From contig CAZCAJ010000023.1 in the NCBI GenBank assembly GCA_964496645.1, forward strand, positions 1 through 54,934: 54,934 bases of DNA, given 5' to 3'. The notes under the pieces were generated by a model. That model saw nothing but the letters and a program-made list of their open reading frames with translations, had not been told where the DNA came from and ran no database searches. Of this stretch, positions 1 to 54,934 are shown piece after piece. Each line of letters starts with the position of its first letter. The first letter of the stretch is position 1. Position numbers and translations under genes: made by a program. The stretch comes from an uncultured Opitutaceae bacterium (lineage in GTDB: Bacteria > Verrucomicrobiota > Verrucomicrobiia > Opitutales > Opitutaceae).

Positions 1-1
1 C

Positions 2-154
2 GAGACCAACACGATGCCGCTCCACGTGGAGATCCTCTACAACGAGTACAACATCGTGGGGGCGTTCGCCGTCGCCTCGCTGCTGGCCCTCCTGGCGCTC
101 GCCAGCCTAGTCCTCAAGTCGATTGTCGAATGGAGGCAGGCCGTTCTGCGATGA
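2..154 (+). CDS. cysW: Sulfate/thiosulfate ABC transporter permease CysW, C-terminal fragment (5' end lies outside the window)
   Basis: Frame-2 translation ...[44 protein letters not shown] is a typical CysW C-terminus. Its TGA stop (152-154) overlaps the cysA ATG (151) as ATGA. Confidence 0.75.
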
Positions 155-1206
155 GCATCGACGCGCACGGGATCCGCAAGGTGTTCGGGGCCTTTACGGC
201 GCTCGACGGCGTCGACCTGCATGTCCCGCAGGGCAAGCTGGTGGCCGTGCTCGGCCCGTCCGGCTCCGGCAAGACGACGCTCCTAAGGATCATCGCGGGC
301 CTCGAGTTCCCCGATCCGGGCAGCGGCCGGATACTCTTCCACGGCGACGACGTGACCGACATTCCTGCGGGCAGGAGGAGGGTGGGGTTCGTCTTCCAGC
401 ACTACGCCCTCTTCCGGCACATGTCGGTCCTCGACAACGTCGCCTTCGGCCTGAGGGTTCGCCGCCGCCGCACCCGGCCCTCGCGCGCGACGATCCTCGA
501 GCGGGCGCACCGGCTCCTCGAGCTCGTGCAGCTCGACGGGCTGGCCGGGCGCTTCCCCTCGCAGCTGTCCGGAGGGCAGCGCCAGCGGGTGGCGCTCGCC
601 CGGGCGCTCGCCGTCGAGCCCAAGGTGCTCCTGCTGGACGAGCCCTTCGGCGCCCTGGACGCGCGGGTGCGCAAGGAGTTGCGGCGCTGGCTGCGCCGAT
701 TCCACGACGACATCCAGCTGACGACGATATTCGTGACCCACGACCAGGAGGAGGCCCTGGAGATCGCCGACGAGGTGGTCATCATGAACCAGGGCCGCGT
801 CGAGCAGGTCGGGACCCCGCAGCAGGTCTACGACAGGCCCGCGTCGCCGTTCGTCTACCAGTTCCTCGGGAACGTGAACGTGCTGCGCGCCCCCGCGCTC
901 GCCGTGGCGTCACGCGGGGGCGGCCCGGCCGCCCAGGCCGTGTCGGACGGCCGGATCTACGTGCGCCCCCACGACATCGAGCTCACGCCGCACGACGCGG
1001 GCGGACCGGGGCTCTCGGCGATAGTCCGGCACATCCACGCGGCGGGCCCGCACGCGAGGCTCCTCCTGGAGCAGGTGCAGACGCGCGAGCCGGTCGAGGT
1101 CGAGATCTCGCGGTCCGAGCTCTCCGGGCTCGGCCTGAGTGTCAACGACCTCGTGCGCATGCGCCTCAGGCAGGCCCATTCCTTCGAGGAGGACTACGCG
1201 ATCTAG
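151..1206 (+). CDS. cysA: Sulfate/thiosulfate import ATP-binding protein CysA (ABC ATPase with a C-terminal TOBE-like domain)
   Basis: Walker [10 protein letters not shown], signature [15 protein letters not shown], Walker [12 protein letters not shown] and H-loop VTHD. Start chosen at [12 protein letters not shown] (ATG 151) rather than the track ATG at 130 because it overlaps the cysW stop and matches the usual CysA N-terminus. Confidence 0.9.
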
Positions 1207-1259
1207 GGCCCCGTCCGCCAGCTTTACCCAAGAAACAGAAACTCAAACCCACAACCCAA

Positions 1260-2243
1260 ATGGCCAAGATATACAACGACATCACCGAGACGATCGGCAA
1301 CACGCCGCTCGTCCGCCTCAACCGGACCGCGGCCGCCCACGGGGCGCAGGCGGAGATCCTCCTGAAGCTCGAATTCTTCAACCCGCTTTCGAGCGTCAAG
1401 GACCGGATCGGGTACGCGATGATTGACGACGCGCTCAAGAGCGGACGCATCAACAAGGACACCGTCCTCATCGAGCCGACGAGCGGCAACACGGGGATCG
1501 CGCTCGCGTTCGTGGCGGCCGCCCGCGGGCTGAAGCTGGTCCTGACGATGCCCGAGACGATGACGACCGAGCGCCGGAAGATCCTCAAGGTCCTCGGTGC
1601 CCGCCTGGTCCTCACCGAGGGCGCGAAGGGGATGAAGGGGGCCATCGCCAAGGCGGAGGAGCTCTCAACGAAGATCCCGAACAGCGTCATCCTCCAGCAG
1701 TTCTCCAACCCGTCCAACCCGGCCATCCACCGCCGCACCACGGCGGAGGAGATCTGGAAAGACACCGACGGAAAGGTCGACATCGTCGTGTCCGGAATAG
1801 GCACAGGGGGCACCATCACGGGCATTGGGGAGGTCATCAAGCCGCGCAAGGCGTCGTTCAGGCTGGTCGCCGTCGAGCCGGCGGGTTCGCCGATCCTCTC
1901 TGGTGGGCAGCCCGGGCCGCACAAGCTCCAGGGGCTGGGCGCCGGATTCGTGCCGGCCGTCCTGAACACCAAGATCTACGACGAGGTGATCACGGTGAAG
2001 GAGGACGACGCCGCCCCGCTGGCCAAGCAGATCGCGAAGCTGGACGGAATCCCGGTCGGGATCTCCTCGGGCGCCGCGGTCTGGGCCGCCATCCAGGTCG
2101 CCAAGAGGCCCCAGAACAAGGGCAAGCAGATCGTCGTGATCATCCCCTCGTCGGCCGAGCGCTACCTCTCGTCGTGGCTCTTCGCCGACCTGGGCGTCGA
2201 GAGCGACTCGATCGACGACCTTCTGCCACCGGCCAAGGCCTGA
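1260..2243 (+). CDS. cysK: Cysteine synthase A (O-acetylserine sulfhydrylase)
   Basis: PLP-lysine motif [16 protein letters not shown] and [10 protein letters not shown] loops; 327 aa; sits directly downstream of cysWA. Confidence 0.92.
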
Positions 2244-2294
2244 CCCGCGCGGGCGCCCCGCCCCGGCCCTCGCCCGGGCTGCGGCGGGGCCCCC

Positions 2295-3539
2295 TCACTT
2301 CCCGCGGGCGGGAAGGGGCATCACCCAGCCGGGCGGGTTCACGGGGACGACCACGCGCTCCCCGGCGCGGATCCTGGGGGCGTAGCGGCTCCAGTGCATG
2401 TCCGCATAGGCGGGCTCGCGGTCCCTCGGGGCGTTCGCCAGGAGCCCGATGACCACGAGGGCCGCGGCCGCCCTCCCGGCCCGGCCCCCTTCGTCCGCCG
2501 TGACGAGGAGCAGCCATATCGCGACCAGCTGCGGGATGAAGACGTACCGCGCGTGTGCCAGCGGCTCGAAGTACTCGCCAAGCGTGTATCGCGTCCTGAC
2601 GAAGGCCCCGAGGAGCATCGCTGCGAACGCGAGACCCAGGAGGGCCCGCTCCGCCCGGAGCCTGCCGGGCCTGAAGGCCATGTATCCCACCCCCGCGAGG
2701 GTGGCGACGCCCGCGACGGTCCCGATGACAACGTCCGTCTCGGGGGCCATGAGCGAGCCGAGGACGATGGAGGCGCCTATCCTGCGCGCGACCGCGGGAA
2801 GGAAGAGCCGGGCCGCGATCGTGTGAGCCGCGTGGGGATCCCCGGGAAACGGGGGCTCGACGAGGACCAGGGCGAGCTGGACGACGGCGCAGGCGGCGAC
2901 GATGGCCGCGAGGACAAGGCTGGCGCGCGTCCTTCGGCTCCACGCCCGCCAGGCGAACAGCGGGGCGAGGATGATGCAGAACGGGCCGGTCAGGCCCAGG
3001 AGCGCTGCGGCGGCGACGTCGTGGGCCCACTGGCCCGCGCGCCCCGGGTCGCGCGAGACAAGGAGCAGGATCAGGCCGGCCGCCAGCACCCACTGGAGGT
3101 TCACCACGTTGAGGAACACCTCGTACGTGTCGGGGACGAGGACGACGGCGAGGGCGCAGGCGCCGGCGAAGCGGGGGAGGGGGCAGCGCCGCGACAGCGT
3201 CCGGGCCGCGACATAGAGCGTGGCGGCGCCCGAGGACGCCACGAAGATCGCCGGCGCGCGGGCGGGGTCGATCGCCACCGAGGCCTGCGCGATCATCCGC
3301 AGGACCGTGTGGAGGTACCCGGCGAACGGCTCGAGGAATGCCTTCCAGCCGAACACGTAGGCCCGCTCGAAGAAATAGGCGTCCTCGGCCCAGAACTGGG
3401 GGTTCGTCAGCGCCTCGGCCCGGCGCAGGCCGAGGATGACCGCGCACGCCGCGAGGACCGCGGCCGCCGGGGGATCGGCGAGGAGGCGCGAGAGCCGCTC
3501 GCGCGCCGTCAGGGCGCGGCTTGGGAGGACCTCGACCAT
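2295..3539 (-). CDS. Polytopic integral membrane protein of unknown function (about 414 aa, at least 9 predicted TM helices), last gene of the caa3 oxidase operon
   Basis: Long hydrophobic ORF. Internal ATG at 3539 (MVEVLPSRAL...) chosen as start because upstream in-frame sequence is Arg/Pro-rich low-complexity. It overlaps the ctaG stop by 31 nt on the same strand. Motif NPQFWAEDAYFFERAY lies in loop 1. Confidence 0.55.
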   Translation of the reverse strand: MVEVLPSRALTARERLSRLLADPPAAAVLAACAVILGLRRAEALTNPQFWAEDAYFFERAYVFGWKAFLEPFAGYLHTVLRMIAQASVAIDPARAPAIFVASSGAATLYVAARTLSRRCPLPRFAGACALAVVLVPDTYEVFLNVVNLQWVLAAGLILLLVSRDPGRAGQWAHDVAAAALLGLTGPFCIILAPLFAWRAWSRRTRASLVLAAIVAACAVVQLALVLVEPPFPGDPHAAHTIAARLFLPAVARRIGASIVLGSLMAPETDVVIGTVAGVATLAGVGYMAFRPGRLRAERALLGLAFAAMLLGAFVRTRYTLGEYFEPLAHARYVFIPQLVAIWLLLVTADEGGRAGRAAAALVVIGLLANAPRDREPAYADMHWSRYAPRIRAGERVVVPVNPPGWVMPLPARGK

Positions 3540-4294
3540 TTGAAGAAGCAGACTCCGAGCACGGTCAGCGACACGGCCATTCCCACGGATTTCATGATGA
3601 TGCCGGCAAGCAGCTGGTCGTCGGCGGGCGTGAACCCGGCGATCAGCCTCGGCGCATACTCGTAGGTCGGATAGAGAATGTCGCGCGAAAACACGATGTA
3701 GGCCGAGACCGGGATCATGGCGATCTCGGTCCCGACCGCGTAGAGCATGCGCACCCCGTAGCCCGGCGACGGAAAGGCCGCCGAGGGGCTCGCGAGCGGC
3801 CACCAGTACAGGAGCGACGCCGCGAGGAACATGAGGTGCTCGCCGACGTGGGCCAGCTTGTCCTGGAGCGTCCACTCGTAGAGCGCCGGCACGTGCCAGA
3901 GGCTTATGACCGCCGTCGAGACGACCGCGCAGGCGAAGGGGCTGAGGAGCATCCGCAGCGGCGTGCGCAGCACGGGCCGGGATAGGACCGGGTCCGCCAT
4001 CCAGGCCGGGGTCCCCAGCAGGATGAGCAGCGGCACCGGGTACATGATGAGCAGGTGCTGCGCCATGTGCGCCGACAGCAGGAAGCGCTCGCCGACCTGG
4101 TCGAGCGGCGAGCCGACGGCGAGGTAGAAGATGGCTAGCGCGCCGTAGAACCCGACCGCCTGCCCGCGCGGGAAGGGCCTCCCGGGAGCGAGCATCGCCC
4201 TCAGGGGCCCGGCAAGGATCGCGTAGAGCCAGCCGGCGAGGATGAGGCCGCCCGTCAGGAACGGCTCGTTGTGCCAGTGCCGCCAGTCGATCAT
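3509..4294 (-). CDS. ctaG: Cytochrome c oxidase caa3-type assembly factor CtaG (Caa3_CtaG family membrane protein)
   Basis: 261 aa multi-TM protein; MAQHLLIMYPVPLL and WHVPALYEW motifs are typical of Bacillus-type CtaG; located after the subunit genes in the operon. Confidence 0.75.
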   Translation of the reverse strand: MIDWRHWHNEPFLTGGLILAGWLYAILAGPLRAMLAPGRPFPRGQAVGFYGALAIFYLAVGSPLDQVGERFLLSAHMAQHLLIMYPVPLLILLGTPAWMADPVLSRPVLRTPLRMLLSPFACAVVSTAVISLWHVPALYEWTLQDKLAHVGEHLMFLAASLLYWWPLASPSAAFPSPGYGVRMLYAVGTEIAMIPVSAYIVFSRDILYPTYEYAPRLIAGFTPADDQLLAGIIMKSVGMAVSLTVLGVCFFKWSRSSQAAP

Positions 4295-4327
4295 CTTTTC
4301 GCCCGGACGGCCGGCCGGGCGGCCGGT

Positions 4328-4693
4328 TCAGGCGGCCCTGGCGGCCATCGCCGGAGGGGCCGCCGCCGCGAGCGGCTTGCTTGCGTCAGCCCCGAAGAGC
4401 TTGAGGAGCGCGATCATCGTCCCGGCCGCGAGGACGAGGCCGATGAAGAACAGGATCGTGCAGAACGCCCTGTCCCAGCGCAGGTGCATGAAATAGAAGA
4501 TGACGAACATGAACTTCACGGTCGAGAGGACGACCAGCACCGAGAACAGGATCCACCTCATGAAGGGCAGGTAGACGGTGACGAGCTCAAGGCCCGTGAT
4601 GACGGCGAGGAGCATCGCTATCTGGACGAAGATCCAGAACTTGCTCTGCTCGAGCTCGTGGCCCTGGGAGGGGGCTGCTGCGTGGGTGCTCAT
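4328..4693 (-). CDS. ctaF: Cytochrome c oxidase subunit IV (prokaryotic CoxD/CtaF type)
   Basis: 121 aa protein with 3 TM helices; the ...FMFVIFYFMHLRW... region is typical of bacterial aa3/caa3 subunit IV; lies between subunit III and ctaG. Confidence 0.7.
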   Translation of the reverse strand: MSTHAAAPSQGHELEQSKFWIFVQIAMLLAVITGLELVTVYLPFMRWILFSVLVVLSTVKFMFVIFYFMHLRWDRAFCTILFFIGLVLAAGTMIALLKLFGADASKPLAAAAPPAMAARAA

Positions 4694-4717
4694 GTCGGCA
4701 TTCGGCGTTGGAGGGGG

Positions 4718-5338
4718 TCAGATGTACTCGAGCAGGTACACGGCCGTGAAGATCACGATCCAGACGATGTCGACGAAGTGCCAGTACAGGCCCATCGACT
4801 CGACGTCTATCGCCTCCTTCTCGGTCAGCCGGCCCGTGAACGAGTAAAGGAGCATCCCGCTGAGCCAGATCACGCCCACGAGCACGTGGAGGCCGTGCGT
4901 CCCGGTCAGGGTGAAGAACGTGGTGCCGAGGATGCTGTTCGTGATCGTCAGGTGCTTCTCGTACACGAAGTTCCTGAACTCGTAGACCTGGCACCCGAGG
5001 AAGATGCACCCGAAGAAGATCGTCGTCAGCAGCGACCAGCGCATGCTCTTCAGGTTCCCCTTCTGGATCGCGTTGACGGCGAGCGCCATCATCAGGGACG
5101 ACATGAGCAGGATGAAGGTCGAGAACGACGTCAGCTCGATGCTGAAGACCTGCCTTGCCGGCGGGGTCCCCGGGGGCGGGTGAAGCCGGTAGATCAGGTG
5201 CGTCGAGATGAGGCAGCCGAAGAACATGCAGTCCGAGGCGAGGAAGGCCCACATGAGGACCTTCTTGTTCGGGATCCCGGTCGAGGTGGTCGGATCGAAA
5301 TGGTGGTCGATCGTGGCTGTCGCCGCATCGCTGCTCAT
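4718..5338 (-). CDS. ctaE: Cytochrome c oxidase subunit III
   Basis: 206 aa; conserved HHFDP, WAFLASDCMFFG and FTLTGTHGLHVLVG motifs. Confidence 0.9.
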   Translation of the reverse strand: MSSDAATATIDHHFDPTTSTGIPNKKVLMWAFLASDCMFFGCLISTHLIYRLHPPPGTPPARQVFSIELTSFSTFILLMSSLMMALAVNAIQKGNLKSMRWSLLTTIFFGCIFLGCQVYEFRNFVYEKHLTITNSILGTTFFTLTGTHGLHVLVGVIWLSGMLLYSFTGRLTEKEAIDVESMGLYWHFVDIVWIVIFTAVYLLEYI

Positions 5339-5369
5339 GGGGATTGGGTCGGCCGGGGGCCTCGGCTCC

Positions 5370-7361
5370 TCAGTGGTTTGACGGGTAGCCGCCGTGGGCG
5401 TCGTCGCCCGTCACGGTGCCGTCCTTGTCCAGGTGGATGTGGGTGCCTTCGCAGCCCTCGAGCGACCAGAGGACGATCGAGACGAACATGATCGCCCCTC
5501 CCGCCAGCGTGACGGCGATCTTCGGGCCCCAGAACCCGGGGTAAAGGTTGTGGTCGGCAGGGTCGACGATGGCCGTGCCGATCGCGCCGATCATGATGCC
5601 GACGCCCGCGAGGAACGGGTAGATCGACTGGAACGGCATGTGTATCCCCCCATGCGCCTCCTCGGCCTTCGCGTGTTCCTCTTCCTCCCTCGAGACCTCG
5701 TCCGCGTGGCGCTTCTCGTACCACCAGCCGTCGCGCGCGTGGATCGTCGGTATCACCCGGAAATTGTACTCGGGGACCGGGTTCGGGAGGCTCCACTCGA
5801 GCGTCCGTGCGTCCCACGGGTCCTTGCCGGTGCGCTCGCCCCTGTAGTACGTGTAGACCATGGTGACGAGGTAGACCCCGATCCCGCCGGCTAGGATGAA
5901 CGCCCCCACCGATGAGATCATGTTCCCCAGGTTCCAGCCCATGTTCCCGTCGTAGGTGTACGTGCGCCGGGGCATGCCCTCGAGGCCCAGGAAGTGCATG
6001 GGGAAGAACGTCGCGTTGAAGCCGATGAAAACCAGCCAGAACGACGCCTTGCCCCAGAGCTCGCTCACCTTGCGGCCGAACATGAGCGGGAACCAGTAGT
6101 GTATACCCGCCAGGAGGGCGAAGAGCGATCCGCCGATGAGGACGTAGTGGAAGTGGGCGACGACGAAATAGCTTCCGTGCTGCTGCATGTCGGCGGGCGC
6201 CGCGGCGTGCATGACCCCGGAGAAGCCGCCTATCATGAACATCCACAGGAACCCGAGGGCGAACATCATCGGGGTGCGCATGCTCAGGTGGCCCCCCCAG
6301 AGCGTGCCTATCCAGTTGAATATCTTGACGCCCGTCGGCACGGCGATCGCCATCGTCATCAGCGCGAAGGCCGCGTTGGCCACCGTGCCCAGGCCGGAGG
6401 TGAACATGTGGTGGCTCCAGACGCCGAAGCCGAGCAGGCCGATGCTTGCGCCGGAGAAGACGACGATGGGGTACCCGAACAGGGGCTTCCTGGAGAATGT
6501 CGGCAGGATCTCCGAGATGATCCCCATCGCCGGGAGGATGAGGATGTACACCTCCGGATGCCCGAATATCCAGAACAGGTGCTGCCAGAGGATCGGCATG
6601 CCGCCGTTGGAGACCTCGAAGAAGTTCGTGCCGAAGAGCCGGTCCATCATGATCTCCACGAGGGCGATCGTGATCGCGGGGAAGGAGAGGATGATCAGGA
6701 ACGAGGTGAAGAGCGTCATCCAGGTGAACACGGGCAGCCGCATCATGGTCATACCCGGCGCGCGCATGTTGATGATCGTGACGATGAAGTTGAGCGCGGC
6801 CGCGATGGAGGCCACCCCGAGCAGCTGCAGCCCCATGACCCACATGTCGATCGCATGGGTCGGGCTGAACGCCCTCGTCGTGAGCGGGGCGTAGCCGACC
6901 CACCCGGCGTTGGGCACGCCGTCCTTCATGAACCAGCCGAGGTTCACGATGATCGCGCCCACGAGGAACGTCCAGTACGAGAACGCGTTCAGCCGCGGGA
7001 AGGCCACGTCGCGCGCCCCGATCTGGAGCGGCATCACGAAGTTGAAGAACGCCGCCCCGATGGGCATGACGACGAGGAAGATCATCGTCGTCCCGTGCAT
7101 CGTGAACATCTCGCTGTACTGCGCCGACGTGAGGAACGTGTTGTTCGGGACCGCGAGCTGGATGCGGATGAGCAGCGCCTCGATCCCCCCCATGACGAGG
7201 AAGAAGAGCCCGGAGGCGCCGTAGAGGAACCCGATCCGCTTGTGGTCGACCGTGGTCAGCCAGCTCAGGAGGCCCGTCTTTGCCGTCGGGCGCCAGAGGA
7301 CGAGGGGCTTCGCGGGCTGCTGGCCCTTCGCGAGGAAGTCGGACTTGGCAATGGCTTCCAT
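5370..7361 (-). CDS. ctaD: Cytochrome c oxidase subunit I (heme-copper oxidase catalytic subunit) with an extra C-terminal extension of about 150 aa containing 2 TM helices
   Basis: WLTTVDHKRIGFLY, GHPEVYILILP, and the HHMF and HFHYV histidine ligand motifs. Start at MEAIAKSD (ATG 7361); the upstream in-frame Arg-rich 90 aa is judged non-coding. The C-terminal tail ends His-rich (HIHLDKDGTVTGDDAHGGYPSNH). Confidence 0.9.
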   Translation of the reverse strand: MEAIAKSDFLAKGQQPAKPLVLWRPTAKTGLLSWLTTVDHKRIGFLYGASGLFFLVMGGIEALLIRIQLAVPNNTFLTSAQYSEMFTMHGTTMIFLVVMPIGAAFFNFVMPLQIGARDVAFPRLNAFSYWTFLVGAIIVNLGWFMKDGVPNAGWVGYAPLTTRAFSPTHAIDMWVMGLQLLGVASIAAALNFIVTIINMRAPGMTMMRLPVFTWMTLFTSFLIILSFPAITIALVEIMMDRLFGTNFFEVSNGGMPILWQHLFWIFGHPEVYILILPAMGIISEILPTFSRKPLFGYPIVVFSGASIGLLGFGVWSHHMFTSGLGTVANAAFALMTMAIAVPTGVKIFNWIGTLWGGHLSMRTPMMFALGFLWMFMIGGFSGVMHAAAPADMQQHGSYFVVAHFHYVLIGGSLFALLAGIHYWFPLMFGRKVSELWGKASFWLVFIGFNATFFPMHFLGLEGMPRRTYTYDGNMGWNLGNMISSVGAFILAGGIGVYLVTMVYTYYRGERTGKDPWDARTLEWSLPNPVPEYNFRVIPTIHARDGWWYEKRHADEVSREEEEHAKAEEAHGGIHMPFQSIYPFLAGVGIMIGAIGTAIVDPADHNLYPGFWGPKIAVTLAGGAIMFVSIVLWSLEGCEGTHIHLDKDGTVTGDDAHGGYPSNH

Positions 7362-7369
7362 CGGGCGGC

Positions 7370-8635
7370 TCACTTGAGGCTCTCGAGGAAGGCGACCAGG
7401 GCGTCCTCGTCGGCGGGCGTCAGCTTGATGCTGTTCGCGAGGTACCCGTTCACCCACATCTTGTTGCCGGGCTTCACCTCGTTCGGGGCGTGGATCCAGC
7501 GGTGGAGCTCGTCGCGGTTGTTCTCGAGGAGGCCCCCGGCGATCGTCGTGCGCGCGCCGACGTGGGTGAGCTCGGGCCCCTGGATCCCGACGGCGCCGTC
7601 CAGCCCGCGGATCGTGTGGCAGCTGGCGCAAGTCTTAGACACGAAAAGGCCGCGGCCCTTCGCGATCAGGGCCGGATCCTCGTCCTTCCCGGGAAGCTGC
7701 TGCGCCCGCCAGGCGTCGAGCGGGGACACGTCGAACTTGTCGGTGTAGCCCGGCTCGTTCCGGCGGAACTCGCGGTAGGCGGCAAACTGCGCCCTCGGGG
7801 GGGCCCCGGCGGAGGCGACCGCGGCGGGGACGCCGCGGGCGGGCGCCGCCTGCGCGCTGAGCCAGTCGTAGAATTCCCTCGGGCTGAGCGCGATCACGCG
7901 GAACCGCATCACCGCATGCGACTCGCCGCAGAACTCCGCGCACTGCCCCCAGAAATACCCGGGCTTCTCCGCCTTGATCCAGAGGGAGTTGCCGCGGTTG
8001 GGCACCATGTCCACCTTGCCGGCGAGCTTGGGGACCCAGAAGCTGTGGATGACGTCGACCGTGCGCAGGTTGACGTGGACCGGCCGGCCGGCCGGGATCA
8101 CGAGCTCGGAGCCCGTCGTCAGCGGGGCGCTGACGAGCTTGCCCGTCGCGTCGGGCGCCTGGGCCGTCTCGTTTGGATAGTCGAACTTGAACCACCACTG
8201 GTAGCCGGTGGCCGTGACCTCGTACGCGTCGGCCCTCTCGGCCTCCGGGACGTCGTAGGTGTACCAGACGCCCTTGAGGGTGGGGATGGCGATGATGACC
8301 AGCGAGAACACGGAGGCCGCGATCAGGCTCACCTCCACTACCGGGTTGCCGTGGTGCTGCTCGGGCGGCTCGGCGTGCTCGTCGGAATCGCTGCGGGCCC
8401 TGAACCTGATCATCGCGTAGGCCAGGGCGCTGCCGACCAGGATGAAGATCGCCAGCGTCACCCAGCACGTGACGTAGAACAGGTCCAGCTGCTCGCGCGC
8501 GACCGGGCCGTTGGGATCGAAGGTCGACTGCGGGCCGTCCAGCCAGAAGCATCCCGACAGGAGCGGCAAGGCGGCTAGGGCCGCGGCCGAGACGGCCCGT
8601 CGGAGGAGGCGGGTGGGAGGGTCCTTTAAACGCAT
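7370..8635 (-). CDS. ctaC: Cytochrome c oxidase subunit II with fused C-terminal mono-heme cytochrome c domain (caa3-type CtaC), lipoprotein
   Basis: CuA motif H...CAEFCGESHAVM; C-terminal CASCH heme-binding motif; N-terminal lipoprotein signal ...ALPLLSGC. Start at MRLKDPP (ATG 8635) preferred over the upstream ATG at 8704. Confidence 0.88.
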   Translation of the reverse strand: MRLKDPPTRLLRRAVSAAALAALPLLSGCFWLDGPQSTFDPNGPVAREQLDLFYVTCWVTLAIFILVGSALAYAMIRFRARSDSDEHAEPPEQHHGNPVVEVSLIAASVFSLVIIAIPTLKGVWYTYDVPEAERADAYEVTATGYQWWFKFDYPNETAQAPDATGKLVSAPLTTGSELVIPAGRPVHVNLRTVDVIHSFWVPKLAGKVDMVPNRGNSLWIKAEKPGYFWGQCAEFCGESHAVMRFRVIALSPREFYDWLSAQAAPARGVPAAVASAGAPPRAQFAAYREFRRNEPGYTDKFDVSPLDAWRAQQLPGKDEDPALIAKGRGLFVSKTCASCHTIRGLDGAVGIQGPELTHVGARTTIAGGLLENNRDELHRWIHAPNEVKPGNKMWVNGYLANSIKLTPADEDALVAFLESLK

Positions 8636-8862
8636 TTGTGCAGTCGCAACTGAGCGGCGCCCCGAGGGGGGGCCGACAGAACGCGAAGTACAGTCAGCGA
8701 ACATCCGGGCATTTCAAGCCATATTCGGACAGATTTTTCGCCTCCAAGCCAAGCGGAGCCGCCCCGTCCGGCCCCGGGGGCGGACGTTCCGGCACCGCCG
8801 GGCCCTCGCCGCGAGTGTTTCGATTTGCGATTGGGGCCGGCCTGGGCGAGCGTTTCCGCCCG

Positions 8863-9345
8863 ATGAATACACGACTTCTTCTCCTCACTGCTGTTGTCTC
8901 AATTGTCGCTTCCGGCTGCGGCCAGAAGGACTCGTCGACGGCGGGCGCGGCGACCCCGGCCGGACCCCGCGAGATAGACATCACGGCGGGAGACACGATG
9001 AAGTACAGCATCACGGCGATAGAGGCCAAGCCGGGCGAGGACATCAAGGTGGTCCTGACGAACACCGGCACGCAGCCGAAGGAGGTCATGGGTCACAACT
9101 GGATCCTCCTGAAGGCGGGTTCCGACGTCGCGGCGTTTGACGCGGCCGCCCTCAACTCTAAGGACACCGGCTACGTCCCCGCCGCGCTCAGCGACGAGAT
9201 CATCGCCCACATCGACCTCCTGGGGCCCCGCAAGTCGGGCGAGATCGAGTTCCAGGCGCCCACGACGCCGGGCGACTACAACTTCCTGTGCACGTTCCCG
9301 GCCCACTACCAGGCGGGGATGAAGGGCGTGCTCACCGTCAAGTGA
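8863..9345 (+). CDS. Azurin-like type-1 (blue) copper protein, lipoprotein
   Basis: Lipobox IVASGC; the azurin signature MGHNW(I/V)L and C-terminal FLCTFPAHYQAGMKGVLTVK match the azurin Cys/His/Met ligand set; divergent from ctaC. Confidence 0.85.
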   Translation: MNTRLLLLTAVVSIVASGCGQKDSSTAGAATPAGPREIDITAGDTMKYSITAIEAKPGEDIKVVLTNTGTQPKEVMGHNWILLKAGSDVAAFDAAALNSKDTGYVPAALSDEIIAHIDLLGPRKSGEIEFQAPTTPGDYNFLCTFPAHYQAGMKGVLTVK

Positions 9346-9444
9346 CGGCCGCCTGCCGGCCCCGGGGCGCGGGCTGAGGGCGCCCCCGTTGGGTCCGAAT
9401 GCCTTTGCCGCCCCGGGGCGGCCGCGTCAGCGTAGGGCGACACC

Positions 9445-9879
9445 ATGAGCTGGGAGAATGAAAGCCACTACGTCAGCACCGATCCCGGGCTCCTCGACCT
9501 CGACTTCGTGTGCGCGGCGCTTGCCGGGTCCTATTGGGCGCAAGACCGCCCCCGCGACGTGATCGCGCGGTCCATCGGGGCCTCGCTCTGTTTCGGGCTC
9601 TACGAGAAGCGGGGCGGCAGACAGGTGGGCTTCGCCCGGGTCGTCACGGACGCCGCGACCTTCTCGTGGCTGTGCGACGTCGTCGTGGACGAGCGCCACA
9701 GGGGCAAGGGCCTCGGCAAGTTCCTGCTGTCGTGCGTGGTCGCCCACCCGCACGTGAGCTCCACCAAGTGCCTCCTAGCCACCCGCGACGCGCACGCCCT
9801 CTACGAGAAGTTCGGCTTCGCCCGGGCCGAGCAGATGAGGCGGCCGCCGACCGAGGCGCGGCCGCAGGCCCGGGCGTAG
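9445..9879 (+). CDS. GNAT family N-acetyltransferase
   Basis: 144 aa; acetyl-CoA binding motif RGKGLGKFLL and a GNAT-fold pattern. Confidence 0.75.
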   Translation: MSWENESHYVSTDPGLLDLDFVCAALAGSYWAQDRPRDVIARSIGASLCFGLYEKRGGRQVGFARVVTDAATFSWLCDVVVDERHRGKGLGKFLLSCVVAHPHVSSTKCLLATRDAHALYEKFGFARAEQMRRPPTEARPQARA

Positions 9880-9886
9880 CCCTTCT

Positions 9887-10321
9887 CTACCCGCGCTGAG
9901 GCCACCACCGGTACAGGAAGAAGTAGACGAGGACGCCCGTCACCGACACGTAGTACCAGATGGGAAACGTGACGCGGGCCCATGCGCGGTGGCGCTCGAA
10001 GTCCCCCTTCAGGGCGAAGACGAACGTCCGGGGCACGAGGAACGCGATGAGCCCGGCCAGCGGGATGTGGGTCCAGAGGATGGCAAGGTACACCCCGCGG
10101 ATGGCGCCGGCCCCGCCGAAGGGCGTGTGGGCCCCCCTCATCATGGCGTGATAGGTGACGTAAAAGACTAGGAACAAAGCGGATGCCACAGCCGCCGCTA
10201 GCATGCATGCGCGGTGGGCCCCGCGGTCGCCCCGCTTGATGAAGACGAATCCGGCCGTTATCAGGATGGTGGCGATCCCGTTCAGCGCGGCCTCGATCGA
10301 GGGAAGGTCGTGCACGTTCAC
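9887..10321 (-). CDS. DUF420 membrane protein (CtaM-like cytochrome oxidase accessory protein)
   Basis: 144 aa with 4 TM helices, about DUF420 length. GTG start at 10321 overlaps the ctaB stop (GTGA). It is the third gene of the ctaA-ctaB unit, the same context as Bacillus CtaM. Confidence 0.6.
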   Translation of the reverse strand: MNVHDLPSIEAALNGIATILITAGFVFIKRGDRGAHRACMLAAAVASALFLVFYVTYHAMMRGAHTPFGGAGAIRGVYLAILWTHIPLAGLIAFLVPRTFVFALKGDFERHRAWARVTFPIWYYVSVTGVLVYFFLYRWWPQRG

Positions 10322-11208
10322 GGCCGGCTCAGGAGCAGCCTGTCCCCGACGAGCAGGCCAAGGAGCAGGGGGAGGTAGGCCAGCGAGAAGAGGAAGAGCC
10401 TTCGGGCGCCCGCGTCCCGCGACGCCGGCCTGAGGAACGCCGCCGCCCTCCACAGGAAGCACGCGCCGACCGCGAGCGCCGCGGCGCCGTACCACCGGCT
10501 GGCAAGCCCGAGGAACGCAGGGAGCACGCTCACGACCGTCAGCGCGGCGGTCGCGGCGAGCGACCAAAGCGCGACCTTCCCGCCCGACTCGTCGCGCACG
10601 GGCAGCATCGGGAAATGCACTGCGGAATAGTCGCTCCTGTAGGTCCAGGCGATCGCCATGAAGTGCGGGATCTGCCAGAGGAAGAGGATGCCGAAGAGGA
10701 TCCAGCCCAGGGCCGAGACCGCGCCCTGTGCGGCGGACCAGCCTATCAGCGGCGGGAGCGCCCCCGCGATCGCGCCGATCTCGGTGCTCCACAGGCTCCA
10801 GCGCTTCGCCGGCGTGTACCAGCCCAGGTAGAAGGCGATCGTCAGGAGGGTGAAGAGGGCCGCGAGCCTGCCGACCTCCATGAATATGAGCATCAGCGCC
10901 GCGATGCACATGAGCCATCCGAGGACGAACGCCGAGCCCCCCGCGACCCTGCCCGTCGGGATCGGCCGCAGCGCCGTGCGCCGCATCCGCGCGTCCGTGT
11001 CGCTCTCCATCCACTGGTTGAGCGAGGCGACGCCGCCGGCGGCCAGCGAGGTTCCGACGACGAGGAGCCCGACCCGGAGCGGGTCGAACGCGGGCCGCGC
11101 CGCCACGTAGCCCACGAGCGCCGTCATGACCGACAGCAGGCTCAGCCGCGGCTTGGTCAGCTCGAGGTAGTCGCCGAATCGCGCATGCGCGGGAGCTGCG
11201 TCCTTCAT
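10318..11208 (-). CDS. ctaB: Protoheme IX farnesyltransferase (heme O synthase)
   Basis: 296 aa UbiA-family protein with 9 TM helices; FGDYLELTKPRL N-terminus and a conserved Asp-rich region; ATGA overlap with the ctaA stop. Confidence 0.9.
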   Translation of the reverse strand: MKDAAPAHARFGDYLELTKPRLSLLSVMTALVGYVAARPAFDPLRVGLLVVGTSLAAGGVASLNQWMESDTDARMRRTALRPIPTGRVAGGSAFVLGWLMCIAALMLIFMEVGRLAALFTLLTIAFYLGWYTPAKRWSLWSTEIGAIAGALPPLIGWSAAQGAVSALGWILFGILFLWQIPHFMAIAWTYRSDYSAVHFPMLPVRDESGGKVALWSLAATAALTVVSVLPAFLGLASRWYGAAALAVGACFLWRAAAFLRPASRDAGARRLFLFSLAYLPLLLGLLVGDRLLLSRP

Positions 11209-12185
11209 GGGATGGTCCGCCCCTCGATCGCGTCGCGGTGGGCGAGCCACGTGAGCCAGAAGGCGGCGACGAGGGTGAGCGCCCCCACCACCACGTGGCC
11301 CGTCGTGACGCCGACGGCGCGGTAGGTCCGGATTATCAGGGCCCCGAGGAATATCTGGAGGGCGACCAGGCTGACGAGGGCCGAGGCGCCGGAGCGCATC
11401 CCGGGCGACGCCCCACGGTCCCGCCAGACAGCGACCGCGAACCCCGCGATCGCCAACGCGACGGCGCACGCCATGGCGCGGTGGGCGAACTGGATGGCGA
11501 CCTGGAAGCTCCACGCCGCGGGCAGCAGGCCGCCCGCGGGCGTCGACCATGGGAACGTCGGGATCGCCAGGCCTGCGAAGCTGTGGCGCACGACGGCCCC
11601 GATGGCGAGCTGCGCGAAGAGCAGGGCGCAGCAGAGGACCCCCATGCGCCTCGCCCCTTTGCCGACCGGCATGGGCCTCGTGATCCACCCCCTCGAGCAG
11701 GAAACGGCCAGCGCGACGAGGGCGCAGGCGAAGGCCTGCGCGAGGCAGGCGTGGAGCATCGCAATCAGCCGGCCGAGGCTCGTGTCGAGGGGCTCGATGT
11801 GGATCCGGTCGAGCAGGACGCGGAGCCCGCCGACGACCGCCTGGGCGACCACGAGGCCGAGCGCAAGGTACGAGAGCCTGCGCAGCCACGCCCTCTGCTC
11901 GGTGCGCCAGAGCCAGGCGGCGAGGACGAGGGTGAGGGCCGTCATCATGCCCGCGCTCAGCCGGTGCGAGTGCTCGGCGAACATCGACAGGTTCGTGAGC
12001 CAGCCCTCGGGGTTGAGCGAGCCGTTCGAAAGCGGCCAGTCCGGGAACGCCATTCCCGCGTTGATCGTCGTCGTGAAGGCGCCGAGCGCCACCAGCACGA
12101 AGACCCAGGCCGCGGCAAAGGCCGAGAACGCAGCGAGCGCCGGCCTGTATGAGGCGTTTTGCTGGTGATCGGGCCGTGCGTCCAT
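11205..12185 (-). CDS. ctaA: Heme A synthase (COX15/CtaA family)
   Basis: 326 aa with 8 TM helices; paired His motifs (AEHSHR and FAHRAMA) typical of type-2 CtaA; upstream of ctaB. Confidence 0.85.
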   Translation of the reverse strand: MDARPDHQQNASYRPALAAFSAFAAAWVFVLVALGAFTTTINAGMAFPDWPLSNGSLNPEGWLTNLSMFAEHSHRLSAGMMTALTLVLAAWLWRTEQRAWLRRLSYLALGLVVAQAVVGGLRVLLDRIHIEPLDTSLGRLIAMLHACLAQAFACALVALAVSCSRGWITRPMPVGKGARRMGVLCCALLFAQLAIGAVVRHSFAGLAIPTFPWSTPAGGLLPAAWSFQVAIQFAHRAMACAVALAIAGFAVAVWRDRGASPGMRSGASALVSLVALQIFLGALIIRTYRAVGVTTGHVVVGALTLVAAFWLTWLAHRDAIEGRTIP

Positions 12186-12271
12186 GAGCGGGGGGAATGA
12201 GCAGAAGAAGGCAACATCGTGCCCGCCTCAAACGCTTTGACAAATTTTTCCTCGGGCGGATTGGTGTCTCC

Positions 12272-13177
12272 ATGCGAACCACTGCCGGGCGCCAACTCCT
12301 TGCGTGCGCGGCGCTGGCCGCGCTCGCGTCGGGCGGCTGCGGGAGGGGGACCGGGGGAGCCCCGGCCGTCTCCTCCGCGCCCCCCGGCGAGAGGCGCTTC
12401 GCCCTTTCGGGGGAGATCCTCTCGGTCGACGCCAAGCGGAAGGTCCTCGTCGTGCGGCACAACGAGGTCGCCGGCTACATGCCCGCGATGACCATGGAGT
12501 TCCCGGTCTCCGCGGGCGACGCGGCCGCCGCGAGGCCCGGCGAGCGGATCCGGGCGGAACTCGTGGTGGAGCGGGGAGGGGCCCTCCGGCTCGAGAGGAT
12601 CTGGCCAAACGACTCGGTCTCCCTCGACACGATCGACGCGGGCGCCCGCATGCTCCGCCAGGACACGCTTGCGAAGGGCGGTGCGGCCTTCAGGGAGGTC
12701 GGCGAGAGGGCTCCGGAGTTCGTGCTCTACGACCAAAACGGCCGCGTCGTCAGCAGCGCGCGCTTCCGCGGCAAGCAGATCATGCTCAACTTCATCTACT
12801 CGCGCTGCCCGGTGGCGAACATGTGCCCGCTGTCAACGGCGAAGATGATGGCCGCGCAGAAGCTCGCGAGGGAATCGGGCGTGGGCGACATCGAGTTCGT
12901 ATCGGTCACGATGGACCCGGCGTACGACACACCGGGAGTCCTCAGGGATTACGCCGACCAGCGGGGGATAGACACGTCCAACTTCTCCTTCCTGACCGGC
13001 CCCGAGGCGGCGATCCGGGACCTGCTGGCGCAGTTCGGCGTGATCGCGGAGTTCAGGGGGAACATCCTCGACCACACGCTGGCGACGCTCCTCATCGACG
13101 AGAAGGGCCGGATCGCGTGGAGGGCCGACGGGAGCGCCTGGGAGCCGAGGGAGTTCGTGGAGCGGATGCACCGGTGA
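12272..13177 (+). CDS. SCO1/SenC-family copper chaperone fused to an N-terminal CusF-like Cu(I)-binding domain; lipoprotein
   Basis: Lipobox LASGGC. The N-terminal about 110 aa carry the CusF-type motif HNEVAGYMPAMTMEFPV. The C-terminal thioredoxin-fold SCO domain has the metal-site His in the DHT motif, but an atypical C-x5-C (SRCPVANMCP) instead of the canonical CxxxC. Confidence 0.8.
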   Translation: MRTTAGRQLLACAALAALASGGCGRGTGGAPAVSSAPPGERRFALSGEILSVDAKRKVLVVRHNEVAGYMPAMTMEFPVSAGDAAAARPGERIRAELVVERGGALRLERIWPNDSVSLDTIDAGARMLRQDTLAKGGAAFREVGERAPEFVLYDQNGRVVSSARFRGKQIMLNFIYSRCPVANMCPLSTAKMMAAQKLARESGVGDIEFVSVTMDPAYDTPGVLRDYADQRGIDTSNFSFLTGPEAAIRDLLAQFGVIAEFRGNILDHTLATLLIDEKGRIAWRADGSAWEPREFVERMHR

Positions 13178-14106
13178 CGGACGGCGGGGACACACCGAGA
13201 ATCGGGGCCCGCGAGTGGCGCCAGATCGCCGCGATCACGGCGTCGGCGATCCTGCTATTCCTCGTCGTCCGCGAGCTGCCGACGGGGACCAACCTGAGCC
13301 ACATGGACTTCCGGGTGCAGGGCGCGAACACCATCGAGTTCTGCGACCCGGCCAACCCCCAGTTCCTGCCTGTGGTCGCCGTGCGCTCGCCGGTGTCGCT
13401 CACCGTGTCTACGCCCTCGCCGCCGCGGGCCGGCTCGGAGGTGGCGGCGACCCTGGTCCTCACCACCTTCAGCGGCAAGCCGATCGCGCCGGAGGACCTG
13501 CAGGTGGTCCAGACGAGGCGCGTACACCTCCTGATCGTCGACCCGTCGCTCGACGACTACCAGCACGTGCACCCGGTGCCGGGCCGCAGGCCAGGCGAGT
13601 GGGAATTCAGCTTCCGGCCGCGGTTCGGCGGGGCCTACCGGATCTTTGCGGACTTCACGCCGGTCGCCACGAACCGCGGACTCTACTCGGAGACCGAGAT
13701 GGGCGTAGCCGGGGCGCCCAGCCCGGTGGCCGCGGGATCCCAGCCGCGGTCGTGGGCCTGGGCGGGGGACGGATACCTCCTCGAGCTCTCGCCGGGCGCG
13801 CCGCCGATACGCGCGGGATCACCGGCCGACCTCAGGCTCGTCATCACGGCGACCGGAGGCGGCCCGGTGCCTCTGGAGACCGTCATGGGCGCGTATGCGC
13901 ACCTGGTCGCTTTCGACGCGCAGAGGAGCGGATTCGCGCACATCCACCCGCGGGAGGCCGACGTGACCCGCCGGCCCGATCCCCTGCGCCCGGCCTTCAC
14001 GTTCAGGCTGATGATCCCGCATCCCGGCCGGTACGTCATCTGGAGCGAGGTGAACCTGGCCGGCAAGCTCACCTTCGCCCCCTTCTGGTTCGACGTGAGC
14101 CCGTGA
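13174..14106 (+). CDS. Periplasmic or membrane-anchored protein with two internal repeats carrying H-x-H-P motifs; putative copper-handling protein (YtkA/FixH-like?)
   Basis: GTG start at 13174 overlaps the SCO1 stop (GTGA). N-terminal TM or signal anchor IAAITASAILLFLVV. Two repeats of about 100 aa align to each other (HLLIVDPSLDDYQHVHP...GAYRIFADF versus HLVAFDAQRSGFAHIHP...GRYVIWSEV). No confident family match from memory. Confidence 0.55.
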   Translation: MTDGGDTPRIGAREWRQIAAITASAILLFLVVRELPTGTNLSHMDFRVQGANTIEFCDPANPQFLPVVAVRSPVSLTVSTPSPPRAGSEVAATLVLTTFSGKPIAPEDLQVVQTRRVHLLIVDPSLDDYQHVHPVPGRRPGEWEFSFRPRFGGAYRIFADFTPVATNRGLYSETEMGVAGAPSPVAAGSQPRSWAWAGDGYLLELSPGAPPIRAGSPADLRLVITATGGGPVPLETVMGAYAHLVAFDAQRSGFAHIHPREADVTRRPDPLRPAFTFRLMIPHPGRYVIWSEVNLAGKLTFAPFWFDVSP

Positions 14107-14112
14107 CCCGGA

Positions 14113-14892
14113 TCAGAACTTGAGGTGCTTGACCGTCAGCCCCTTGTTGATGAGCTGGTTCAGGGAGTCGATGCCGATGTTCAGGTGCATGTCGACGAAC
14201 TTCTCCTCGACCCTCATGTCGCTCTCGATCGTCTTCACGCCCTCGGGGACCATCGGCTGGTCCGACACGAGGAGGAGGGCGCCAGTCGGGATCTCGTTTG
14301 CGAAGCCGACGATGAATATAGTCGCCGTCTCCATGTCGACGGCCATGACGCGGATCCTCTTCAGGTACTTCTTGAAGTCGTCGTGGTGCTCCCAGACCCG
14401 CCGATTGGTCGTGTACACCGTGCCCGTCCAGTAATCGAGCGCGCGGTCCCGGATCGTCGTCGAAATCGCCTTCTGGAGCGCGAAGGCGGGGAGGGCGGGG
14501 ACCTCCGGCGGGAAATAGTCGTTGCTCGTGCCCTCGCCGCGGATGGCCGCTATCGGCAGGATCAGGTCGCCGACCTCGGCGCGGTGCTTGATCCCGCCGC
14601 ACTTGCCGAGGAAGAGCGCCGCCTTCGGCCTGATCGCGCTGAGCAGATCCATGACGGTCGCCGCGTTGGCGCTTCCCATCCCGAAATTGATGATCGTGAT
14701 CTTGCCCGCCGTGGCGGTGGGCATCGGCTTCTCCCGGCCGTGGACCTGCACCTTCTGCGCCCTGGCGAACAGGTCCACGTACCGCTGGAAGTTGGTGAGC
14801 AGGATGTACTCGCCGAACCTCTCCAGGGCCACCCCCGTGTAGCGAGGGAGCCAATTCTCGACGATTTCACGGCGTGTCTTCAGGGCGCACAT
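14113..14892 (-). CDS. PNP/UDP-phosphorylase-family protein, short AMP-nucleosidase-like (catalytic domain only)
   Basis: 259 aa. Resembles the C-terminal catalytic domain of AMP nucleosidase (GKCGGIKHRAEVGDLILPIAAIRGEGTS; MAVDMETATIF) and lacks the N-terminal regulatory domain. Confidence 0.7.
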   Translation of the reverse strand: MCALKTRREIVENWLPRYTGVALERFGEYILLTNFQRYVDLFARAQKVQVHGREKPMPTATAGKITIINFGMGSANAATVMDLLSAIRPKAALFLGKCGGIKHRAEVGDLILPIAAIRGEGTSNDYFPPEVPALPAFALQKAISTTIRDRALDYWTGTVYTTNRRVWEHHDDFKKYLKRIRVMAVDMETATIFIVGFANEIPTGALLLVSDQPMVPEGVKTIESDMRVEEKFVDMHLNIGIDSLNQLINKGLTVKHLKF

Positions 14893-15086
14893 AGGGGCGT
14901 GCCGGACCGGCCGGGGCGCACGCGGGCGCCTCGCGGGGCCTCGGGATCTTCCCGCCTGCAGCGGCCTCCGCTCCTTGGTGCGCCTGTGGGGTGGGTCGGC
15001 AAATTGGACGAGCCAGTAGACAGAGACATCCGCGCGGAGCGCAAGCAGTTTGGTCGCGCCCCGGGGGCGCGCGAGGCGCCGGCCCG

Positions 15087-16211
15087 TCAGGGCGCCGGCG
15101 CCGGCCGGCGCATGCTGTCGACGAACATGCGCTCCAGCCGGGGGATGTCTATCGCGCGCACCACGGTGACGATGGGTTCGCCCAGCCCGGGGCCGAATCC
15201 GGGGAGCCAGCTCAGCGTGGCGCCGTAGCCGGCGCCGTGGTCGATGTCGACGTCCACCGCGAGCTGGTCGCTGCGCCGGACAATGGAGGGGTCGAGCCAG
15301 ACGGCGGCCGCGGTCTCGTCCCACATGGGGAAGCCGGGCGCGCCGAAGCGCGCGAAGTACCGCGACGCCGGCGTGTCGGCGCCGCCCGCCTCCCGCGCGA
15401 GCGCCGCCGTCATCTTGGTGCCGACGGTCGCGTCGGTGGGAACGACCGTGATCTTCCTCCAGTGGGCGTGCAGCGTGATCCTCGCCGCCTCGGGATCCCA
15501 GCGGCAGTTGAACTCGACGCGCGGGCTGTTGACGAACTGGAGCGAGAACTCGTCGCGGGCGGACGCGTCGGGGTTGAACGAGCCGGCCATCAGGACCAGC
15601 TCCTTCGCGTTGGCCGCGAAGCCCTCGTCGAGCTCGGCCGCCAGGGCGATGTTGGTGAACGGCCCCAGGGCGAGGATTGAAACCTCGCCGGGCGCCTCGC
15701 GCACCTTCCGCGCGAGGAAGCTTGCGGCCGGCTCGGCCAGGGGCCGCGTCGTCGGACTGCCCTCGTCGAGGGGCGGGACGACGTCGGGGGCGTGGTAGTG
15801 CCTCCTGTTGGCCGTGTTGTAGTCCGGCCACGCGTCCGTCCATGCCCCCTTGTAGGGCAGCCTCCCGTAGAGGCCCTCCCAGCGCCTGGTCTCCTCCTCG
15901 GAGTTTAGGAGCGGAAAGGTCGCTCCCGACACGACGGGGATGTCCGTCCTGCCGACCAGTTCCAGCATCCGCAGCGCGTGAGCCGTGCTCTCCTTCTGCC
16001 AGCCGTCGCCGCTCTCGATGGTGACGCCCACGACCTCCACGTCCTGGGCCTGGACGACCATCAGGATCGGCTGGAGGTTCACGCCGCCGTAGGCGTCCTG
16101 GTCGATGATGACCCTGCGCCTGGGCGGCGACGCTAGGACGCTGCAGCCGAGCAGGAGCGCGGCCGCCGCCGCGGCCCGCCTCAGCGCGGGGGGTGTGGGC
16201 TTGGATCGCAT
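15087..16211 (-). CDS. Inosine-uridine preferring nucleoside hydrolase family protein, secreted/lipoprotein
   Basis: IU_nuc_hydro fold with the N-terminal DxDxxxDD-like motif (VIIDQDAYGG); signal peptide with LLLGCS lipobox; 374 aa. Confidence 0.75.
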   Translation of the reverse strand: MRSKPTPPALRRAAAAAALLLGCSVLASPPRRRVIIDQDAYGGVNLQPILMVVQAQDVEVVGVTIESGDGWQKESTAHALRMLELVGRTDIPVVSGATFPLLNSEEETRRWEGLYGRLPYKGAWTDAWPDYNTANRRHYHAPDVVPPLDEGSPTTRPLAEPAASFLARKVREAPGEVSILALGPFTNIALAAELDEGFAANAKELVLMAGSFNPDASARDEFSLQFVNSPRVEFNCRWDPEAARITLHAHWRKITVVPTDATVGTKMTAALAREAGGADTPASRYFARFGAPGFPMWDETAAAVWLDPSIVRRSDQLAVDVDIDHGAGYGATLSWLPGFGPGLGEPIVTVVRAIDIPRLERMFVDSMRRPAPAP

Positions 16212-16339
16212 GGGGGATGGTGTCGCAGACGGGAGACCACAAGGCCAGCAGGTCGTGCGCCAGGGGCGCCCCGGGGAATGCTGGGCCGCCGCAGCCTGCA
16301 TCGCAGCGGGGGCCCCGCTCGGCCGTCCCCCTAGAGGCG

Positions 16340-17221
16340 CTAGGAGGCCCTGGCCGGGGCCAGGGCGCCCGTGTACCTGCTCGACTGCTCGTCGGCGTGG
16401 TAGCTCGAGCGAACGAGGGGGCCGCTCTCGACGACCCCGAAGCCGACGGAGAGCCCGAATTCCTTCCAGTGGAGGAACTCCTCCGGCGTGACCCAGCGGT
16501 CGACCGGCAGGTGCTGCCTCGTCGGCTGGAGGTACTGGCCGATGGTGATGATGTCCAGGCCGTCGCCCGCCAGGTCGCGGAGCGTCTGCTCGATCTCCTC
16601 CTGTCGCTCGCCGAGCCCCAGCATGATGCCCGTCTTCACGGTGAATCCGCGGCCCTTCGCGTGGCGCAGGACACCGCGCGAGCGGTCGTAGCGGGCCCGG
16701 ACCCGGACCGGCCGCTGGAGCCGCTCCACGGTCTCGACGTTGTGGTTGAAGATGTCGGGCCTGGCCTCGAGCACGGTGTCGATGTCGGCCGAGCGGCCGT
16801 TGAAGTCGGGGACGAGCACCTCGATCGCCGTGGCCGGATTCCGCCGGCGGACGGCGCGGATCGTCGCCGCCCAGACCGCCGCGCCGCCGTCGGAGAGCTC
16901 GTCGCGGGCGACGCTCGTGATGACGCAGTGCCGCAGCCCCATCGCGGCCACGGCCTCGGCGACCCGGGCTGGCTCCCCAAGGTCGAGCTCGGTGGGGCGG
17001 CCGGTCTGCACCGCGCAGAAGTTGCAGGAGCGCGTGCAGATGTTGCCTAGGATCATCACCGTCGCCGTCCCGCGCGACCAGCATTCGCCGAGGTTGGGGC
17101 ACTGCGCGCTCTGGCAGACGGTGTGGAGCCTGTGGCCGTCCACGAGGCTGCGCACGGCGGCGTAGCCGGGGCCGTTGGGAAGCCTGGCTCGCAGCCAGGC
17201 GGGTTTGCGCGTCGTGTCCAT
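16340..17221 (-). CDS. lipA: Lipoyl synthase
   Basis: Radical-SAM CxxxCxxC (CTRSCNFC) plus the N-terminal auxiliary cluster cysteines (CQSAQCPNLGEC); 293 aa. Confidence 0.93.
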   Translation of the reverse strand: MDTTRKPAWLRARLPNGPGYAAVRSLVDGHRLHTVCQSAQCPNLGECWSRGTATVMILGNICTRSCNFCAVQTGRPTELDLGEPARVAEAVAAMGLRHCVITSVARDELSDGGAAVWAATIRAVRRRNPATAIEVLVPDFNGRSADIDTVLEARPDIFNHNVETVERLQRPVRVRARYDRSRGVLRHAKGRGFTVKTGIMLGLGERQEEIEQTLRDLAGDGLDIITIGQYLQPTRQHLPVDRWVTPEEFLHWKEFGLSVGFGVVESGPLVRSSYHADEQSSRYTGALAPARAS

Positions 17222-17346
17222 GGGCGGGCCTGTATCCGGATCGATACCGCTGAAATGGATACGATCGCCGCCGAATCACAAGCAAGGAACCGGCGGAAGT
17301 TTCCGTTTGCCCACGGCGCCGCACTGCGGCACGTTAACCCGCTCAC

Positions 17347-18837
17347 ATGAGCGAGATCCCCGCCGAAATCACCCACGACCAGCACGCCGTGCGCCGGCGC
17401 AAGCTCGCCGAGATGCGGGCAGCGGGCGTGGACCCCTTCAGGACCGACTTTGAGCCGACCCATTTCTCGGGCGAGGCGCTGGGGGCGTACGCGGAGGGCA
17501 GGGAAAACGAGGTGCCGGTGGCGGTCGCGGGCCGGCTCGTGACGATCCGCGACATGGGCAAGAGCCAGTTTGCCAAGATCCTGGACCAGCAGGGCGAGAT
17601 CCAGCTCTACGTGAGGAAGGACGTCGTGGGCGACGACGCCTACGCCGACTTCAGGAAGCTCGACCTGGGCGACATCATCGGGGCGAAGGGGACGCTCTTC
17701 AGGACGAAGAGCGGCGAGGTGACCGTCCGGGTCGCCTCTTGCGCCCTCCTCGCCAAGGCTCTCCGGCCGCTCCCCGAGAAGTGGCACGGGCTGGCCGACC
17801 CCGAGCAGGTCTACCGCCAGCGCTACCTCGACCTGGTCGTGAACAGGGAGTCGCGCCGCCGGCTGCTTCTGCGCTCGAGGATCGTGTCGTCGATCCGGCG
17901 CTTCCTGGAGGCGCGGCAGTTCATCGAGGTCGAGACGCCCGTCTTCCAGACCGTCGCGGGCGGCGCCGCGGCCAAGCCGTTCTCCACCCACCACAACGCG
18001 CTCGGCGTGGACTTCTTCCTGCGGATCTCGCTGGAGCTCTACCTGAAGAGGATGCTCGTGGCGGGCGTCGACCGCGTCTTCGAGATCGGGCGGATCTTCC
18101 GCAACGAGGGCATCTCGCGCAAGCACAACCCCGAGTTCACCATGCTCGAGGTCTACCAGGCCTATAGCAGCCACCGGGGCATGATGACGCTCGCGAGGGA
18201 CATGATCTCGACCGTGTGCAGGGAGGTGCTCGGCACCGACAAGGTCCCTCACCCGGCCAGCGGCCAGACGATAGACTTCGCCGCCCCTTGGCGCGAGGTG
18301 GCCTACAAGGACCTCGTGCGAGCCGAGACGGGCGACCAGGAATGGTTCACCAGGGGCAAGGCCGAGCACGTCGCTGCGGCGGAGCGCCTTGGCCTGAAGG
18401 TCGAGGCGGGCTGGGAGGACTTCGAGGTCACGAACGAGATCTTCTCCAAGCGGATCGAGCCCGGCCTCGTCCAGCCGACGTTCGTCCTCAACCTGCCGAG
18501 GGAGCTCAACCCGCTCGCGAAGATCAGCCGCGAGGATCCGTCGACCCTGGACGTGTTCGAGCTGTGCATAGGCGGCATGGAGATCGCCCCCGCCTACTCC
18601 GAGCAGAACGACCCCGACGTCCAGCGAGAGATGTTCGAGAGGCAGGCCGGGGGCGAGCCCCAGAGCATCGACCACGACTTCCTGTTCGCGCTCGAACACG
18701 GCATGCCGCCCGCGGGGGGGATGGGCGTGGGGATCGACCGGCTCTGCATGCTGCTGACGGGCGCCGAGAGCATCCGGGACGTCATCCTCTTCCCGCAGCT
18801 TCGCCCCGCGGATGCGAAGCCCGCCGGCGGCGCCTGA
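17347..18837 (+). CDS. lysS: Lysine--tRNA ligase (class II)
   Basis: 496 aa; N-terminal OB anticodon-binding domain; class II motifs FRNEG and GGMGVGIDRL. Confidence 0.93.
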   Translation: MSEIPAEITHDQHAVRRRKLAEMRAAGVDPFRTDFEPTHFSGEALGAYAEGRENEVPVAVAGRLVTIRDMGKSQFAKILDQQGEIQLYVRKDVVGDDAYADFRKLDLGDIIGAKGTLFRTKSGEVTVRVASCALLAKALRPLPEKWHGLADPEQVYRQRYLDLVVNRESRRRLLLRSRIVSSIRRFLEARQFIEVETPVFQTVAGGAAAKPFSTHHNALGVDFFLRISLELYLKRMLVAGVDRVFEIGRIFRNEGISRKHNPEFTMLEVYQAYSSHRGMMTLARDMISTVCREVLGTDKVPHPASGQTIDFAAPWREVAYKDLVRAETGDQEWFTRGKAEHVAAAERLGLKVEAGWEDFEVTNEIFSKRIEPGLVQPTFVLNLPRELNPLAKISREDPSTLDVFELCIGGMEIAPAYSEQNDPDVQREMFERQAGGEPQSIDHDFLFALEHGMPPAGGMGVGIDRLCMLLTGAESIRDVILFPQLRPADAKPAGGA

Positions 18838-18841
18838 TTCC

Positions 18842-20071
18842 GTGCCCTGGTACCTCCACCTCGCCCTGAGGCAGCTCTTCCCGACGGGACGGTGGTTCCC
18901 GTTCTTCACCCTCATCTCGACGCTGGGCGTGGCGCTCGGGGTCGCCCTCCTCGTCATCGTCATGAGCGTCATGGGCGGGTTCGCGCACGAGATCCGCCAC
19001 ATGATCGTGGACACCGAGGGGGAGGTGCAGATCGTCGCCCGGGGCTGGATCGCGGACTACCCCTCGGTGATCAGAAAGGTCGAGTCTGTGCCGGGGGTGT
19101 CCGCGGCGACGCCCTACGCGCGCGACGCGGTGATGATCAAGTTCGGCGACAAGAGCGCATTCCCGATGCTGCGCGGCCTCGACCTCTCGAGCGTCGAGCG
19201 CGTCACGCGCCTCGCCGGCTACGTCCGCATCGGCTCCCTGGACGACCTCGACGACGACTCCATCATCCTGAGCGCCCAGCTCGCCGCCAGCATCGGGGCC
19301 AGCGTCGGGGACACGGTCGAGGTCTACTCGCCGCTCATCATCAACAAGCTGAGCGCGGACGAGGTCTTCCTGCCGAGGCAGGTCAGGGTCGTAGGGATCC
19401 TGGAGATCGGCCACCAGCAGCTCGACAGCAGCACGGTCTACGGGACCCTCCGGCTCGCCCAGGACCTGTACGGGCTGGGCTCGACGGTCCACGGGATAGA
19501 CGTCCGCCTCGACCCCGGCGTGCGCGAGGACGAGGCGGCGGCCCGGATAAACGCCGTGCTGCCCGAGGACGTGCGGGCGTTCTCCTGGGAGGAGAGCTTC
19601 TCCGAGTTCCTGTGGGTCCTGAACCTCGAGCGCGGGATGATATTCTTCCTGCTCCTCTTCATCGTGATCGTGGCGGCCTTCTCGGTCACAAGCTCGCTGC
19701 TCATCTCGGTCGTGCGCAAGACGCGGGAGATCGGCCTCCTTGGCGCCCTCGGGGGCAGGGCGGTCCACGTCGCGGCGTGCTTCTGCGCGCAGGGCCTGCT
19801 CATCGGCGTCATGGGGACGGCCGTCGGCCTCGCGATCGGCTTCACGGCGCTGGCGTTCCGCAACGACGTGGTCCTCTGGATCGCCAAGGCCACCCGGCAC
19901 GAGGAGGTCCTGACCCGCTTCTACCAGGTCAACAGCCTCCCGTCGTACACCTCCGGGTCGACCGTCGCGCTCATCATCGTGCTGACCGTCGCGATCTCGA
20001 CCCTGGCCGGGCTCCTGCCGGCCTGGAAGGCCGCGAGCCTGAGGCCCGTGGAGGCGCTCCGCAGTGAGTGA
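18842..20071 (+). CDS. lolE: Lipoprotein-releasing system transmembrane protein LolC/E (FtsX-like ABC permease)
   Basis: About 410 aa; MacB-like periplasmic domain between TM1 and TM2; 3 TM helices in the C-terminal FtsX domain. Start uncertain: GTG at 18842 (just after the lysS stop) or the upstream ATG at 18812. Confidence 0.8.
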   Translation: MPWYLHLALRQLFPTGRWFPFFTLISTLGVALGVALLVIVMSVMGGFAHEIRHMIVDTEGEVQIVARGWIADYPSVIRKVESVPGVSAATPYARDAVMIKFGDKSAFPMLRGLDLSSVERVTRLAGYVRIGSLDDLDDDSIILSAQLAASIGASVGDTVEVYSPLIINKLSADEVFLPRQVRVVGILEIGHQQLDSSTVYGTLRLAQDLYGLGSTVHGIDVRLDPGVREDEAAARINAVLPEDVRAFSWEESFSEFLWVLNLERGMIFFLLLFIVIVAAFSVTSSLLISVVRKTREIGLLGALGGRAVHVAACFCAQGLLIGVMGTAVGLAIGFTALAFRNDVVLWIAKATRHEEVLTRFYQVNSLPSYTSGSTVALIIVLTVAISTLAGLLPAWKAASLRPVEALRSE

Positions 20072-20735
20072 CACCGTCCTCGGCGCCCGCGCCATCCGAA
20101 AGAGCTTCCCGAGCGGCGACACGCGCCTCGATGTGCTGCGCGGCGTCGACCTGGAGGTCGCGGCGGGCGAAAGCGTCAGCATCCGCGGGGAATCGGGCTC
20201 GGGCAAGTCGACGCTCCTGAACCTCCTCGCGGGCCTCGACGCGCCGGACTCCGGCACGATCACCTGGGCGGGGTCGCGGGACACCGGCGCGAGGCGCAGG
20301 GCCGCCTACCTTGGGATGGTCTTCCAGTCGTTCTACCTCGTGCCGGAGCTCGACGCCTTCGCCAACGTGCTCCTGGCGCGGCGCATACTCGGGGGCGTCG
20401 ACGGGGCCGCGCGCGCCCGGGCGCGGGAGCTCCTGGGGCGGGTCGGCCTCGCCGAGCGCGCCCACCACCTGCCGTCCCACCTCTCCGGCGGCGAGAGGCA
20501 GCGCGTCGCGCTCGCCCGGGCCCTCATGAACTCCCCCAGGCTCATCCTGGCGGACGAGCCCACCGGGAACCTCGACGAGAAGACCGGCGGCGCCGTGGTC
20601 GAGCTGCTGCTCGGGCTCTGCCTGTCCGCCGGCGCGGCCCTTGTCCTCGTGACCCACAACGCCGCCCACGCCTCCAGGACCCGGCGCGCGCTGGTGCTCC
20701 ACTCCGGGGTGCTGGGCCCCTCCCTTACAGGCTGA
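20064..20735 (+). CDS. lolD: Lipoprotein-releasing system ATP-binding protein LolD
   Basis: GTG start overlapping the lolE stop; Walker A GESGSGKST, signature [15 protein letters not shown], Walker B LILADEPTGNLD. Confidence 0.88.
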   Translation: MSDTVLGARAIRKSFPSGDTRLDVLRGVDLEVAAGESVSIRGESGSGKSTLLNLLAGLDAPDSGTITWAGSRDTGARRRAAYLGMVFQSFYLVPELDAFANVLLARRILGGVDGAARARARELLGRVGLAERAHHLPSHLSGGERQRVALARALMNSPRLILADEPTGNLDEKTGGAVVELLLGLCLSAGAALVLVTHNAAHASRTRRALVLHSGVLGPSLTG

Positions 20736-21651
20736 GCGGGATGACCGCGCTGCCGGGCACCAGGGCGCCGTCCTTGACGGGCGGCAGGAAGAGCCAGCCC
20801 GAGAAGCCCTTGTTGAGGGCGTCGGCGAGGTCGAGGTCGCTCAGGCCGACCGGCCTGGCCCAGAGCACGTGGCCGTCGGTGCCGACCCGGATCTCGACCT
20901 TGACGGTGGTCCCGTGGTACTTGGCCTTCACGGCGTCGGGAAGGCTGAAGTGCAACTGGCGGAAGGCCCCGAGCGGCGCGTCCGCGGCCTTCTCAAGCCG
21001 CTCGGCAATCTTCCTCTTAAGCGCGGCAGTCTCTATCTGGTCGAAGTAGCCGGGCAGGATTTCGCCCATGCCCGTGCTCTTCACCTGCCTGCCGGCGTCG
21101 TACACGAGGAGGTGCCACCCCGAGGCCTCGTCCTCACCGAACTTCGGGAGCCTCGCGCTGAAGCTCTTCTCCTTTCCCGCCGTCAGGTCGCCGATCTTCC
21201 GCGCCATGACCGCGAGCGTCTGCTGCGCGTTCGGGTTCGGGTTGGGCGCGTAGGTGATCAGGAGCGCGTAGGCGTCCGGGATGTCGACGTTCGACGTCAG
21301 GTTGGCCTTCACGTCCACCTGGGTCGCCTTCAGCTCGTGCGAGGCGATGACGTCCGGGTCGGTCGTTGGCGGGACATCCGACGAGTAGAAATCGGTGACG
21401 GTGACGAACCCGTCCGCGTAGTGGTCGCCGACCGTCAGGAGGATGCCGGCGCCGGAGGTCAGGGGCACCGTGGTCCCGTCCGCGAAGATCACCGGGGCGT
21501 CGACCGTGGCCCCTACTACCGCCGTCCAATTGTCCTTATACTTGGTGATCGCCGAGGCGGGGCGGTCGGGCAACTGGGGCGCGGCGAAGGCCTGCGCGCC
21601 GATTGAAATCGAGACGACTGGGAGCAGAGCGAGGAGGCTTGGGTGTTTCAT
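20725..21651 (-). CDS. Secreted protein of unknown function with a C-terminal TonB-C-like domain
   Basis: Signal peptide MKHPSLLALLPVVSISIGAQAFA. The last about 80 aa (TTVKVEIRVGTDGHVLWARPVGLS...VKDGALVPGSAVIPLSL) resemble a TonB C-terminal/energy-transducer fold. Confidence 0.55.
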   Translation of the reverse strand: MKHPSLLALLPVVSISIGAQAFAAPQLPDRPASAITKYKDNWTAVVGATVDAPVIFADGTTVPLTSGAGILLTVGDHYADGFVTVTDFYSSDVPPTTDPDVIASHELKATQVDVKANLTSNVDIPDAYALLITYAPNPNPNAQQTLAVMARKIGDLTAGKEKSFSARLPKFGEDEASGWHLLVYDAGRQVKSTGMGEILPGYFDQIETAALKRKIAERLEKAADAPLGAFRQLHFSLPDAVKAKYHGTTVKVEIRVGTDGHVLWARPVGLSDLDLADALNKGFSGWLFLPPVKDGALVPGSAVIPLSL

Positions 21652-21779
21652 GGTCGGGAATCTCCTGAAAGGGGCGGGGGCGGCCCTCCGGCGCTTCCAG
21701 AACGTAGCGAATGCGCCGCCCAAAGGCGATTTTTCTTTGCGGCTCGCCCCGGGGTCGGCGGCCGTTACGGTTTGTCCCC

Positions 21780-22757
21780 ATGCCCGCCCCAAGAATCCGC
21801 TGCGGCGTCGCAGGAGTAGGCTCCCTGGGACAGCACCATGCCCGGATCTACGCCTCGCTTGCCGGCGCCGAGCTCGCCGGGGTCTTCGACACGTCGGAGG
21901 CGCGCGCGGCAGAGGTCTGCGCAAGGCTCGGCTGCCGGCGCTTCGCCTCGCTCGACGAGCTCGGAGCCTCGTGCGAGGCCATCTCGGTCGTCGTCCCGAC
22001 CGACAGGCACGCCGAGGTGGCGGTCCCGCTACTGGCGCGCGGCTGCCACCTTCTCATCGAGAAGCCGCTCTGCGCGTCGCTCGAGGAGGCCGAGCGCGTT
22101 CTGGCCGCCGCGAAGGCCGGCGGGTGCCTGGTCCAGGTGGGCCACGTCGAGCACTTCAACCCGGTCATGGCCTTCCTCGAGAAGGAGGCGGACAGGCCCC
22201 AGTACATCACGGCGGAGAGGCTCGCCCCCTACCAGGTCCGCGGAACCGAGGTCGGGGTCGTCCTCGACCTGATGATCCACGACATCGGGATCGTCCTGGC
22301 GCTGGTGAAGTCGCCGATAGCGCGGATCGACAGCGTGGGGATCAACCTGCTCTCGAGGACCGAGGACATCGCCAACGCGCGGATCCAGTTCGAGAACGGA
22401 TGCGTCGCCAACCTGAGCGCAAGCCGGATGAGCCTGAAGAAGGCGCGAGAGATCAGGATCTTCCAGGACAACGCCTACCTTTCGCTGGACTTCATGAACC
22501 AGTCGGGGCACCTCGTGCGAAAGAGCGACATCATCGCGTACGGGCTCAAGATGAAGGTGGGCCTGGTCAAGACCGGCGACATGAGCTCGATCCCGGTCCA
22601 CGAGATACCGATCGAGAAGGGCGAGCCGCTCACGTTCGAGCTGGCCCACTTTGTCGAGAGCGTGGCCCGCTCGAGGCAGCCCAAGGTCGGGGCGGCCCTC
22701 GGCAAGAGCGCCCTCGAGGTGGCGATAGCCATAACCGAGCAGATCGCCAGGAGATGA
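21780..22757 (+). CDS. Gfo/Idh/MocA-family NAD(P)-dependent oxidoreductase (candidate UDP-GlcNAc 3-dehydrogenase GnnA-like)
   Basis: N-terminal Rossmann motif GVAGVGSLGQHH; EKPL motif; its stop overlaps the lpxB ATG (ATGA). Confidence 0.8.
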   Translation: MPAPRIRCGVAGVGSLGQHHARIYASLAGAELAGVFDTSEARAAEVCARLGCRRFASLDELGASCEAISVVVPTDRHAEVAVPLLARGCHLLIEKPLCASLEEAERVLAAAKAGGCLVQVGHVEHFNPVMAFLEKEADRPQYITAERLAPYQVRGTEVGVVLDLMIHDIGIVLALVKSPIARIDSVGINLLSRTEDIANARIQFENGCVANLSASRMSLKKAREIRIFQDNAYLSLDFMNQSGHLVRKSDIIAYGLKMKVGLVKTGDMSSIPVHEIPIEKGEPLTFELAHFVESVARSRQPKVGAALGKSALEVAIAITEQIARR

Positions 22758-23905
22758 CGGGCCCCCCCCCTTTCCGGCTCCCTGCGCCGCTGGGCGGCGC
22801 GACCGACCTCCTCGTGGTGGCGGGCGAGCATTCCGGGGACGAACACGCGGCCAGGATGGTGGCCGGGCTGCTGGCCCGCCGGCCCGGCGTGCGCGTGGCC
22901 GCTCTGGGCGGCCCCCGCCTCGCCGCGGCGGGGGCGCAGCTCCTCCACGACCGGACGGAGCTGTCGATAGTTGGCTTCGGTGAGGTGCTCCGGAACCTCT
23001 CCTACTTCCGGGCCCTCATGGACGAGACGGTCCGCTGGATAGGGCGCCACCGCCCGTCCGCGGTCTGCTTCGTCGACAACTCGGGGGTGAACCTGAGGCT
23101 CGCGGAGGCCCTCCGGCTGCGCGGCTTCAGCGCGAAGGGCGGCGGGAGCGTCCGCACGCTCTACTACATCGGCCCCCAGATCTGGGCCTCAAGGGCGGGC
23201 AGGCGCTTCACGATGGCCCGCAACCTGGACGCCCTTGCCGTCATATTCCCGTTTGAGACCGGGTGCTACGAGGGCACCGGGCTCGGCGTCGAGTTCGTCG
23301 GCCATCCGTTCACGGCGCCGGACTACCGCGCGCCGGTGCGCCATGACCCGGACGGCCCGGTGCTGCTTCTGCCCGGAAGCCGCGCCGGGGCCGTTTCCCG
23401 CATCTTCCCGGCGCTCCTCGCCGGCTACCGGGCGTTCGCCGGCGGCGGGCCCGGCAGGGGCGCCGTGGTCCTTTACCCGAGTGCCGCCATCCACGCGCAG
23501 CTGGAGGCCGCTGCGCTGCCGGACGGGGTCCGGCTCCAGCAGGCCGGGGCGCCCGTCGCCGCGAGCGCCGTCCTCACAAGCAGCGGGACGATGTCGATGC
23601 ACTGCGCCCTGGCGGGGATTCCCGGGGCGATAGCCTACCGCACCGACCCGTTCACCTACCTCGCGGGCCGCTGGCTTGTGCGGGTGCCCTTCCTCGGGAT
23701 CGCCAACATCCTGCTGGATGAGCCGATGTACCCGGAGTACATCCAGGGCGCGGCCTCGGCCTCCGCCCTTGCGCGGGAGCTCGCCTCCTGCCTGGGCGAC
23801 CGGGCCCGCCGGGCCCGCACGCAGGCCCAGTCAGCCCGCCTGAGGGCGATGCTCGCGCACCGGGGCGACACCGAGGCGGACTGGCTCTCCCGGATGCTTC
23901 CCTGA
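22754..23905 (+). CDS. lpxB: Lipid-A-disaccharide synthase
   Basis: 383 aa GT19 protein; N-terminal LLVVAGEHSGDEHAARMVAGL and the conserved SGTMSMHCALAGIP region. Confidence 0.88.
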   Translation: MTGPPPFRLPAPLGGATDLLVVAGEHSGDEHAARMVAGLLARRPGVRVAALGGPRLAAAGAQLLHDRTELSIVGFGEVLRNLSYFRALMDETVRWIGRHRPSAVCFVDNSGVNLRLAEALRLRGFSAKGGGSVRTLYYIGPQIWASRAGRRFTMARNLDALAVIFPFETGCYEGTGLGVEFVGHPFTAPDYRAPVRHDPDGPVLLLPGSRAGAVSRIFPALLAGYRAFAGGGPGRGAVVLYPSAAIHAQLEAAALPDGVRLQQAGAPVAASAVLTSSGTMSMHCALAGIPGAIAYRTDPFTYLAGRWLVRVPFLGIANILLDEPMYPEYIQGAASASALARELASCLGDRARRARTQAQSARLRAMLAHRGDTEADWLSRMLP

Positions 23906-23910
23906 CCGTG

Positions 23911-24999
23911 TCACATTGGCGCGGCCTGGCGCGAAGCCTCCGCGCTCTGCCCGGGCGGGCCCGCGGCGGCGACGGAGCGCAGCAGGGGCTCGACCTGCCT
24001 CCAGAGGCCGTCGGCGCGCTGACCGAGCATGGCCCTGCACCTGGCTATCTCCGCCTCGCGGGCGAACCGGTTTCGCTCCGCGATCCTCGCGAGGTCGTCA
24101 AGATTGTACAGGAACACGTTCTGCAGGTCCGCCGCCGACGCCTCGACGTCGCGCGGGATGGCCAGGTCGATGAGAAGGAGGGGTCGGGCGGGCCGCCTGC
24201 CCATCGCCTCGGCGATGGCGGAGGTCTCGAGCACCGCGCCCGGGGCCGCCGTCGAGCAGACGACGATGTCGTAGTCGGAGAGGCGCGAGCGGCGCTCGTC
24301 AAAATCCACCATTCCCGCCCCCAGGCCGCCGGCGACCTCGGTCGCCCGCTCCCTGTTGCGGCCCGCTACCGCGAGGTGCGCGGCACCCCGGCTCATGAAG
24401 GCCCGCGCCGTCCCCTCGCCGATCTCGCCCGTCCCGAGGACGAGGACCCTTGCGCCCGCAAGGTCGCCGAAAATGTTGGAAGCCAGCTCGACGGCCACGT
24501 TCGAGACGCTCACGCGCCCGGCCGATATCCCGGTGTGGGTGCGCACGTGCTTGGCCGCCTGGAACGCCTTCTGGAAGACTCGGTTTAGCACCGAGCCGGT
24601 TGAGCCGCGGGCCTTGGCCGCGGCGTAGGCCTCCTTCACCTGGCCGAAGATCTCGTTCTCGCCCAGCAGCTGGGAGTCGAGCCCGCTGGCGACCTCAAAG
24701 AGGTGGAGCGCCGCGTCGCGACCCGCGTGCCTGTGCCGTATGCGCTCGAATTCCGCGGCGTCGAACCGCTGGCGCGCACAGTACGCCGCCTTCACCAACT
24801 CCTCCGTGTCCCCGCCAGCGCCCACCCCGTAGATCTCGACGCGGTTGCACGTGTTGAGCACCGCGAACTCACTGAGGCCGGGAACGGCGGCCAGGTCGGC
24901 CCGGAACCCGTCCTCGGAGACCAGAGCAAGCCTTTCCCTGACCTCGACCGGCGCCCTGTGGTGGGACGCGCCGATGACGAAAAGGCGGGGCTCGCTCAT
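23911..24999 (-). CDS. hemA: Glutamyl-tRNA reductase
   Basis: LNTCNRVEIY catalytic-Cys motif and the NADPH-binding GTGEIG motif; 362 aa. Confidence 0.92.
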   Translation of the reverse strand: MSEPRLFVIGASHHRAPVEVRERLALVSEDGFRADLAAVPGLSEFAVLNTCNRVEIYGVGAGGDTEELVKAAYCARQRFDAAEFERIRHRHAGRDAALHLFEVASGLDSQLLGENEIFGQVKEAYAAAKARGSTGSVLNRVFQKAFQAAKHVRTHTGISAGRVSVSNVAVELASNIFGDLAGARVLVLGTGEIGEGTARAFMSRGAAHLAVAGRNRERATEVAGGLGAGMVDFDERRSRLSDYDIVVCSTAAPGAVLETSAIAEAMGRRPARPLLLIDLAIPRDVEASAADLQNVFLYNLDDLARIAERNRFAREAEIARCRAMLGQRADGLWRQVEPLLRSVAAAGPPGQSAEASRQAAPM

Positions 25000-25844
25000 T
25001 GCGAGGTCCGCTCGGGGGCCGGCGCGGCCCCGGGGTGGCGGCTCCCCTCGACCGCCTCCAGGGAGAGGAGCGCCGCGGCGAACAGGGCCAGGCACGTCCA
25101 GGCGAACCTCCGGGCAAGCAGGCGCCCGGCGATCCTCATCCCGAGCGCCGCGGCGTACGCGATCCAGACGGCGACCGTCGACGCGAGCTTCAAATGGCCC
25201 ACCGTGGCGGTGTCCCGCGACCAGTACACCCAGCCGAAGCCGAGCGCGGCCGTGAGGATCGCCACCCCCGCCCCGAGGAGGCGCACCTCGATGTGGTCGA
25301 GGTCCATGATCGACGGAAGGAAATAGAACCAGCCTCCCAGGTTCTTGGACTTGAGCGAATAGTGGCGCATCAGGAACATGGCCGAGGCGAGAGCGAGCAG
25401 CCCGAAGACGCCGTAGCTGAACATCGCGAGGGCCGCGTGAAGCTCGATCCACGGGTTGCCGCCAAAGATGTGCGTCCGGCGGATGGCGTCCCAGGACGGG
25501 ATCGAGAGCGACACGAAGGTGAGGGCGGCGCCGAGGCACGACGTGAAGACCCCGAAGATGCTCGAGCGGAACGTTACGCCGACGACGAGGTAGAGGGTGA
25601 TGGCCGACCACGCGGTGAACTGGAAGATCTCGAACCGGTTGCCAAGAGGGCAGCCGCCCGTCGCGTGGCCGCGCATGCCCAGCCCGACGAACTGGAGGAG
25701 ATAGCCCAGGGCGATCGCCCCGTAGACGGTCGCGCCGGAGGTCCTCCCCCCGCGCAGAAGCGACACCGTGCCCAGGAGCACCCCTGCGGCGTACAGCGCC
25801 GCGGCGCCCCAGAGCCATTGCCGGTCGGACAGGTATGCGGTCAT
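24996..25844 (-). CDS. Cytochrome c assembly protein family membrane protein (CcsA/HemX-like) upstream of hemA
   Basis: 282 aa with 8 TM helices; ATGA overlap with hemA, the same arrangement as hemX-hemA in Firmicutes; Trp-rich segment GFGWVYWSRD. Confidence 0.75.
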   Translation of the reverse strand: MTAYLSDRQWLWGAAALYAAGVLLGTVSLLRGGRTSGATVYGAIALGYLLQFVGLGMRGHATGGCPLGNRFEIFQFTAWSAITLYLVVGVTFRSSIFGVFTSCLGAALTFVSLSIPSWDAIRRTHIFGGNPWIELHAALAMFSYGVFGLLALASAMFLMRHYSLKSKNLGGWFYFLPSIMDLDHIEVRLLGAGVAILTAALGFGWVYWSRDTATVGHLKLASTVAVWIAYAAALGMRIAGRLLARRFAWTCLALFAAALLSLEAVEGSRHPGAAPAPERTSQ

Positions 25845-25886
25845 TGACCGACGATGCTGCCGGGGCCGCGGCCGCGGGCAAGCCCG

Positions 25887-26396
25887 CTAGCGGCCGGCAG
25901 GCGACCAGGAGGACAGGAACGCAACGATCTTCGCGGGGCTGTGCGCCTGGCCCTCCTCGAGCTCGCCCGAGTCCTTCGTCGTGAGCTGCCGGCCGTCGGA
26001 GTCGAGGACGACAAGCACGGGGATCCCGTGCCCGGTCGGGTTGCCGTATCGCGCGACCACGTCCGCGTTGCGCTTCACGCCCCTGCGAGTGTTGACGTCG
26101 ACCATGACGACGACGAAGCCCCTGCCGAGGGCCCTTGAGACCGAGGGGTCGTTCTCAAAGGTCGAGTGGAGCCTCCTGCACCAGATGCACCAGTTCGCCC
26201 CGAAATCCACGATCACGCGCTTGTGCTCGGCCGCGGCGATGCCGACGGCGGCCGCGATCTGCGCCGAGCCGTCCGCGCGGACGTCGTAGATGTCGGGCCC
26301 CATCCTCGGGTACTCCGGATCGGCGCGAAGGGACGGCGCCGCCAGCGCGGCGAGCGCGGCCATCGCGGCCGGCACGATTCGGAGGAGCGGTCCCAT
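25887..26396 (-). CDS. Secreted thioredoxin-fold protein (TlpA/ResA-like thiol-disulfide oxidoreductase)
   Basis: Signal peptide; active site WCIWC (CxxC); 169 aa; adjacent to the ccsA-like gene. Confidence 0.75.
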   Translation of the reverse strand: MGPLLRIVPAAMAALAALAAPSLRADPEYPRMGPDIYDVRADGSAQIAAAVGIAAAEHKRVIVDFGANWCIWCRRLHSTFENDPSVSRALGRGFVVVMVDVNTRRGVKRNADVVARYGNPTGHGIPVLVVLDSDGRQLTTKDSGELEEGQAHSPAKIVAFLSSWSPAGR

Positions 26397-26483
26397 GGCG
26401 GTGAGGAGCAGGAGAATCGCCCAAAGGCGCCCCGCCGCAAGGCCGAATCCCGGGCGGGCTCCGCGGCCCCGGCGCCCGGCCCG

Positions 26484-27626
26484 CTAGGCCCGGCGCCTCC
26501 ACGACGCGACAAACATCCCGTTTGCGTCGAGGTCCTGCGGGTAGAGCGAAATCCGGGAGCCGGCCGGTCCCGCTGCGATGGGAAGCGGCGCCGGCTCAAA
26601 GTCGGGATGGGATCCCTCAAAGCCGTCGGCGACGGCCGCGGTCTCGCTCCGGGTGAGGGTGCAGACGGAATAGACCAGCCTGCCGCCGGGCTTCACCGAG
26701 GCGGCCGCGCGCGCAAGCAGGTCCCCCTGGACCCCGGCCAGCTCACGGACGTCCTCGATCGACACCTCCCAGCGCGCGTGCGGGTTGCGCTGCCAGGTGC
26801 CGACGCCGCTGCACGGGGCGTCGACCAGCACGCCGTCGCACTTCGTCCGGAACGGCGCGGGCCCCGCTCCGGTCCAGGCCGCCGCGCGGTAGTTGAAGAC
26901 GCCGGCGCGCGCGGCGCGCCGCCTGAGGACCGAGAGCCGCCGAAGGGACCGGTCGGTCGACCAGATCAGGCCCCCGTTGCGCATCAGGTCCGAGAGGTGG
27001 AGCGTCTTCCCTCCCTCGCCGGCGCAGGCGTCCCACCAGGTCTCGCCGGGCCGCGGGTTGCAGGCATGGCCCACGAGCTGCGACGAGAGGTCCTGGATCT
27101 CGAAGGCGCCCGACTGGAACCCGGGGGCCCTGTGAAGGTCGGCCGTCCCGAGGTAGCGCATCGCGGCCAGGTCGGCCGGGGTCGAGACCGGGCCGGGGAG
27201 GCTGGGCTCCCCGCAGCCGCCGAGGCTTCGGGCCACCTCGGCCCCGGCGCCGATCTTCGCGCGGATCCAGAGCGGGGGCTCCCTCTGGAGCTGGCGCAGG
27301 AAGCCCGCCGGCAGGTCCATCTCCCCGCCGAGCCATGCCGGCACGGCGCGCGCTGCGAGCGCCTCGGCCTTCACGCTCGAGGGGTCCCTCTCGAACCTCG
27401 CCTGCATGCCGAGCGCGCCGACGATCCGCCTTTGAGCCGATTGGCCCGGATCAAGCCAATGGAGCCAGCGGAAGTATGAGAACACCGCCCGGCTGACCGA
27501 GCGCTTTCCTATGGAGCCGAGGCTGCGCGTGCGCGCGAGGTACTCGCGGAGCGCGGCGTCGGCCGGGACGCCGGGCCGGGCCAGGGCCAGCACCCGGGCC
27601 GCGTGGTTCTCTAGCGTCTCGCCCAT
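26484..27626 (-). CDS. rsmB: 16S rRNA (cytosine-C5)-methyltransferase RsmB/Sun family
   Basis: SAM-MTase motif DACAGEGGKT; the two catalytic Cys (DAPCSG and CTL); N-terminal NusB-like region. Start at MGETLENH (ATG 27626); upstream in-frame sequence is low-complexity. Confidence 0.8.
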   Translation of the reverse strand: MGETLENHAARVLALARPGVPADAALREYLARTRSLGSIGKRSVSRAVFSYFRWLHWLDPGQSAQRRIVGALGMQARFERDPSSVKAEALAARAVPAWLGGEMDLPAGFLRQLQREPPLWIRAKIGAGAEVARSLGGCGEPSLPGPVSTPADLAAMRYLGTADLHRAPGFQSGAFEIQDLSSQLVGHACNPRPGETWWDACAGEGGKTLHLSDLMRNGGLIWSTDRSLRRLSVLRRRAARAGVFNYRAAAWTGAGPAPFRTKCDGVLVDAPCSGVGTWQRNPHARWEVSIEDVRELAGVQGDLLARAAASVKPGGRLVYSVCTLTRSETAAVADGFEGSHPDFEPAPLPIAAGPAGSRISLYPQDLDANGMFVASWRRRA

Positions 27627-30600
27627 CCGGTGTCCGGCTTCAGCTCGAGCGGCCGCGCCTCGAGCGCGATCCCGGCGACGCTGGGATGGGAGCGCAGTTC
27701 CAGGAACACCGGCGCCGTAAGGCGCCACGAGAGCGCGGCGCTCGCCTGCGCCACGGGCGCGTCTCCCTCCTCCATCGGGAACGCGAACTCGATCCTCGTG
27801 TCGCCCGGCTCGCGGACGACGGTCTCGCGGAGCCCGCGCAGGAAGTCGCCGGTCCCGGGGTGGTCCGGCTTCAGCAGCCAGGTCACCTTGCGCACGAGCC
27901 GCGCCACCGCCGCGTCGAGCGGGTAGCATTCCCTGACGTTGACGCGGGGGCCGTCGGCCCCGCGTATGACGTTGCCCTGGACAAGGACCGGCGCGCCCTC
28001 GGCGAGTGCGGGCCCGTATGCGGCGTAGGCGTCGGCGAACATGTTGAGCGCGATCGTCGGCCCGCGCGTCGCCAGCGTGAACGCGACCCACGGCCGGTTG
28101 TCCCTCTTCGCGTATTTCTTGGCGATGTTGCCCGCGATCCCGCAAAGCCGGAATTCCCCCCGGTCGGGAAGGCTTGAGAGCTCGTCCGCGGGCGCCGTGT
28201 CGATCGCCTCCCAGAGCCCGGCGTAGCTGTTCATCGGGTGGCCCGTGACGTAGAACCCGAGCAGTTCCTTCTCGAAGGTGAGCCGGTCCCGCGCGCTGAA
28301 GTCCGCCGCCGGGTCGGCATCGCCGGGGCCGGCGCCGTTGGCGGGGGCCGCGGTCGCGGCGAGCATCACGAGGAACGTGTCCTGCCCGGCCGCCTTGTCG
28401 CGCGCGCGGGCCGTGCCCGCCGCGATCGCCGCGTCGATCCCGCCGAAGATCCTGCGCCGGCTCGCGCCGCTGAAGTCAAAGGCTCCGGTCTTGACCAGGT
28501 GCTCGAGGACGCGCTTGTTGACGGCCCGCCCGTCGACGCGCGCGGCGAAGTCCTCGAAGTCCGCGAACGGGCCTTTCGCCTCCCTCTCGGCGATGATCCG
28601 CTGCGCCGCCAGCTCGCCCACGCCCTTTATCCCGGCGAGGCCGAACCGGATCCTGGCGCCCACCGGCGTGAACATCTCGCGCGACTCGTTGACGTCGGGG
28701 CCCATCACGTCCAGGCCCATCGCCCCGCACTCGGCGATGAAATGGGCGACCTTGTCGGCGTTGCCGAGCTCGGAGCTGAGCATGGCCGCCATGAACTGCA
28801 CGGGGTGGTTGGCCTTGAGGAAGGCCGTCTGGTAGCTCAGGAGGGCGTAGGCCGCCGAGTGCGACTTGTTGAACCCGTATCCCGCGAACTTGTAGAGGAT
28901 GTCGAAGATCGCGTCCGATGTCTCCTCGTCGATCCCGTGCAGCCGCCTCGCGCCCTCGACAAACTTTCCCCGCTCCTTGTCCATGGCCTCCGGATCCTTC
29001 TTGCCCATGGCCCTGCGGAGCATGTCGGCGCCCCCGAGGGTGTAGCCCGCTATGATCTTCGCCGCCTCCATGACCTGTTCCTGGTAGACCATCACGCCGT
29101 AGGTCTCGCGGCAGACCTCCTCGAGTAGCGGGTGGGGGAAGCGCACCGTGCTCGGGTCCCGCTTTCCCCGGATGTAGTCGGGTATCCACTCCATCGGCCC
29201 CGGCCGGTAGAGCGCGATGAGCGCGATGATCTCGTCGATGGAGGACACCTGGAGCTGCCTGCAGAGGTTCTGCATGCCGCCCGACTCCAGCTGGAACACG
29301 CCGGTCGTCCTGCCGGTGTTGAGGAGCGCGAAGGTCTTCGCGTCGTCGATGGGGATCTTCTCGATGTCAAAGCCGGGGTCGGCCGTCCGGCGGATGTTGT
29401 CCACGGCGTCCGCGATCACGGTGAGCGTCTTCAGCCCGAGGAAGTCCATCTTGAGCAGGCCGAGCTTCCCGACGGCGTTCATGTCGAACTGCACCGTCAC
29501 GTCGCCCTCCTGCAGGGTCAGGGGCACGAACTCCTCCAGGGGCTGGTCGGTGATGATGATGCCGGCCGCGTGCTTGCCCGTGTTCCGGACCATCCCCTCG
29601 AGCACCTTCGCCTGCTCGAAGATCTTGGTCGCGGCGGGATTCTTCGCCACCTCCTCGCGCAGCTCGGCGGACTTCGCGACGGCCTGCTCGAGGGTGATGT
29701 TGAGCTCGTCCGGTATCATCTTCGCCAGCCGGTCGGCCTCGGCGTACGCTAGGTTGTGGACGCGCGAGACGTCTCGGATCACCATCTTCGCGCCGAGCGT
29801 GCCGTAGGTGATGATGTTCGCGACGCAGCCGGCGCCGTACTTGAGCCTCACGTAGTCGATGACCTCGCCCCTGCGGCGCATGCAGAAGTCGATGTCGAAG
29901 TCTGGCGGCGAGACGCGCTCGGGGTTTAGGAACCTCTCGAAGAGCAGCTTGAACCGGAGGGGATCGAGGTTGGTTATCCCCAGCAGGTAGGCGACGAGGC
30001 AGCCCGCACCGGAGCCGCGGCCCGGGCCGACGGGGATGCCCTTCGACTTCGACCAGTCGATGAAATCCCAGACGACGAGGAAGTAGTCGACGAAGCCGGT
30101 CGACGCTATGACGCCGAGCTCGTACTCGAGCCGCTCGACCAGGATGCGCGCCCTGTCCGGGTCCGCGGCAGCCTCGGGCGCGCCGAAGTCGACGCCGTAC
30201 CGGCGCCGCAGGCCCTCGATGCAGAGGCGCCTCAGGTACCCGGGCCGGTCAGTCCCGACGTCGGGCGGAAGGGGATACTTGGGGTAGCGCTCGCTCCCCG
30301 TCGGGAATGGGATCGTCAAGTCGCACATCTCCGCGACCGCCTCGGTGTTGCCGACCGCGTCTGGGACCTCGGCGAACAGGCGCTCCATCTCGGCGCGCGA
30401 CTTGAGGTAGAACTGCTGCCCCTCGAATCGCATCCGCTTCTCGTCGTCTATTTTCGCACCGGTCTGGATGCACAGCAGGGCGTCGTGCGGGCCGGCGTCG
30501 GACGCGTGCACGTAGTGGACGTCGTTCGTGCACACGATCCTGAGGCCGAACTCGCGGGCGAGCTTGAGGAGGCCGGGGATGATCCTGCGCTGCTCGGCGA

Positions 30601-31171
30601 TGCCGTGGTCCTGGACCTCCACGAGGTAGTTCTCGCGGCCGAAGATGTCCACGAAGCGCGCCGTCGCCTTGCGGGCCTCCTCCCAGCGCTCGTTTATCAG
30701 GTGCTGCGGGACCAGGGACGCCAGGCATCCCGTGAACCCGATAAGGCCCTTCGCGTGGCGGGCGAGGGTGTCGAGGTCGGTGCGGGGCCTGTAGTAGAAG
30801 CCCTTCAGGTGGGCGTCGCTGACCAGCTTGAGCAGGTTCTGATAGCCGCCGATGTCCCGGGCCAGGAGGCCGAGGTGGAATATGCTCCTGCCCTCGTCGC
30901 TGCGTCCCTGCTTCTCGAGCCGGGAGCCCTCGGCGAGATAGAGTTCGCAGCCGATCAGCGGCTTGATCCCCTTGCTCTTCGCGGCCGTGTAGAAGTCAAT
31001 GGCTCCAAACAGGTTGCCGTGGTCGGTTAGCGCGAGCGCCGTCATGCCGAGCTCGCCGGCCCGCTGGGTCAGCCTGTCGATCCTGCACGCCCCGTCGAGC
31101 AGGCTGTAATCCGAGTGGACGTGGAGATGGACGAAATTCCTGTTGGTGGACGGCACGCGAGGCTTAACCAA
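27611..31171 (-). CDS. dnaE: DNA polymerase III alpha subunit
   Basis: 1186 aa; N-terminal PHP domain FVHLHVHSDYSLLDG; conserved polymerase core; C-terminal OB fold. Start uncertain: TTG at 31171, or an in-frame GTG 15 nt downstream. Confidence 0.93.
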   Translation of the reverse strand: MVKPRVPSTNRNFVHLHVHSDYSLLDGACRIDRLTQRAGELGMTALALTDHGNLFGAIDFYTAAKSKGIKPLIGCELYLAEGSRLEKQGRSDEGRSIFHLGLLARDIGGYQNLLKLVSDAHLKGFYYRPRTDLDTLARHAKGLIGFTGCLASLVPQHLINERWEEARKATARFVDIFGRENYLVEVQDHGIAEQRRIIPGLLKLAREFGLRIVCTNDVHYVHASDAGPHDALLCIQTGAKIDDEKRMRFEGQQFYLKSRAEMERLFAEVPDAVGNTEAVAEMCDLTIPFPTGSERYPKYPLPPDVGTDRPGYLRRLCIEGLRRRYGVDFGAPEAAADPDRARILVERLEYELGVIASTGFVDYFLVVWDFIDWSKSKGIPVGPGRGSGAGCLVAYLLGITNLDPLRFKLLFERFLNPERVSPPDFDIDFCMRRRGEVIDYVRLKYGAGCVANIITYGTLGAKMVIRDVSRVHNLAYAEADRLAKMIPDELNITLEQAVAKSAELREEVAKNPAATKIFEQAKVLEGMVRNTGKHAAGIIITDQPLEEFVPLTLQEGDVTVQFDMNAVGKLGLLKMDFLGLKTLTVIADAVDNIRRTADPGFDIEKIPIDDAKTFALLNTGRTTGVFQLESGGMQNLCRQLQVSSIDEIIALIALYRPGPMEWIPDYIRGKRDPSTVRFPHPLLEEVCRETYGVMVYQEQVMEAAKIIAGYTLGGADMLRRAMGKKDPEAMDKERGKFVEGARRLHGIDEETSDAIFDILYKFAGYGFNKSHSAAYALLSYQTAFLKANHPVQFMAAMLSSELGNADKVAHFIAECGAMGLDVMGPDVNESREMFTPVGARIRFGLAGIKGVGELAAQRIIAEREAKGPFADFEDFAARVDGRAVNKRVLEHLVKTGAFDFSGASRRRIFGGIDAAIAAGTARARDKAAGQDTFLVMLAATAAPANGAGPGDADPAADFSARDRLTFEKELLGFYVTGHPMNSYAGLWEAIDTAPADELSSLPDRGEFRLCGIAGNIAKKYAKRDNRPWVAFTLATRGPTIALNMFADAYAAYGPALAEGAPVLVQGNVIRGADGPRVNVRECYPLDAAVARLVRKVTWLLKPDHPGTGDFLRGLRETVVREPGDTRIEFAFPMEEGDAPVAQASAALSWRLTAPVFLELRSHPSVAGIALEARPLELKPDTGWARR

Positions 31172-31549
31172 GATCAGTGCGCCGGAGGCGCAAGCAGGAA
31201 GGGGTGCAATGTGACCGAGGGCTTGCCATTGGCGGCAGGTCGGCTTGGAGTCCGCTTCGTGTGCATCAATGACTGACCCACACTTGCGGGATGTACAGTA
31301 TTGAACGCGTTGGGCCCATAAGGGGGCGTTTTAAGGTCCTTGAAGGCCCCGTGCACGCCAGGCGTGGCGCACTTCGGCAACCCCCGGCCCCGGCCGCACT
31401 CGGGCCGGGACGGCGCATCGGCCGGCGCCGCCGGGCCGGCGACGCTGGCGATCACCCGGCGAAGGCGGGCGCACGTGCCCGACGCGACCGCGATGCCATA
31501 GCCGGTCATCCGCTTTCCCTGGAGTCCAGGGCTTCAACAACCAACCCCC

Positions 31550-33355
31550 ATGAATTACATCTCCTGGGGCATCATCGCGGTGGTCGCGATCATCGCCCTC
31601 CTCAACTACAAGCTGATCATCCGCATCCTCGGGATGGTCATCATCCCCAACAACGGGGTTGGCATCGTGACCAAGAAGTTCTGCCTGGGCGGTGTGAACA
31701 CCACGCTGCCCAACGGCAAGATCATCGCCCTCAACGGCGAGGCGGGCATCCAGGGTGACACGCTCGCCCCCGGCCTGCACTTCTGGCTGTGGCCGTGGCA
31801 GTTCTCCGTGCAGGTGGCGCCGTTCCTCACCGTGCCCGACGGCAAGCTGGGCGTCGTGGACGCCCGCGATGGCGAGCCCATCGCGACCGGGCGCGTGCTC
31901 GCCCGGCACGTGGACTGCAACGCGTTCCAGGACGCTAGGGCGTTCCTTAAGAACGGCGGCCAGCGCGGCCCGCAGATCGCAGTGATGCCTCCAGGCACCT
32001 ACCGCATCAACATGCAGCTGTTCACCGTCCAGCTCGTCGACGCCCTCGAGGTTCACGACGGCACCGTGGGCATCGTGACGACCAAGGACGGAGCCACGCT
32101 GCCTCCGGGAGAGATCGCGGGCAGCACGGTGCCGGGTCACCAGACGTTCCAGGACGGCGAGGCCTTCGTCGCGGCGGGCGGCTACAAGGGCCTGCAAGAG
32201 CAGGTGATGCTCCAGGGCCGCTACTTCGTGAACCCTGAATTCGTCACGGTCGAGGAGGTGCCGCTCACGGAGGTTCCGATCGCGCACGCCGGGGTGGTCA
32301 TCGCCTACGTCGGGCCGAAGGGCAACGACGTGACCGGCGAGAACTTCAAGCACGGCAACCTCGTCGAGAGGGGCAACAAGGGTGTGTGGATAGAGCCGCT
32401 TGACCCCGGTCGCTACCCGATCAACCCCTTCACCCACAAGGTGGAGGTCGTCCCCACGGCCAACGTGGTTCTCAACTGGGCCAACGGGAAGAGCGAGGCG
32501 CACCAGCTGGACAAGAACCTGTCCACGATCACCGTGCGCTCAAGCGACGGCTTCACGTTCAACCTGGACGTGTCGCAGATCATCCACATCCCGCGGAACG
32601 ACGCGCCCCGCGTCATCGCCCGTTTTGGCAACATGCTGAACCTGGTCACCCAGGTGCTGGAGCCGACCATCGGCAACTACTTCCGCAACGCGGCCCAGAA
32701 GTCCGACGTGATCGTGTTCCTGAAGGCGCGCTCCGAGCGGCAGGCCGACGCCAAGGCGCAGATCAGCGCCGCCCTCGAGCAGTACAACGTCGGCGCGGTC
32801 GACACGCTCATCGGGGACATCACGCCCCCGGCCGAGCTGATGAAGACGCTCACCGACCGGAAGATCGCCGAGCAGGAGCAGGTGACCTACGAGACGCAGC
32901 GGCAGGCGCAGGTCGTGCGCCAGCAGCTGGAGCAGGCGACCGCGCTCGCCACCACGCAGGCGCGGGTCGTCGACTCCGAGCGCAGCGTGCAGATCGCCGA
33001 GTTTGGCGCCAACGCCGTCGTCAAGAAGGCCGAGGGCGAGGCCAAGGCGAAGACGATCGTGGCCGCCGCCGACGCCAACGTCGTCATAACGGTCGGCACC
33101 GCCGAGGCGGAAAAGATCATGAAGATCGGCTCGTCCGAGGCCAGCGTCATCAAGCAGAAGGGAGAGGCGATCACCGCCGACAACTTCGTAGCGATCGAGG
33201 TCGCGAAGGCCCTGGCCGCCAGCGGCCAGCGCCTGGTTCCCGACATCGCCATCGCCGGCGGCGGGGACGGGAAGGCGTCGCTGATCGACGTGGTCCTTGC
33301 CTCCATCGTCAAGCAGGGCCTCCAGGCCAAGCCTGGCGGTCCCGCTGCGGGGTGA
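31550..33355 (+). CDS. Flotillin-like SPFH/Band-7 domain membrane protein (YqiK/FloT family)
   Basis: N-terminal TM helix; SPFH domain; long C-terminal Ala/Glu/Gln-rich coiled coil (EA repeats); 601 aa. Confidence 0.85.
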   Translation: MNYISWGIIAVVAIIALLNYKLIIRILGMVIIPNNGVGIVTKKFCLGGVNTTLPNGKIIALNGEAGIQGDTLAPGLHFWLWPWQFSVQVAPFLTVPDGKLGVVDARDGEPIATGRVLARHVDCNAFQDARAFLKNGGQRGPQIAVMPPGTYRINMQLFTVQLVDALEVHDGTVGIVTTKDGATLPPGEIAGSTVPGHQTFQDGEAFVAAGGYKGLQEQVMLQGRYFVNPEFVTVEEVPLTEVPIAHAGVVIAYVGPKGNDVTGENFKHGNLVERGNKGVWIEPLDPGRYPINPFTHKVEVVPTANVVLNWANGKSEAHQLDKNLSTITVRSSDGFTFNLDVSQIIHIPRNDAPRVIARFGNMLNLVTQVLEPTIGNYFRNAAQKSDVIVFLKARSERQADAKAQISAALEQYNVGAVDTLIGDITPPAELMKTLTDRKIAEQEQVTYETQRQAQVVRQQLEQATALATTQARVVDSERSVQIAEFGANAVVKKAEGEAKAKTIVAAADANVVITVGTAEAEKIMKIGSSEASVIKQKGEAITADNFVAIEVAKALAASGQRLVPDIAIAGGGDGKASLIDVVLASIVKQGLQAKPGGPAAG

Positions 33356-33475
33356 GCCCCCAATCTCATCCGGCAGGCCAAGCGGGGCCATCGGGTTACG
33401 GGGAAACCGCTCAAGAGCCCCCCGGGGCCGATCGCCCCGGGGGCAGACTGACCCACGACCTTTCCCTTTTAACCG

Positions 33476-33510
33476 TTGACGGTGCCGCCCCGGCGTGGCC
33501 TAATAAACGA
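33476..33510 (+). promoter_or_regulatory. Putative sigma-70 promoter for rpsU
   Basis: TTGACG (33476-33481), a 17-nt spacer, then CCTAAT (33499-33504), about 30 nt upstream of the rpsU ATG; an AT-rich island in an otherwise 70% GC region. Confidence 0.35.
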
Positions 33511-33538
33511 CTTTTCCTCAAAGTACCGTCCGCAGCCA

Positions 33539-33736
33539 ATGTCCATCGAAATCAAGATCCGCAAGAGCGAGCCCATCGACCGTGCGCTCCGCCGCATGAA
33601 GAAGAAGCTCGACCGCGAGAACATCATCAAGGGCACCCGCGCCAAGCGCTACTATGAAAAGCCCTGCGAGAAGCGCCGCCGCAAGGAGAAGATCCAGGCC
33701 TTCACGGCGATGCTCAGACGCCGCTACGACAGCTGA
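33539..33736 (+). CDS. rpsU: 30S ribosomal protein S21
   Basis: 65 aa, basic; MSIEIKIRKSEPIDRALRRMKKKLDRENI... is a near-canonical S21. Confidence 0.93.
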   Translation: MSIEIKIRKSEPIDRALRRMKKKLDRENIIKGTRAKRYYEKPCEKRRRKEKIQAFTAMLRRRYDS

Positions 33737-33758
33737 CCCGCGCGCCTGCGCATCCTGA

Positions 33759-33796
33759 AGCCGCGTTCCGACCCTGGTCGGCCGCGGTTTTTTTTG
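33759..33796 (+). terminator. Rho-independent terminator downstream of rpsU
   Basis: Nested GC hairpin (CCGCG TTC CGACC CT GGTCG G CCGCGG) followed by a T8 run at 33788-33795. Confidence 0.7.
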
Positions 33797-33833
33797 GTGC
33801 AATCCGCGCGGCAAGTTCGATCTTGGAGGTTCA

Positions 33834-34784
33834 GTGAATCCGGTCCCCGCTCTCTCGACATCCTGGTGTTCGCAGCGGCACCGGGACGGATACGCGATGC
33901 TGAGGGAGGTGGCCGACCTCGGCTTTGAGCGGGTCGAGCTCAGCCACGGGGTCCGGATCACGCTGGTCCCGGGAATCCTGAAGGCCGTCGAGGACGGGGT
34001 CGTCAAGGTCGGCTCGACGCACAACTTCTGCCCGCTGCCGATGGGCGTGCAGCACGCCGCGCCCAACCTCTTCCAGCCGTCGTCCGCTGATGACCGCGAA
34101 AGGGAGCAGTGGGCGAGGCAGACCAAGCGGACGATCGACTTCGCCGCCCAGGTCGGGGCCTCCGTCGTGGTCTGCCACCTCGGGAGCGTCGGGTACGTGT
34201 GGCTGCGGCCCGACCGGCAGATGGAGGCCTACCGCCGCGCCCATCCGGACGCGGTCAGGTCGGGGGACAAGGCCTACGCGGCCCTGAGGGAGAAGGCGCT
34301 GGGCAAGTTCAGGAGGCGGATGGCGCCGTTCTGGGAACGGTCCCGGGAGTCCGTGCGCAGCGTGCTCGACTACGCGGCGCAGAAGAAGATCCGCCTCGGC
34401 CTGGAGAACCGCGAGAGCTTCGAGGAGCTCCCGCTGGACGCGGATTTTCCCGAGCTCCTGGCCGCCATGCCGCCCCCCGCCCCCGTGGGATACTGGCACG
34501 ACGCCGGCCATGCGCACCTGAAGGAGACGATGGGGCTCATCGACCACCGCAGGCAGCTTGAGGCAAATGCGGGCCGGCTGCTCGGGTTTCACCTCCACGA
34601 CGTGGATTCAGAGGGCCATGACCACCAGCCGGTCGGATCGGGCGGCGTCGACTTCGAGATGGTGAGCCGGTTCTGGCGCCCGGGGCAGCTGTTCGTCATC
34701 GAGCTCAGCCCGCGCGTGACCGCGGAAGGGGTCGCCTCGTCGAAGGCCCGGGTCGAAGCTCTTCTGGCCAAGATGGCGTCCTGA
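33834..34784 (+). CDS. Sugar phosphate isomerase/epimerase (xylose-isomerase-like TIM barrel) family protein
   Basis: GTG start with a GGAGG Shine-Dalgarno 5 nt upstream; N-terminus LSTSWCSQRHRDGYAMLREVADLGFERVELSHG and a metal-binding His/Glu/Asp pattern; 316 aa. Confidence 0.75.
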   Translation: MNPVPALSTSWCSQRHRDGYAMLREVADLGFERVELSHGVRITLVPGILKAVEDGVVKVGSTHNFCPLPMGVQHAAPNLFQPSSADDREREQWARQTKRTIDFAAQVGASVVVCHLGSVGYVWLRPDRQMEAYRRAHPDAVRSGDKAYAALREKALGKFRRRMAPFWERSRESVRSVLDYAAQKKIRLGLENRESFEELPLDADFPELLAAMPPPAPVGYWHDAGHAHLKETMGLIDHRRQLEANAGRLLGFHLHDVDSEGHDHQPVGSGGVDFEMVSRFWRPGQLFVIELSPRVTAEGVASSKARVEALLAKMAS

Positions 34785-34831
34785 TCGCGGGCCCTGGGGT
34801 CACATCGGCGCCTTCAGGCGAAAAACGGACA

Positions 34832-35359
34832 ATGAGAATGCTCCTTCGCCACCTGGCCGCGATCACGGTCCTTCCGTTCACGGTCACCGTGCTCGTCCCG
34901 CTCTGGATCGCCCGGGACTGCGGCGTGAGGCTGACGGTGGGCGGCGCGGCCGGCTCCACCGCCCTGCAGGTCGTCGGCATCGCCCTCCTCATCGTCGGCC
35001 TTTCCCTCTTCCTGTCCTCGCTGTGGCATTTTGCGACCGAGGGGAAGGGGACACTCGCCCCCTGGGATCCGCCGCGCGAGTTTGTCGCGGGAGGCCCGTA
35101 CCGCTTTGTCCGCAACCCGATGATCTCCGGGGTGTGCTTCGTCCTCTTTGGCGAGGCGCTCGTGCTGTTGTCGCGGCCGCACGCCGTCTGGGCGGCGTGC
35201 TTCGTCATCCTCAACCTGGTCTTCATCCCGCTTGTGGAGGAGCCGCAGCTCGAGCGGCGCTTCGGCGACTCCTACCGGGAATACCGGAGCCATGTGCGCC
35301 GGTTCATCCCGCGCCTGCGCCCGTGGAGCCCCGCGGCGCGGCGCGGCGGCGGCGCGTGA
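34832..35359 (+). CDS. Isoprenylcysteine carboxyl methyltransferase / phospholipid methyltransferase family membrane protein (paralogue 1)
   Basis: 175 aa with 4 TM helices; C-terminal ICMT/PEMT motif GGPYRFVRNPM...EEPQLERRFGDSYREYRSHVRRFIP. Confidence 0.75.
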   Translation: MRMLLRHLAAITVLPFTVTVLVPLWIARDCGVRLTVGGAAGSTALQVVGIALLIVGLSLFLSSLWHFATEGKGTLAPWDPPREFVAGGPYRFVRNPMISGVCFVLFGEALVLLSRPHAVWAACFVILNLVFIPLVEEPQLERRFGDSYREYRSHVRRFIPRLRPWSPAARRGGGA

Positions 35360-35375
35360 CCGGCTCCGGCGGGCG

Positions 35376-36164
35376 ATGCCAATGCGGCGCGGCGCAAGAA
35401 CCCTCGTGATAGTGGTCGCCATTCTCGCTCTCGCATATGTGGCGGTCGGGGTGGCCGTGACCGTGAGCCAGCGAAGCTTCATCTTCTTCCCCACCCACGA
35501 TGGCTTTGACACTCAGCTGAGACCGTGGGTCGCCGGCGGCCAAGTCATCGGCTATTGCCGGGCCGTGGCTGATCCAGGAACCGTGTGGCTCATGGCCCAC
35601 GGCAACGCCGGTCAGGCCAGCCACCGGGCCTACGTCCTTGAGCACATTTCCGGGGCAGATTCCCTCTACGTTCTCGAATACCCGGGCTATGGCCTGCGCA
35701 AGGGGCGCCCCTCGAGGGACTCGATGGATGGCGCGGCCGCAGAGGCATATCGGATCCTTCGCGAGCAGTACCCGGGCACTCCCGTCGGAGTGATCGGCGA
35801 GTCGATCGGAAGCGGGCCGGCGTCCGGCCTGGCATCGGCGCGCGTCCCGCCCGACAAGATCGTCCTGGTGGCCCCGTTCGACACGTTTGCGAGCGTCGTC
35901 GCGGAGCACATGCCGTTCCTTCCGGTCCGGGCCATCCTGCGGGACGACTGGGACAACGTGAGCGCGCTGCGGGGTTACGCGGGCCCGGTCGACATCTATG
36001 GCGCGGTCGACGACACGGTTATCCCGTGCGAGCACGCCAGGCGGCTCGCCGCGGCGCTCAAGAACGCGAGATTCGTCATGATCGAGGGCGGGCACAACGA
36101 CTGGTCGGCCAGCGCATTGGTGCGCATCGAGAGACAGCCTGGAAATGGCGGGCGGACGCGTTGA
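35376..36164 (+). CDS. Alpha/beta-hydrolase fold protein, membrane-anchored
   Basis: N-terminal TM helix; nucleophile elbow GESIGSG; acid and His toward the C-terminus (DDTV...GGHND); 262 aa. Confidence 0.7.
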   Translation: MPMRRGARTLVIVVAILALAYVAVGVAVTVSQRSFIFFPTHDGFDTQLRPWVAGGQVIGYCRAVADPGTVWLMAHGNAGQASHRAYVLEHISGADSLYVLEYPGYGLRKGRPSRDSMDGAAAEAYRILREQYPGTPVGVIGESIGSGPASGLASARVPPDKIVLVAPFDTFASVVAEHMPFLPVRAILRDDWDNVSALRGYAGPVDIYGAVDDTVIPCEHARRLAAALKNARFVMIEGGHNDWSASALVRIERQPGNGGRTR

Positions 36165-36287
36165 CGACCTTGCTATGATCGCGACCTGCGGATAACGTCG
36201 AGGCCCTGCGGAACGCCTACAGCCCATGACCAAACACAACAACCGCAAGCCTCTCCGGAGACGGCACCGCAGCGGAGGGGGTTCACC

Positions 36288-36674
36288 ATGAGCGTTCGAA
36301 TCGTGCGCCTGGGAACGCCGCGTGCGGACGGGGAGGGAACGAGGATCGGAACGGTCCGACGCCCTCCCCGCGGAGTGCCGAAGGCGCTGTTCTCGGCCGA
36401 GGACTGGTATGATGTTTGGTTCCCGAACCTCGCACCCAGCGTCGCGACGATGAAGCTCGGCCACCAGGCCGCGTCGCCCGCGCAATGGTCCGCGTTTGCG
36501 AGGCGATACAGGGCCGAGATGGCGTCGCCCGAGGCCAGACACGACCTGGAGCTCCTGGCCGCGCTGTCGCACTCGGCCGACTTCTCGGTGGGCTGCTACT
36601 GCGAGGACGAGGGGCATTGCCACCGCTCGGTCCTTAGGCGGCTTCTCGTCGAGAACGGGGCGAAGGTCGTGTAG
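36288..36674 (+). CDS. DUF488 (YeaO-like) family protein
   Basis: 128 aa; the VRRPPRGVPKALFSAEDWYDVWFPNLAPS pattern matches E. coli YeaO (RLWPRGIKKTDLALDEWDKEITPS); Cys/His-rich C-terminus CYCEDEGHCHRS. Confidence 0.65.
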   Translation: MSVRIVRLGTPRADGEGTRIGTVRRPPRGVPKALFSAEDWYDVWFPNLAPSVATMKLGHQAASPAQWSAFARRYRAEMASPEARHDLELLAALSHSADFSVGCYCEDEGHCHRSVLRRLLVENGAKVV

Positions 36675-36685
36675 CCACGCTGCCG

Positions 36686-37183
36686 TTGAGCAAGGAGCAC
36701 CCCCTCGGCCGGCTCGGAGCCAAGGAAGGCGATCACCCGGACGTGATCGCGCTTCCGCCGCTCATCTTTCTCTTGTTCTTCGCCGCGGGGATCGGCTCGC
36801 ACCTTGCCTGGCCCATTCGCGTGGGCCCCGCCGGCGCAATCCATGCGGCCGGCGCGGTCCTGAGCCTCGTTTCGGCGGCTCTGGCCCTCTGGGCGCGGCA
36901 GGCGATGAAGGCGGGCGGCACCTACGTGCGCCCGGATCGGCCGACCCTGGCGATCGTCACAGGCGGGCCATTCAGGTACACGCGCAACCCCCTGTACCTG
37001 TCCCTGTGCCTGCTGCAGGCGGCCACCGGACTACTGGCCGATGACTGGATCCCGCTCCTCCTGGCGGCGCCCTTGGCCCTCGCGCTGCACTTCGGGGCCG
37101 TGTTGAGGGAGGAGGCCTACCTGGAACGGAAGTTCGGGGTCACCTATCTGGACTTCAAGCGGCGGGTCAGGCGCTGGGTGTGA
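36686..37183 (+). CDS. ICMT/PEMT-family methyltransferase membrane protein (paralogue 2)
   Basis: TTG start (alternative GTG at residue 20); motif GGPFRYTRNPLY...REEAYLERKFGVTYLDFKRRVRRWV; 4 TM helices. Confidence 0.65.
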   Translation: MSKEHPLGRLGAKEGDHPDVIALPPLIFLLFFAAGIGSHLAWPIRVGPAGAIHAAGAVLSLVSAALALWARQAMKAGGTYVRPDRPTLAIVTGGPFRYTRNPLYLSLCLLQAATGLLADDWIPLLLAAPLALALHFGAVLREEAYLERKFGVTYLDFKRRVRRWV

Positions 37184-37213
37184 CTCTTGGGCGGATGAAG
37201 CCGACATGACCCG

Positions 37214-38023
37214 ATGAAGACGACCTGGAGTTTGGCGACAGCCTCGGGGCTTGCGGGCATGGTCCTTGGGGTGGCCGGCTGCGAGGCACTGGTTAAACCC
37301 TCGCGCGATGCGAGGATATCCTCCGCCCAGGCCGGCGAGGCGCACTTCGCCGCCCGGATCGGGGAACTGCGGCGCTCGGTATTCTACATCTTGTCGAGCG
37401 ACACCATCCTTAGCCCGGGATTCTCGGTCGAAAAGGGCCATTTCACGTTCGCGCCGAGCAGCTCTGACTGGAGCGCTGCGCTGGCGGCGGGCATATCCCG
37501 CGACGGATACCTCCTGACGGCGGGCCACGTCGTGAGGAAACACAACTGGGCCGTCGGGTGGATGGACGGGAGGCTCTCGATGGCCCCGGCGGGCGTCGTC
37601 GAGAGGAGGGATTTCGGCGCGGTCGGCGCGGAATTCGCGATCCTGCGCGTCAAGGCGTCGATAGACAGCCCGCTGGCGTTTTCGGCCAAGGAGGGGTTCA
37701 GCGCGGACCTCTACGCGATGGCGGCCGAGCGGGGCGGGTCCCACGGCATCGATTGCCTCGCCGGCCGGGCCCTCAGCTACTCGAAGGCGCTGGGAGACTC
37801 GGCCTGCTTCGTCGTGCTGGCTGATCTCCCCACGTGGCACGGCGACAGCGGCGGCCCGGTGCTTTCGTCCGACGGAGACCTTGTCGGCGTGGACGTGGGG
37901 TGGACGTTCACGTCGCTGTTCTCCAAGCCGGTCAAGACCGTCTGCTGCCCCAATCCCGCCCTGGTCCGCTCGATCATGGGCAAGGACCGGGGAATGGCCC
38001 CAGGGACGGAAGGTCGGTTGTAG
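37214..38023 (+). CDS. Trypsin-like (S1/chymotrypsin fold) serine protease, lipoprotein
   Basis: Lipobox GVAGC; catalytic His in TAGHVV and Ser in GDSGGPV; 269 aa. Confidence 0.75.
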   Translation: MKTTWSLATASGLAGMVLGVAGCEALVKPSRDARISSAQAGEAHFAARIGELRRSVFYILSSDTILSPGFSVEKGHFTFAPSSSDWSAALAAGISRDGYLLTAGHVVRKHNWAVGWMDGRLSMAPAGVVERRDFGAVGAEFAILRVKASIDSPLAFSAKEGFSADLYAMAAERGGSHGIDCLAGRALSYSKALGDSACFVVLADLPTWHGDSGGPVLSSDGDLVGVDVGWTFTSLFSKPVKTVCCPNPALVRSIMGKDRGMAPGTEGRL

Positions 38024-38150
38024 CCGAGGCCGCTTTTCGCGGCGCGCAGTACCGGGTAGAGCCCGGGCTCCGGCGCACGCCGCCTTGCGCCGGCCCGGTT
38101 GGCGCCCCAAGGTGTCGCCCCAAGACGCAAGCGCGACAGCCGGTCACCCA

Positions 38151-38570
38151 ATGCGAATCAAGACGACCACGGTCACGGCGAACGACGAAGTGCTTGGCCG
38201 GGTCAGACTGGTCCACCCGTATGCGTGGCTCTGGGAGGCGCTCGAGTCCGAGGCCTCGTTCCTGCTGCGTCCGATGTTTGGAACCAAGGCCGCATACCTC
38301 GACGGCAGGCTTGTCCTCTGCTTCTCGGCGCGGGAGGAGCCCTGGCGCGGCGTGCTCGTCTGCACCGATCGCGAGCACCACGAGTCGCTGATCGCCGAAT
38401 TCCCGGCGCTGGCGCCGCATCCGGTGCTGCCGAAGTGGCTCTATCTTTCCGACTCGATCGACGCGTTCGACAGGCTGGCGGAGCGGCTCGTCTCCCTGGC
38501 GAGGGGGCGCGACCCGCGCATCGGGGTCGACCCAAGGGACAGGAGGCGAAGCCGTGCCCGGAAAGCCTAG
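38151..38570 (+). CDS. Hypothetical protein (139 aa), possibly a YjbR/TfoX-N-like small alpha/beta protein
   Basis: ORF in codon-biased frame with a basic C-terminal tail; no confident family assignment. Confidence 0.45.
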   Translation: MRIKTTTVTANDEVLGRVRLVHPYAWLWEALESEASFLLRPMFGTKAAYLDGRLVLCFSAREEPWRGVLVCTDREHHESLIAEFPALAPHPVLPKWLYLSDSIDAFDRLAERLVSLARGRDPRIGVDPRDRRRSRARKA

Positions 38571-39024
38571 CCGGCGCCGCGGCGTTGGCGGAGGCCGCCC
38601 CGCGCTCAAGATACGCCGCTTCAGGACGAGCGACAGCGCCGCCGTCGTTGGCCTGTGGCGGCGCTGCGGGCTGGTGCGGCCCGCAAACGATCGCTTTAAG
38701 GACATCGCAAGGAAGCTGAGGGTACGAGGGGACCTTTTCCTGGTCGGGCTCCGAGGCGGGCAGATCGTTGCGTCGGTCATGGTCGGGTACGAGGGGCATC
38801 GGGGATGGATCAATTACCTCGGGGTCTCCCCTGATTATCTGAAGCTGGGGTACGGCCGCAGGATGATGGGCGAGGCGGAGCGGCTCCTGCGCGCGGAAGG
38901 ATGCGCGAAGATCAACCTCCAGGTGCGCAGGTCAAACACCGGGGCGGCGGCGTTCTACGCCGCGATCGGCTTTGCGCAGGACGACGTCCTGAGCTATGGC
39001 AAGCGCTTGGAATATGACTCATAG
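38554..39024 (+). CDS. GNAT family N-acetyltransferase
   Basis: 156 aa; IRRFRTSDSAAVVGLWRRCGL N-terminus and the Q/RxxGxG/A-type acetyl-CoA motif LGYGRRMMGEAE; overlaps the upstream ORF by 17 nt. Confidence 0.7.
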   Translation: MPGKPSRRRGVGGGRPALKIRRFRTSDSAAVVGLWRRCGLVRPANDRFKDIARKLRVRGDLFLVGLRGGQIVASVMVGYEGHRGWINYLGVSPDYLKLGYGRRMMGEAERLLRAEGCAKINLQVRRSNTGAAAFYAAIGFAQDDVLSYGKRLEYDS

Positions 39025-39457
39025 AAAGCCCGGCCTGCGCCGCGCCGCCAAGGAGCAGGCCCCCCGGCCGCCGTCCGGCGCCGAATTGGGGGCCGCGCTG
39101 GGCCCGTCGCACGGCGTCTGGCTCGAGCTGATCGCCGCGATGAAGGCCGAGTTCCCGCTGATCGAGGAGGCCTGGAGGCCATCGAAGGTCGAATTCGGTC
39201 GCATCTGCCTGCTCAAGGTCGGGGCGCGCACGCTGCTCTACCTCATCCCCTCGGCCCCGGGGTTCGACGTCTCCGCGGTCCTCGGAGAACGGGCGGTGGA
39301 GCTCGCGATGGCCAGCGATCTGCCCGCGGCAGTGAAGAAGCAGCTAGCGGAGGCCCGGCGCTACGCCGAGGGACGGGGTGTCAGGATCGCGATGACCTCG
39401 CTCGACCTGGTACCCGTCGTCCGCAAGCTGGCTGCAATCAAGGCGACCCCGCGGTGA
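39014..39457 (+). CDS. Hypothetical protein, DUF3788-like
   Basis: About 147 aa from MTHRKP (the track ORF begins at 38996); overlaps the GNAT gene 3' end; family assignment is from memory only. Confidence 0.45.
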   Translation: MTHRKPGLRRAAKEQAPRPPSGAELGAALGPSHGVWLELIAAMKAEFPLIEEAWRPSKVEFGRICLLKVGARTLLYLIPSAPGFDVSAVLGERAVELAMASDLPAAVKKQLAEARRYAEGRGVRIAMTSLDLVPVVRKLAAIKATPR

Positions 39458-39527
39458 AGGGGCCTTCGGGCGCCGGCCGCGCCAACGCAACCTTGACCTC
39501 GGTCGTGCGCTCAATGAGCTTGCCGGG

Positions 39528-40055
39528 GTGAACACCAAAACCCTTTGCAAGGCGCTCCTGGCGCCGTGCCTCTGCGCCGTGCTGATCGGATGCGCCTCGA
39601 AGACGAAAGACAGCGGATTCAGGGTCGTCCCGATGGGCAACGACACCTACTCGATCACCTGCGAGGCCAGGAACGCCTTCGACAGGGACACCGATCGCCT
39701 GAAGGACGACGCCACGGCGGCCGCCAACAACTACTGCGCGACGCAGAACAAGCAGATGAAGCTGGTCTCGCTGACGTCGGACGTCCCCCTGTTCAGCACG
39801 GGCTATGCGAAGGCCAAGATCGTCTTCAAGGCCTTGAACCCGGGGACTCCGGAGGCTGCGAGCGAGTCCGCCACCGCCGAGGCGGCCGCACCCGCGGTGG
39901 CGCCCGCGCCCGCCGTGGAGTCCGCAAAGAGGGCGCTGACGACCGACGACCTTTACGCCCAGCTCACCAAGCTCGACGACCTCCGAAAGAAGGGCATCCT
40001 CACCGACGAGGAGTTTCAGGCGGAGAAGAGGAAGCTGCTGAGCCGGTCGAATTGA
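39528..40055 (+). CDS. Lipoprotein with C-terminal SHOCT domain
   Basis: GTG start; lipobox VLIGCAS; Ala/Pro-rich linker; C-terminal DDLYAQLTKLDDLRKKGILTDEEFQAEKRKLL is the short C-terminal (SHOCT) signature. Confidence 0.7.
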   Translation: MNTKTLCKALLAPCLCAVLIGCASKTKDSGFRVVPMGNDTYSITCEARNAFDRDTDRLKDDATAAANNYCATQNKQMKLVSLTSDVPLFSTGYAKAKIVFKALNPGTPEAASESATAEAAAPAVAPAPAVESAKRALTTDDLYAQLTKLDDLRKKGILTDEEFQAEKRKLLSRSN

Positions 40056-40100
40056 GGGCGCCCCGGGCCCAGGAGCGGCCCGCCACAGCGCCGAGCCCCC

Positions 40101-40595
40101 ATGGCGCAGGTCGTTGACATCATCACCGCAGAGTCCCCGGCCGCGCCGGCGGTCTCCCAGGCGAGCGTCCGGGCGGTTCCCGGGCAGGGGCTCAGGGGCG
40201 ACCGGTACTTCAGCGGGACCGGAACGTTCTCGCCCCATCCCCAGAAGCCCGACTTCGAGGTGACGCTGATCCAGAAGGAGCATATCGACGCGTTCGCCTT
40301 GAGCGCCGGGATCACCTTCACCGCGCGCGACGCCCGCCGGAACCTGGTCACCGCCGGGCTGGACCTGAACGCCCTGGTCGGGCGCGAGTTCCAGGTCGGA
40401 AGCGTCCGCATCCGGGGAATCCGTCTGTGCGAACCGTGCAGCCACCTTGCGAAGCTCACGTCGCCCGAGGTCCTCCGCGGCCTTCTTCACAAGGGAGGCC
40501 TGCGCGCGCAGATCATCACGGAGGGCGAGATCCGGGTGGGCGATCCCGTCGTCGTGCTCCCTCCCGGCCAGCCATCGGGCCCGGCGCCCGCCTAG
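40101..40595 (+). CDS. MOSC domain-containing protein (YiiM-like)
   Basis: 164 aa; GDRYFSG and the conserved Cys in RLCEPCSHL typical of MOSC beta-barrel proteins. Confidence 0.75.
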   Translation: MAQVVDIITAESPAAPAVSQASVRAVPGQGLRGDRYFSGTGTFSPHPQKPDFEVTLIQKEHIDAFALSAGITFTARDARRNLVTAGLDLNALVGREFQVGSVRIRGIRLCEPCSHLAKLTSPEVLRGLLHKGGLRAQIITEGEIRVGDPVVVLPPGQPSGPAPA

Positions 40596-40661
40596 CCCGG
40601 GCCCCGGGCGTTTATTAGGGCGCGGAGGGCGCCGCCCCGCGGCGGGTTTCCCTTTGATTTT
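40595..40661 (+). terminator. Tandem rho-independent terminator candidates after the MOSC gene
   Basis: Hairpin GCCCGG-GCC-CCGGGC followed by GTTTATT (40595-40616), then hairpin GCCGC-CCC-GCGGC followed by GGGTTTCCCTTTGATTTT (40631-40661). Confidence 0.55.
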
Positions 40662-40704
40662 CGGCCGAGTCCGGCCACGTTGTCCCGCTAGACCGTTTCA
40701 AGCC

Positions 40705-40899
40705 ATGAGGACGGACAACGCGCCAGCAGACCCACCTGCCGCCCACAGCGCTGCGCCCCGGAGCGGGACATCCCCGAAGAGGCTCCTGCGCCTGGTTGGC
40801 GACTTGGCCCTCGTCGCCTTCCTCGCGGCCCTCGTGGTCCTGTTCCTGTCGCACAACGGGTTCATTGGAAACGGCGAGATCCAGCCCTACCCGTATTAG
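40705..40899 (+). CDS. Small hypothetical membrane protein (64 aa, one TM helix)
   Basis: ATG 40705; hydrophobic core LVGDLALVAFLAALVVLFL; weak call in an otherwise empty 350-bp gap. Confidence 0.3.
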   Translation: MRTDNAPADPPAAHSAAPRSGTSPKRLLRLVGDLALVAFLAALVVLFLSHNGFIGNGEIQPYPY

Positions 40900-40945
40900 A
40901 GAAGCCGGCCCTGAAGCCCAAACCCGTCGCCCAAACAGGGAAGCC

Positions 40946-41353
40946 ATGGCTGGATATTCTGGCACCCCGCTCTGGAAGAAACTCGGCTACGGCGCCGGCG
41001 CCGACTGGCTCGTCGACGGCGCTCCGAGCGGCTATTCCAGGCTGCTGGCCCTGCCCGCCGGCATGGAGGTCTCGTGGCGCGCCGTGGCGCGGCCGGGGAT
41101 GGGCCACGTCCACTTGTTCGCGACTGGCGCCTCCAGGCTCGCCGCGAAGCTGAGGTCCTACCGAAGGAAGCTCGCCCCGAACGGCGTGATCTGGGTTTCG
41201 TGGCCTAAGAAGAGCTCGGGTGTGGCGACCGATATCACCGAGGACGTGGTCCGGGACCTGGCCCTGCCGATCGGGCTTGTCGACATCAAGGTTTGCGCCG
41301 TCGACGAGGTGTGGTCGGGCCTGAAGCTCATGGTTCGAAAGGAGCTGCGGTGA
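40946..41353 (+). CDS. Hypothetical protein, DUF3052-like
   Basis: 135 aa; N-terminus MAGYSGTPLWKKLGY resembles DUF3052 proteins as I recall them; a purine-rich stretch lies 6 nt upstream. Confidence 0.5.
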   Translation: MAGYSGTPLWKKLGYGAGADWLVDGAPSGYSRLLALPAGMEVSWRAVARPGMGHVHLFATGASRLAAKLRSYRRKLAPNGVIWVSWPKKSSGVATDITEDVVRDLALPIGLVDIKVCAVDEVWSGLKLMVRKELR

Positions 41354-41414
41354 CCGGGACATTAGTCGAAGGCCGCGGGGCCATGTGGGATTCACGCCGG
41401 CCCGCAGTCAATAG

Positions 41415-41810
41415 GTGAACGGGCGCCAGAACGTCTCGTCGGGCACGGCGTGGGAGCCGATCGTCGGCTACTCCCGCGCGGTCCGCGTCGGCTCGGTGGT
41501 CCACGTCTCGGGCACCACGGCTACCGGCGCGGATGGCAAGATAGTGGGCGCCGGCGACCCGTACCGCCAGACGGTGCAGGTCCTGAGGAACATCGAGTCG
41601 GCGCTGGCCCGCGCCGGCGCGTCCCTGCAGGACGTCGTGCGGACGCGCATCTATGTCATGGACATTTCCCAATGGGAGCACGTGGGCCGGGCCCACGGGG
41701 AGGTTTTCAAGGAGATAAGGCCGGCCACGAGCATGGTGGAGGTCAGCAGGCTCATCTCCCCCGAGATGCTCGTGGAGATCGAGGCCGAGGCGATAATCAT
41801 CCGGATGTGA
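41415..41810 (+). CDS. RidA/YjgF/TdcF-family protein (reactive intermediate deaminase family)
   Basis: 131 aa; GTG start immediately after an in-frame stop; VHVSGTTA and [10 protein letters not shown] motifs typical of the Rid family. Confidence 0.75.
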
Positions 41811-42906
41811 GGCCGCGCGCCGGCGGCGGCGCGCCCCCTCCCGGGCCCCGGGCCTGGCCCTTCCCCGCGGAGAGTATCTGCGCCGTCCAGCGGCGGTGGG
41901 GTCCGGACAGGGCGATCGAGCCCAGGTCCCCGAGGCGGACCCAGACCAGGCCCGGGCCCGGCCTCGCACCGGGGCGGCGCACCGAATGGATCGACTCCGC
42001 GATCCGGAAGCGCGTGATCCCGCGGATATTGCGAGCGATGAGCGGCCCCTCCGCGACGCGCGCCGGATCGAGTCCCGCCTGGCGAGCGGTGGGGAGCTCG
42101 TGGAGGTCGGCAAGGCGGCGCGCGCCGGGACCGTTGCGGTGCAGGAGCACCGCGCCGGCCCTCTCGCACCACACCCGGACGACCGACCTCCGCTCGGTCC
42201 GCCTCGCCTCGAGCCTGGGAAAGGCCTCGGGGTCGCCAGCCGAGGCGCTGGCGCAGAACCCCCGCACCGGGCAGGCGGGGCAGGAGGGCCGCCGCCTCAC
42301 GCACACGGTCGCGCCCAGCTCCATCATCGCCTGGTTGTGGTCGCCGGGGTCGGCGGGATTGACGAGCTCCTGCGCAAGCGGAGCGAACGCCCTCGACGCC
42401 GATGCGCCGTCCGTGAACCGGGTCCCGTCCCGGCTGAGGCGGGCCAGGATCCGGACCACGTTGCCGTCAACGCATGCGGCGCGATCGCCGAAGGCGATGC
42501 TCGCGACCGCGGCCGCGGTGTAGGGGCCGACGCCGGGAAGCTCATCCCATCCGGCCGCGGTGCGCGGCAGGGACCCGGCGCGCGCCACCTTCCTCGCGAG
42601 CCGGTGCAGGTTGCGGGCGCGCGAGTAGTAGCCGAGTCCCTCCCAGAGCTTCAGGACCAGCGCCTCGGGGGCGGCCGCGAGCGCCTCGAAGTCCGGAAGC
42701 GCCTCCATCCATCGGGCGAAGTAGGGCAGGACGGTGGCCACCTGGGTCTGCTGGAGCATGAATTCGCTCACGACGGTCCGGTACGGCGAGGGCGACTCGC
42801 GCCAGGGCAGCGGGCGCCGGCACGCCCGGTACCAGGCGAGCAGGGCTGCCTGGAAGGCCGCGCGCCGCGCCACCAGGGCGCCCCGGGCGGAAGTTTTGCG
42901 TGTCAT
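41797..42906 (-). CDS. mutY: A/G-specific adenine DNA glycosylase MutY
   Basis: HhH-GPD core ([12 protein letters not shown]); [4Fe-4S] cluster loop [17 protein letters not shown]; C-terminal NUDIX-like domain; 369 aa. The 3' end overlaps the RidA gene 3' end by 14 nt (convergent). Confidence 0.88.
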
Positions 42907-42936
42907 TGGCGCCAATTCTGCGAGTATTGGTCCGTC

Positions 42937-43944
42937 ATGCCCAAGCGCGGCCAGCACGACGAGGAAAAACCCAAGGCGCTGAGCACCTACACGCTCAAGC
43001 TCGACGACGCACAGATGGAGAGGCTGCGCTCGATCCTGAGCGGTCGCGGCTGGGAGTCGTTTGACGTCGCCTACGCGCGGTACGCCTTCAGGGGGAGGGA
43101 CTGCAACGTCACCGCTTACGAGAGCGGAAAGCTGGTCGTAGCCGGCAAGGGGACGGAGGAGTTCGTGACGATGACGCTCGAGCCCGAGGTCACCAAGAGG
43201 CCGGCGCTCGGGTACGACGAGGTCCACCACCCCGAGTGGTTCGAGCCGCACGCCGGCCTCGACGAGAGCGGCAAGGGCGACCTCTTCGGGCCCGTCGTGG
43301 CCGCTACGGTCATAGCGGACCGGCCGGCGATCGACGGGTGGATCAAGGCGGGCGTCAAGGACTCGAAGCGGATCGCAGAATCCCAGATCATCAAGCTCGA
43401 CAAGCTGATCCGCGCGACCCCCGGGACGGCCGTGGCCACCTGCCTCTGCGGGATGCACCGGTACAACGTCCTCATGCTGCGGCCCCACGCCAACCTGAAC
43501 CGGCTGCTCGCCTGGCAGCACGCGACGGCGCTGTCCCAGGCCCTGTCGAGGAAGAAGGTGCCCTGGGGGCTGCTCGACCAGTTCAGCAAGCAGCCGCTCA
43601 CCCAGCGGGAGCTCTCCAAGATGGGGATCAAGGACTTCGACCTGAGGATGCGCACCAAGGCCGAGGAGGACCCCGTGGTCGCCGCGGCCTCCGTCGTCGC
43701 ACGCGCCGAGTACGTTCGCCAGATGCATTCGCTCTCCAGGCGCTTCGGCGCGACGCTTCAGAAAGGAGCCGGGCCCGTCGCCAAGGAGCAGGCGGCGCAG
43801 GTCATCGCCCGCTTCGGCGCGGGCGCACTGGGCGACTTCGCCAAGCTCCATTTCCGGACGTCCTACGAGGTCGTCCTCGCCGCAGGAAAGCTGGACGAAC
43901 TGCCTCTTCCCGAGCCCAAGGAGCGGGTGGAGTGGCGGGGGTGA
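42937..43944 (+). CDS. rnhC: Ribonuclease HIII
   Basis: N-terminal DUF3378/TBP-like domain, then an RNase HII-fold with the HIII-specific active site GLDESGKGDLFGP; 335 aa; divergent from mutY with a 30-bp gap. Confidence 0.8.
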   Translation: MPKRGQHDEEKPKALSTYTLKLDDAQMERLRSILSGRGWESFDVAYARYAFRGRDCNVTAYESGKLVVAGKGTEEFVTMTLEPEVTKRPALGYDEVHHPEWFEPHAGLDESGKGDLFGPVVAATVIADRPAIDGWIKAGVKDSKRIAESQIIKLDKLIRATPGTAVATCLCGMHRYNVLMLRPHANLNRLLAWQHATALSQALSRKKVPWGLLDQFSKQPLTQRELSKMGIKDFDLRMRTKAEEDPVVAAASVVARAEYVRQMHSLSRRFGATLQKGAGPVAKEQAAQVIARFGAGALGDFAKLHFRTSYEVVLAAGKLDELPLPEPKERVEWRG

Positions 43945-43966
43945 GGGGGAGGCGCGCGTTTGCCCG

Positions 43967-44728
43967 ATGCCGAAACGCCGACAGCTGCGCAGCTTCGACC
44001 TGAAGAAGATTGAGGGTTTCGAGAGCCTGATCGGCGTGGACGAGGTCGGCCGCGGAGCGCTCGCTGGCCCCGTCGTCGCCGGCGCCGTCCTGGTGACGCG
44101 CGATTTCCTCGAGGGCCGCTGGGCCGTGTACAAGTCCGGGCGCGTCAACGACTCGAAGCAGCTCTCCGCCCCGGAGCGCGAGGCGCTCTGGGGCGAGTTC
44201 GAGGCGCTCGCGACCCAGGGGCAGATCCACGCCCACTACGGCTCGGCGAGCGTTGAGGAGATCGAGCAGCACAACATCCTCGGCGCGACCAAGCTGGCGA
44301 TGCGCCGGGCGATGGAGGGCATCTACCCGGTCGCCGCCTTCCGGCGCAGGGACGAGCCGGACCTGTTCTCCTCGGTCGAGGAGAGGGAGTCGTTCGTCCC
44401 GGCCGTCTCCTGCCGCGTGCTGGTCGACGGGCTGCCGCTCAGGGGGTTCCCGTACCCCCACACGGCCGTCGTCAGGGGCGACTCGCGGTCGCTCTGCGTC
44501 GCGATGGCGTCGATCATCGCCAAGGTGGTGCGGGACCGGATGATGGCGGAGCTTGACGCGGCGTACCCCGGGTACGGGTTCGGCAGGCACAAGGGATACG
44601 GGACCGACGACCACCGCGAGGCGGTGATGAGGCTGGGGCGCAGCCCCATCCACCGGGAGGTCTTCCTGCGCAAGCTGCTCGCCCAGCGGGTGGATCCGGA
44701 CCAGATGGATTTTCTTCCCGGCCGTTGA
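43967..44728 (+). CDS. rnhB: Ribonuclease HII
   Basis: GVDEVGRGALAGPVVAGAV active site and the DSK motif; 253 aa; lies 22 nt after rnhC. Confidence 0.88.
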   Translation: MPKRRQLRSFDLKKIEGFESLIGVDEVGRGALAGPVVAGAVLVTRDFLEGRWAVYKSGRVNDSKQLSAPEREALWGEFEALATQGQIHAHYGSASVEEIEQHNILGATKLAMRRAMEGIYPVAAFRRRDEPDLFSSVEERESFVPAVSCRVLVDGLPLRGFPYPHTAVVRGDSRSLCVAMASIIAKVVRDRMMAELDAAYPGYGFGRHKGYGTDDHREAVMRLGRSPIHREVFLRKLLAQRVDPDQMDFLPGR

Positions 44729-44751
44729 CCCCCGGGGCCGCGCGGGCAAGA

Positions 44752-45924
44752 ATGGCGGTCATGGCCGGAAAGAAACACACCTCGCTCGACCGCGTGCTGG
44801 GGCGGCTCGACAGCCTCGACTCCGTCGGCCTGACAAACCTCGTCCAGCGCCTGGCGAGGGAGCGCACCCTCCTCGAGGAGATCTTCAACACGCTCCAGGA
44901 GGGGGTCCTCGTGATAGCCGCTGACGGGACGATCGAGTACGCGAACGACGCGGCCCACCGCCTCATGGGGTTGGACGGCGACCGGCTCGCCGGGCAGACG
45001 CTCTGGCGGCTCGTCCCCGGGCTGCGGTCCTCGCTCGGCGGGGACGGGAGCGCCGGCGTCCAGGCGGTCTCGCGCGAGTTCGAGCTTTCGTACCCCGAGC
45101 CGCGCACGGTCAGGTTCTACATGGTCGCGCTGCGCGAGGAGGGAGGCGGGGCGCGCCGACGCGCGGTGATCCTCGCCGACGTCACCCCGGAGAAGCTGGC
45201 GACCGCCAGGCGCATAGAGGACGAGCGCACCTCGTCGATCCTCCTGCTTGCCGGCGGCGTGGCGCACGAGCTAGGCAACCCGCTCAATTCGCTCGGGATC
45301 CACCTTCAGCTGATCGCCCGCAAGCTGAAGCGGTTCAAGGGCAGCGCGCAGGTCGACTCGATCGCGGAGTCGGTCGGCGTATGCCGCGAGGAGGTCGGGC
45401 GCCTCGACCAGATCGTCACCAATTTTCTCGAGGCGGTCCGCCCTCGCCCCCCGGACCTGGCGGAGACGAACGTGGCGGACGTCCTGGCCGAGGTCCTCAG
45501 GTTCCAGAAGCGCGAGTTCGCCAATCGGGGGATAGCCGTGGAAGCCGAGACGCAGGCCTCGCTCCCGAAGGTGTTGGCCGACCGCGGCCAGCTCAAGCAG
45601 GTGTTCTTCAACCTGACGAAGAACGCGATGGAGGCGATGCAGCCCGGGGGCAGGCTAAGGATCAGGTCGCGCGCGGACGACGACTCGGTCTACCTCGTCT
45701 TCGGCGACAGCGGCGCCGGGATACGCGAGGAGGACATGGGCAAGCTTTTCCGGCCGTACCACACGACGAAGCCCGGGGGCCACGGGCTCGGGCTGACGAT
45801 CGTCCAGCGGATCATGCGCGCGCACGGCGGCCAGGTGGGCGTGGAGAGCAGCGAGGGGATCGGCACGGTCGTCACGCTCCAGTTCCCCCGCAAGGACCGG
45901 AGCGTGCGGATGCTGCGGGGCTGA
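44752..45924 (+). CDS. Cytoplasmic sensor histidine kinase (PAS - HisKA - HATPase_c), NtrB/AtoS-like
   Basis: No TM segments; PAS region (EEIFNTLQEGVLVIAADGTIEYAN); H-box HELGNPLNS; N-box FFNLTKNAMEAM; G-boxes DSGAGI and GGHGLGL. First ATG at 44752; an in-frame TTG at 44725 overlaps the rnhB stop. Confidence 0.8.
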   Translation: MAVMAGKKHTSLDRVLGRLDSLDSVGLTNLVQRLARERTLLEEIFNTLQEGVLVIAADGTIEYANDAAHRLMGLDGDRLAGQTLWRLVPGLRSSLGGDGSAGVQAVSREFELSYPEPRTVRFYMVALREEGGGARRRAVILADVTPEKLATARRIEDERTSSILLLAGGVAHELGNPLNSLGIHLQLIARKLKRFKGSAQVDSIAESVGVCREEVGRLDQIVTNFLEAVRPRPPDLAETNVADVLAEVLRFQKREFANRGIAVEAETQASLPKVLADRGQLKQVFFNLTKNAMEAMQPGGRLRIRSRADDDSVYLVFGDSGAGIREEDMGKLFRPYHTTKPGGHGLGLTIVQRIMRAHGGQVGVESSEGIGTVVTLQFPRKDRSVRMLRG

Positions 45925-45932
45925 CGGGCCGG

Positions 45933-46547
45933 CTACGGGGCAGCGGCCTTGGGGCTCCCGGAATCGGTGGGGACGTCCCTGACCGAGATCGTGCGGGACT
46001 CGCTGGACTTGCCCAGCTGGAGCCTGACCTTGAACGGAATCTCGTCGGAGCTGACGCCGAGCTGCGAGACCATGGGAGTCGGCTCGGCCGACCGGCCGGG
46101 CGGGATCGTGACCGTGTCGGGATCGACGACGAAGTTCCCGAGATCCGAGTCGAAGTCGAGTATCTTGACCGAGATCTCGTCGGGGCCGGTGTTCGTGAGG
46201 ATCAGGTGCAGGGTGACGGGGGGCAGCGGGCTCCCGAGGGTCTGCTTGACGTCGCTGTTCGCATAGGCGGCGTACGCGCTCTTGTCGGCGGAGGCGCCGC
46301 GTCCGCCTTCGCCGCCCTTTCCCTGCTTGAGGCCGTGGCCCACCCCGCGGCTCACCGTGATCTTTGATGCCACCATGCCTCCGAAGAAGGAGCCGGTCCC
46401 GGCCATGGCCACGGGCCGCTCGCCTGAAATGACCCCCTTTGTCATCTCGTCATTGTCCTTGGAGGCGCAGCCGGAAGCCAGGAGGAGCGCCGCGAGGCAA
46501 GCCGCCGGAGATATGGTTAAGTAATGGCCAGTGTACATCTTATGCAT
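45933..46547 (-). CDS. Lipoprotein of unknown function (Gly-rich N-terminal region, C-terminal beta-rich domain)
   Basis: Signal MHKMYTGHYLTISPAACLAALLLASGCAS (lipobox); about 204 aa; convergent with the kinase gene with an 8-nt gap. Confidence 0.55.
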   Translation of the reverse strand: MHKMYTGHYLTISPAACLAALLLASGCASKDNDEMTKGVISGERPVAMAGTGSFFGGMVASKITVSRGVGHGLKQGKGGEGGRGASADKSAYAAYANSDVKQTLGSPLPPVTLHLILTNTGPDEISVKILDFDSDLGNFVVDPDTVTIPPGRSAEPTPMVSQLGVSSDEIPFKVRLQLGKSSESRTISVRDVPTDSGSPKAAAP

Positions 46548-46705
46548 GTTTGATGCGCGCCTGCGCGGCCGGTCCCGCCGCAATCGAACGGGGTGGACAC
46601 GCGGGTCGACGGAAGGTTGCATGGGGCGTGCTCTTGCGCCAATGGTAAAAGCGCATCTTTCCGACCCGATCTACGTCTGGTCGGTCATAGAGCAATGGCA
46701 AACGC

Positions 46706-47251
46706 ATGGATGAAAGTTCACCGACCACGCTGGGTGCCCGGGTTCGCCGGGCGCAGCGCGGGGACGAGGCCGCACTGCGCGAGCTCATTGTGTCCTACCA
46801 GCACCGCGTTGCCGGGTTCACCTACGCCATCACCGGGAGGAGCGACTCCGTCGAGGACCTCGTCCAGATGGTGTTCGTCAAGGTGGCGCGCTCCATCGCC
46901 CGGCTCAAGGCGCCCGACCAGTTCGAGCCGTGGCTCTTCCGGCTCGCCCGCAACACCTGCATCGACCACCTGCGGCGGCAGAAGCTGCGCCGGATCTTCA
47001 TCCCCTTCGCTCCCGAGCACGAGAACGTGCCCGAGCCTGCCGGGGCCGTCGACGCGGAGGAGCTCGACGCGCTCCGGCACGCGCTCGCCCAGCTCCGGCC
47101 CAAGGACCGCGCGCTCGTCGCGCTGGTTCAGGAGGGCCGCAGCCACGCCGAGATCGCCGAGAGCTTCAACACGAGCGTCGCTGCCGTGAAGGCTCGCCTC
47201 CACCGCGCGCGCGAACAACTTAGACAACACTACCAAAGCGATGAGAACTGA
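46706..47251 (+). CDS. ECF-subfamily RNA polymerase sigma-70 factor
   Basis: Sigma-70 region 2 (LVQMVFVKVARSIARL...FEPWLFRLARNTCIDHLRR) and region 4 (HAEIAESFNTSVAAVKARLHRAR); 181 aa. Confidence 0.88.
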   Translation: MDESSPTTLGARVRRAQRGDEAALRELIVSYQHRVAGFTYAITGRSDSVEDLVQMVFVKVARSIARLKAPDQFEPWLFRLARNTCIDHLRRQKLRRIFIPFAPEHENVPEPAGAVDAEELDALRHALAQLRPKDRALVALVQEGRSHAEIAESFNTSVAAVKARLHRAREQLRQHYQSDEN

Positions 47252-47513
47252 GAAACAAACATGGGCGCTCCTTCGCGAGCACGCGGCGGCCCAGATTACG
47301 CCCGGATTCCCCGAACGGGTCCTCAAGGCGGCTCGCGCCGCGGCCTCGCCGCTGTTCATCACCCACTTCGCAATGTGCGCTGCGACGGCTGCGGCGTGCC
47401 TCGTCGCCGTGGCGCTCTACCACGCGCGCATCTCCGGGGACGAGGACACCCAGAGCGTCGCGGGCTGGGGCGAGATCGTCGCGCAGGCGAACGACTTCGA
47501 GCAGGGCCTATGA
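47241..47513 (+). CDS. Putative anti-sigma factor (small single-pass membrane protein)
   Basis: 90 aa; overlaps the sigma gene by 11 nt; one TM helix FAMCAATAAACLVAVALY; the position is typical of ECF anti-sigma factors. Confidence 0.6.
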   Translation: MRTEKQTWALLREHAAAQITPGFPERVLKAARAAASPLFITHFAMCAATAAACLVAVALYHARISGDEDTQSVAGWGEIVAQANDFEQGL

Positions 47514-48157
47514 GGGACCGCGTCCTCGCAGCGCTCCTGACCGCGCTCGTGTTCGGGATCGGGTTCGGCGCGGGGATGTGGGCCGAGCGTCACCGGCCTT
47601 TCCCTCCCCCGCCGGGGCCGTTCATGGGTGAATTCGACGCCAGGCACGGCTGGGTCGCGCGCGCCACGCCTCCCATCAACCGCGCCCAGTTGATGGAGCA
47701 GATCGACGCGATACGGCCGCAGATGGAGGCCTTCAGGACGCGGGTCGGCGAGATCTACGCCGAGTTCGACCGCGACATCGCGACGGTGCTGACGCCGGAG
47801 CAGCGCGAGGAGTACGAGCGCCGGTTCCGGTCGCAGCGCGGGCTCCTGGGCCCCGCCGAGTCGCCCGCGCCCGACAAGCCCTTGTCAGACGAGCAGATCG
47901 AACGGCTTCTGCAGCGGCCGTTCCGCACGCTGGCCTTCTTTGTCGTCCTGCCGATGACGCTCGACCGGATGACGAGCGAGCTCAAGCTGGACGAGGCACA
48001 GCGCGGCAAGGTGAACGACCTCCTGCACGTGCGCAGGGAGAAGTTCATCGAGCTCGTGGACAACTCCCCGCCGCTGAGCCTGATGCTTAGCCGGCTGGCG
48101 CCGATTGCGCAGCGCCTGGCGGAGCCGGGCAAGGCCGGCGGCGCGCCCGCGCACTAG
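47510..48157 (+). CDS. Periplasmic LTXXQ-motif protein (Spy/CpxP/ZraP-family-like chaperone)
   Basis: ATGA overlap with the anti-sigma stop; N-terminal signal/TM; two LTXXQ-type motifs (LTPEQREEYERRF; LDEAQRGKVNDLL); 215 aa. Confidence 0.65.
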   Translation: MRDRVLAALLTALVFGIGFGAGMWAERHRPFPPPPGPFMGEFDARHGWVARATPPINRAQLMEQIDAIRPQMEAFRTRVGEIYAEFDRDIATVLTPEQREEYERRFRSQRGLLGPAESPAPDKPLSDEQIERLLQRPFRTLAFFVVLPMTLDRMTSELKLDEAQRGKVNDLLHVRREKFIELVDNSPPLSLMLSRLAPIAQRLAEPGKAGGAPAH

Positions 48158-48212
48158 GCGTACGCGCTTGCACGGGGCTTGACCGCCGGGGCGTGTCGCT
48201 TGGAATGGCGGC

Positions 48213-49592
48213 ATGGTCCCAAGCGTGCTCATCGTCGACGACGAGAAACACACCCGCGAGGGCCTTCAGCAGGCGCTCGCGGAGAACTACGACGTGAGCG
48301 TGGCCGCGAACGCCGACGAGGCGTTCAACCTGATGGACGCGCAGCCCTTCGACGTCATCCTCACGGACCTTAGGATGCCCGGGAAATCCGGCCTGAGGGT
48401 GATCGACCGCGCGCTCGCCCTGCCGAACAAGCCGGCCGTCCTGATGATGACGGCCTACGGGAACATCGACACGGCAGTGGAGGCGATGAGGAGGGGGGCG
48501 GTGGACTTCCTCACGAAGCCGGTCAACATCGAGCGTCTTGACGTGCTCATCCGCCGGGCGCTGAAGACGAAGACCCTCGAGGTGGAGGTCAAGCAGCTCC
48601 ACGAGCGCCTGGACGAGAAGTTCGACCTCGAGGGGATCGTCGGGAACTCGCCGCTCCTCAAGGACGTGGTCGAGACCGCGAAGAAGGTCGCGCAGTCGAA
48701 GGCCACGGTCCTCATCGAGGGCGAGTCGGGCACGGGCAAGGAGCTGATCGCCCAGGCGATCCACCAGTCGAGCCCGCGCTCCAGGGGGCCCTTCGTCGCC
48801 GTCCACTGCGCGGCGCTTTCCGAGAGCCTGCTCGAGAGCGAGCTCTTCGGGCACGAGAAGGGCTCGTTCACGGGCGCCACGGAGCGCCGCATCGGGAGGT
48901 TCGAGTCCGCGGACGGCGGGACGCTTTTCCTTGACGAGATCGGCGAGGTCTCCCCGGCGATCCAGGTCAAGCTGCTGCGGTTTCTGGAGACCAAGTCGAT
49001 CGAGCGGGTGGGGGGCTCTAAGACGCTGACCCTGGACGTGCGCCTGGTGACGGCGAGCAACCGGAGCCTGGAGCAGCTGGTTCGCGAGGGCAAATTCCGA
49101 GAGGACCTGTTCTTCCGCCTGGACGTCGTGCGCTTCGTCATGCCGCCTCTGCGCCAGAGGAGGGAGGACATCCCGGAGCTCCTCGCCCATTTCATTAGGC
49201 TTTTCTCGGAGGAGAACGGAGTCCCCCCGATCGAGATCGAGCCGGGGGCGATGAAGACGCTCCAGACCTACCCCTGGCCCGGGAACGTCCGCGAGCTGCG
49301 CAACTTCTGCGAGAACGCGGTCGTGCTCCGCAAGGGGGGAAAGCTGACCGAGTTCGACCTCGATCCCCGGTTCCGCGGGGCGCCCGGCTCGGCTCCGTCG
49401 GCGGGCGGAACGGCGGATGCCGGCTCGGCGTCGACCCTTTCGGTGGAGCAGAACGAGAAGCGCATCCTAAGGGAGGCGCTCATCAAGTCGCGCGGCAACC
49501 GGACCAAGGCCGCGGAGATGATGGGCATTAGCCGGCGGACGCTCCACCGCAAGCTGGCCCAGTGGCCCGAGCTCGATGTGACCGATAAATGA
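48213..49592 (+). CDS. Sigma-54-dependent two-component response regulator (NtrC family: REC - AAA+ - HTH)
   Basis: REC domain with the conserved Asp; Walker A GESGTGKE; the sigma-54 contact motif (ESELFGHEKGSFTGA, GAFTGA-type); C-terminal Fis-type HTH; 459 aa. Confidence 0.92.
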   Translation: MVPSVLIVDDEKHTREGLQQALAENYDVSVAANADEAFNLMDAQPFDVILTDLRMPGKSGLRVIDRALALPNKPAVLMMTAYGNIDTAVEAMRRGAVDFLTKPVNIERLDVLIRRALKTKTLEVEVKQLHERLDEKFDLEGIVGNSPLLKDVVETAKKVAQSKATVLIEGESGTGKELIAQAIHQSSPRSRGPFVAVHCAALSESLLESELFGHEKGSFTGATERRIGRFESADGGTLFLDEIGEVSPAIQVKLLRFLETKSIERVGGSKTLTLDVRLVTASNRSLEQLVREGKFREDLFFRLDVVRFVMPPLRQRREDIPELLAHFIRLFSEENGVPPIEIEPGAMKTLQTYPWPGNVRELRNFCENAVVLRKGGKLTEFDLDPRFRGAPGSAPSAGGTADAGSASTLSVEQNEKRILREALIKSRGNRTKAAEMMGISRRTLHRKLAQWPELDVTDK

Positions 49593-51382
49593 CGGCCCGC
49601 CCGCGCACCACGCAGGAGCTGATCCACTGGCTCGAGATGGGCGGGGGCGCGCGGTGGGTGCGGATGGGGGCGCTCGTGGTCTGCGGGCTCGTAGTCTCGA
49701 GCCTGGTCTCCTGGCGCCAGTTCCACGGCGCGACGAGCGAGGCTACGCTGGCGCAGGCCGACATGGGCAGGCAGATTGCGTTCGGCCGGGGGTTCACGAC
49801 CCGGGTCAACTACCCGCAGGCGGTCGCGTTCTTCGCGGCCCGGGGGATCCGCTTTGACCCCTCCCGCCCCTATCCGGAGGTGTACCAGGCGCCGCTCTAC
49901 CCGATGGTAATCGCGGGCGCGCTGCGACTCCTGCCCCACGCGGTGCGCGAGGGGCTCTTCGGGTCGGCCCCCACGCCCCCGTTCGGTTTTGGCGCCGACT
50001 ACCTGCTCCTCGGGCTGAACGTCGTCCTCTTCTGGCTCGCGGTCTGGCTCGCGTTCGACCTCGGCCGGCGCCTCTTCGGGGCGCCCGCCGGCTGGCTGGC
50101 GGCGATCGCCCTGTTCGTCTCGGTGCCGGTCTGGCAGCAGGTCGTCTCGGTCGACGGCGCGGCGCTCATGATGGTGCTCGGCCTGGGCGCGTTCGAGGCG
50201 TGGTGGGGGGCGGAGTCGGCGGGGGACCTCCGGCGCGCCGCCATCCCGCTCGGGGCCCTCGGCGCCCTGTGCGGCGCCCTCTTCCTTGCCGAGTACTGCG
50301 CGGGGGCCCTGGTTGTCGCCGTGGTGGCTGGCGTGTGGCGGCGGTTCCCGGGCGCGGCGAGGTGGCGCGCTCTCGCGCTGGTCATTTGCGGCTTCACCCT
50401 GGTCGCCGGGCCCTGGGTCGCGCGCAACATGGCCGTCACTGGGATGCCGGTCGGCCTCGCTTCCCAGAACATCGCGCTAAAGGCGGGCGACTCCACCGCC
50501 GAGCCCTCGATCGTCCGCGCGACGCTCTCGGCGCAGATTCCAGCGATCGACCTGAACAAGCTCTCCAACAAGTTCCTGACTTCGATACAGGAGAACCTGC
50601 GGTCGCGGGTGTGGTCGGGCGGCGCGCTGTGGTTCCTTGGGCTCTTCGCGGCGGGCTGGCTGTACGCCTTCCGGTCGGAGTCCGTCAACCGCGTCCGCTG
50701 GCATTTCACGGTCTCGCTCGGGGTCCTCATAGCGGCGCAGGCGGCCTTCAACTCCGGCGAGAGCGAGCGCCAGGCGGTCGTTTGGCTATCGCCCCTCATC
50801 ATCGTATTCGGGGCCGGCTTCTTCTTCGTCCTCCTCTCGAGCAACCCCGTGCTCGCGGCGTGGCCGAGGGCCTGCGCCGCGGCGCTGCTCGCCCTCCAGG
50901 CGCTCCCGCTCGTTCACGACGCGCTCAACCCGCACTGGCTCCACTTCGAGTATCCGCCGTATTTCCCGGGCCTCCTTCAGGGCATGGGCAAGCAGCTCGA
51001 CGCCTCCGACCCGACCGGCCGCTTCGGGCTCATGGCGGACGTGCCGGCGGGGCTTGCCTGGTACGGCGGGACGAGGGCCTGGGCGCAGCCCGCGACGCTC
51101 CGCGACTTCTATGCCGTGCAGGACGACCAGCTGACCGGCGAGCTTCTGCTCACGCCCAGGACCCTGGACCGCCCGTTCTTCTCGGATCTGAACGCCCGGC
51201 CCAAGTCCCCCGGGCTCCTTTCGGCCTCCACCCAGGGGACCGGCGAGTGGGGCGAGGTGTACGGGGGCCTGCTCACGGGCGCCATGCCGCGCGATTTCCC
51301 GCTGACGGTGCCCCAGAAGCTTGCGGAGAATCTCTACGTCCTCATAAACCCCGCGCTTCCTGCTGCGCCTCCCAGGCGGTAG
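49589..51382 (+). CDS. Large polytopic membrane protein (about 12 TM helices plus a C-terminal periplasmic domain), putative GT-C-type glycosyltransferase (ArnT/PMT-like) or O-antigen-polymerase-like
   Basis: ATGA overlap with the response-regulator stop; 597 aa; the first periplasmic loop (SEATLAQADMGRQIAFGRGF) is reminiscent of GT39/GT83 loop-1; no exosortase CSG motif. Confidence 0.6.
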   Translation: MTARPRTTQELIHWLEMGGGARWVRMGALVVCGLVVSSLVSWRQFHGATSEATLAQADMGRQIAFGRGFTTRVNYPQAVAFFAARGIRFDPSRPYPEVYQAPLYPMVIAGALRLLPHAVREGLFGSAPTPPFGFGADYLLLGLNVVLFWLAVWLAFDLGRRLFGAPAGWLAAIALFVSVPVWQQVVSVDGAALMMVLGLGAFEAWWGAESAGDLRRAAIPLGALGALCGALFLAEYCAGALVVAVVAGVWRRFPGAARWRALALVICGFTLVAGPWVARNMAVTGMPVGLASQNIALKAGDSTAEPSIVRATLSAQIPAIDLNKLSNKFLTSIQENLRSRVWSGGALWFLGLFAAGWLYAFRSESVNRVRWHFTVSLGVLIAAQAAFNSGESERQAVVWLSPLIIVFGAGFFFVLLSSNPVLAAWPRACAAALLALQALPLVHDALNPHWLHFEYPPYFPGLLQGMGKQLDASDPTGRFGLMADVPAGLAWYGGTRAWAQPATLRDFYAVQDDQLTGELLLTPRTLDRPFFSDLNARPKSPGLLSASTQGTGEWGEVYGGLLTGAMPRDFPLTVPQKLAENLYVLINPALPAAPPRR

Positions 51383-51453
51383 GCCACCCCCGGAATGGTC
51401 TTGCCAGCGGAGTTCGAATTGCCAGCTTGGCGGTCGCCTCTGACCAGCGCCAC

Positions 51454-52632
51454 ATGAGACAATTGCGAATCATTCTCGTGGGTTCGTCGCTAGGCATCTG
51501 CGCGACCGCGCGCGCCGTGTTCGCGCCGATTCCGGAGGAGGAGAAGGGCAAGGGCCTGACGATCTCGCTCGAGAGCGGGATCACATACAACAACAACATC
51601 TTCGGCTCCGCGACGGACGCGATCGGCAGCGCCGTGTTCGAGGTGTCGCCCAGGATCGCCTTCAACTCGTCCCTCTCGGAGCAGTCCTTTTTCTCCGCGT
51701 CCTTCGAGCCCAGGCTCGACTATTTCGAGGACCGGCCCGGCTCGAAGACCCTCTACAGCCAGGACCTGGACGCGCGGCTCGCGCACTCCTTCTCACAGAC
51801 CTCGGTCCTGGACCTGAACGACGCCTATTCCTACGACCAGAACCCCGAGGCTCTGCTGTCCGGCGTTCCGGTGAACACCAACCAGACCCTCGAGAGCAAC
51901 CAGTTCAACGGCAAGTTCACGTTCTCGCCGGTCGAGAGGCTCAGCATGGCCCTGAAGACGCGCGTCATGTACTTCGACTACATCGACCCGGTGATCGGGG
52001 ACGAGCTCAACCGATTCGAGAACCTGTACGGACTGGAGTACGACTACTCCCTTCTCCCGAACCTCGCGCTTGCGGGCGAGTACCGGCACCTGGACGTCGA
52101 CTACAGGGACGACCCGGCGGAAAACGACAAGCATTCCGACTTCCTGATGGCGGGATTCGACTACAAGCCGGGCCCGAAGGTGACCGCGAGCCTGCGCGTG
52201 GGCGGCGAATACACCCGGCGCGACGGCCTGTCGGACGAGACGACGCCCTTCGTTGAGTTCGCGGCGAAGTACGAGTACGCTCAGGGGTCGTTCATCAGCG
52301 CGGGCTACACCTACGACCTGGAGGAGACATCCAATCCGGTGCTGTTCTCCGACCAGAGGACGAACCGGATGTTCGTGAACCTCCAGCATGCGATAACCGC
52401 CTTCGTCGTCGCCTCGGCGTCCGTCCAGTACGCCCCGGCGACGCTCGTCGGCCGGTCCGGGCAGGCGGACATCGAGGAGGACTCGACCCTCGCGGGCCTG
52501 GCCCTCACCTACCTGCCGAACAAGAACTGGAAGATCACCGCCTCCTACGACTACCAATTTGTCGATTCAGGAATCTCGTCGCGCGGGATGAATAGGTCCG
52601 TGACAGGCCTGAGCGCCACCGTTATCTTCTGA
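51454..52632 (+). CDS. Outer-membrane beta-barrel protein, exopolysaccharide-locus associated (PEP-CTERM/EPS-associated OMP-like)
   Basis: Signal peptide MRQLRIILVGSSLGICATARAVFA; alternating amphipathic beta strands rich in Y/D/F; C-terminal aromatic residue (…SATVIF), the beta-barrel signature; 392 aa. Confidence 0.65.
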   Translation: MRQLRIILVGSSLGICATARAVFAPIPEEEKGKGLTISLESGITYNNNIFGSATDAIGSAVFEVSPRIAFNSSLSEQSFFSASFEPRLDYFEDRPGSKTLYSQDLDARLAHSFSQTSVLDLNDAYSYDQNPEALLSGVPVNTNQTLESNQFNGKFTFSPVERLSMALKTRVMYFDYIDPVIGDELNRFENLYGLEYDYSLLPNLALAGEYRHLDVDYRDDPAENDKHSDFLMAGFDYKPGPKVTASLRVGGEYTRRDGLSDETTPFVEFAAKYEYAQGSFISAGYTYDLEETSNPVLFSDQRTNRMFVNLQHAITAFVVASASVQYAPATLVGRSGQADIEEDSTLAGLALTYLPNKNWKITASYDYQFVDSGISSRGMNRSVTGLSATVIF

Positions 52633-52679
52633 CACCGTTGGCCCGAGTCGCCCGCACCGTGGCGATTCCAAAAGAACCC

Positions 52680-54833
52680 ATGGCATCGTCTTCCGGCTCA
52701 AAGGAGAGCGCTTCCCTTGCCGACCTGTTCAGGGTCCTTAGGATGCGCTGGGTCCTGATCGCGCTCGTCATGGGGCTCGTCATCGCGACCACGCTGGTGG
52801 TGACCGCGCTGCTCCCCCAATGGTACCTCGCGACGGCCAAGGTGAGGGTGGAGAAGCCCGAGGGGGAGGTGAAGCTCTTCCAGGCGCAGAGCACCAGCGC
52901 CTACGACCCGTACTTCCTTCAGGACCAGTTCAGGATCATGCAGGACGAGAAGATCCTCTACCCTGTGATCGAGCACCTTGGCCTCAATACGAAGCTCGCG
53001 GCCGCCATGGGGGCGCCCGGCGCGACGCTCACCTCCGACATCACGTACCGGTTCCTCGTGAACAAGATGCTCAGGGTGGAGTCCCAGAGGAGCTCGTCGC
53101 TGATAGAGATAAACGTGTACGCCCAGCAGCCTGCGCTCGCCGCGGACATCGCCAACGAGGTCGCGCGCGTGTACTCGGACGACCGCATCGCGCTCGCCAC
53201 GTCGCAGCAGCGGGAGGGCCTGGTCCAGCTGCAGAAGGAGCTCGAACAGCAGGAGGGCGAGGTCACGAGGCAGCGCGACGTCGTCGAGAGGCTCCGCAAG
53301 GACCTCAACATATCCGGGGTCGACCTCAACGCGAAGTACTCGGACATGGAGATCGAGACGCTGCGCCAGATGCAGAACTCCCTCATCGCGCTCAGGGTCG
53401 ACGCGATCGGCCGGAAGACGCGCTGGGAGAGGTTCAAGAGCATCCCGATCGAGGAGCGGATGGGCCTCGTGAACTCCGAGCTGATCCCGGACCAGAACAT
53501 CCAAAACCTCCTCCAGGCCTACCTCATCGCCGACCAGAAGGTCACCCAGCTCAAGGGCCGCCTGGGCGAGGCGCATCCCGACCTCGTCTCGGCGATCGAC
53601 AACCGCGCCAAGATGAAGGAGCAGCTCGAGTCCCTCCTGCGCGGGTACGAGAGCGGCCTGGAGATCGCCTACAAGGAGGCCGAGGCGCGTGTCGAGGAGC
53701 TTGAGAGCCAGCTCGCGAAGGCCAAGGTCGACCAGATCCTGTCGGCGCGCGACAGGATGCGGCCCTTCGAGGAGGCGGCCCAGAAGCTGGACGACGAGAC
53801 GAGGCTGTACACGACGCTCAAGCTGACCCTTCGCCAGCGCGAAATCGACTTCCAGGTGCCGAAGCGCACGATCGAGATCCTGAACACGGCCGAGCCCGCC
53901 CGCCGGCCCAGCCGCCCGAACTGGATACTGAACATCGCGAGCGCCATCGTCTTCGGGGCCATGCTCTCGGTCGGCGTCGCGCTCACGCTCGAGTACTTCG
54001 ACATGAGCCTGCGCGACGTCGCGGACATTGAGGAGAAGCTCAAAGTCCCGGTGCTCGGAGTGATCCCGCACCTCCACGACCCCATGGGCGCGCAGAAGGA
54101 CGACCCCGGCGAGGCGGAGCCGTATCGCGTGCTCCACACGAACATCAACCTGGCGCTCAAGCCCGGCCAGCCCGCGGTCATCATCGTCTTCTCGGCGGGG
54201 CCCGCGGAGGGCAAGAGCACGACCATCTGCAGGCTCTCCCACCTGATGGGCGCGTTCGGCGAGCGCACGCTCCTCATTGACGGGGACCTGCGCAGGCCCG
54301 CGCAGCATCATCTCGCCGGCTGCCCGAGGGCGCCCGGGCTCAGCGATGTGCTCGCGGGCAAGTGCGCCGTCGAGGCGGCCATCCGAGGCTCCGTCTCGCC
54401 CGGCGTCGACCTCCTGACGAGCGGGGGCGTGCCCGGGTTCTCCCTTGGCCTGCTCCATGCAAACCGTCTGCGCGAGCTGGTCGCCTCGCTCCGGGCCCGC
54501 TATGACCGGATCATGATCGATTCGCCGCCGATAATCGGCGTGAGCGACTCGAGCCTCCTGGCTGGAGTCGCGGACGGCGCGATCCTCCTCATCCAGCACC
54601 GGCGGAACCCCGCGAGCATGGTCCTCAGGGCGCAGCAGACGATCGTGGGGCTCAAGGTTCCGATCCTGGGCGCCGTTCTGACCCAGGTGCCGAGGGGCTC
54701 CGGCGAGGACTACGGTTACTATACCCGGGCCTACTCGTACTATTCGGGCCGGCCGGCGGGCGGGTCCGGTGATGCCGCCACACCGCGTGGCGGCGAAGCG
54801 GGGTCCGGGCCCGACAAGCTGGTCCTGAAATGA
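52680..54833 (+). CDS. Fused polysaccharide co-polymerase (Wzz/GumC-type chain-length determinant) and BY-kinase (Wzc/EpsB-like tyrosine autokinase)
   Basis: TM1, a long periplasmic coiled-coil domain, then TM2; cytoplasmic P-loop with Walker A GPAEGKST, Walker A' DGDLRRP, Walker B IMIDSPP; C-terminal Tyr cluster EDYGYYTRAYSYYSG. Confidence 0.85.
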   Translation: MASSSGSKESASLADLFRVLRMRWVLIALVMGLVIATTLVVTALLPQWYLATAKVRVEKPEGEVKLFQAQSTSAYDPYFLQDQFRIMQDEKILYPVIEHLGLNTKLAAAMGAPGATLTSDITYRFLVNKMLRVESQRSSSLIEINVYAQQPALAADIANEVARVYSDDRIALATSQQREGLVQLQKELEQQEGEVTRQRDVVERLRKDLNISGVDLNAKYSDMEIETLRQMQNSLIALRVDAIGRKTRWERFKSIPIEERMGLVNSELIPDQNIQNLLQAYLIADQKVTQLKGRLGEAHPDLVSAIDNRAKMKEQLESLLRGYESGLEIAYKEAEARVEELESQLAKAKVDQILSARDRMRPFEEAAQKLDDETRLYTTLKLTLRQREIDFQVPKRTIEILNTAEPARRPSRPNWILNIASAIVFGAMLSVGVALTLEYFDMSLRDVADIEEKLKVPVLGVIPHLHDPMGAQKDDPGEAEPYRVLHTNINLALKPGQPAVIIVFSAGPAEGKSTTICRLSHLMGAFGERTLLIDGDLRRPAQHHLAGCPRAPGLSDVLAGKCAVEAAIRGSVSPGVDLLTSGGVPGFSLGLLHANRLRELVASLRARYDRIMIDSPPIIGVSDSSLLAGVADGAILLIQHRRNPASMVLRAQQTIVGLKVPILGAVLTQVPRGSGEDYGYYTRAYSYYSGRPAGGSGDAATPRGGEAGSGPDKLVLK

Positions 54834-54879
54834 TGTTGACGGCGGGGTGGGGCGGGTAGTCTCATCCGACCCCTAATCC

Positions 54880-54934
<55 letters not shown>

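Follow-up and report, generated by a model that had tools for sequence, protein, structure and literature searches.

A sigma-54 response regulator and a GT-C-fold glycosyltransferase form the invariant unit of a Verrucomicrobiota gene cassette with candidate polysaccharide export genes

A sigma-54 enhancer-binding response regulator and the GT-C-fold glycosyltransferase encoded directly behind it are the invariant unit of a gene cassette that is kept across the Verrucomicrobiota, and the region described here is the Opitutaceae version of that cassette. The window, the whole stretch of DNA that was analyzed, comprises 54,934 nt from an uncultured Opitutaceae bacterium (contig CAZCAJ010000023.1 of assembly GCA_964496645.1, forward strand) and was compared with ~160 related loci from the Opitutales and distant Verrucomicrobiota. 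A sequence-only reading of this DNA had proposed four genes, for the regulator, a membrane protein, an outer-membrane beta-barrel, and a fused Wzc, and the open reading frame listing contains all four on the plus strand. Because GC3 is 0.92 to 0.93 in the frames of the four genes and their order is repeated in ~80 Opitutales species genomes, the arrangement stands far above chance; the genes that flank the block vary even among close relatives. No published description of the conserved regulator/GT-C arrangement was found, and all of its parts belong to known families. The best explanation, which we favor but hold tentatively, is that the membrane protein is a periplasmic-face glycosyltransferase that is coexpressed with its two-component system and acts on an exported surface polysaccharide.

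The regulator (48213..49592, plus strand, 459 aa) has the receiver, AAA+, and Fis-type HTH layout of a sigma-54 enhancer-binding protein of the AtoC/NtrC class, with Pfam matches to Response_reg, Sigma54_activat (E = 1.7e-70), AAA_lid_14, and HTH_8. Its best NCBIfam model was AtoC (507 bits versus a cut-off of 714), followed by NtrC (428 versus 559) and, in third place, the PrsR model TIGR02915 (395.8 versus 502.6), which ranked second, again below threshold, for the orthologue in distant locus L090. Since every score fell below its cut-off, the protein was rejected as an equivalog of AtoC, NtrC, or PrsR. The phospho-acceptor Asp52 is intact, as it is in 129 of 129 orthologues, and the GSFTGA loop lies at residue 217. 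Either GAFTGA or GSFTGA was found in 140 orthologue matches, and the A-to-S variant is known to work in LevR (PMC3162934). The regulator stop codon overlaps the start of the membrane protein gene as ATGA at 49589-49592, just as the sequence-only reading had it, and the coupling of the two genes proved far more general than a single locus could show. The regulator lies directly 5' of the GT-C gene in all 68 Opitutales loci and in 50 of 51 distant Verrucomicrobiota loci; the two genes overlap or are separated by at most 20 nt in 63 of 77 distant loci, and the ATGA overlap itself recurs in 29 Opitutales loci.

The membrane protein (49589..51382, plus strand, 597 aa) had been read as GT-C-like, with about 12 transmembrane segments and a periplasmic C-terminal domain. 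An AlphaFold model (pLDDT 93.9) suggests such a domain from about residue 455 on, and its helix list points to ~13 helices instead. Over the transmembrane core, the model resembles solved GT-C enzymes, and the protein can be described as an ArnT/PMT-like GT-C-fold glycosyltransferase. No Pfam GT-C model matched it even at E values up to 1, and the C-terminal domain had no Pfam family match. The orthologue P0196 matches PF13231 PMT_2 (35.6 versus a cut-off of 26.1), as does most of its clade. The only NCBIfam match was to LIC_10190_fam (18.1 bits versus a cut-off of 100), and the orthologue in L090 had none. Assignment as an ArnT (L-Ara4N transferase) equivalog was rejected because no NCBIfam ArnT model matched at E values up to 0.01. 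An acidic residue, E51, lies in the first periplasmic loop after TM1. Both clades keep it as E, one within "SEATL" and the other within "QEAMD"; it may be catalytic. The motif P-[DE]-x(3,4)-P-P-[LV]-Y-P and residues D/E137, R279, K328, and D484 are kept down to 24% identity. By analogy, the donor would be a lipid-phosphate-linked sugar.

Downstream lies the barrel gene (51454..52632, plus strand, 392 aa), whose product meets the Pfam cut-off for the BBP2_2 family over its full length (PF10082, 32.3 bits versus 23.7). The signal peptide and C-terminal Phe proposed earlier are both there: the protein starts MRQLRIILVGSSLGICATARA and ends ...ATVIF. All 99 distinct orthologues have a signal-peptide-like N terminus and most end in Phe or Tyr, while the mature N terminus reads AVYAPIPEQEQGK in the Opitutales or carries a related YAP(A/G) motif. 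About 18 to 20 amphipathic segments were counted by a crude alternation score, where a barrel of the EpsX, WzpX, or AlgE kind would have 18 strands. The barrel shares 26% full-length identity with that of L090, and a barrel profile matched no PDB sequence. The next gene (52680..54833, plus strand, 717 aa, in an open reading frame spanning 52638-54833 that gene callers and orthologues start at ATG 52680) encodes a PCP-2a polysaccharide co-polymerase fused to a BY-kinase, with Wzz, GNVR, and AAA_31 matches. The periplasmic Wzz/GNVR region and the C-terminal kinase motifs place it in the Wzc type, and the motifs that had been called intact are so: Walker A SAGPAEGKST, A' LLIDGDLRRP, B IMIDSPP, and the Tyr cluster DYGYYTRAYSYYS. 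It scored 109 against TIGR01007 (cut-off 108.05) and 100.6 against E. coli Wzc PRK11519 (cut-off 1068), and is thus not an equivalog of the latter.

The barrel directly follows the GT-C gene in 76 of 77 Opitutales loci, and Wzc comes next in 59 of 61; the distant loci have the two genes in only about half of cases. Lineages whose GT-C proteins are only ~25 to 30% identical still share the gene order GT-C, barrel, Wzc, short OPX, FHA, and most distant Wzc loci that extend far enough carry genes for a short OPX and an FHA protein behind Wzc. This supports the earlier assignment of barrel and Wzc as polysaccharide export parts. The downstream short OPX was found in 13 of 29 distant loci and in none of 55 Opitutales loci, and there is none beside the barrel and Wzc in the window. 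Horticoccus (L072) and L060 encode a short lipoprotein OPX ~2.5 kb ahead of the regulator gene; the Horticoccus protein ends in Phe. No OPX, flippase, Wzy, priming transferase, or polyprenyl-phosphate sugar synthase was detected in the window or 6 kb beyond, and no cytoplasmic glycosyltransferase was detected in the 54.9-kb window. Roughly half of the distant lineages have the pair of regulator and GT-C with no export genes nearby; it is followed there by unrelated genes, for UvrC, a GT9 heptosyltransferase, DUF5069, MBOAT, LuxCE, Nuo, or Sua5.

Close parallels in gene layout are the EpsX-EpsY-EpsV and WzpB-WzaB-WzcB translocons of Myxococcus xanthus, in which a barrel gene likewise adjoins that of a PCP-2a Wzc and short OPX proteins work together with a beta-barrel porin and Wzc (PMC9601211, PMC9603273, PMC12819527). 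The 200-aa OPX that follows Wzc in distant relatives of the window has, as in M. xanthus, Poly_export and SLBB domains only. The window differs in that the adjacent OPX, Wzx, Wzy, priming transferase, and cytoplasmic glycosyltransferase are missing and the GT-C gene stands in their place, and its barrel, a putative counterpart of EpsX/WzpX, is a PF10082 protein. As a further point in common, the M. xanthus eps locus also holds an NtrC-type activator (EpsI/Nla24).

The sequence-only reading had also stated that a cognate kinase is not adjacent and that the nearest histidine kinase lies upstream. The second part holds and the first is true only superficially. A soluble PAS histidine kinase (PAS_4, HisKA, HATPase_c by Pfam; 44761..45924, plus strand) lies 2.3 kb upstream of the regulator. 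Its open reading frame begins at 44725, the start chosen by gene callers is 44752, and the conserved ATG is at 44761; no transmembrane segment is visible in its sequence. In L090, L092, and L093, a kinase directly abuts the regulator, and the window kinase shares 39% full-length identity with those of L090 and L092 (E = 1e-95 and 2e-97). By this comparison, it is the orthologue of the abutting kinase and thus in all probability the regulator's cognate kinase. Among 65 Opitutales loci, 47 have it no more than 6 kb upstream, and it is missing from the neighborhood in about a third of loci. Insertion of an ECF-sigma module would have separated the two genes. Most Opitutales have the ECF sigma gene (46706..47251, plus strand; Sigma70_r2, Sigma70_r4_2; TIGR02937 100 versus a cut-off of 42.9) in the gap between the two; some of their loci lack it, as do those distant loci for which gene tables were read, in which the kinase gene adjoins the regulator gene. 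Two genes are kept with it: one for a 90-aa protein (47241..47513, plus strand) that overlaps the ECF gene, had no Pfam or NCBIfam match, and is by its position a putative anti-sigma factor, and one, the third of the module, for a 215-aa protein (47510..48157, plus strand) with a weak, subthreshold LTXXQ-type (CpxP/Spy-like) match (PF07813, 19.9 versus 24.3). The insertion also includes an opposite-strand gene that co-occurs with the module (45933..46547, minus strand, 204 aa as called, with the open reading frame extending to 46622); its product had no Pfam or NCBIfam match and is probably a lipoprotein, because it contains the sequence ...LLLASGCAS.

Three sigma-70-like promoters were assigned, all as consensus readings. 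That of the kinase, TTGACC-N17-AAGAAT (44725..44753, plus strand), was found by a consensus scan and ends 7 nt before the conserved ATG, which would make the transcript leaderless; the GTTGACC box and the MAGKK protein start are kept in most Opitutales loci. The candidate promoter of the regulator/GT-C operon, TTGACC-N16-TGGAAT (48179..48206, plus strand), ends 6 nt before the ATG and is likewise of the leaderless type. It was missed by a simple consensus scan because position 2 of its -10 hexamer is G, but GGGCTTGACC and an A/T-rich hexamer stand at a fixed distance from the regulator ATG in nearly all Opitutales loci. A conserved intergenic element (51392..51436, plus strand) would carry the promoter for barrel and Wzc, with TTGCCA (51401-51406), N16, and CAGCTT (51423-51428). 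Its position, 54 to 58 nt before the ATG, is kept in most Opitutales loci; most others read TTGCTT-N17/18-TAnnnT and distant loci TTGACA-N17-TAAAAA, and in the clade to which the window belongs the -10 hexamer is weakly assigned. No sigma-54 promoter was found upstream of 48213 or 51454 or at any syntenic position among the ~160 loci. Together with the conserved sigma-70-like promoters at both units, this speaks against direct sigma-54 control of the module.

In the explanation that we favor, the regulator and the 13-helix GT-C protein would be transcribed together from the sigma-70-like promoter abutting the regulator start codon, and a separate sigma-70-like promoter would drive the barrel and Wzc. 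Within a Wzc/short-OPX/beta-barrel export route, these two would form the ends in the outer and the inner membrane, respectively, and the OPX gene of that route may sit elsewhere in the genome. The GT-C enzyme would work at the periplasmic face, transferring a sugar carried on polyprenyl phosphate to the surface polysaccharide handled by Wzc and the barrel, while the two-component system would activate sigma-54 promoters elsewhere in the genome rather than the two promoters inside the cassette.

The main rival, which we consider unlikely but worth serious attention, is that the GT-C enzyme decorates lipid A or LPS core from a polyprenyl-phosphate sugar, as ArnT (GT83) does with L-Ara4N, and that the barrel and Wzc have a separate job. 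The modification would then be an output tied to the two-component system, in parallel with the control of ArnT by PmrAB and PhoPQ in enterobacteria. Orthologues are named "ArnT family glycosyltransferase" or "4-amino-4-deoxy-L-arabinose transferase-like," the GT9 heptosyltransferase-like gene follows the GT-C gene in L093, many distant loci have a CorA magnesium-channel gene ahead of the kinase gene, and the distant pairs lacking export genes fit this model as well. Against it, the ArnT sequence model is unmatched, arnBCA-like donor synthesis genes were not found nearby, and barrel-Wzc adjacency is near-universal in the Opitutales and returns with the same gene order in deeply diverged lineages. 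The window also differs from the enterobacterial ArnT system: its regulator is a sigma-54 activator rather than OmpR-type, the enzyme apparently shares the regulator's transcript and is not one of its targets, and export genes follow in place of donor synthesis genes.

It is rather improbable that the enzyme instead glycosylates periplasmic or outer-membrane proteins, for example by mannosylation, like PMT, TMEM260, and bacterial PMT_2. Distant orthologues match PMT_2 and, weakly, PF02366 PMT; TMEM260 was the only PDB sequence match of the GT-C family profile (E = 0.019); and PGAP names orthologues "glycosyltransferase family 39 protein." These matches are weak and confined to the shared GT-C core, however, the protein has no MIR or TPR acceptor-binding domain, and no conserved substrate gene is adjacent, the barrel possibly excepted. 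For the sequence-only reading, a generic GT39 mannosyltransferase that is found apart from EPS genes would have counted as a refutation. This is partly the case, as GT39-named distant orthologues lack EPS genes in about half of the lineages, yet they always accompany the regulator.

A role as a membrane co-sensor that couples envelope state (lipid-linked sugar or acceptor supply) to the soluble PAS kinase appears very improbable. It would account for a GT-C protein that is always coexpressed with the regulator from a sigma-70-like rather than a sigma-54 promoter, and in its favor the pair is the only invariant unit and the kinase has no visible transmembrane segment. Against it, the conserved catalytic-type residues suggest an active enzyme, and the kinase is gone from the neighborhood in about a third of loci.

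The least probable model, already largely refuted here, is that of the sequence-only reading, a PEP-CTERM/exosortase-associated EPS locus in which a PrsR-type regulator drives the downstream genes from sigma-54 promoters. PEP-CTERM/XrtA EPS loci (PrsK-PrsR, TIGR03007, TIGR03016, TIGR03018, TIGR03027) share an outline of kinase, sigma-54 regulator, chain-length determinant with tyrosine kinase, OMP, and short export protein (PMC1569441), and the subthreshold TIGR02915 rank of the regulator, faint TIGR03016 and EpsL matches of the barrel, and a best match of the distant-locus OPX to TIGR03027 (74 bits versus a cut-off of 180) point the same way. However, all five TIGR models named for the module fell far below their cut-offs (TIGR03016, 19.1 versus 90.85; TIGR03007, 49.3 versus 278.85; TIGR03018, 71.5 versus 230.65; TIGR02916, 89.2 versus 300; and TIGR02915), neither an exosortase nor a PEP-CTERM protein is encoded in the window or 6 kb beyond, and the Opitutales barrel promoter variants TTGATT and TTGATA break the sigma-54-essential GC while keeping the sigma-70 -35 TTG. 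To our knowledge, a GT-C protein is not part of the PEP-CTERM/XrtA system.

The Emb and Aft enzymes of mycobacteria build polymer from polyprenyl-phosphate monosaccharides. By analogy, the GT-C protein could itself be the polymerase of a minimal Verrucomicrobiota surface-polysaccharide route that makes polymer from such monosaccharides and passes it to Wzc, short OPX, and barrel with no Wzx or Wzy, coinherited with a dedicated kinase/sigma-54 regulator pair. We regard this as decidedly improbable. By structure score, EmbA/B/C and AftA-D are much more distant than ALG12 or ArnT, and they serve another envelope type with no Wzc or beta-barrel partners. If true, such a route would be a so far undescribed way of assembling surface polysaccharide.

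All four open reading frames proposed in the sequence-only reading are present in the window (G+C ~68%), and the frames of the regulator, GT-C, barrel, and Wzc carry a strong third-position GC bias (0.92-0.93). The response regulator (48213-49592, + strand) contains receiver, Sigma54_activat, AAA_lid_14, and HTH_8 domains, and the TGA that ends it overlaps, in an ATGA junction, the start codon of the 597-aa GT-C membrane protein (49589-51382, +), as had been described. The next product (51454-52632, +), which was read as a signal-peptide barrel with a terminal Phe, has both features and reaches the Pfam threshold of BBP2_2. Wzc (ORF 52638-54833, +, likely ATG 52680) combines a Wzz/GNVR co-polymerase and a BY-kinase in one fused protein that scores narrowly above the TIGR01007 cut-off. 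The motifs attributed to it (Walker A, A', and B and a Tyr cluster) are readable in the translation, where the cluster is C-terminal and has six Tyr. The remaining genes are housekeeping genes (cytochrome oxidase, LysRS, a Lol-type ABC system, LpxB, HemA, DnaE, a Band_7 protein, S21, MutY, and RNase HII/HIII), and no gene for a cytoplasmic glycosyltransferase, flippase, Wzy, or priming transferase was found within the window.

Gene order was compared across 80 loci from Opitutales species genomes, 80 distant-clade Verrucomicrobiota loci from metagenomes, and single look-ups, with neighboring genes placed by tblastn in each locus. The regulator lies directly upstream of GT-C in 68/68 Opitutales and 50/51 distant loci, and a PAS kinase is located ≤6 kb upstream in 47/65 and 30/44, respectively. 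In 29 Opitutales loci regulator and GT-C overlap as ATGA, and they overlap or lie ≤20 nt apart in 63 of 77 distant loci. Downstream, the barrel directly follows GT-C in 76/77 Opitutales and 25/56 distant loci, Wzc follows the barrel in 59/61 and 16/36, and a short polysaccharide-export outer-membrane protein (OPX) follows Wzc in 0/55 and 13/29. Where barrel and Wzc are missing, the downstream genes are mutually unrelated (UvrC, GT9 heptosyltransferase-like, DUF5069, MBOAT, LuxCE, Nuo, or Sua5); on one Opitutaceae chromosome (L032), regulator and GT-C are followed by PNPase. Genes past Wzc and genes upstream of the kinase vary even between close relatives, indicating that the block stays intact as the genes around it are rearranged. 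The conserved unit consists of the kinase, the sigma-54 regulator, and GT-C, and barrel/Wzc(/OPX/FHA) export genes are joined to it in the Opitutales and, outside them, in roughly half of the lineages.

Several features were observed at the edges of these loci. In the window, the downstream edge of the block is marked by a tRNA gene (54880-54934; Rfam RF00005, 36.6 bits) that starts 47 nt past the Wzc stop codon and runs off the end of the window, and in Horticoccus (L072) a phage-type integrase gene (13465-14769, minus strand) lies just past Wzc. Adjoining the 5' side of the kinase are two tandem RNase genes (42937-44728), one for an RNase HIII-like protein (DUF3378 + RNase_HII) and one for RNase HII, with mutY on the opposite strand, a synteny retained in many Opitutales loci. 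A metagenome contig (L001) encodes a GT-C 100% identical to that of the window next to a regulator called as 435 aa (8626-9933) with neither HTH_8 domain nor ATGA overlap, probably through a frameshift or assembly error near its 3' end.

The sequence-only reading had noted that the cognate kinase was not adjacent to the regulator. There is indeed no adjacency in the window, but the soluble PAS kinase upstream (ATG 44761 to 45924, +) shows 39% full-length identity to the kinases that adjoin the regulator in two distant loci, L090 and L092, and has a distinctive N-terminal helix in common with them; the regulators are 53% identical. In the gene tables of L090, L092, and a third distant locus, L093, kinase and regulator genes directly adjoin or overlap. 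On the strength of these identities, the upstream PAS kinase is assigned as the cognate kinase of the regulator. Between the two genes in the window lies 45933-48157, with genes for an ECF sigma factor, a putative anti-sigma factor of 90 aa, a protein of 215 aa that weakly matches LTXXQ, and, on the opposite strand, a putative lipoprotein. This ECF module is present in most Opitutales loci and absent from some, as well as from the L090, L092, and L093 gene tables. It therefore looks like an envelope-stress module inserted into a two-component operon, an insertion that, judging from gene order, splits kinase from regulator in most Opitutales.

A search for sigma-54 promoters upstream of 48213 and 51454 had been suggested, and none was found there. 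A search of the window for TGGCAC-N5-TTGC with ≤2 mismatches returned 28 matches versus 42 expected by chance, none of them convincing near either position. A stricter scan (GG and GC fixed, ≥10/11 matches) of ~75 Opitutales loci returned no syntenic site, and in ~84 distant loci the recurrent matches fell inside coding sequence and none was syntenic. Three conserved sigma-70-like promoters appear to serve the regulator, kinase, and barrel units instead. The putative regulator promoter, whose pattern is kept in nearly all Opitutales loci, consists of GGGCTTGACC, a spacer of 16-18 nt, and an A/T-rich hexamer (TGGAAT in the window) 6-7 nt before the ATG. That of the kinase reads TTGACC-N17-AAGAAT-N7-ATG and is aimed at 44761, where the conserved MAGKK start lies; its -35 box contains the stop codon of the RNase HII gene. 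A hexamer only 6-7 nt from the ATG implies that regulator and kinase transcripts would be leaderless. The two regions (window 44725-44761 and 48179-48213) have the same layout, GTTGACC, 16-17 nt, xxGAAT, 6-7 nt, and ATG, and the two genes are possibly under shared control.

In most Opitutales loci, 54-58 nt separate the start of the barrel-gene element from the ATG. The element reads TTGCTT-N17/18-TAnnnT in most Opitutales, TTGCCA-N16-CAGCTT in the window's own clade, and a near-perfect TTGACA-N17-TAAAAA, with an A/T-rich stretch upstream, in the distant clade. An interpretation of this element in most Opitutales as a sigma-54 promoter of the form GG-N10-GC (GGGGAAAGTAATTGCTT) was dropped because the variants TTGATT, TTGATA, and TTGTCT lose GC and retain TTG, and because a TAnnnT hexamer lies 17-18 nt further on. 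A hairpin or inverted repeat (TGCCA-N14-TGGCA) was likewise rejected, since the window has a direct repeat in place of the second arm, and the structure is thus not conserved. Downstream of the promoter, the barrel 5' leader of distant loci (L090 9830-9930 and equivalents) contains conserved CACTTTTCAA and GTTCTTGGGCGAAA, the latter resembling GGTCTTGCCAG of the window's own clade; these motifs have no Rfam match and form no conserved hairpin. Rfam searches of 44000-54934 and the L090 leader returned nothing except a tRNA.

The regulator orthologs have a GAFTGA or GSFTGA loop and an invariant Asp52, and the A-to-S loop variant is supported as functional (PMC3162934). By these motifs the regulator is a genuine sigma-54 activator, and since the cassette has no sigma-54 promoter, its targets probably lie elsewhere in the genome. 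A near-palindrome, TGGCACCGCTGGTGCA, occurs twice at ~5630-5910 in L032, the one Opitutaceae chromosome without barrel and Wzc behind GT-C; both copies precede the regulator, 2373 and 2095 nt ahead of the GT-C start (a spacing of 278 bp), and the sequence might be an activator binding site.

No Pfam model matched the GT-C of the window by itself, even at E values up to 1. Its full-length homologs number in the hundreds (717 clusters at 50% identity, E up to 1e-3); distant orthologs at 25-30% identity match PF13231 PMT_2 and are named "glycosyltransferase family 39 protein" or "ArnT family glycosyltransferase" by PGAP. An AlphaFold model from 33 close sequences was poor (pLDDT 67) and was replaced by one from a diverse 57-sequence alignment (pLDDT 93.9, pTM 0.93), which we read as about 13 transmembrane helices and an alpha/beta C-terminal domain from approximately residue 455. 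This model matched ALG12 (structure score, 23.4), ArnT (22.2), AglB (19.6), Pmt2 (19.2), Pmt4 (18.4), STT3B (18.2), AftB (16.9), and PglB (16.7), and the Foldseek result of the weaker model already agreed. The sole match of a GT-C sequence profile to PDB sequences was TMEM260 (E = 0.019). Residues E51, a Glu just past TM1, R61, D/E137, R279, and K328 are conserved family-wide, as are acidic position 97 in P-[DE]-x(3,4)-P-P-[LV]-Y-P and D484 of the C-terminal domain. This conservation is consistent with an active enzyme, and we infer that these residues may be counterparts of the catalytic and phosphate-binding residues of ArnT.

The barrels form one coherent family: among 99 distinct orthologs, a signal-peptide-like N terminus and a conserved mature N terminus are found, with Phe or Tyr last in most. 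The barrels of the window and L090 are 26% identical in a full-length alignment, a rough count by amphipathicity comes to about 18-20 segments, and a sequence profile found nothing meaningful in the PDB. In the distant clade, the short OPX consists of Poly_export and SLBB domains only and is usually followed by an FHA protein. In Myxococcus, short OPX proteins have no outer-membrane pore and act together with Wzc and an 18-stranded barrel (PMC9601211, PMC9603273, PMC12819527), the same three components as in the distant loci. In contrast, the Opitutales retain barrel and Wzc without an OPX downstream of them, and their OPX would be encoded away from this unit. No OPX was found in the window; Horticoccus L072 and another locus, L060, encode a 227-aa lipoprotein OPX with a terminal Phe ~2.5 kb upstream of the regulator. 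Adjoining this gene is one (L072 4085-4957, minus strand, and L060) for a 290-aa protein whose C-terminal half is extremely acidic and Asp/Glu/Lys-rich and which has no family match.

We tentatively favor, at somewhat less than an even chance, an exported polysaccharide as the glycan on which GT-C acts, because the order GT-C, barrel, and Wzc survives deep divergence while the flanks change. That GT-C is itself the polymerase of a Wzy-independent, Wzc-linked pathway has a slim chance. The main rival, that GT-C is an ArnT-like LPS modification enzyme, draws on its topology, on the ArnT-type names in source annotations, and on the CorA and GT9 neighbors, and we consider it unlikely. A CorA magnesium-channel gene lies directly before kinase, regulator, and GT-C in L090 (4127-5338) and adjoins the 5' side of the kinase in many of the distant, Pedosphaerales-type loci L092-L170, a position that suggests divalent cations may be connected with the cassette. 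Protein O-glycosylation by GT-C is improbable, and a role for GT-C as a membrane co-sensor of the soluble kinase is very improbable. Least probable is the PEP-CTERM/exosortase exopolysaccharide (EPS) model of the sequence-only reading: the PEP-CTERM family models all score below cut-off, the promoter search went against it, and no exosortase or PEP-CTERM gene was found within the window.

Each cassette protein is assignable to an already known family, and the occurrence of sigma-54 activators near envelope-polysaccharide genes is an established idea (PMC3162934, PMC1569441). No description of this cassette was found in a literature search for the gene combination. Soil, peat, freshwater, and gut all harbor abundant Verrucomicrobiota, whose envelope glycobiology is, to our knowledge, almost unstudied. 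As the cassette illustrates, a sigma-54 activator near EPS-type genes does not equate to direct sigma-54 control of those genes. The cassette represents a phylum-wide, tightly conserved tie between a signaling pair and a periplasmic-face glycosyltransferase, to which polysaccharide export parts are joined in many lineages. It offers genetic studies of cultured Opitutaceae a concrete target of four to five genes and may be a case in which a GT-C protein occupies the place usual for Wzy-type machinery beside Wzc.
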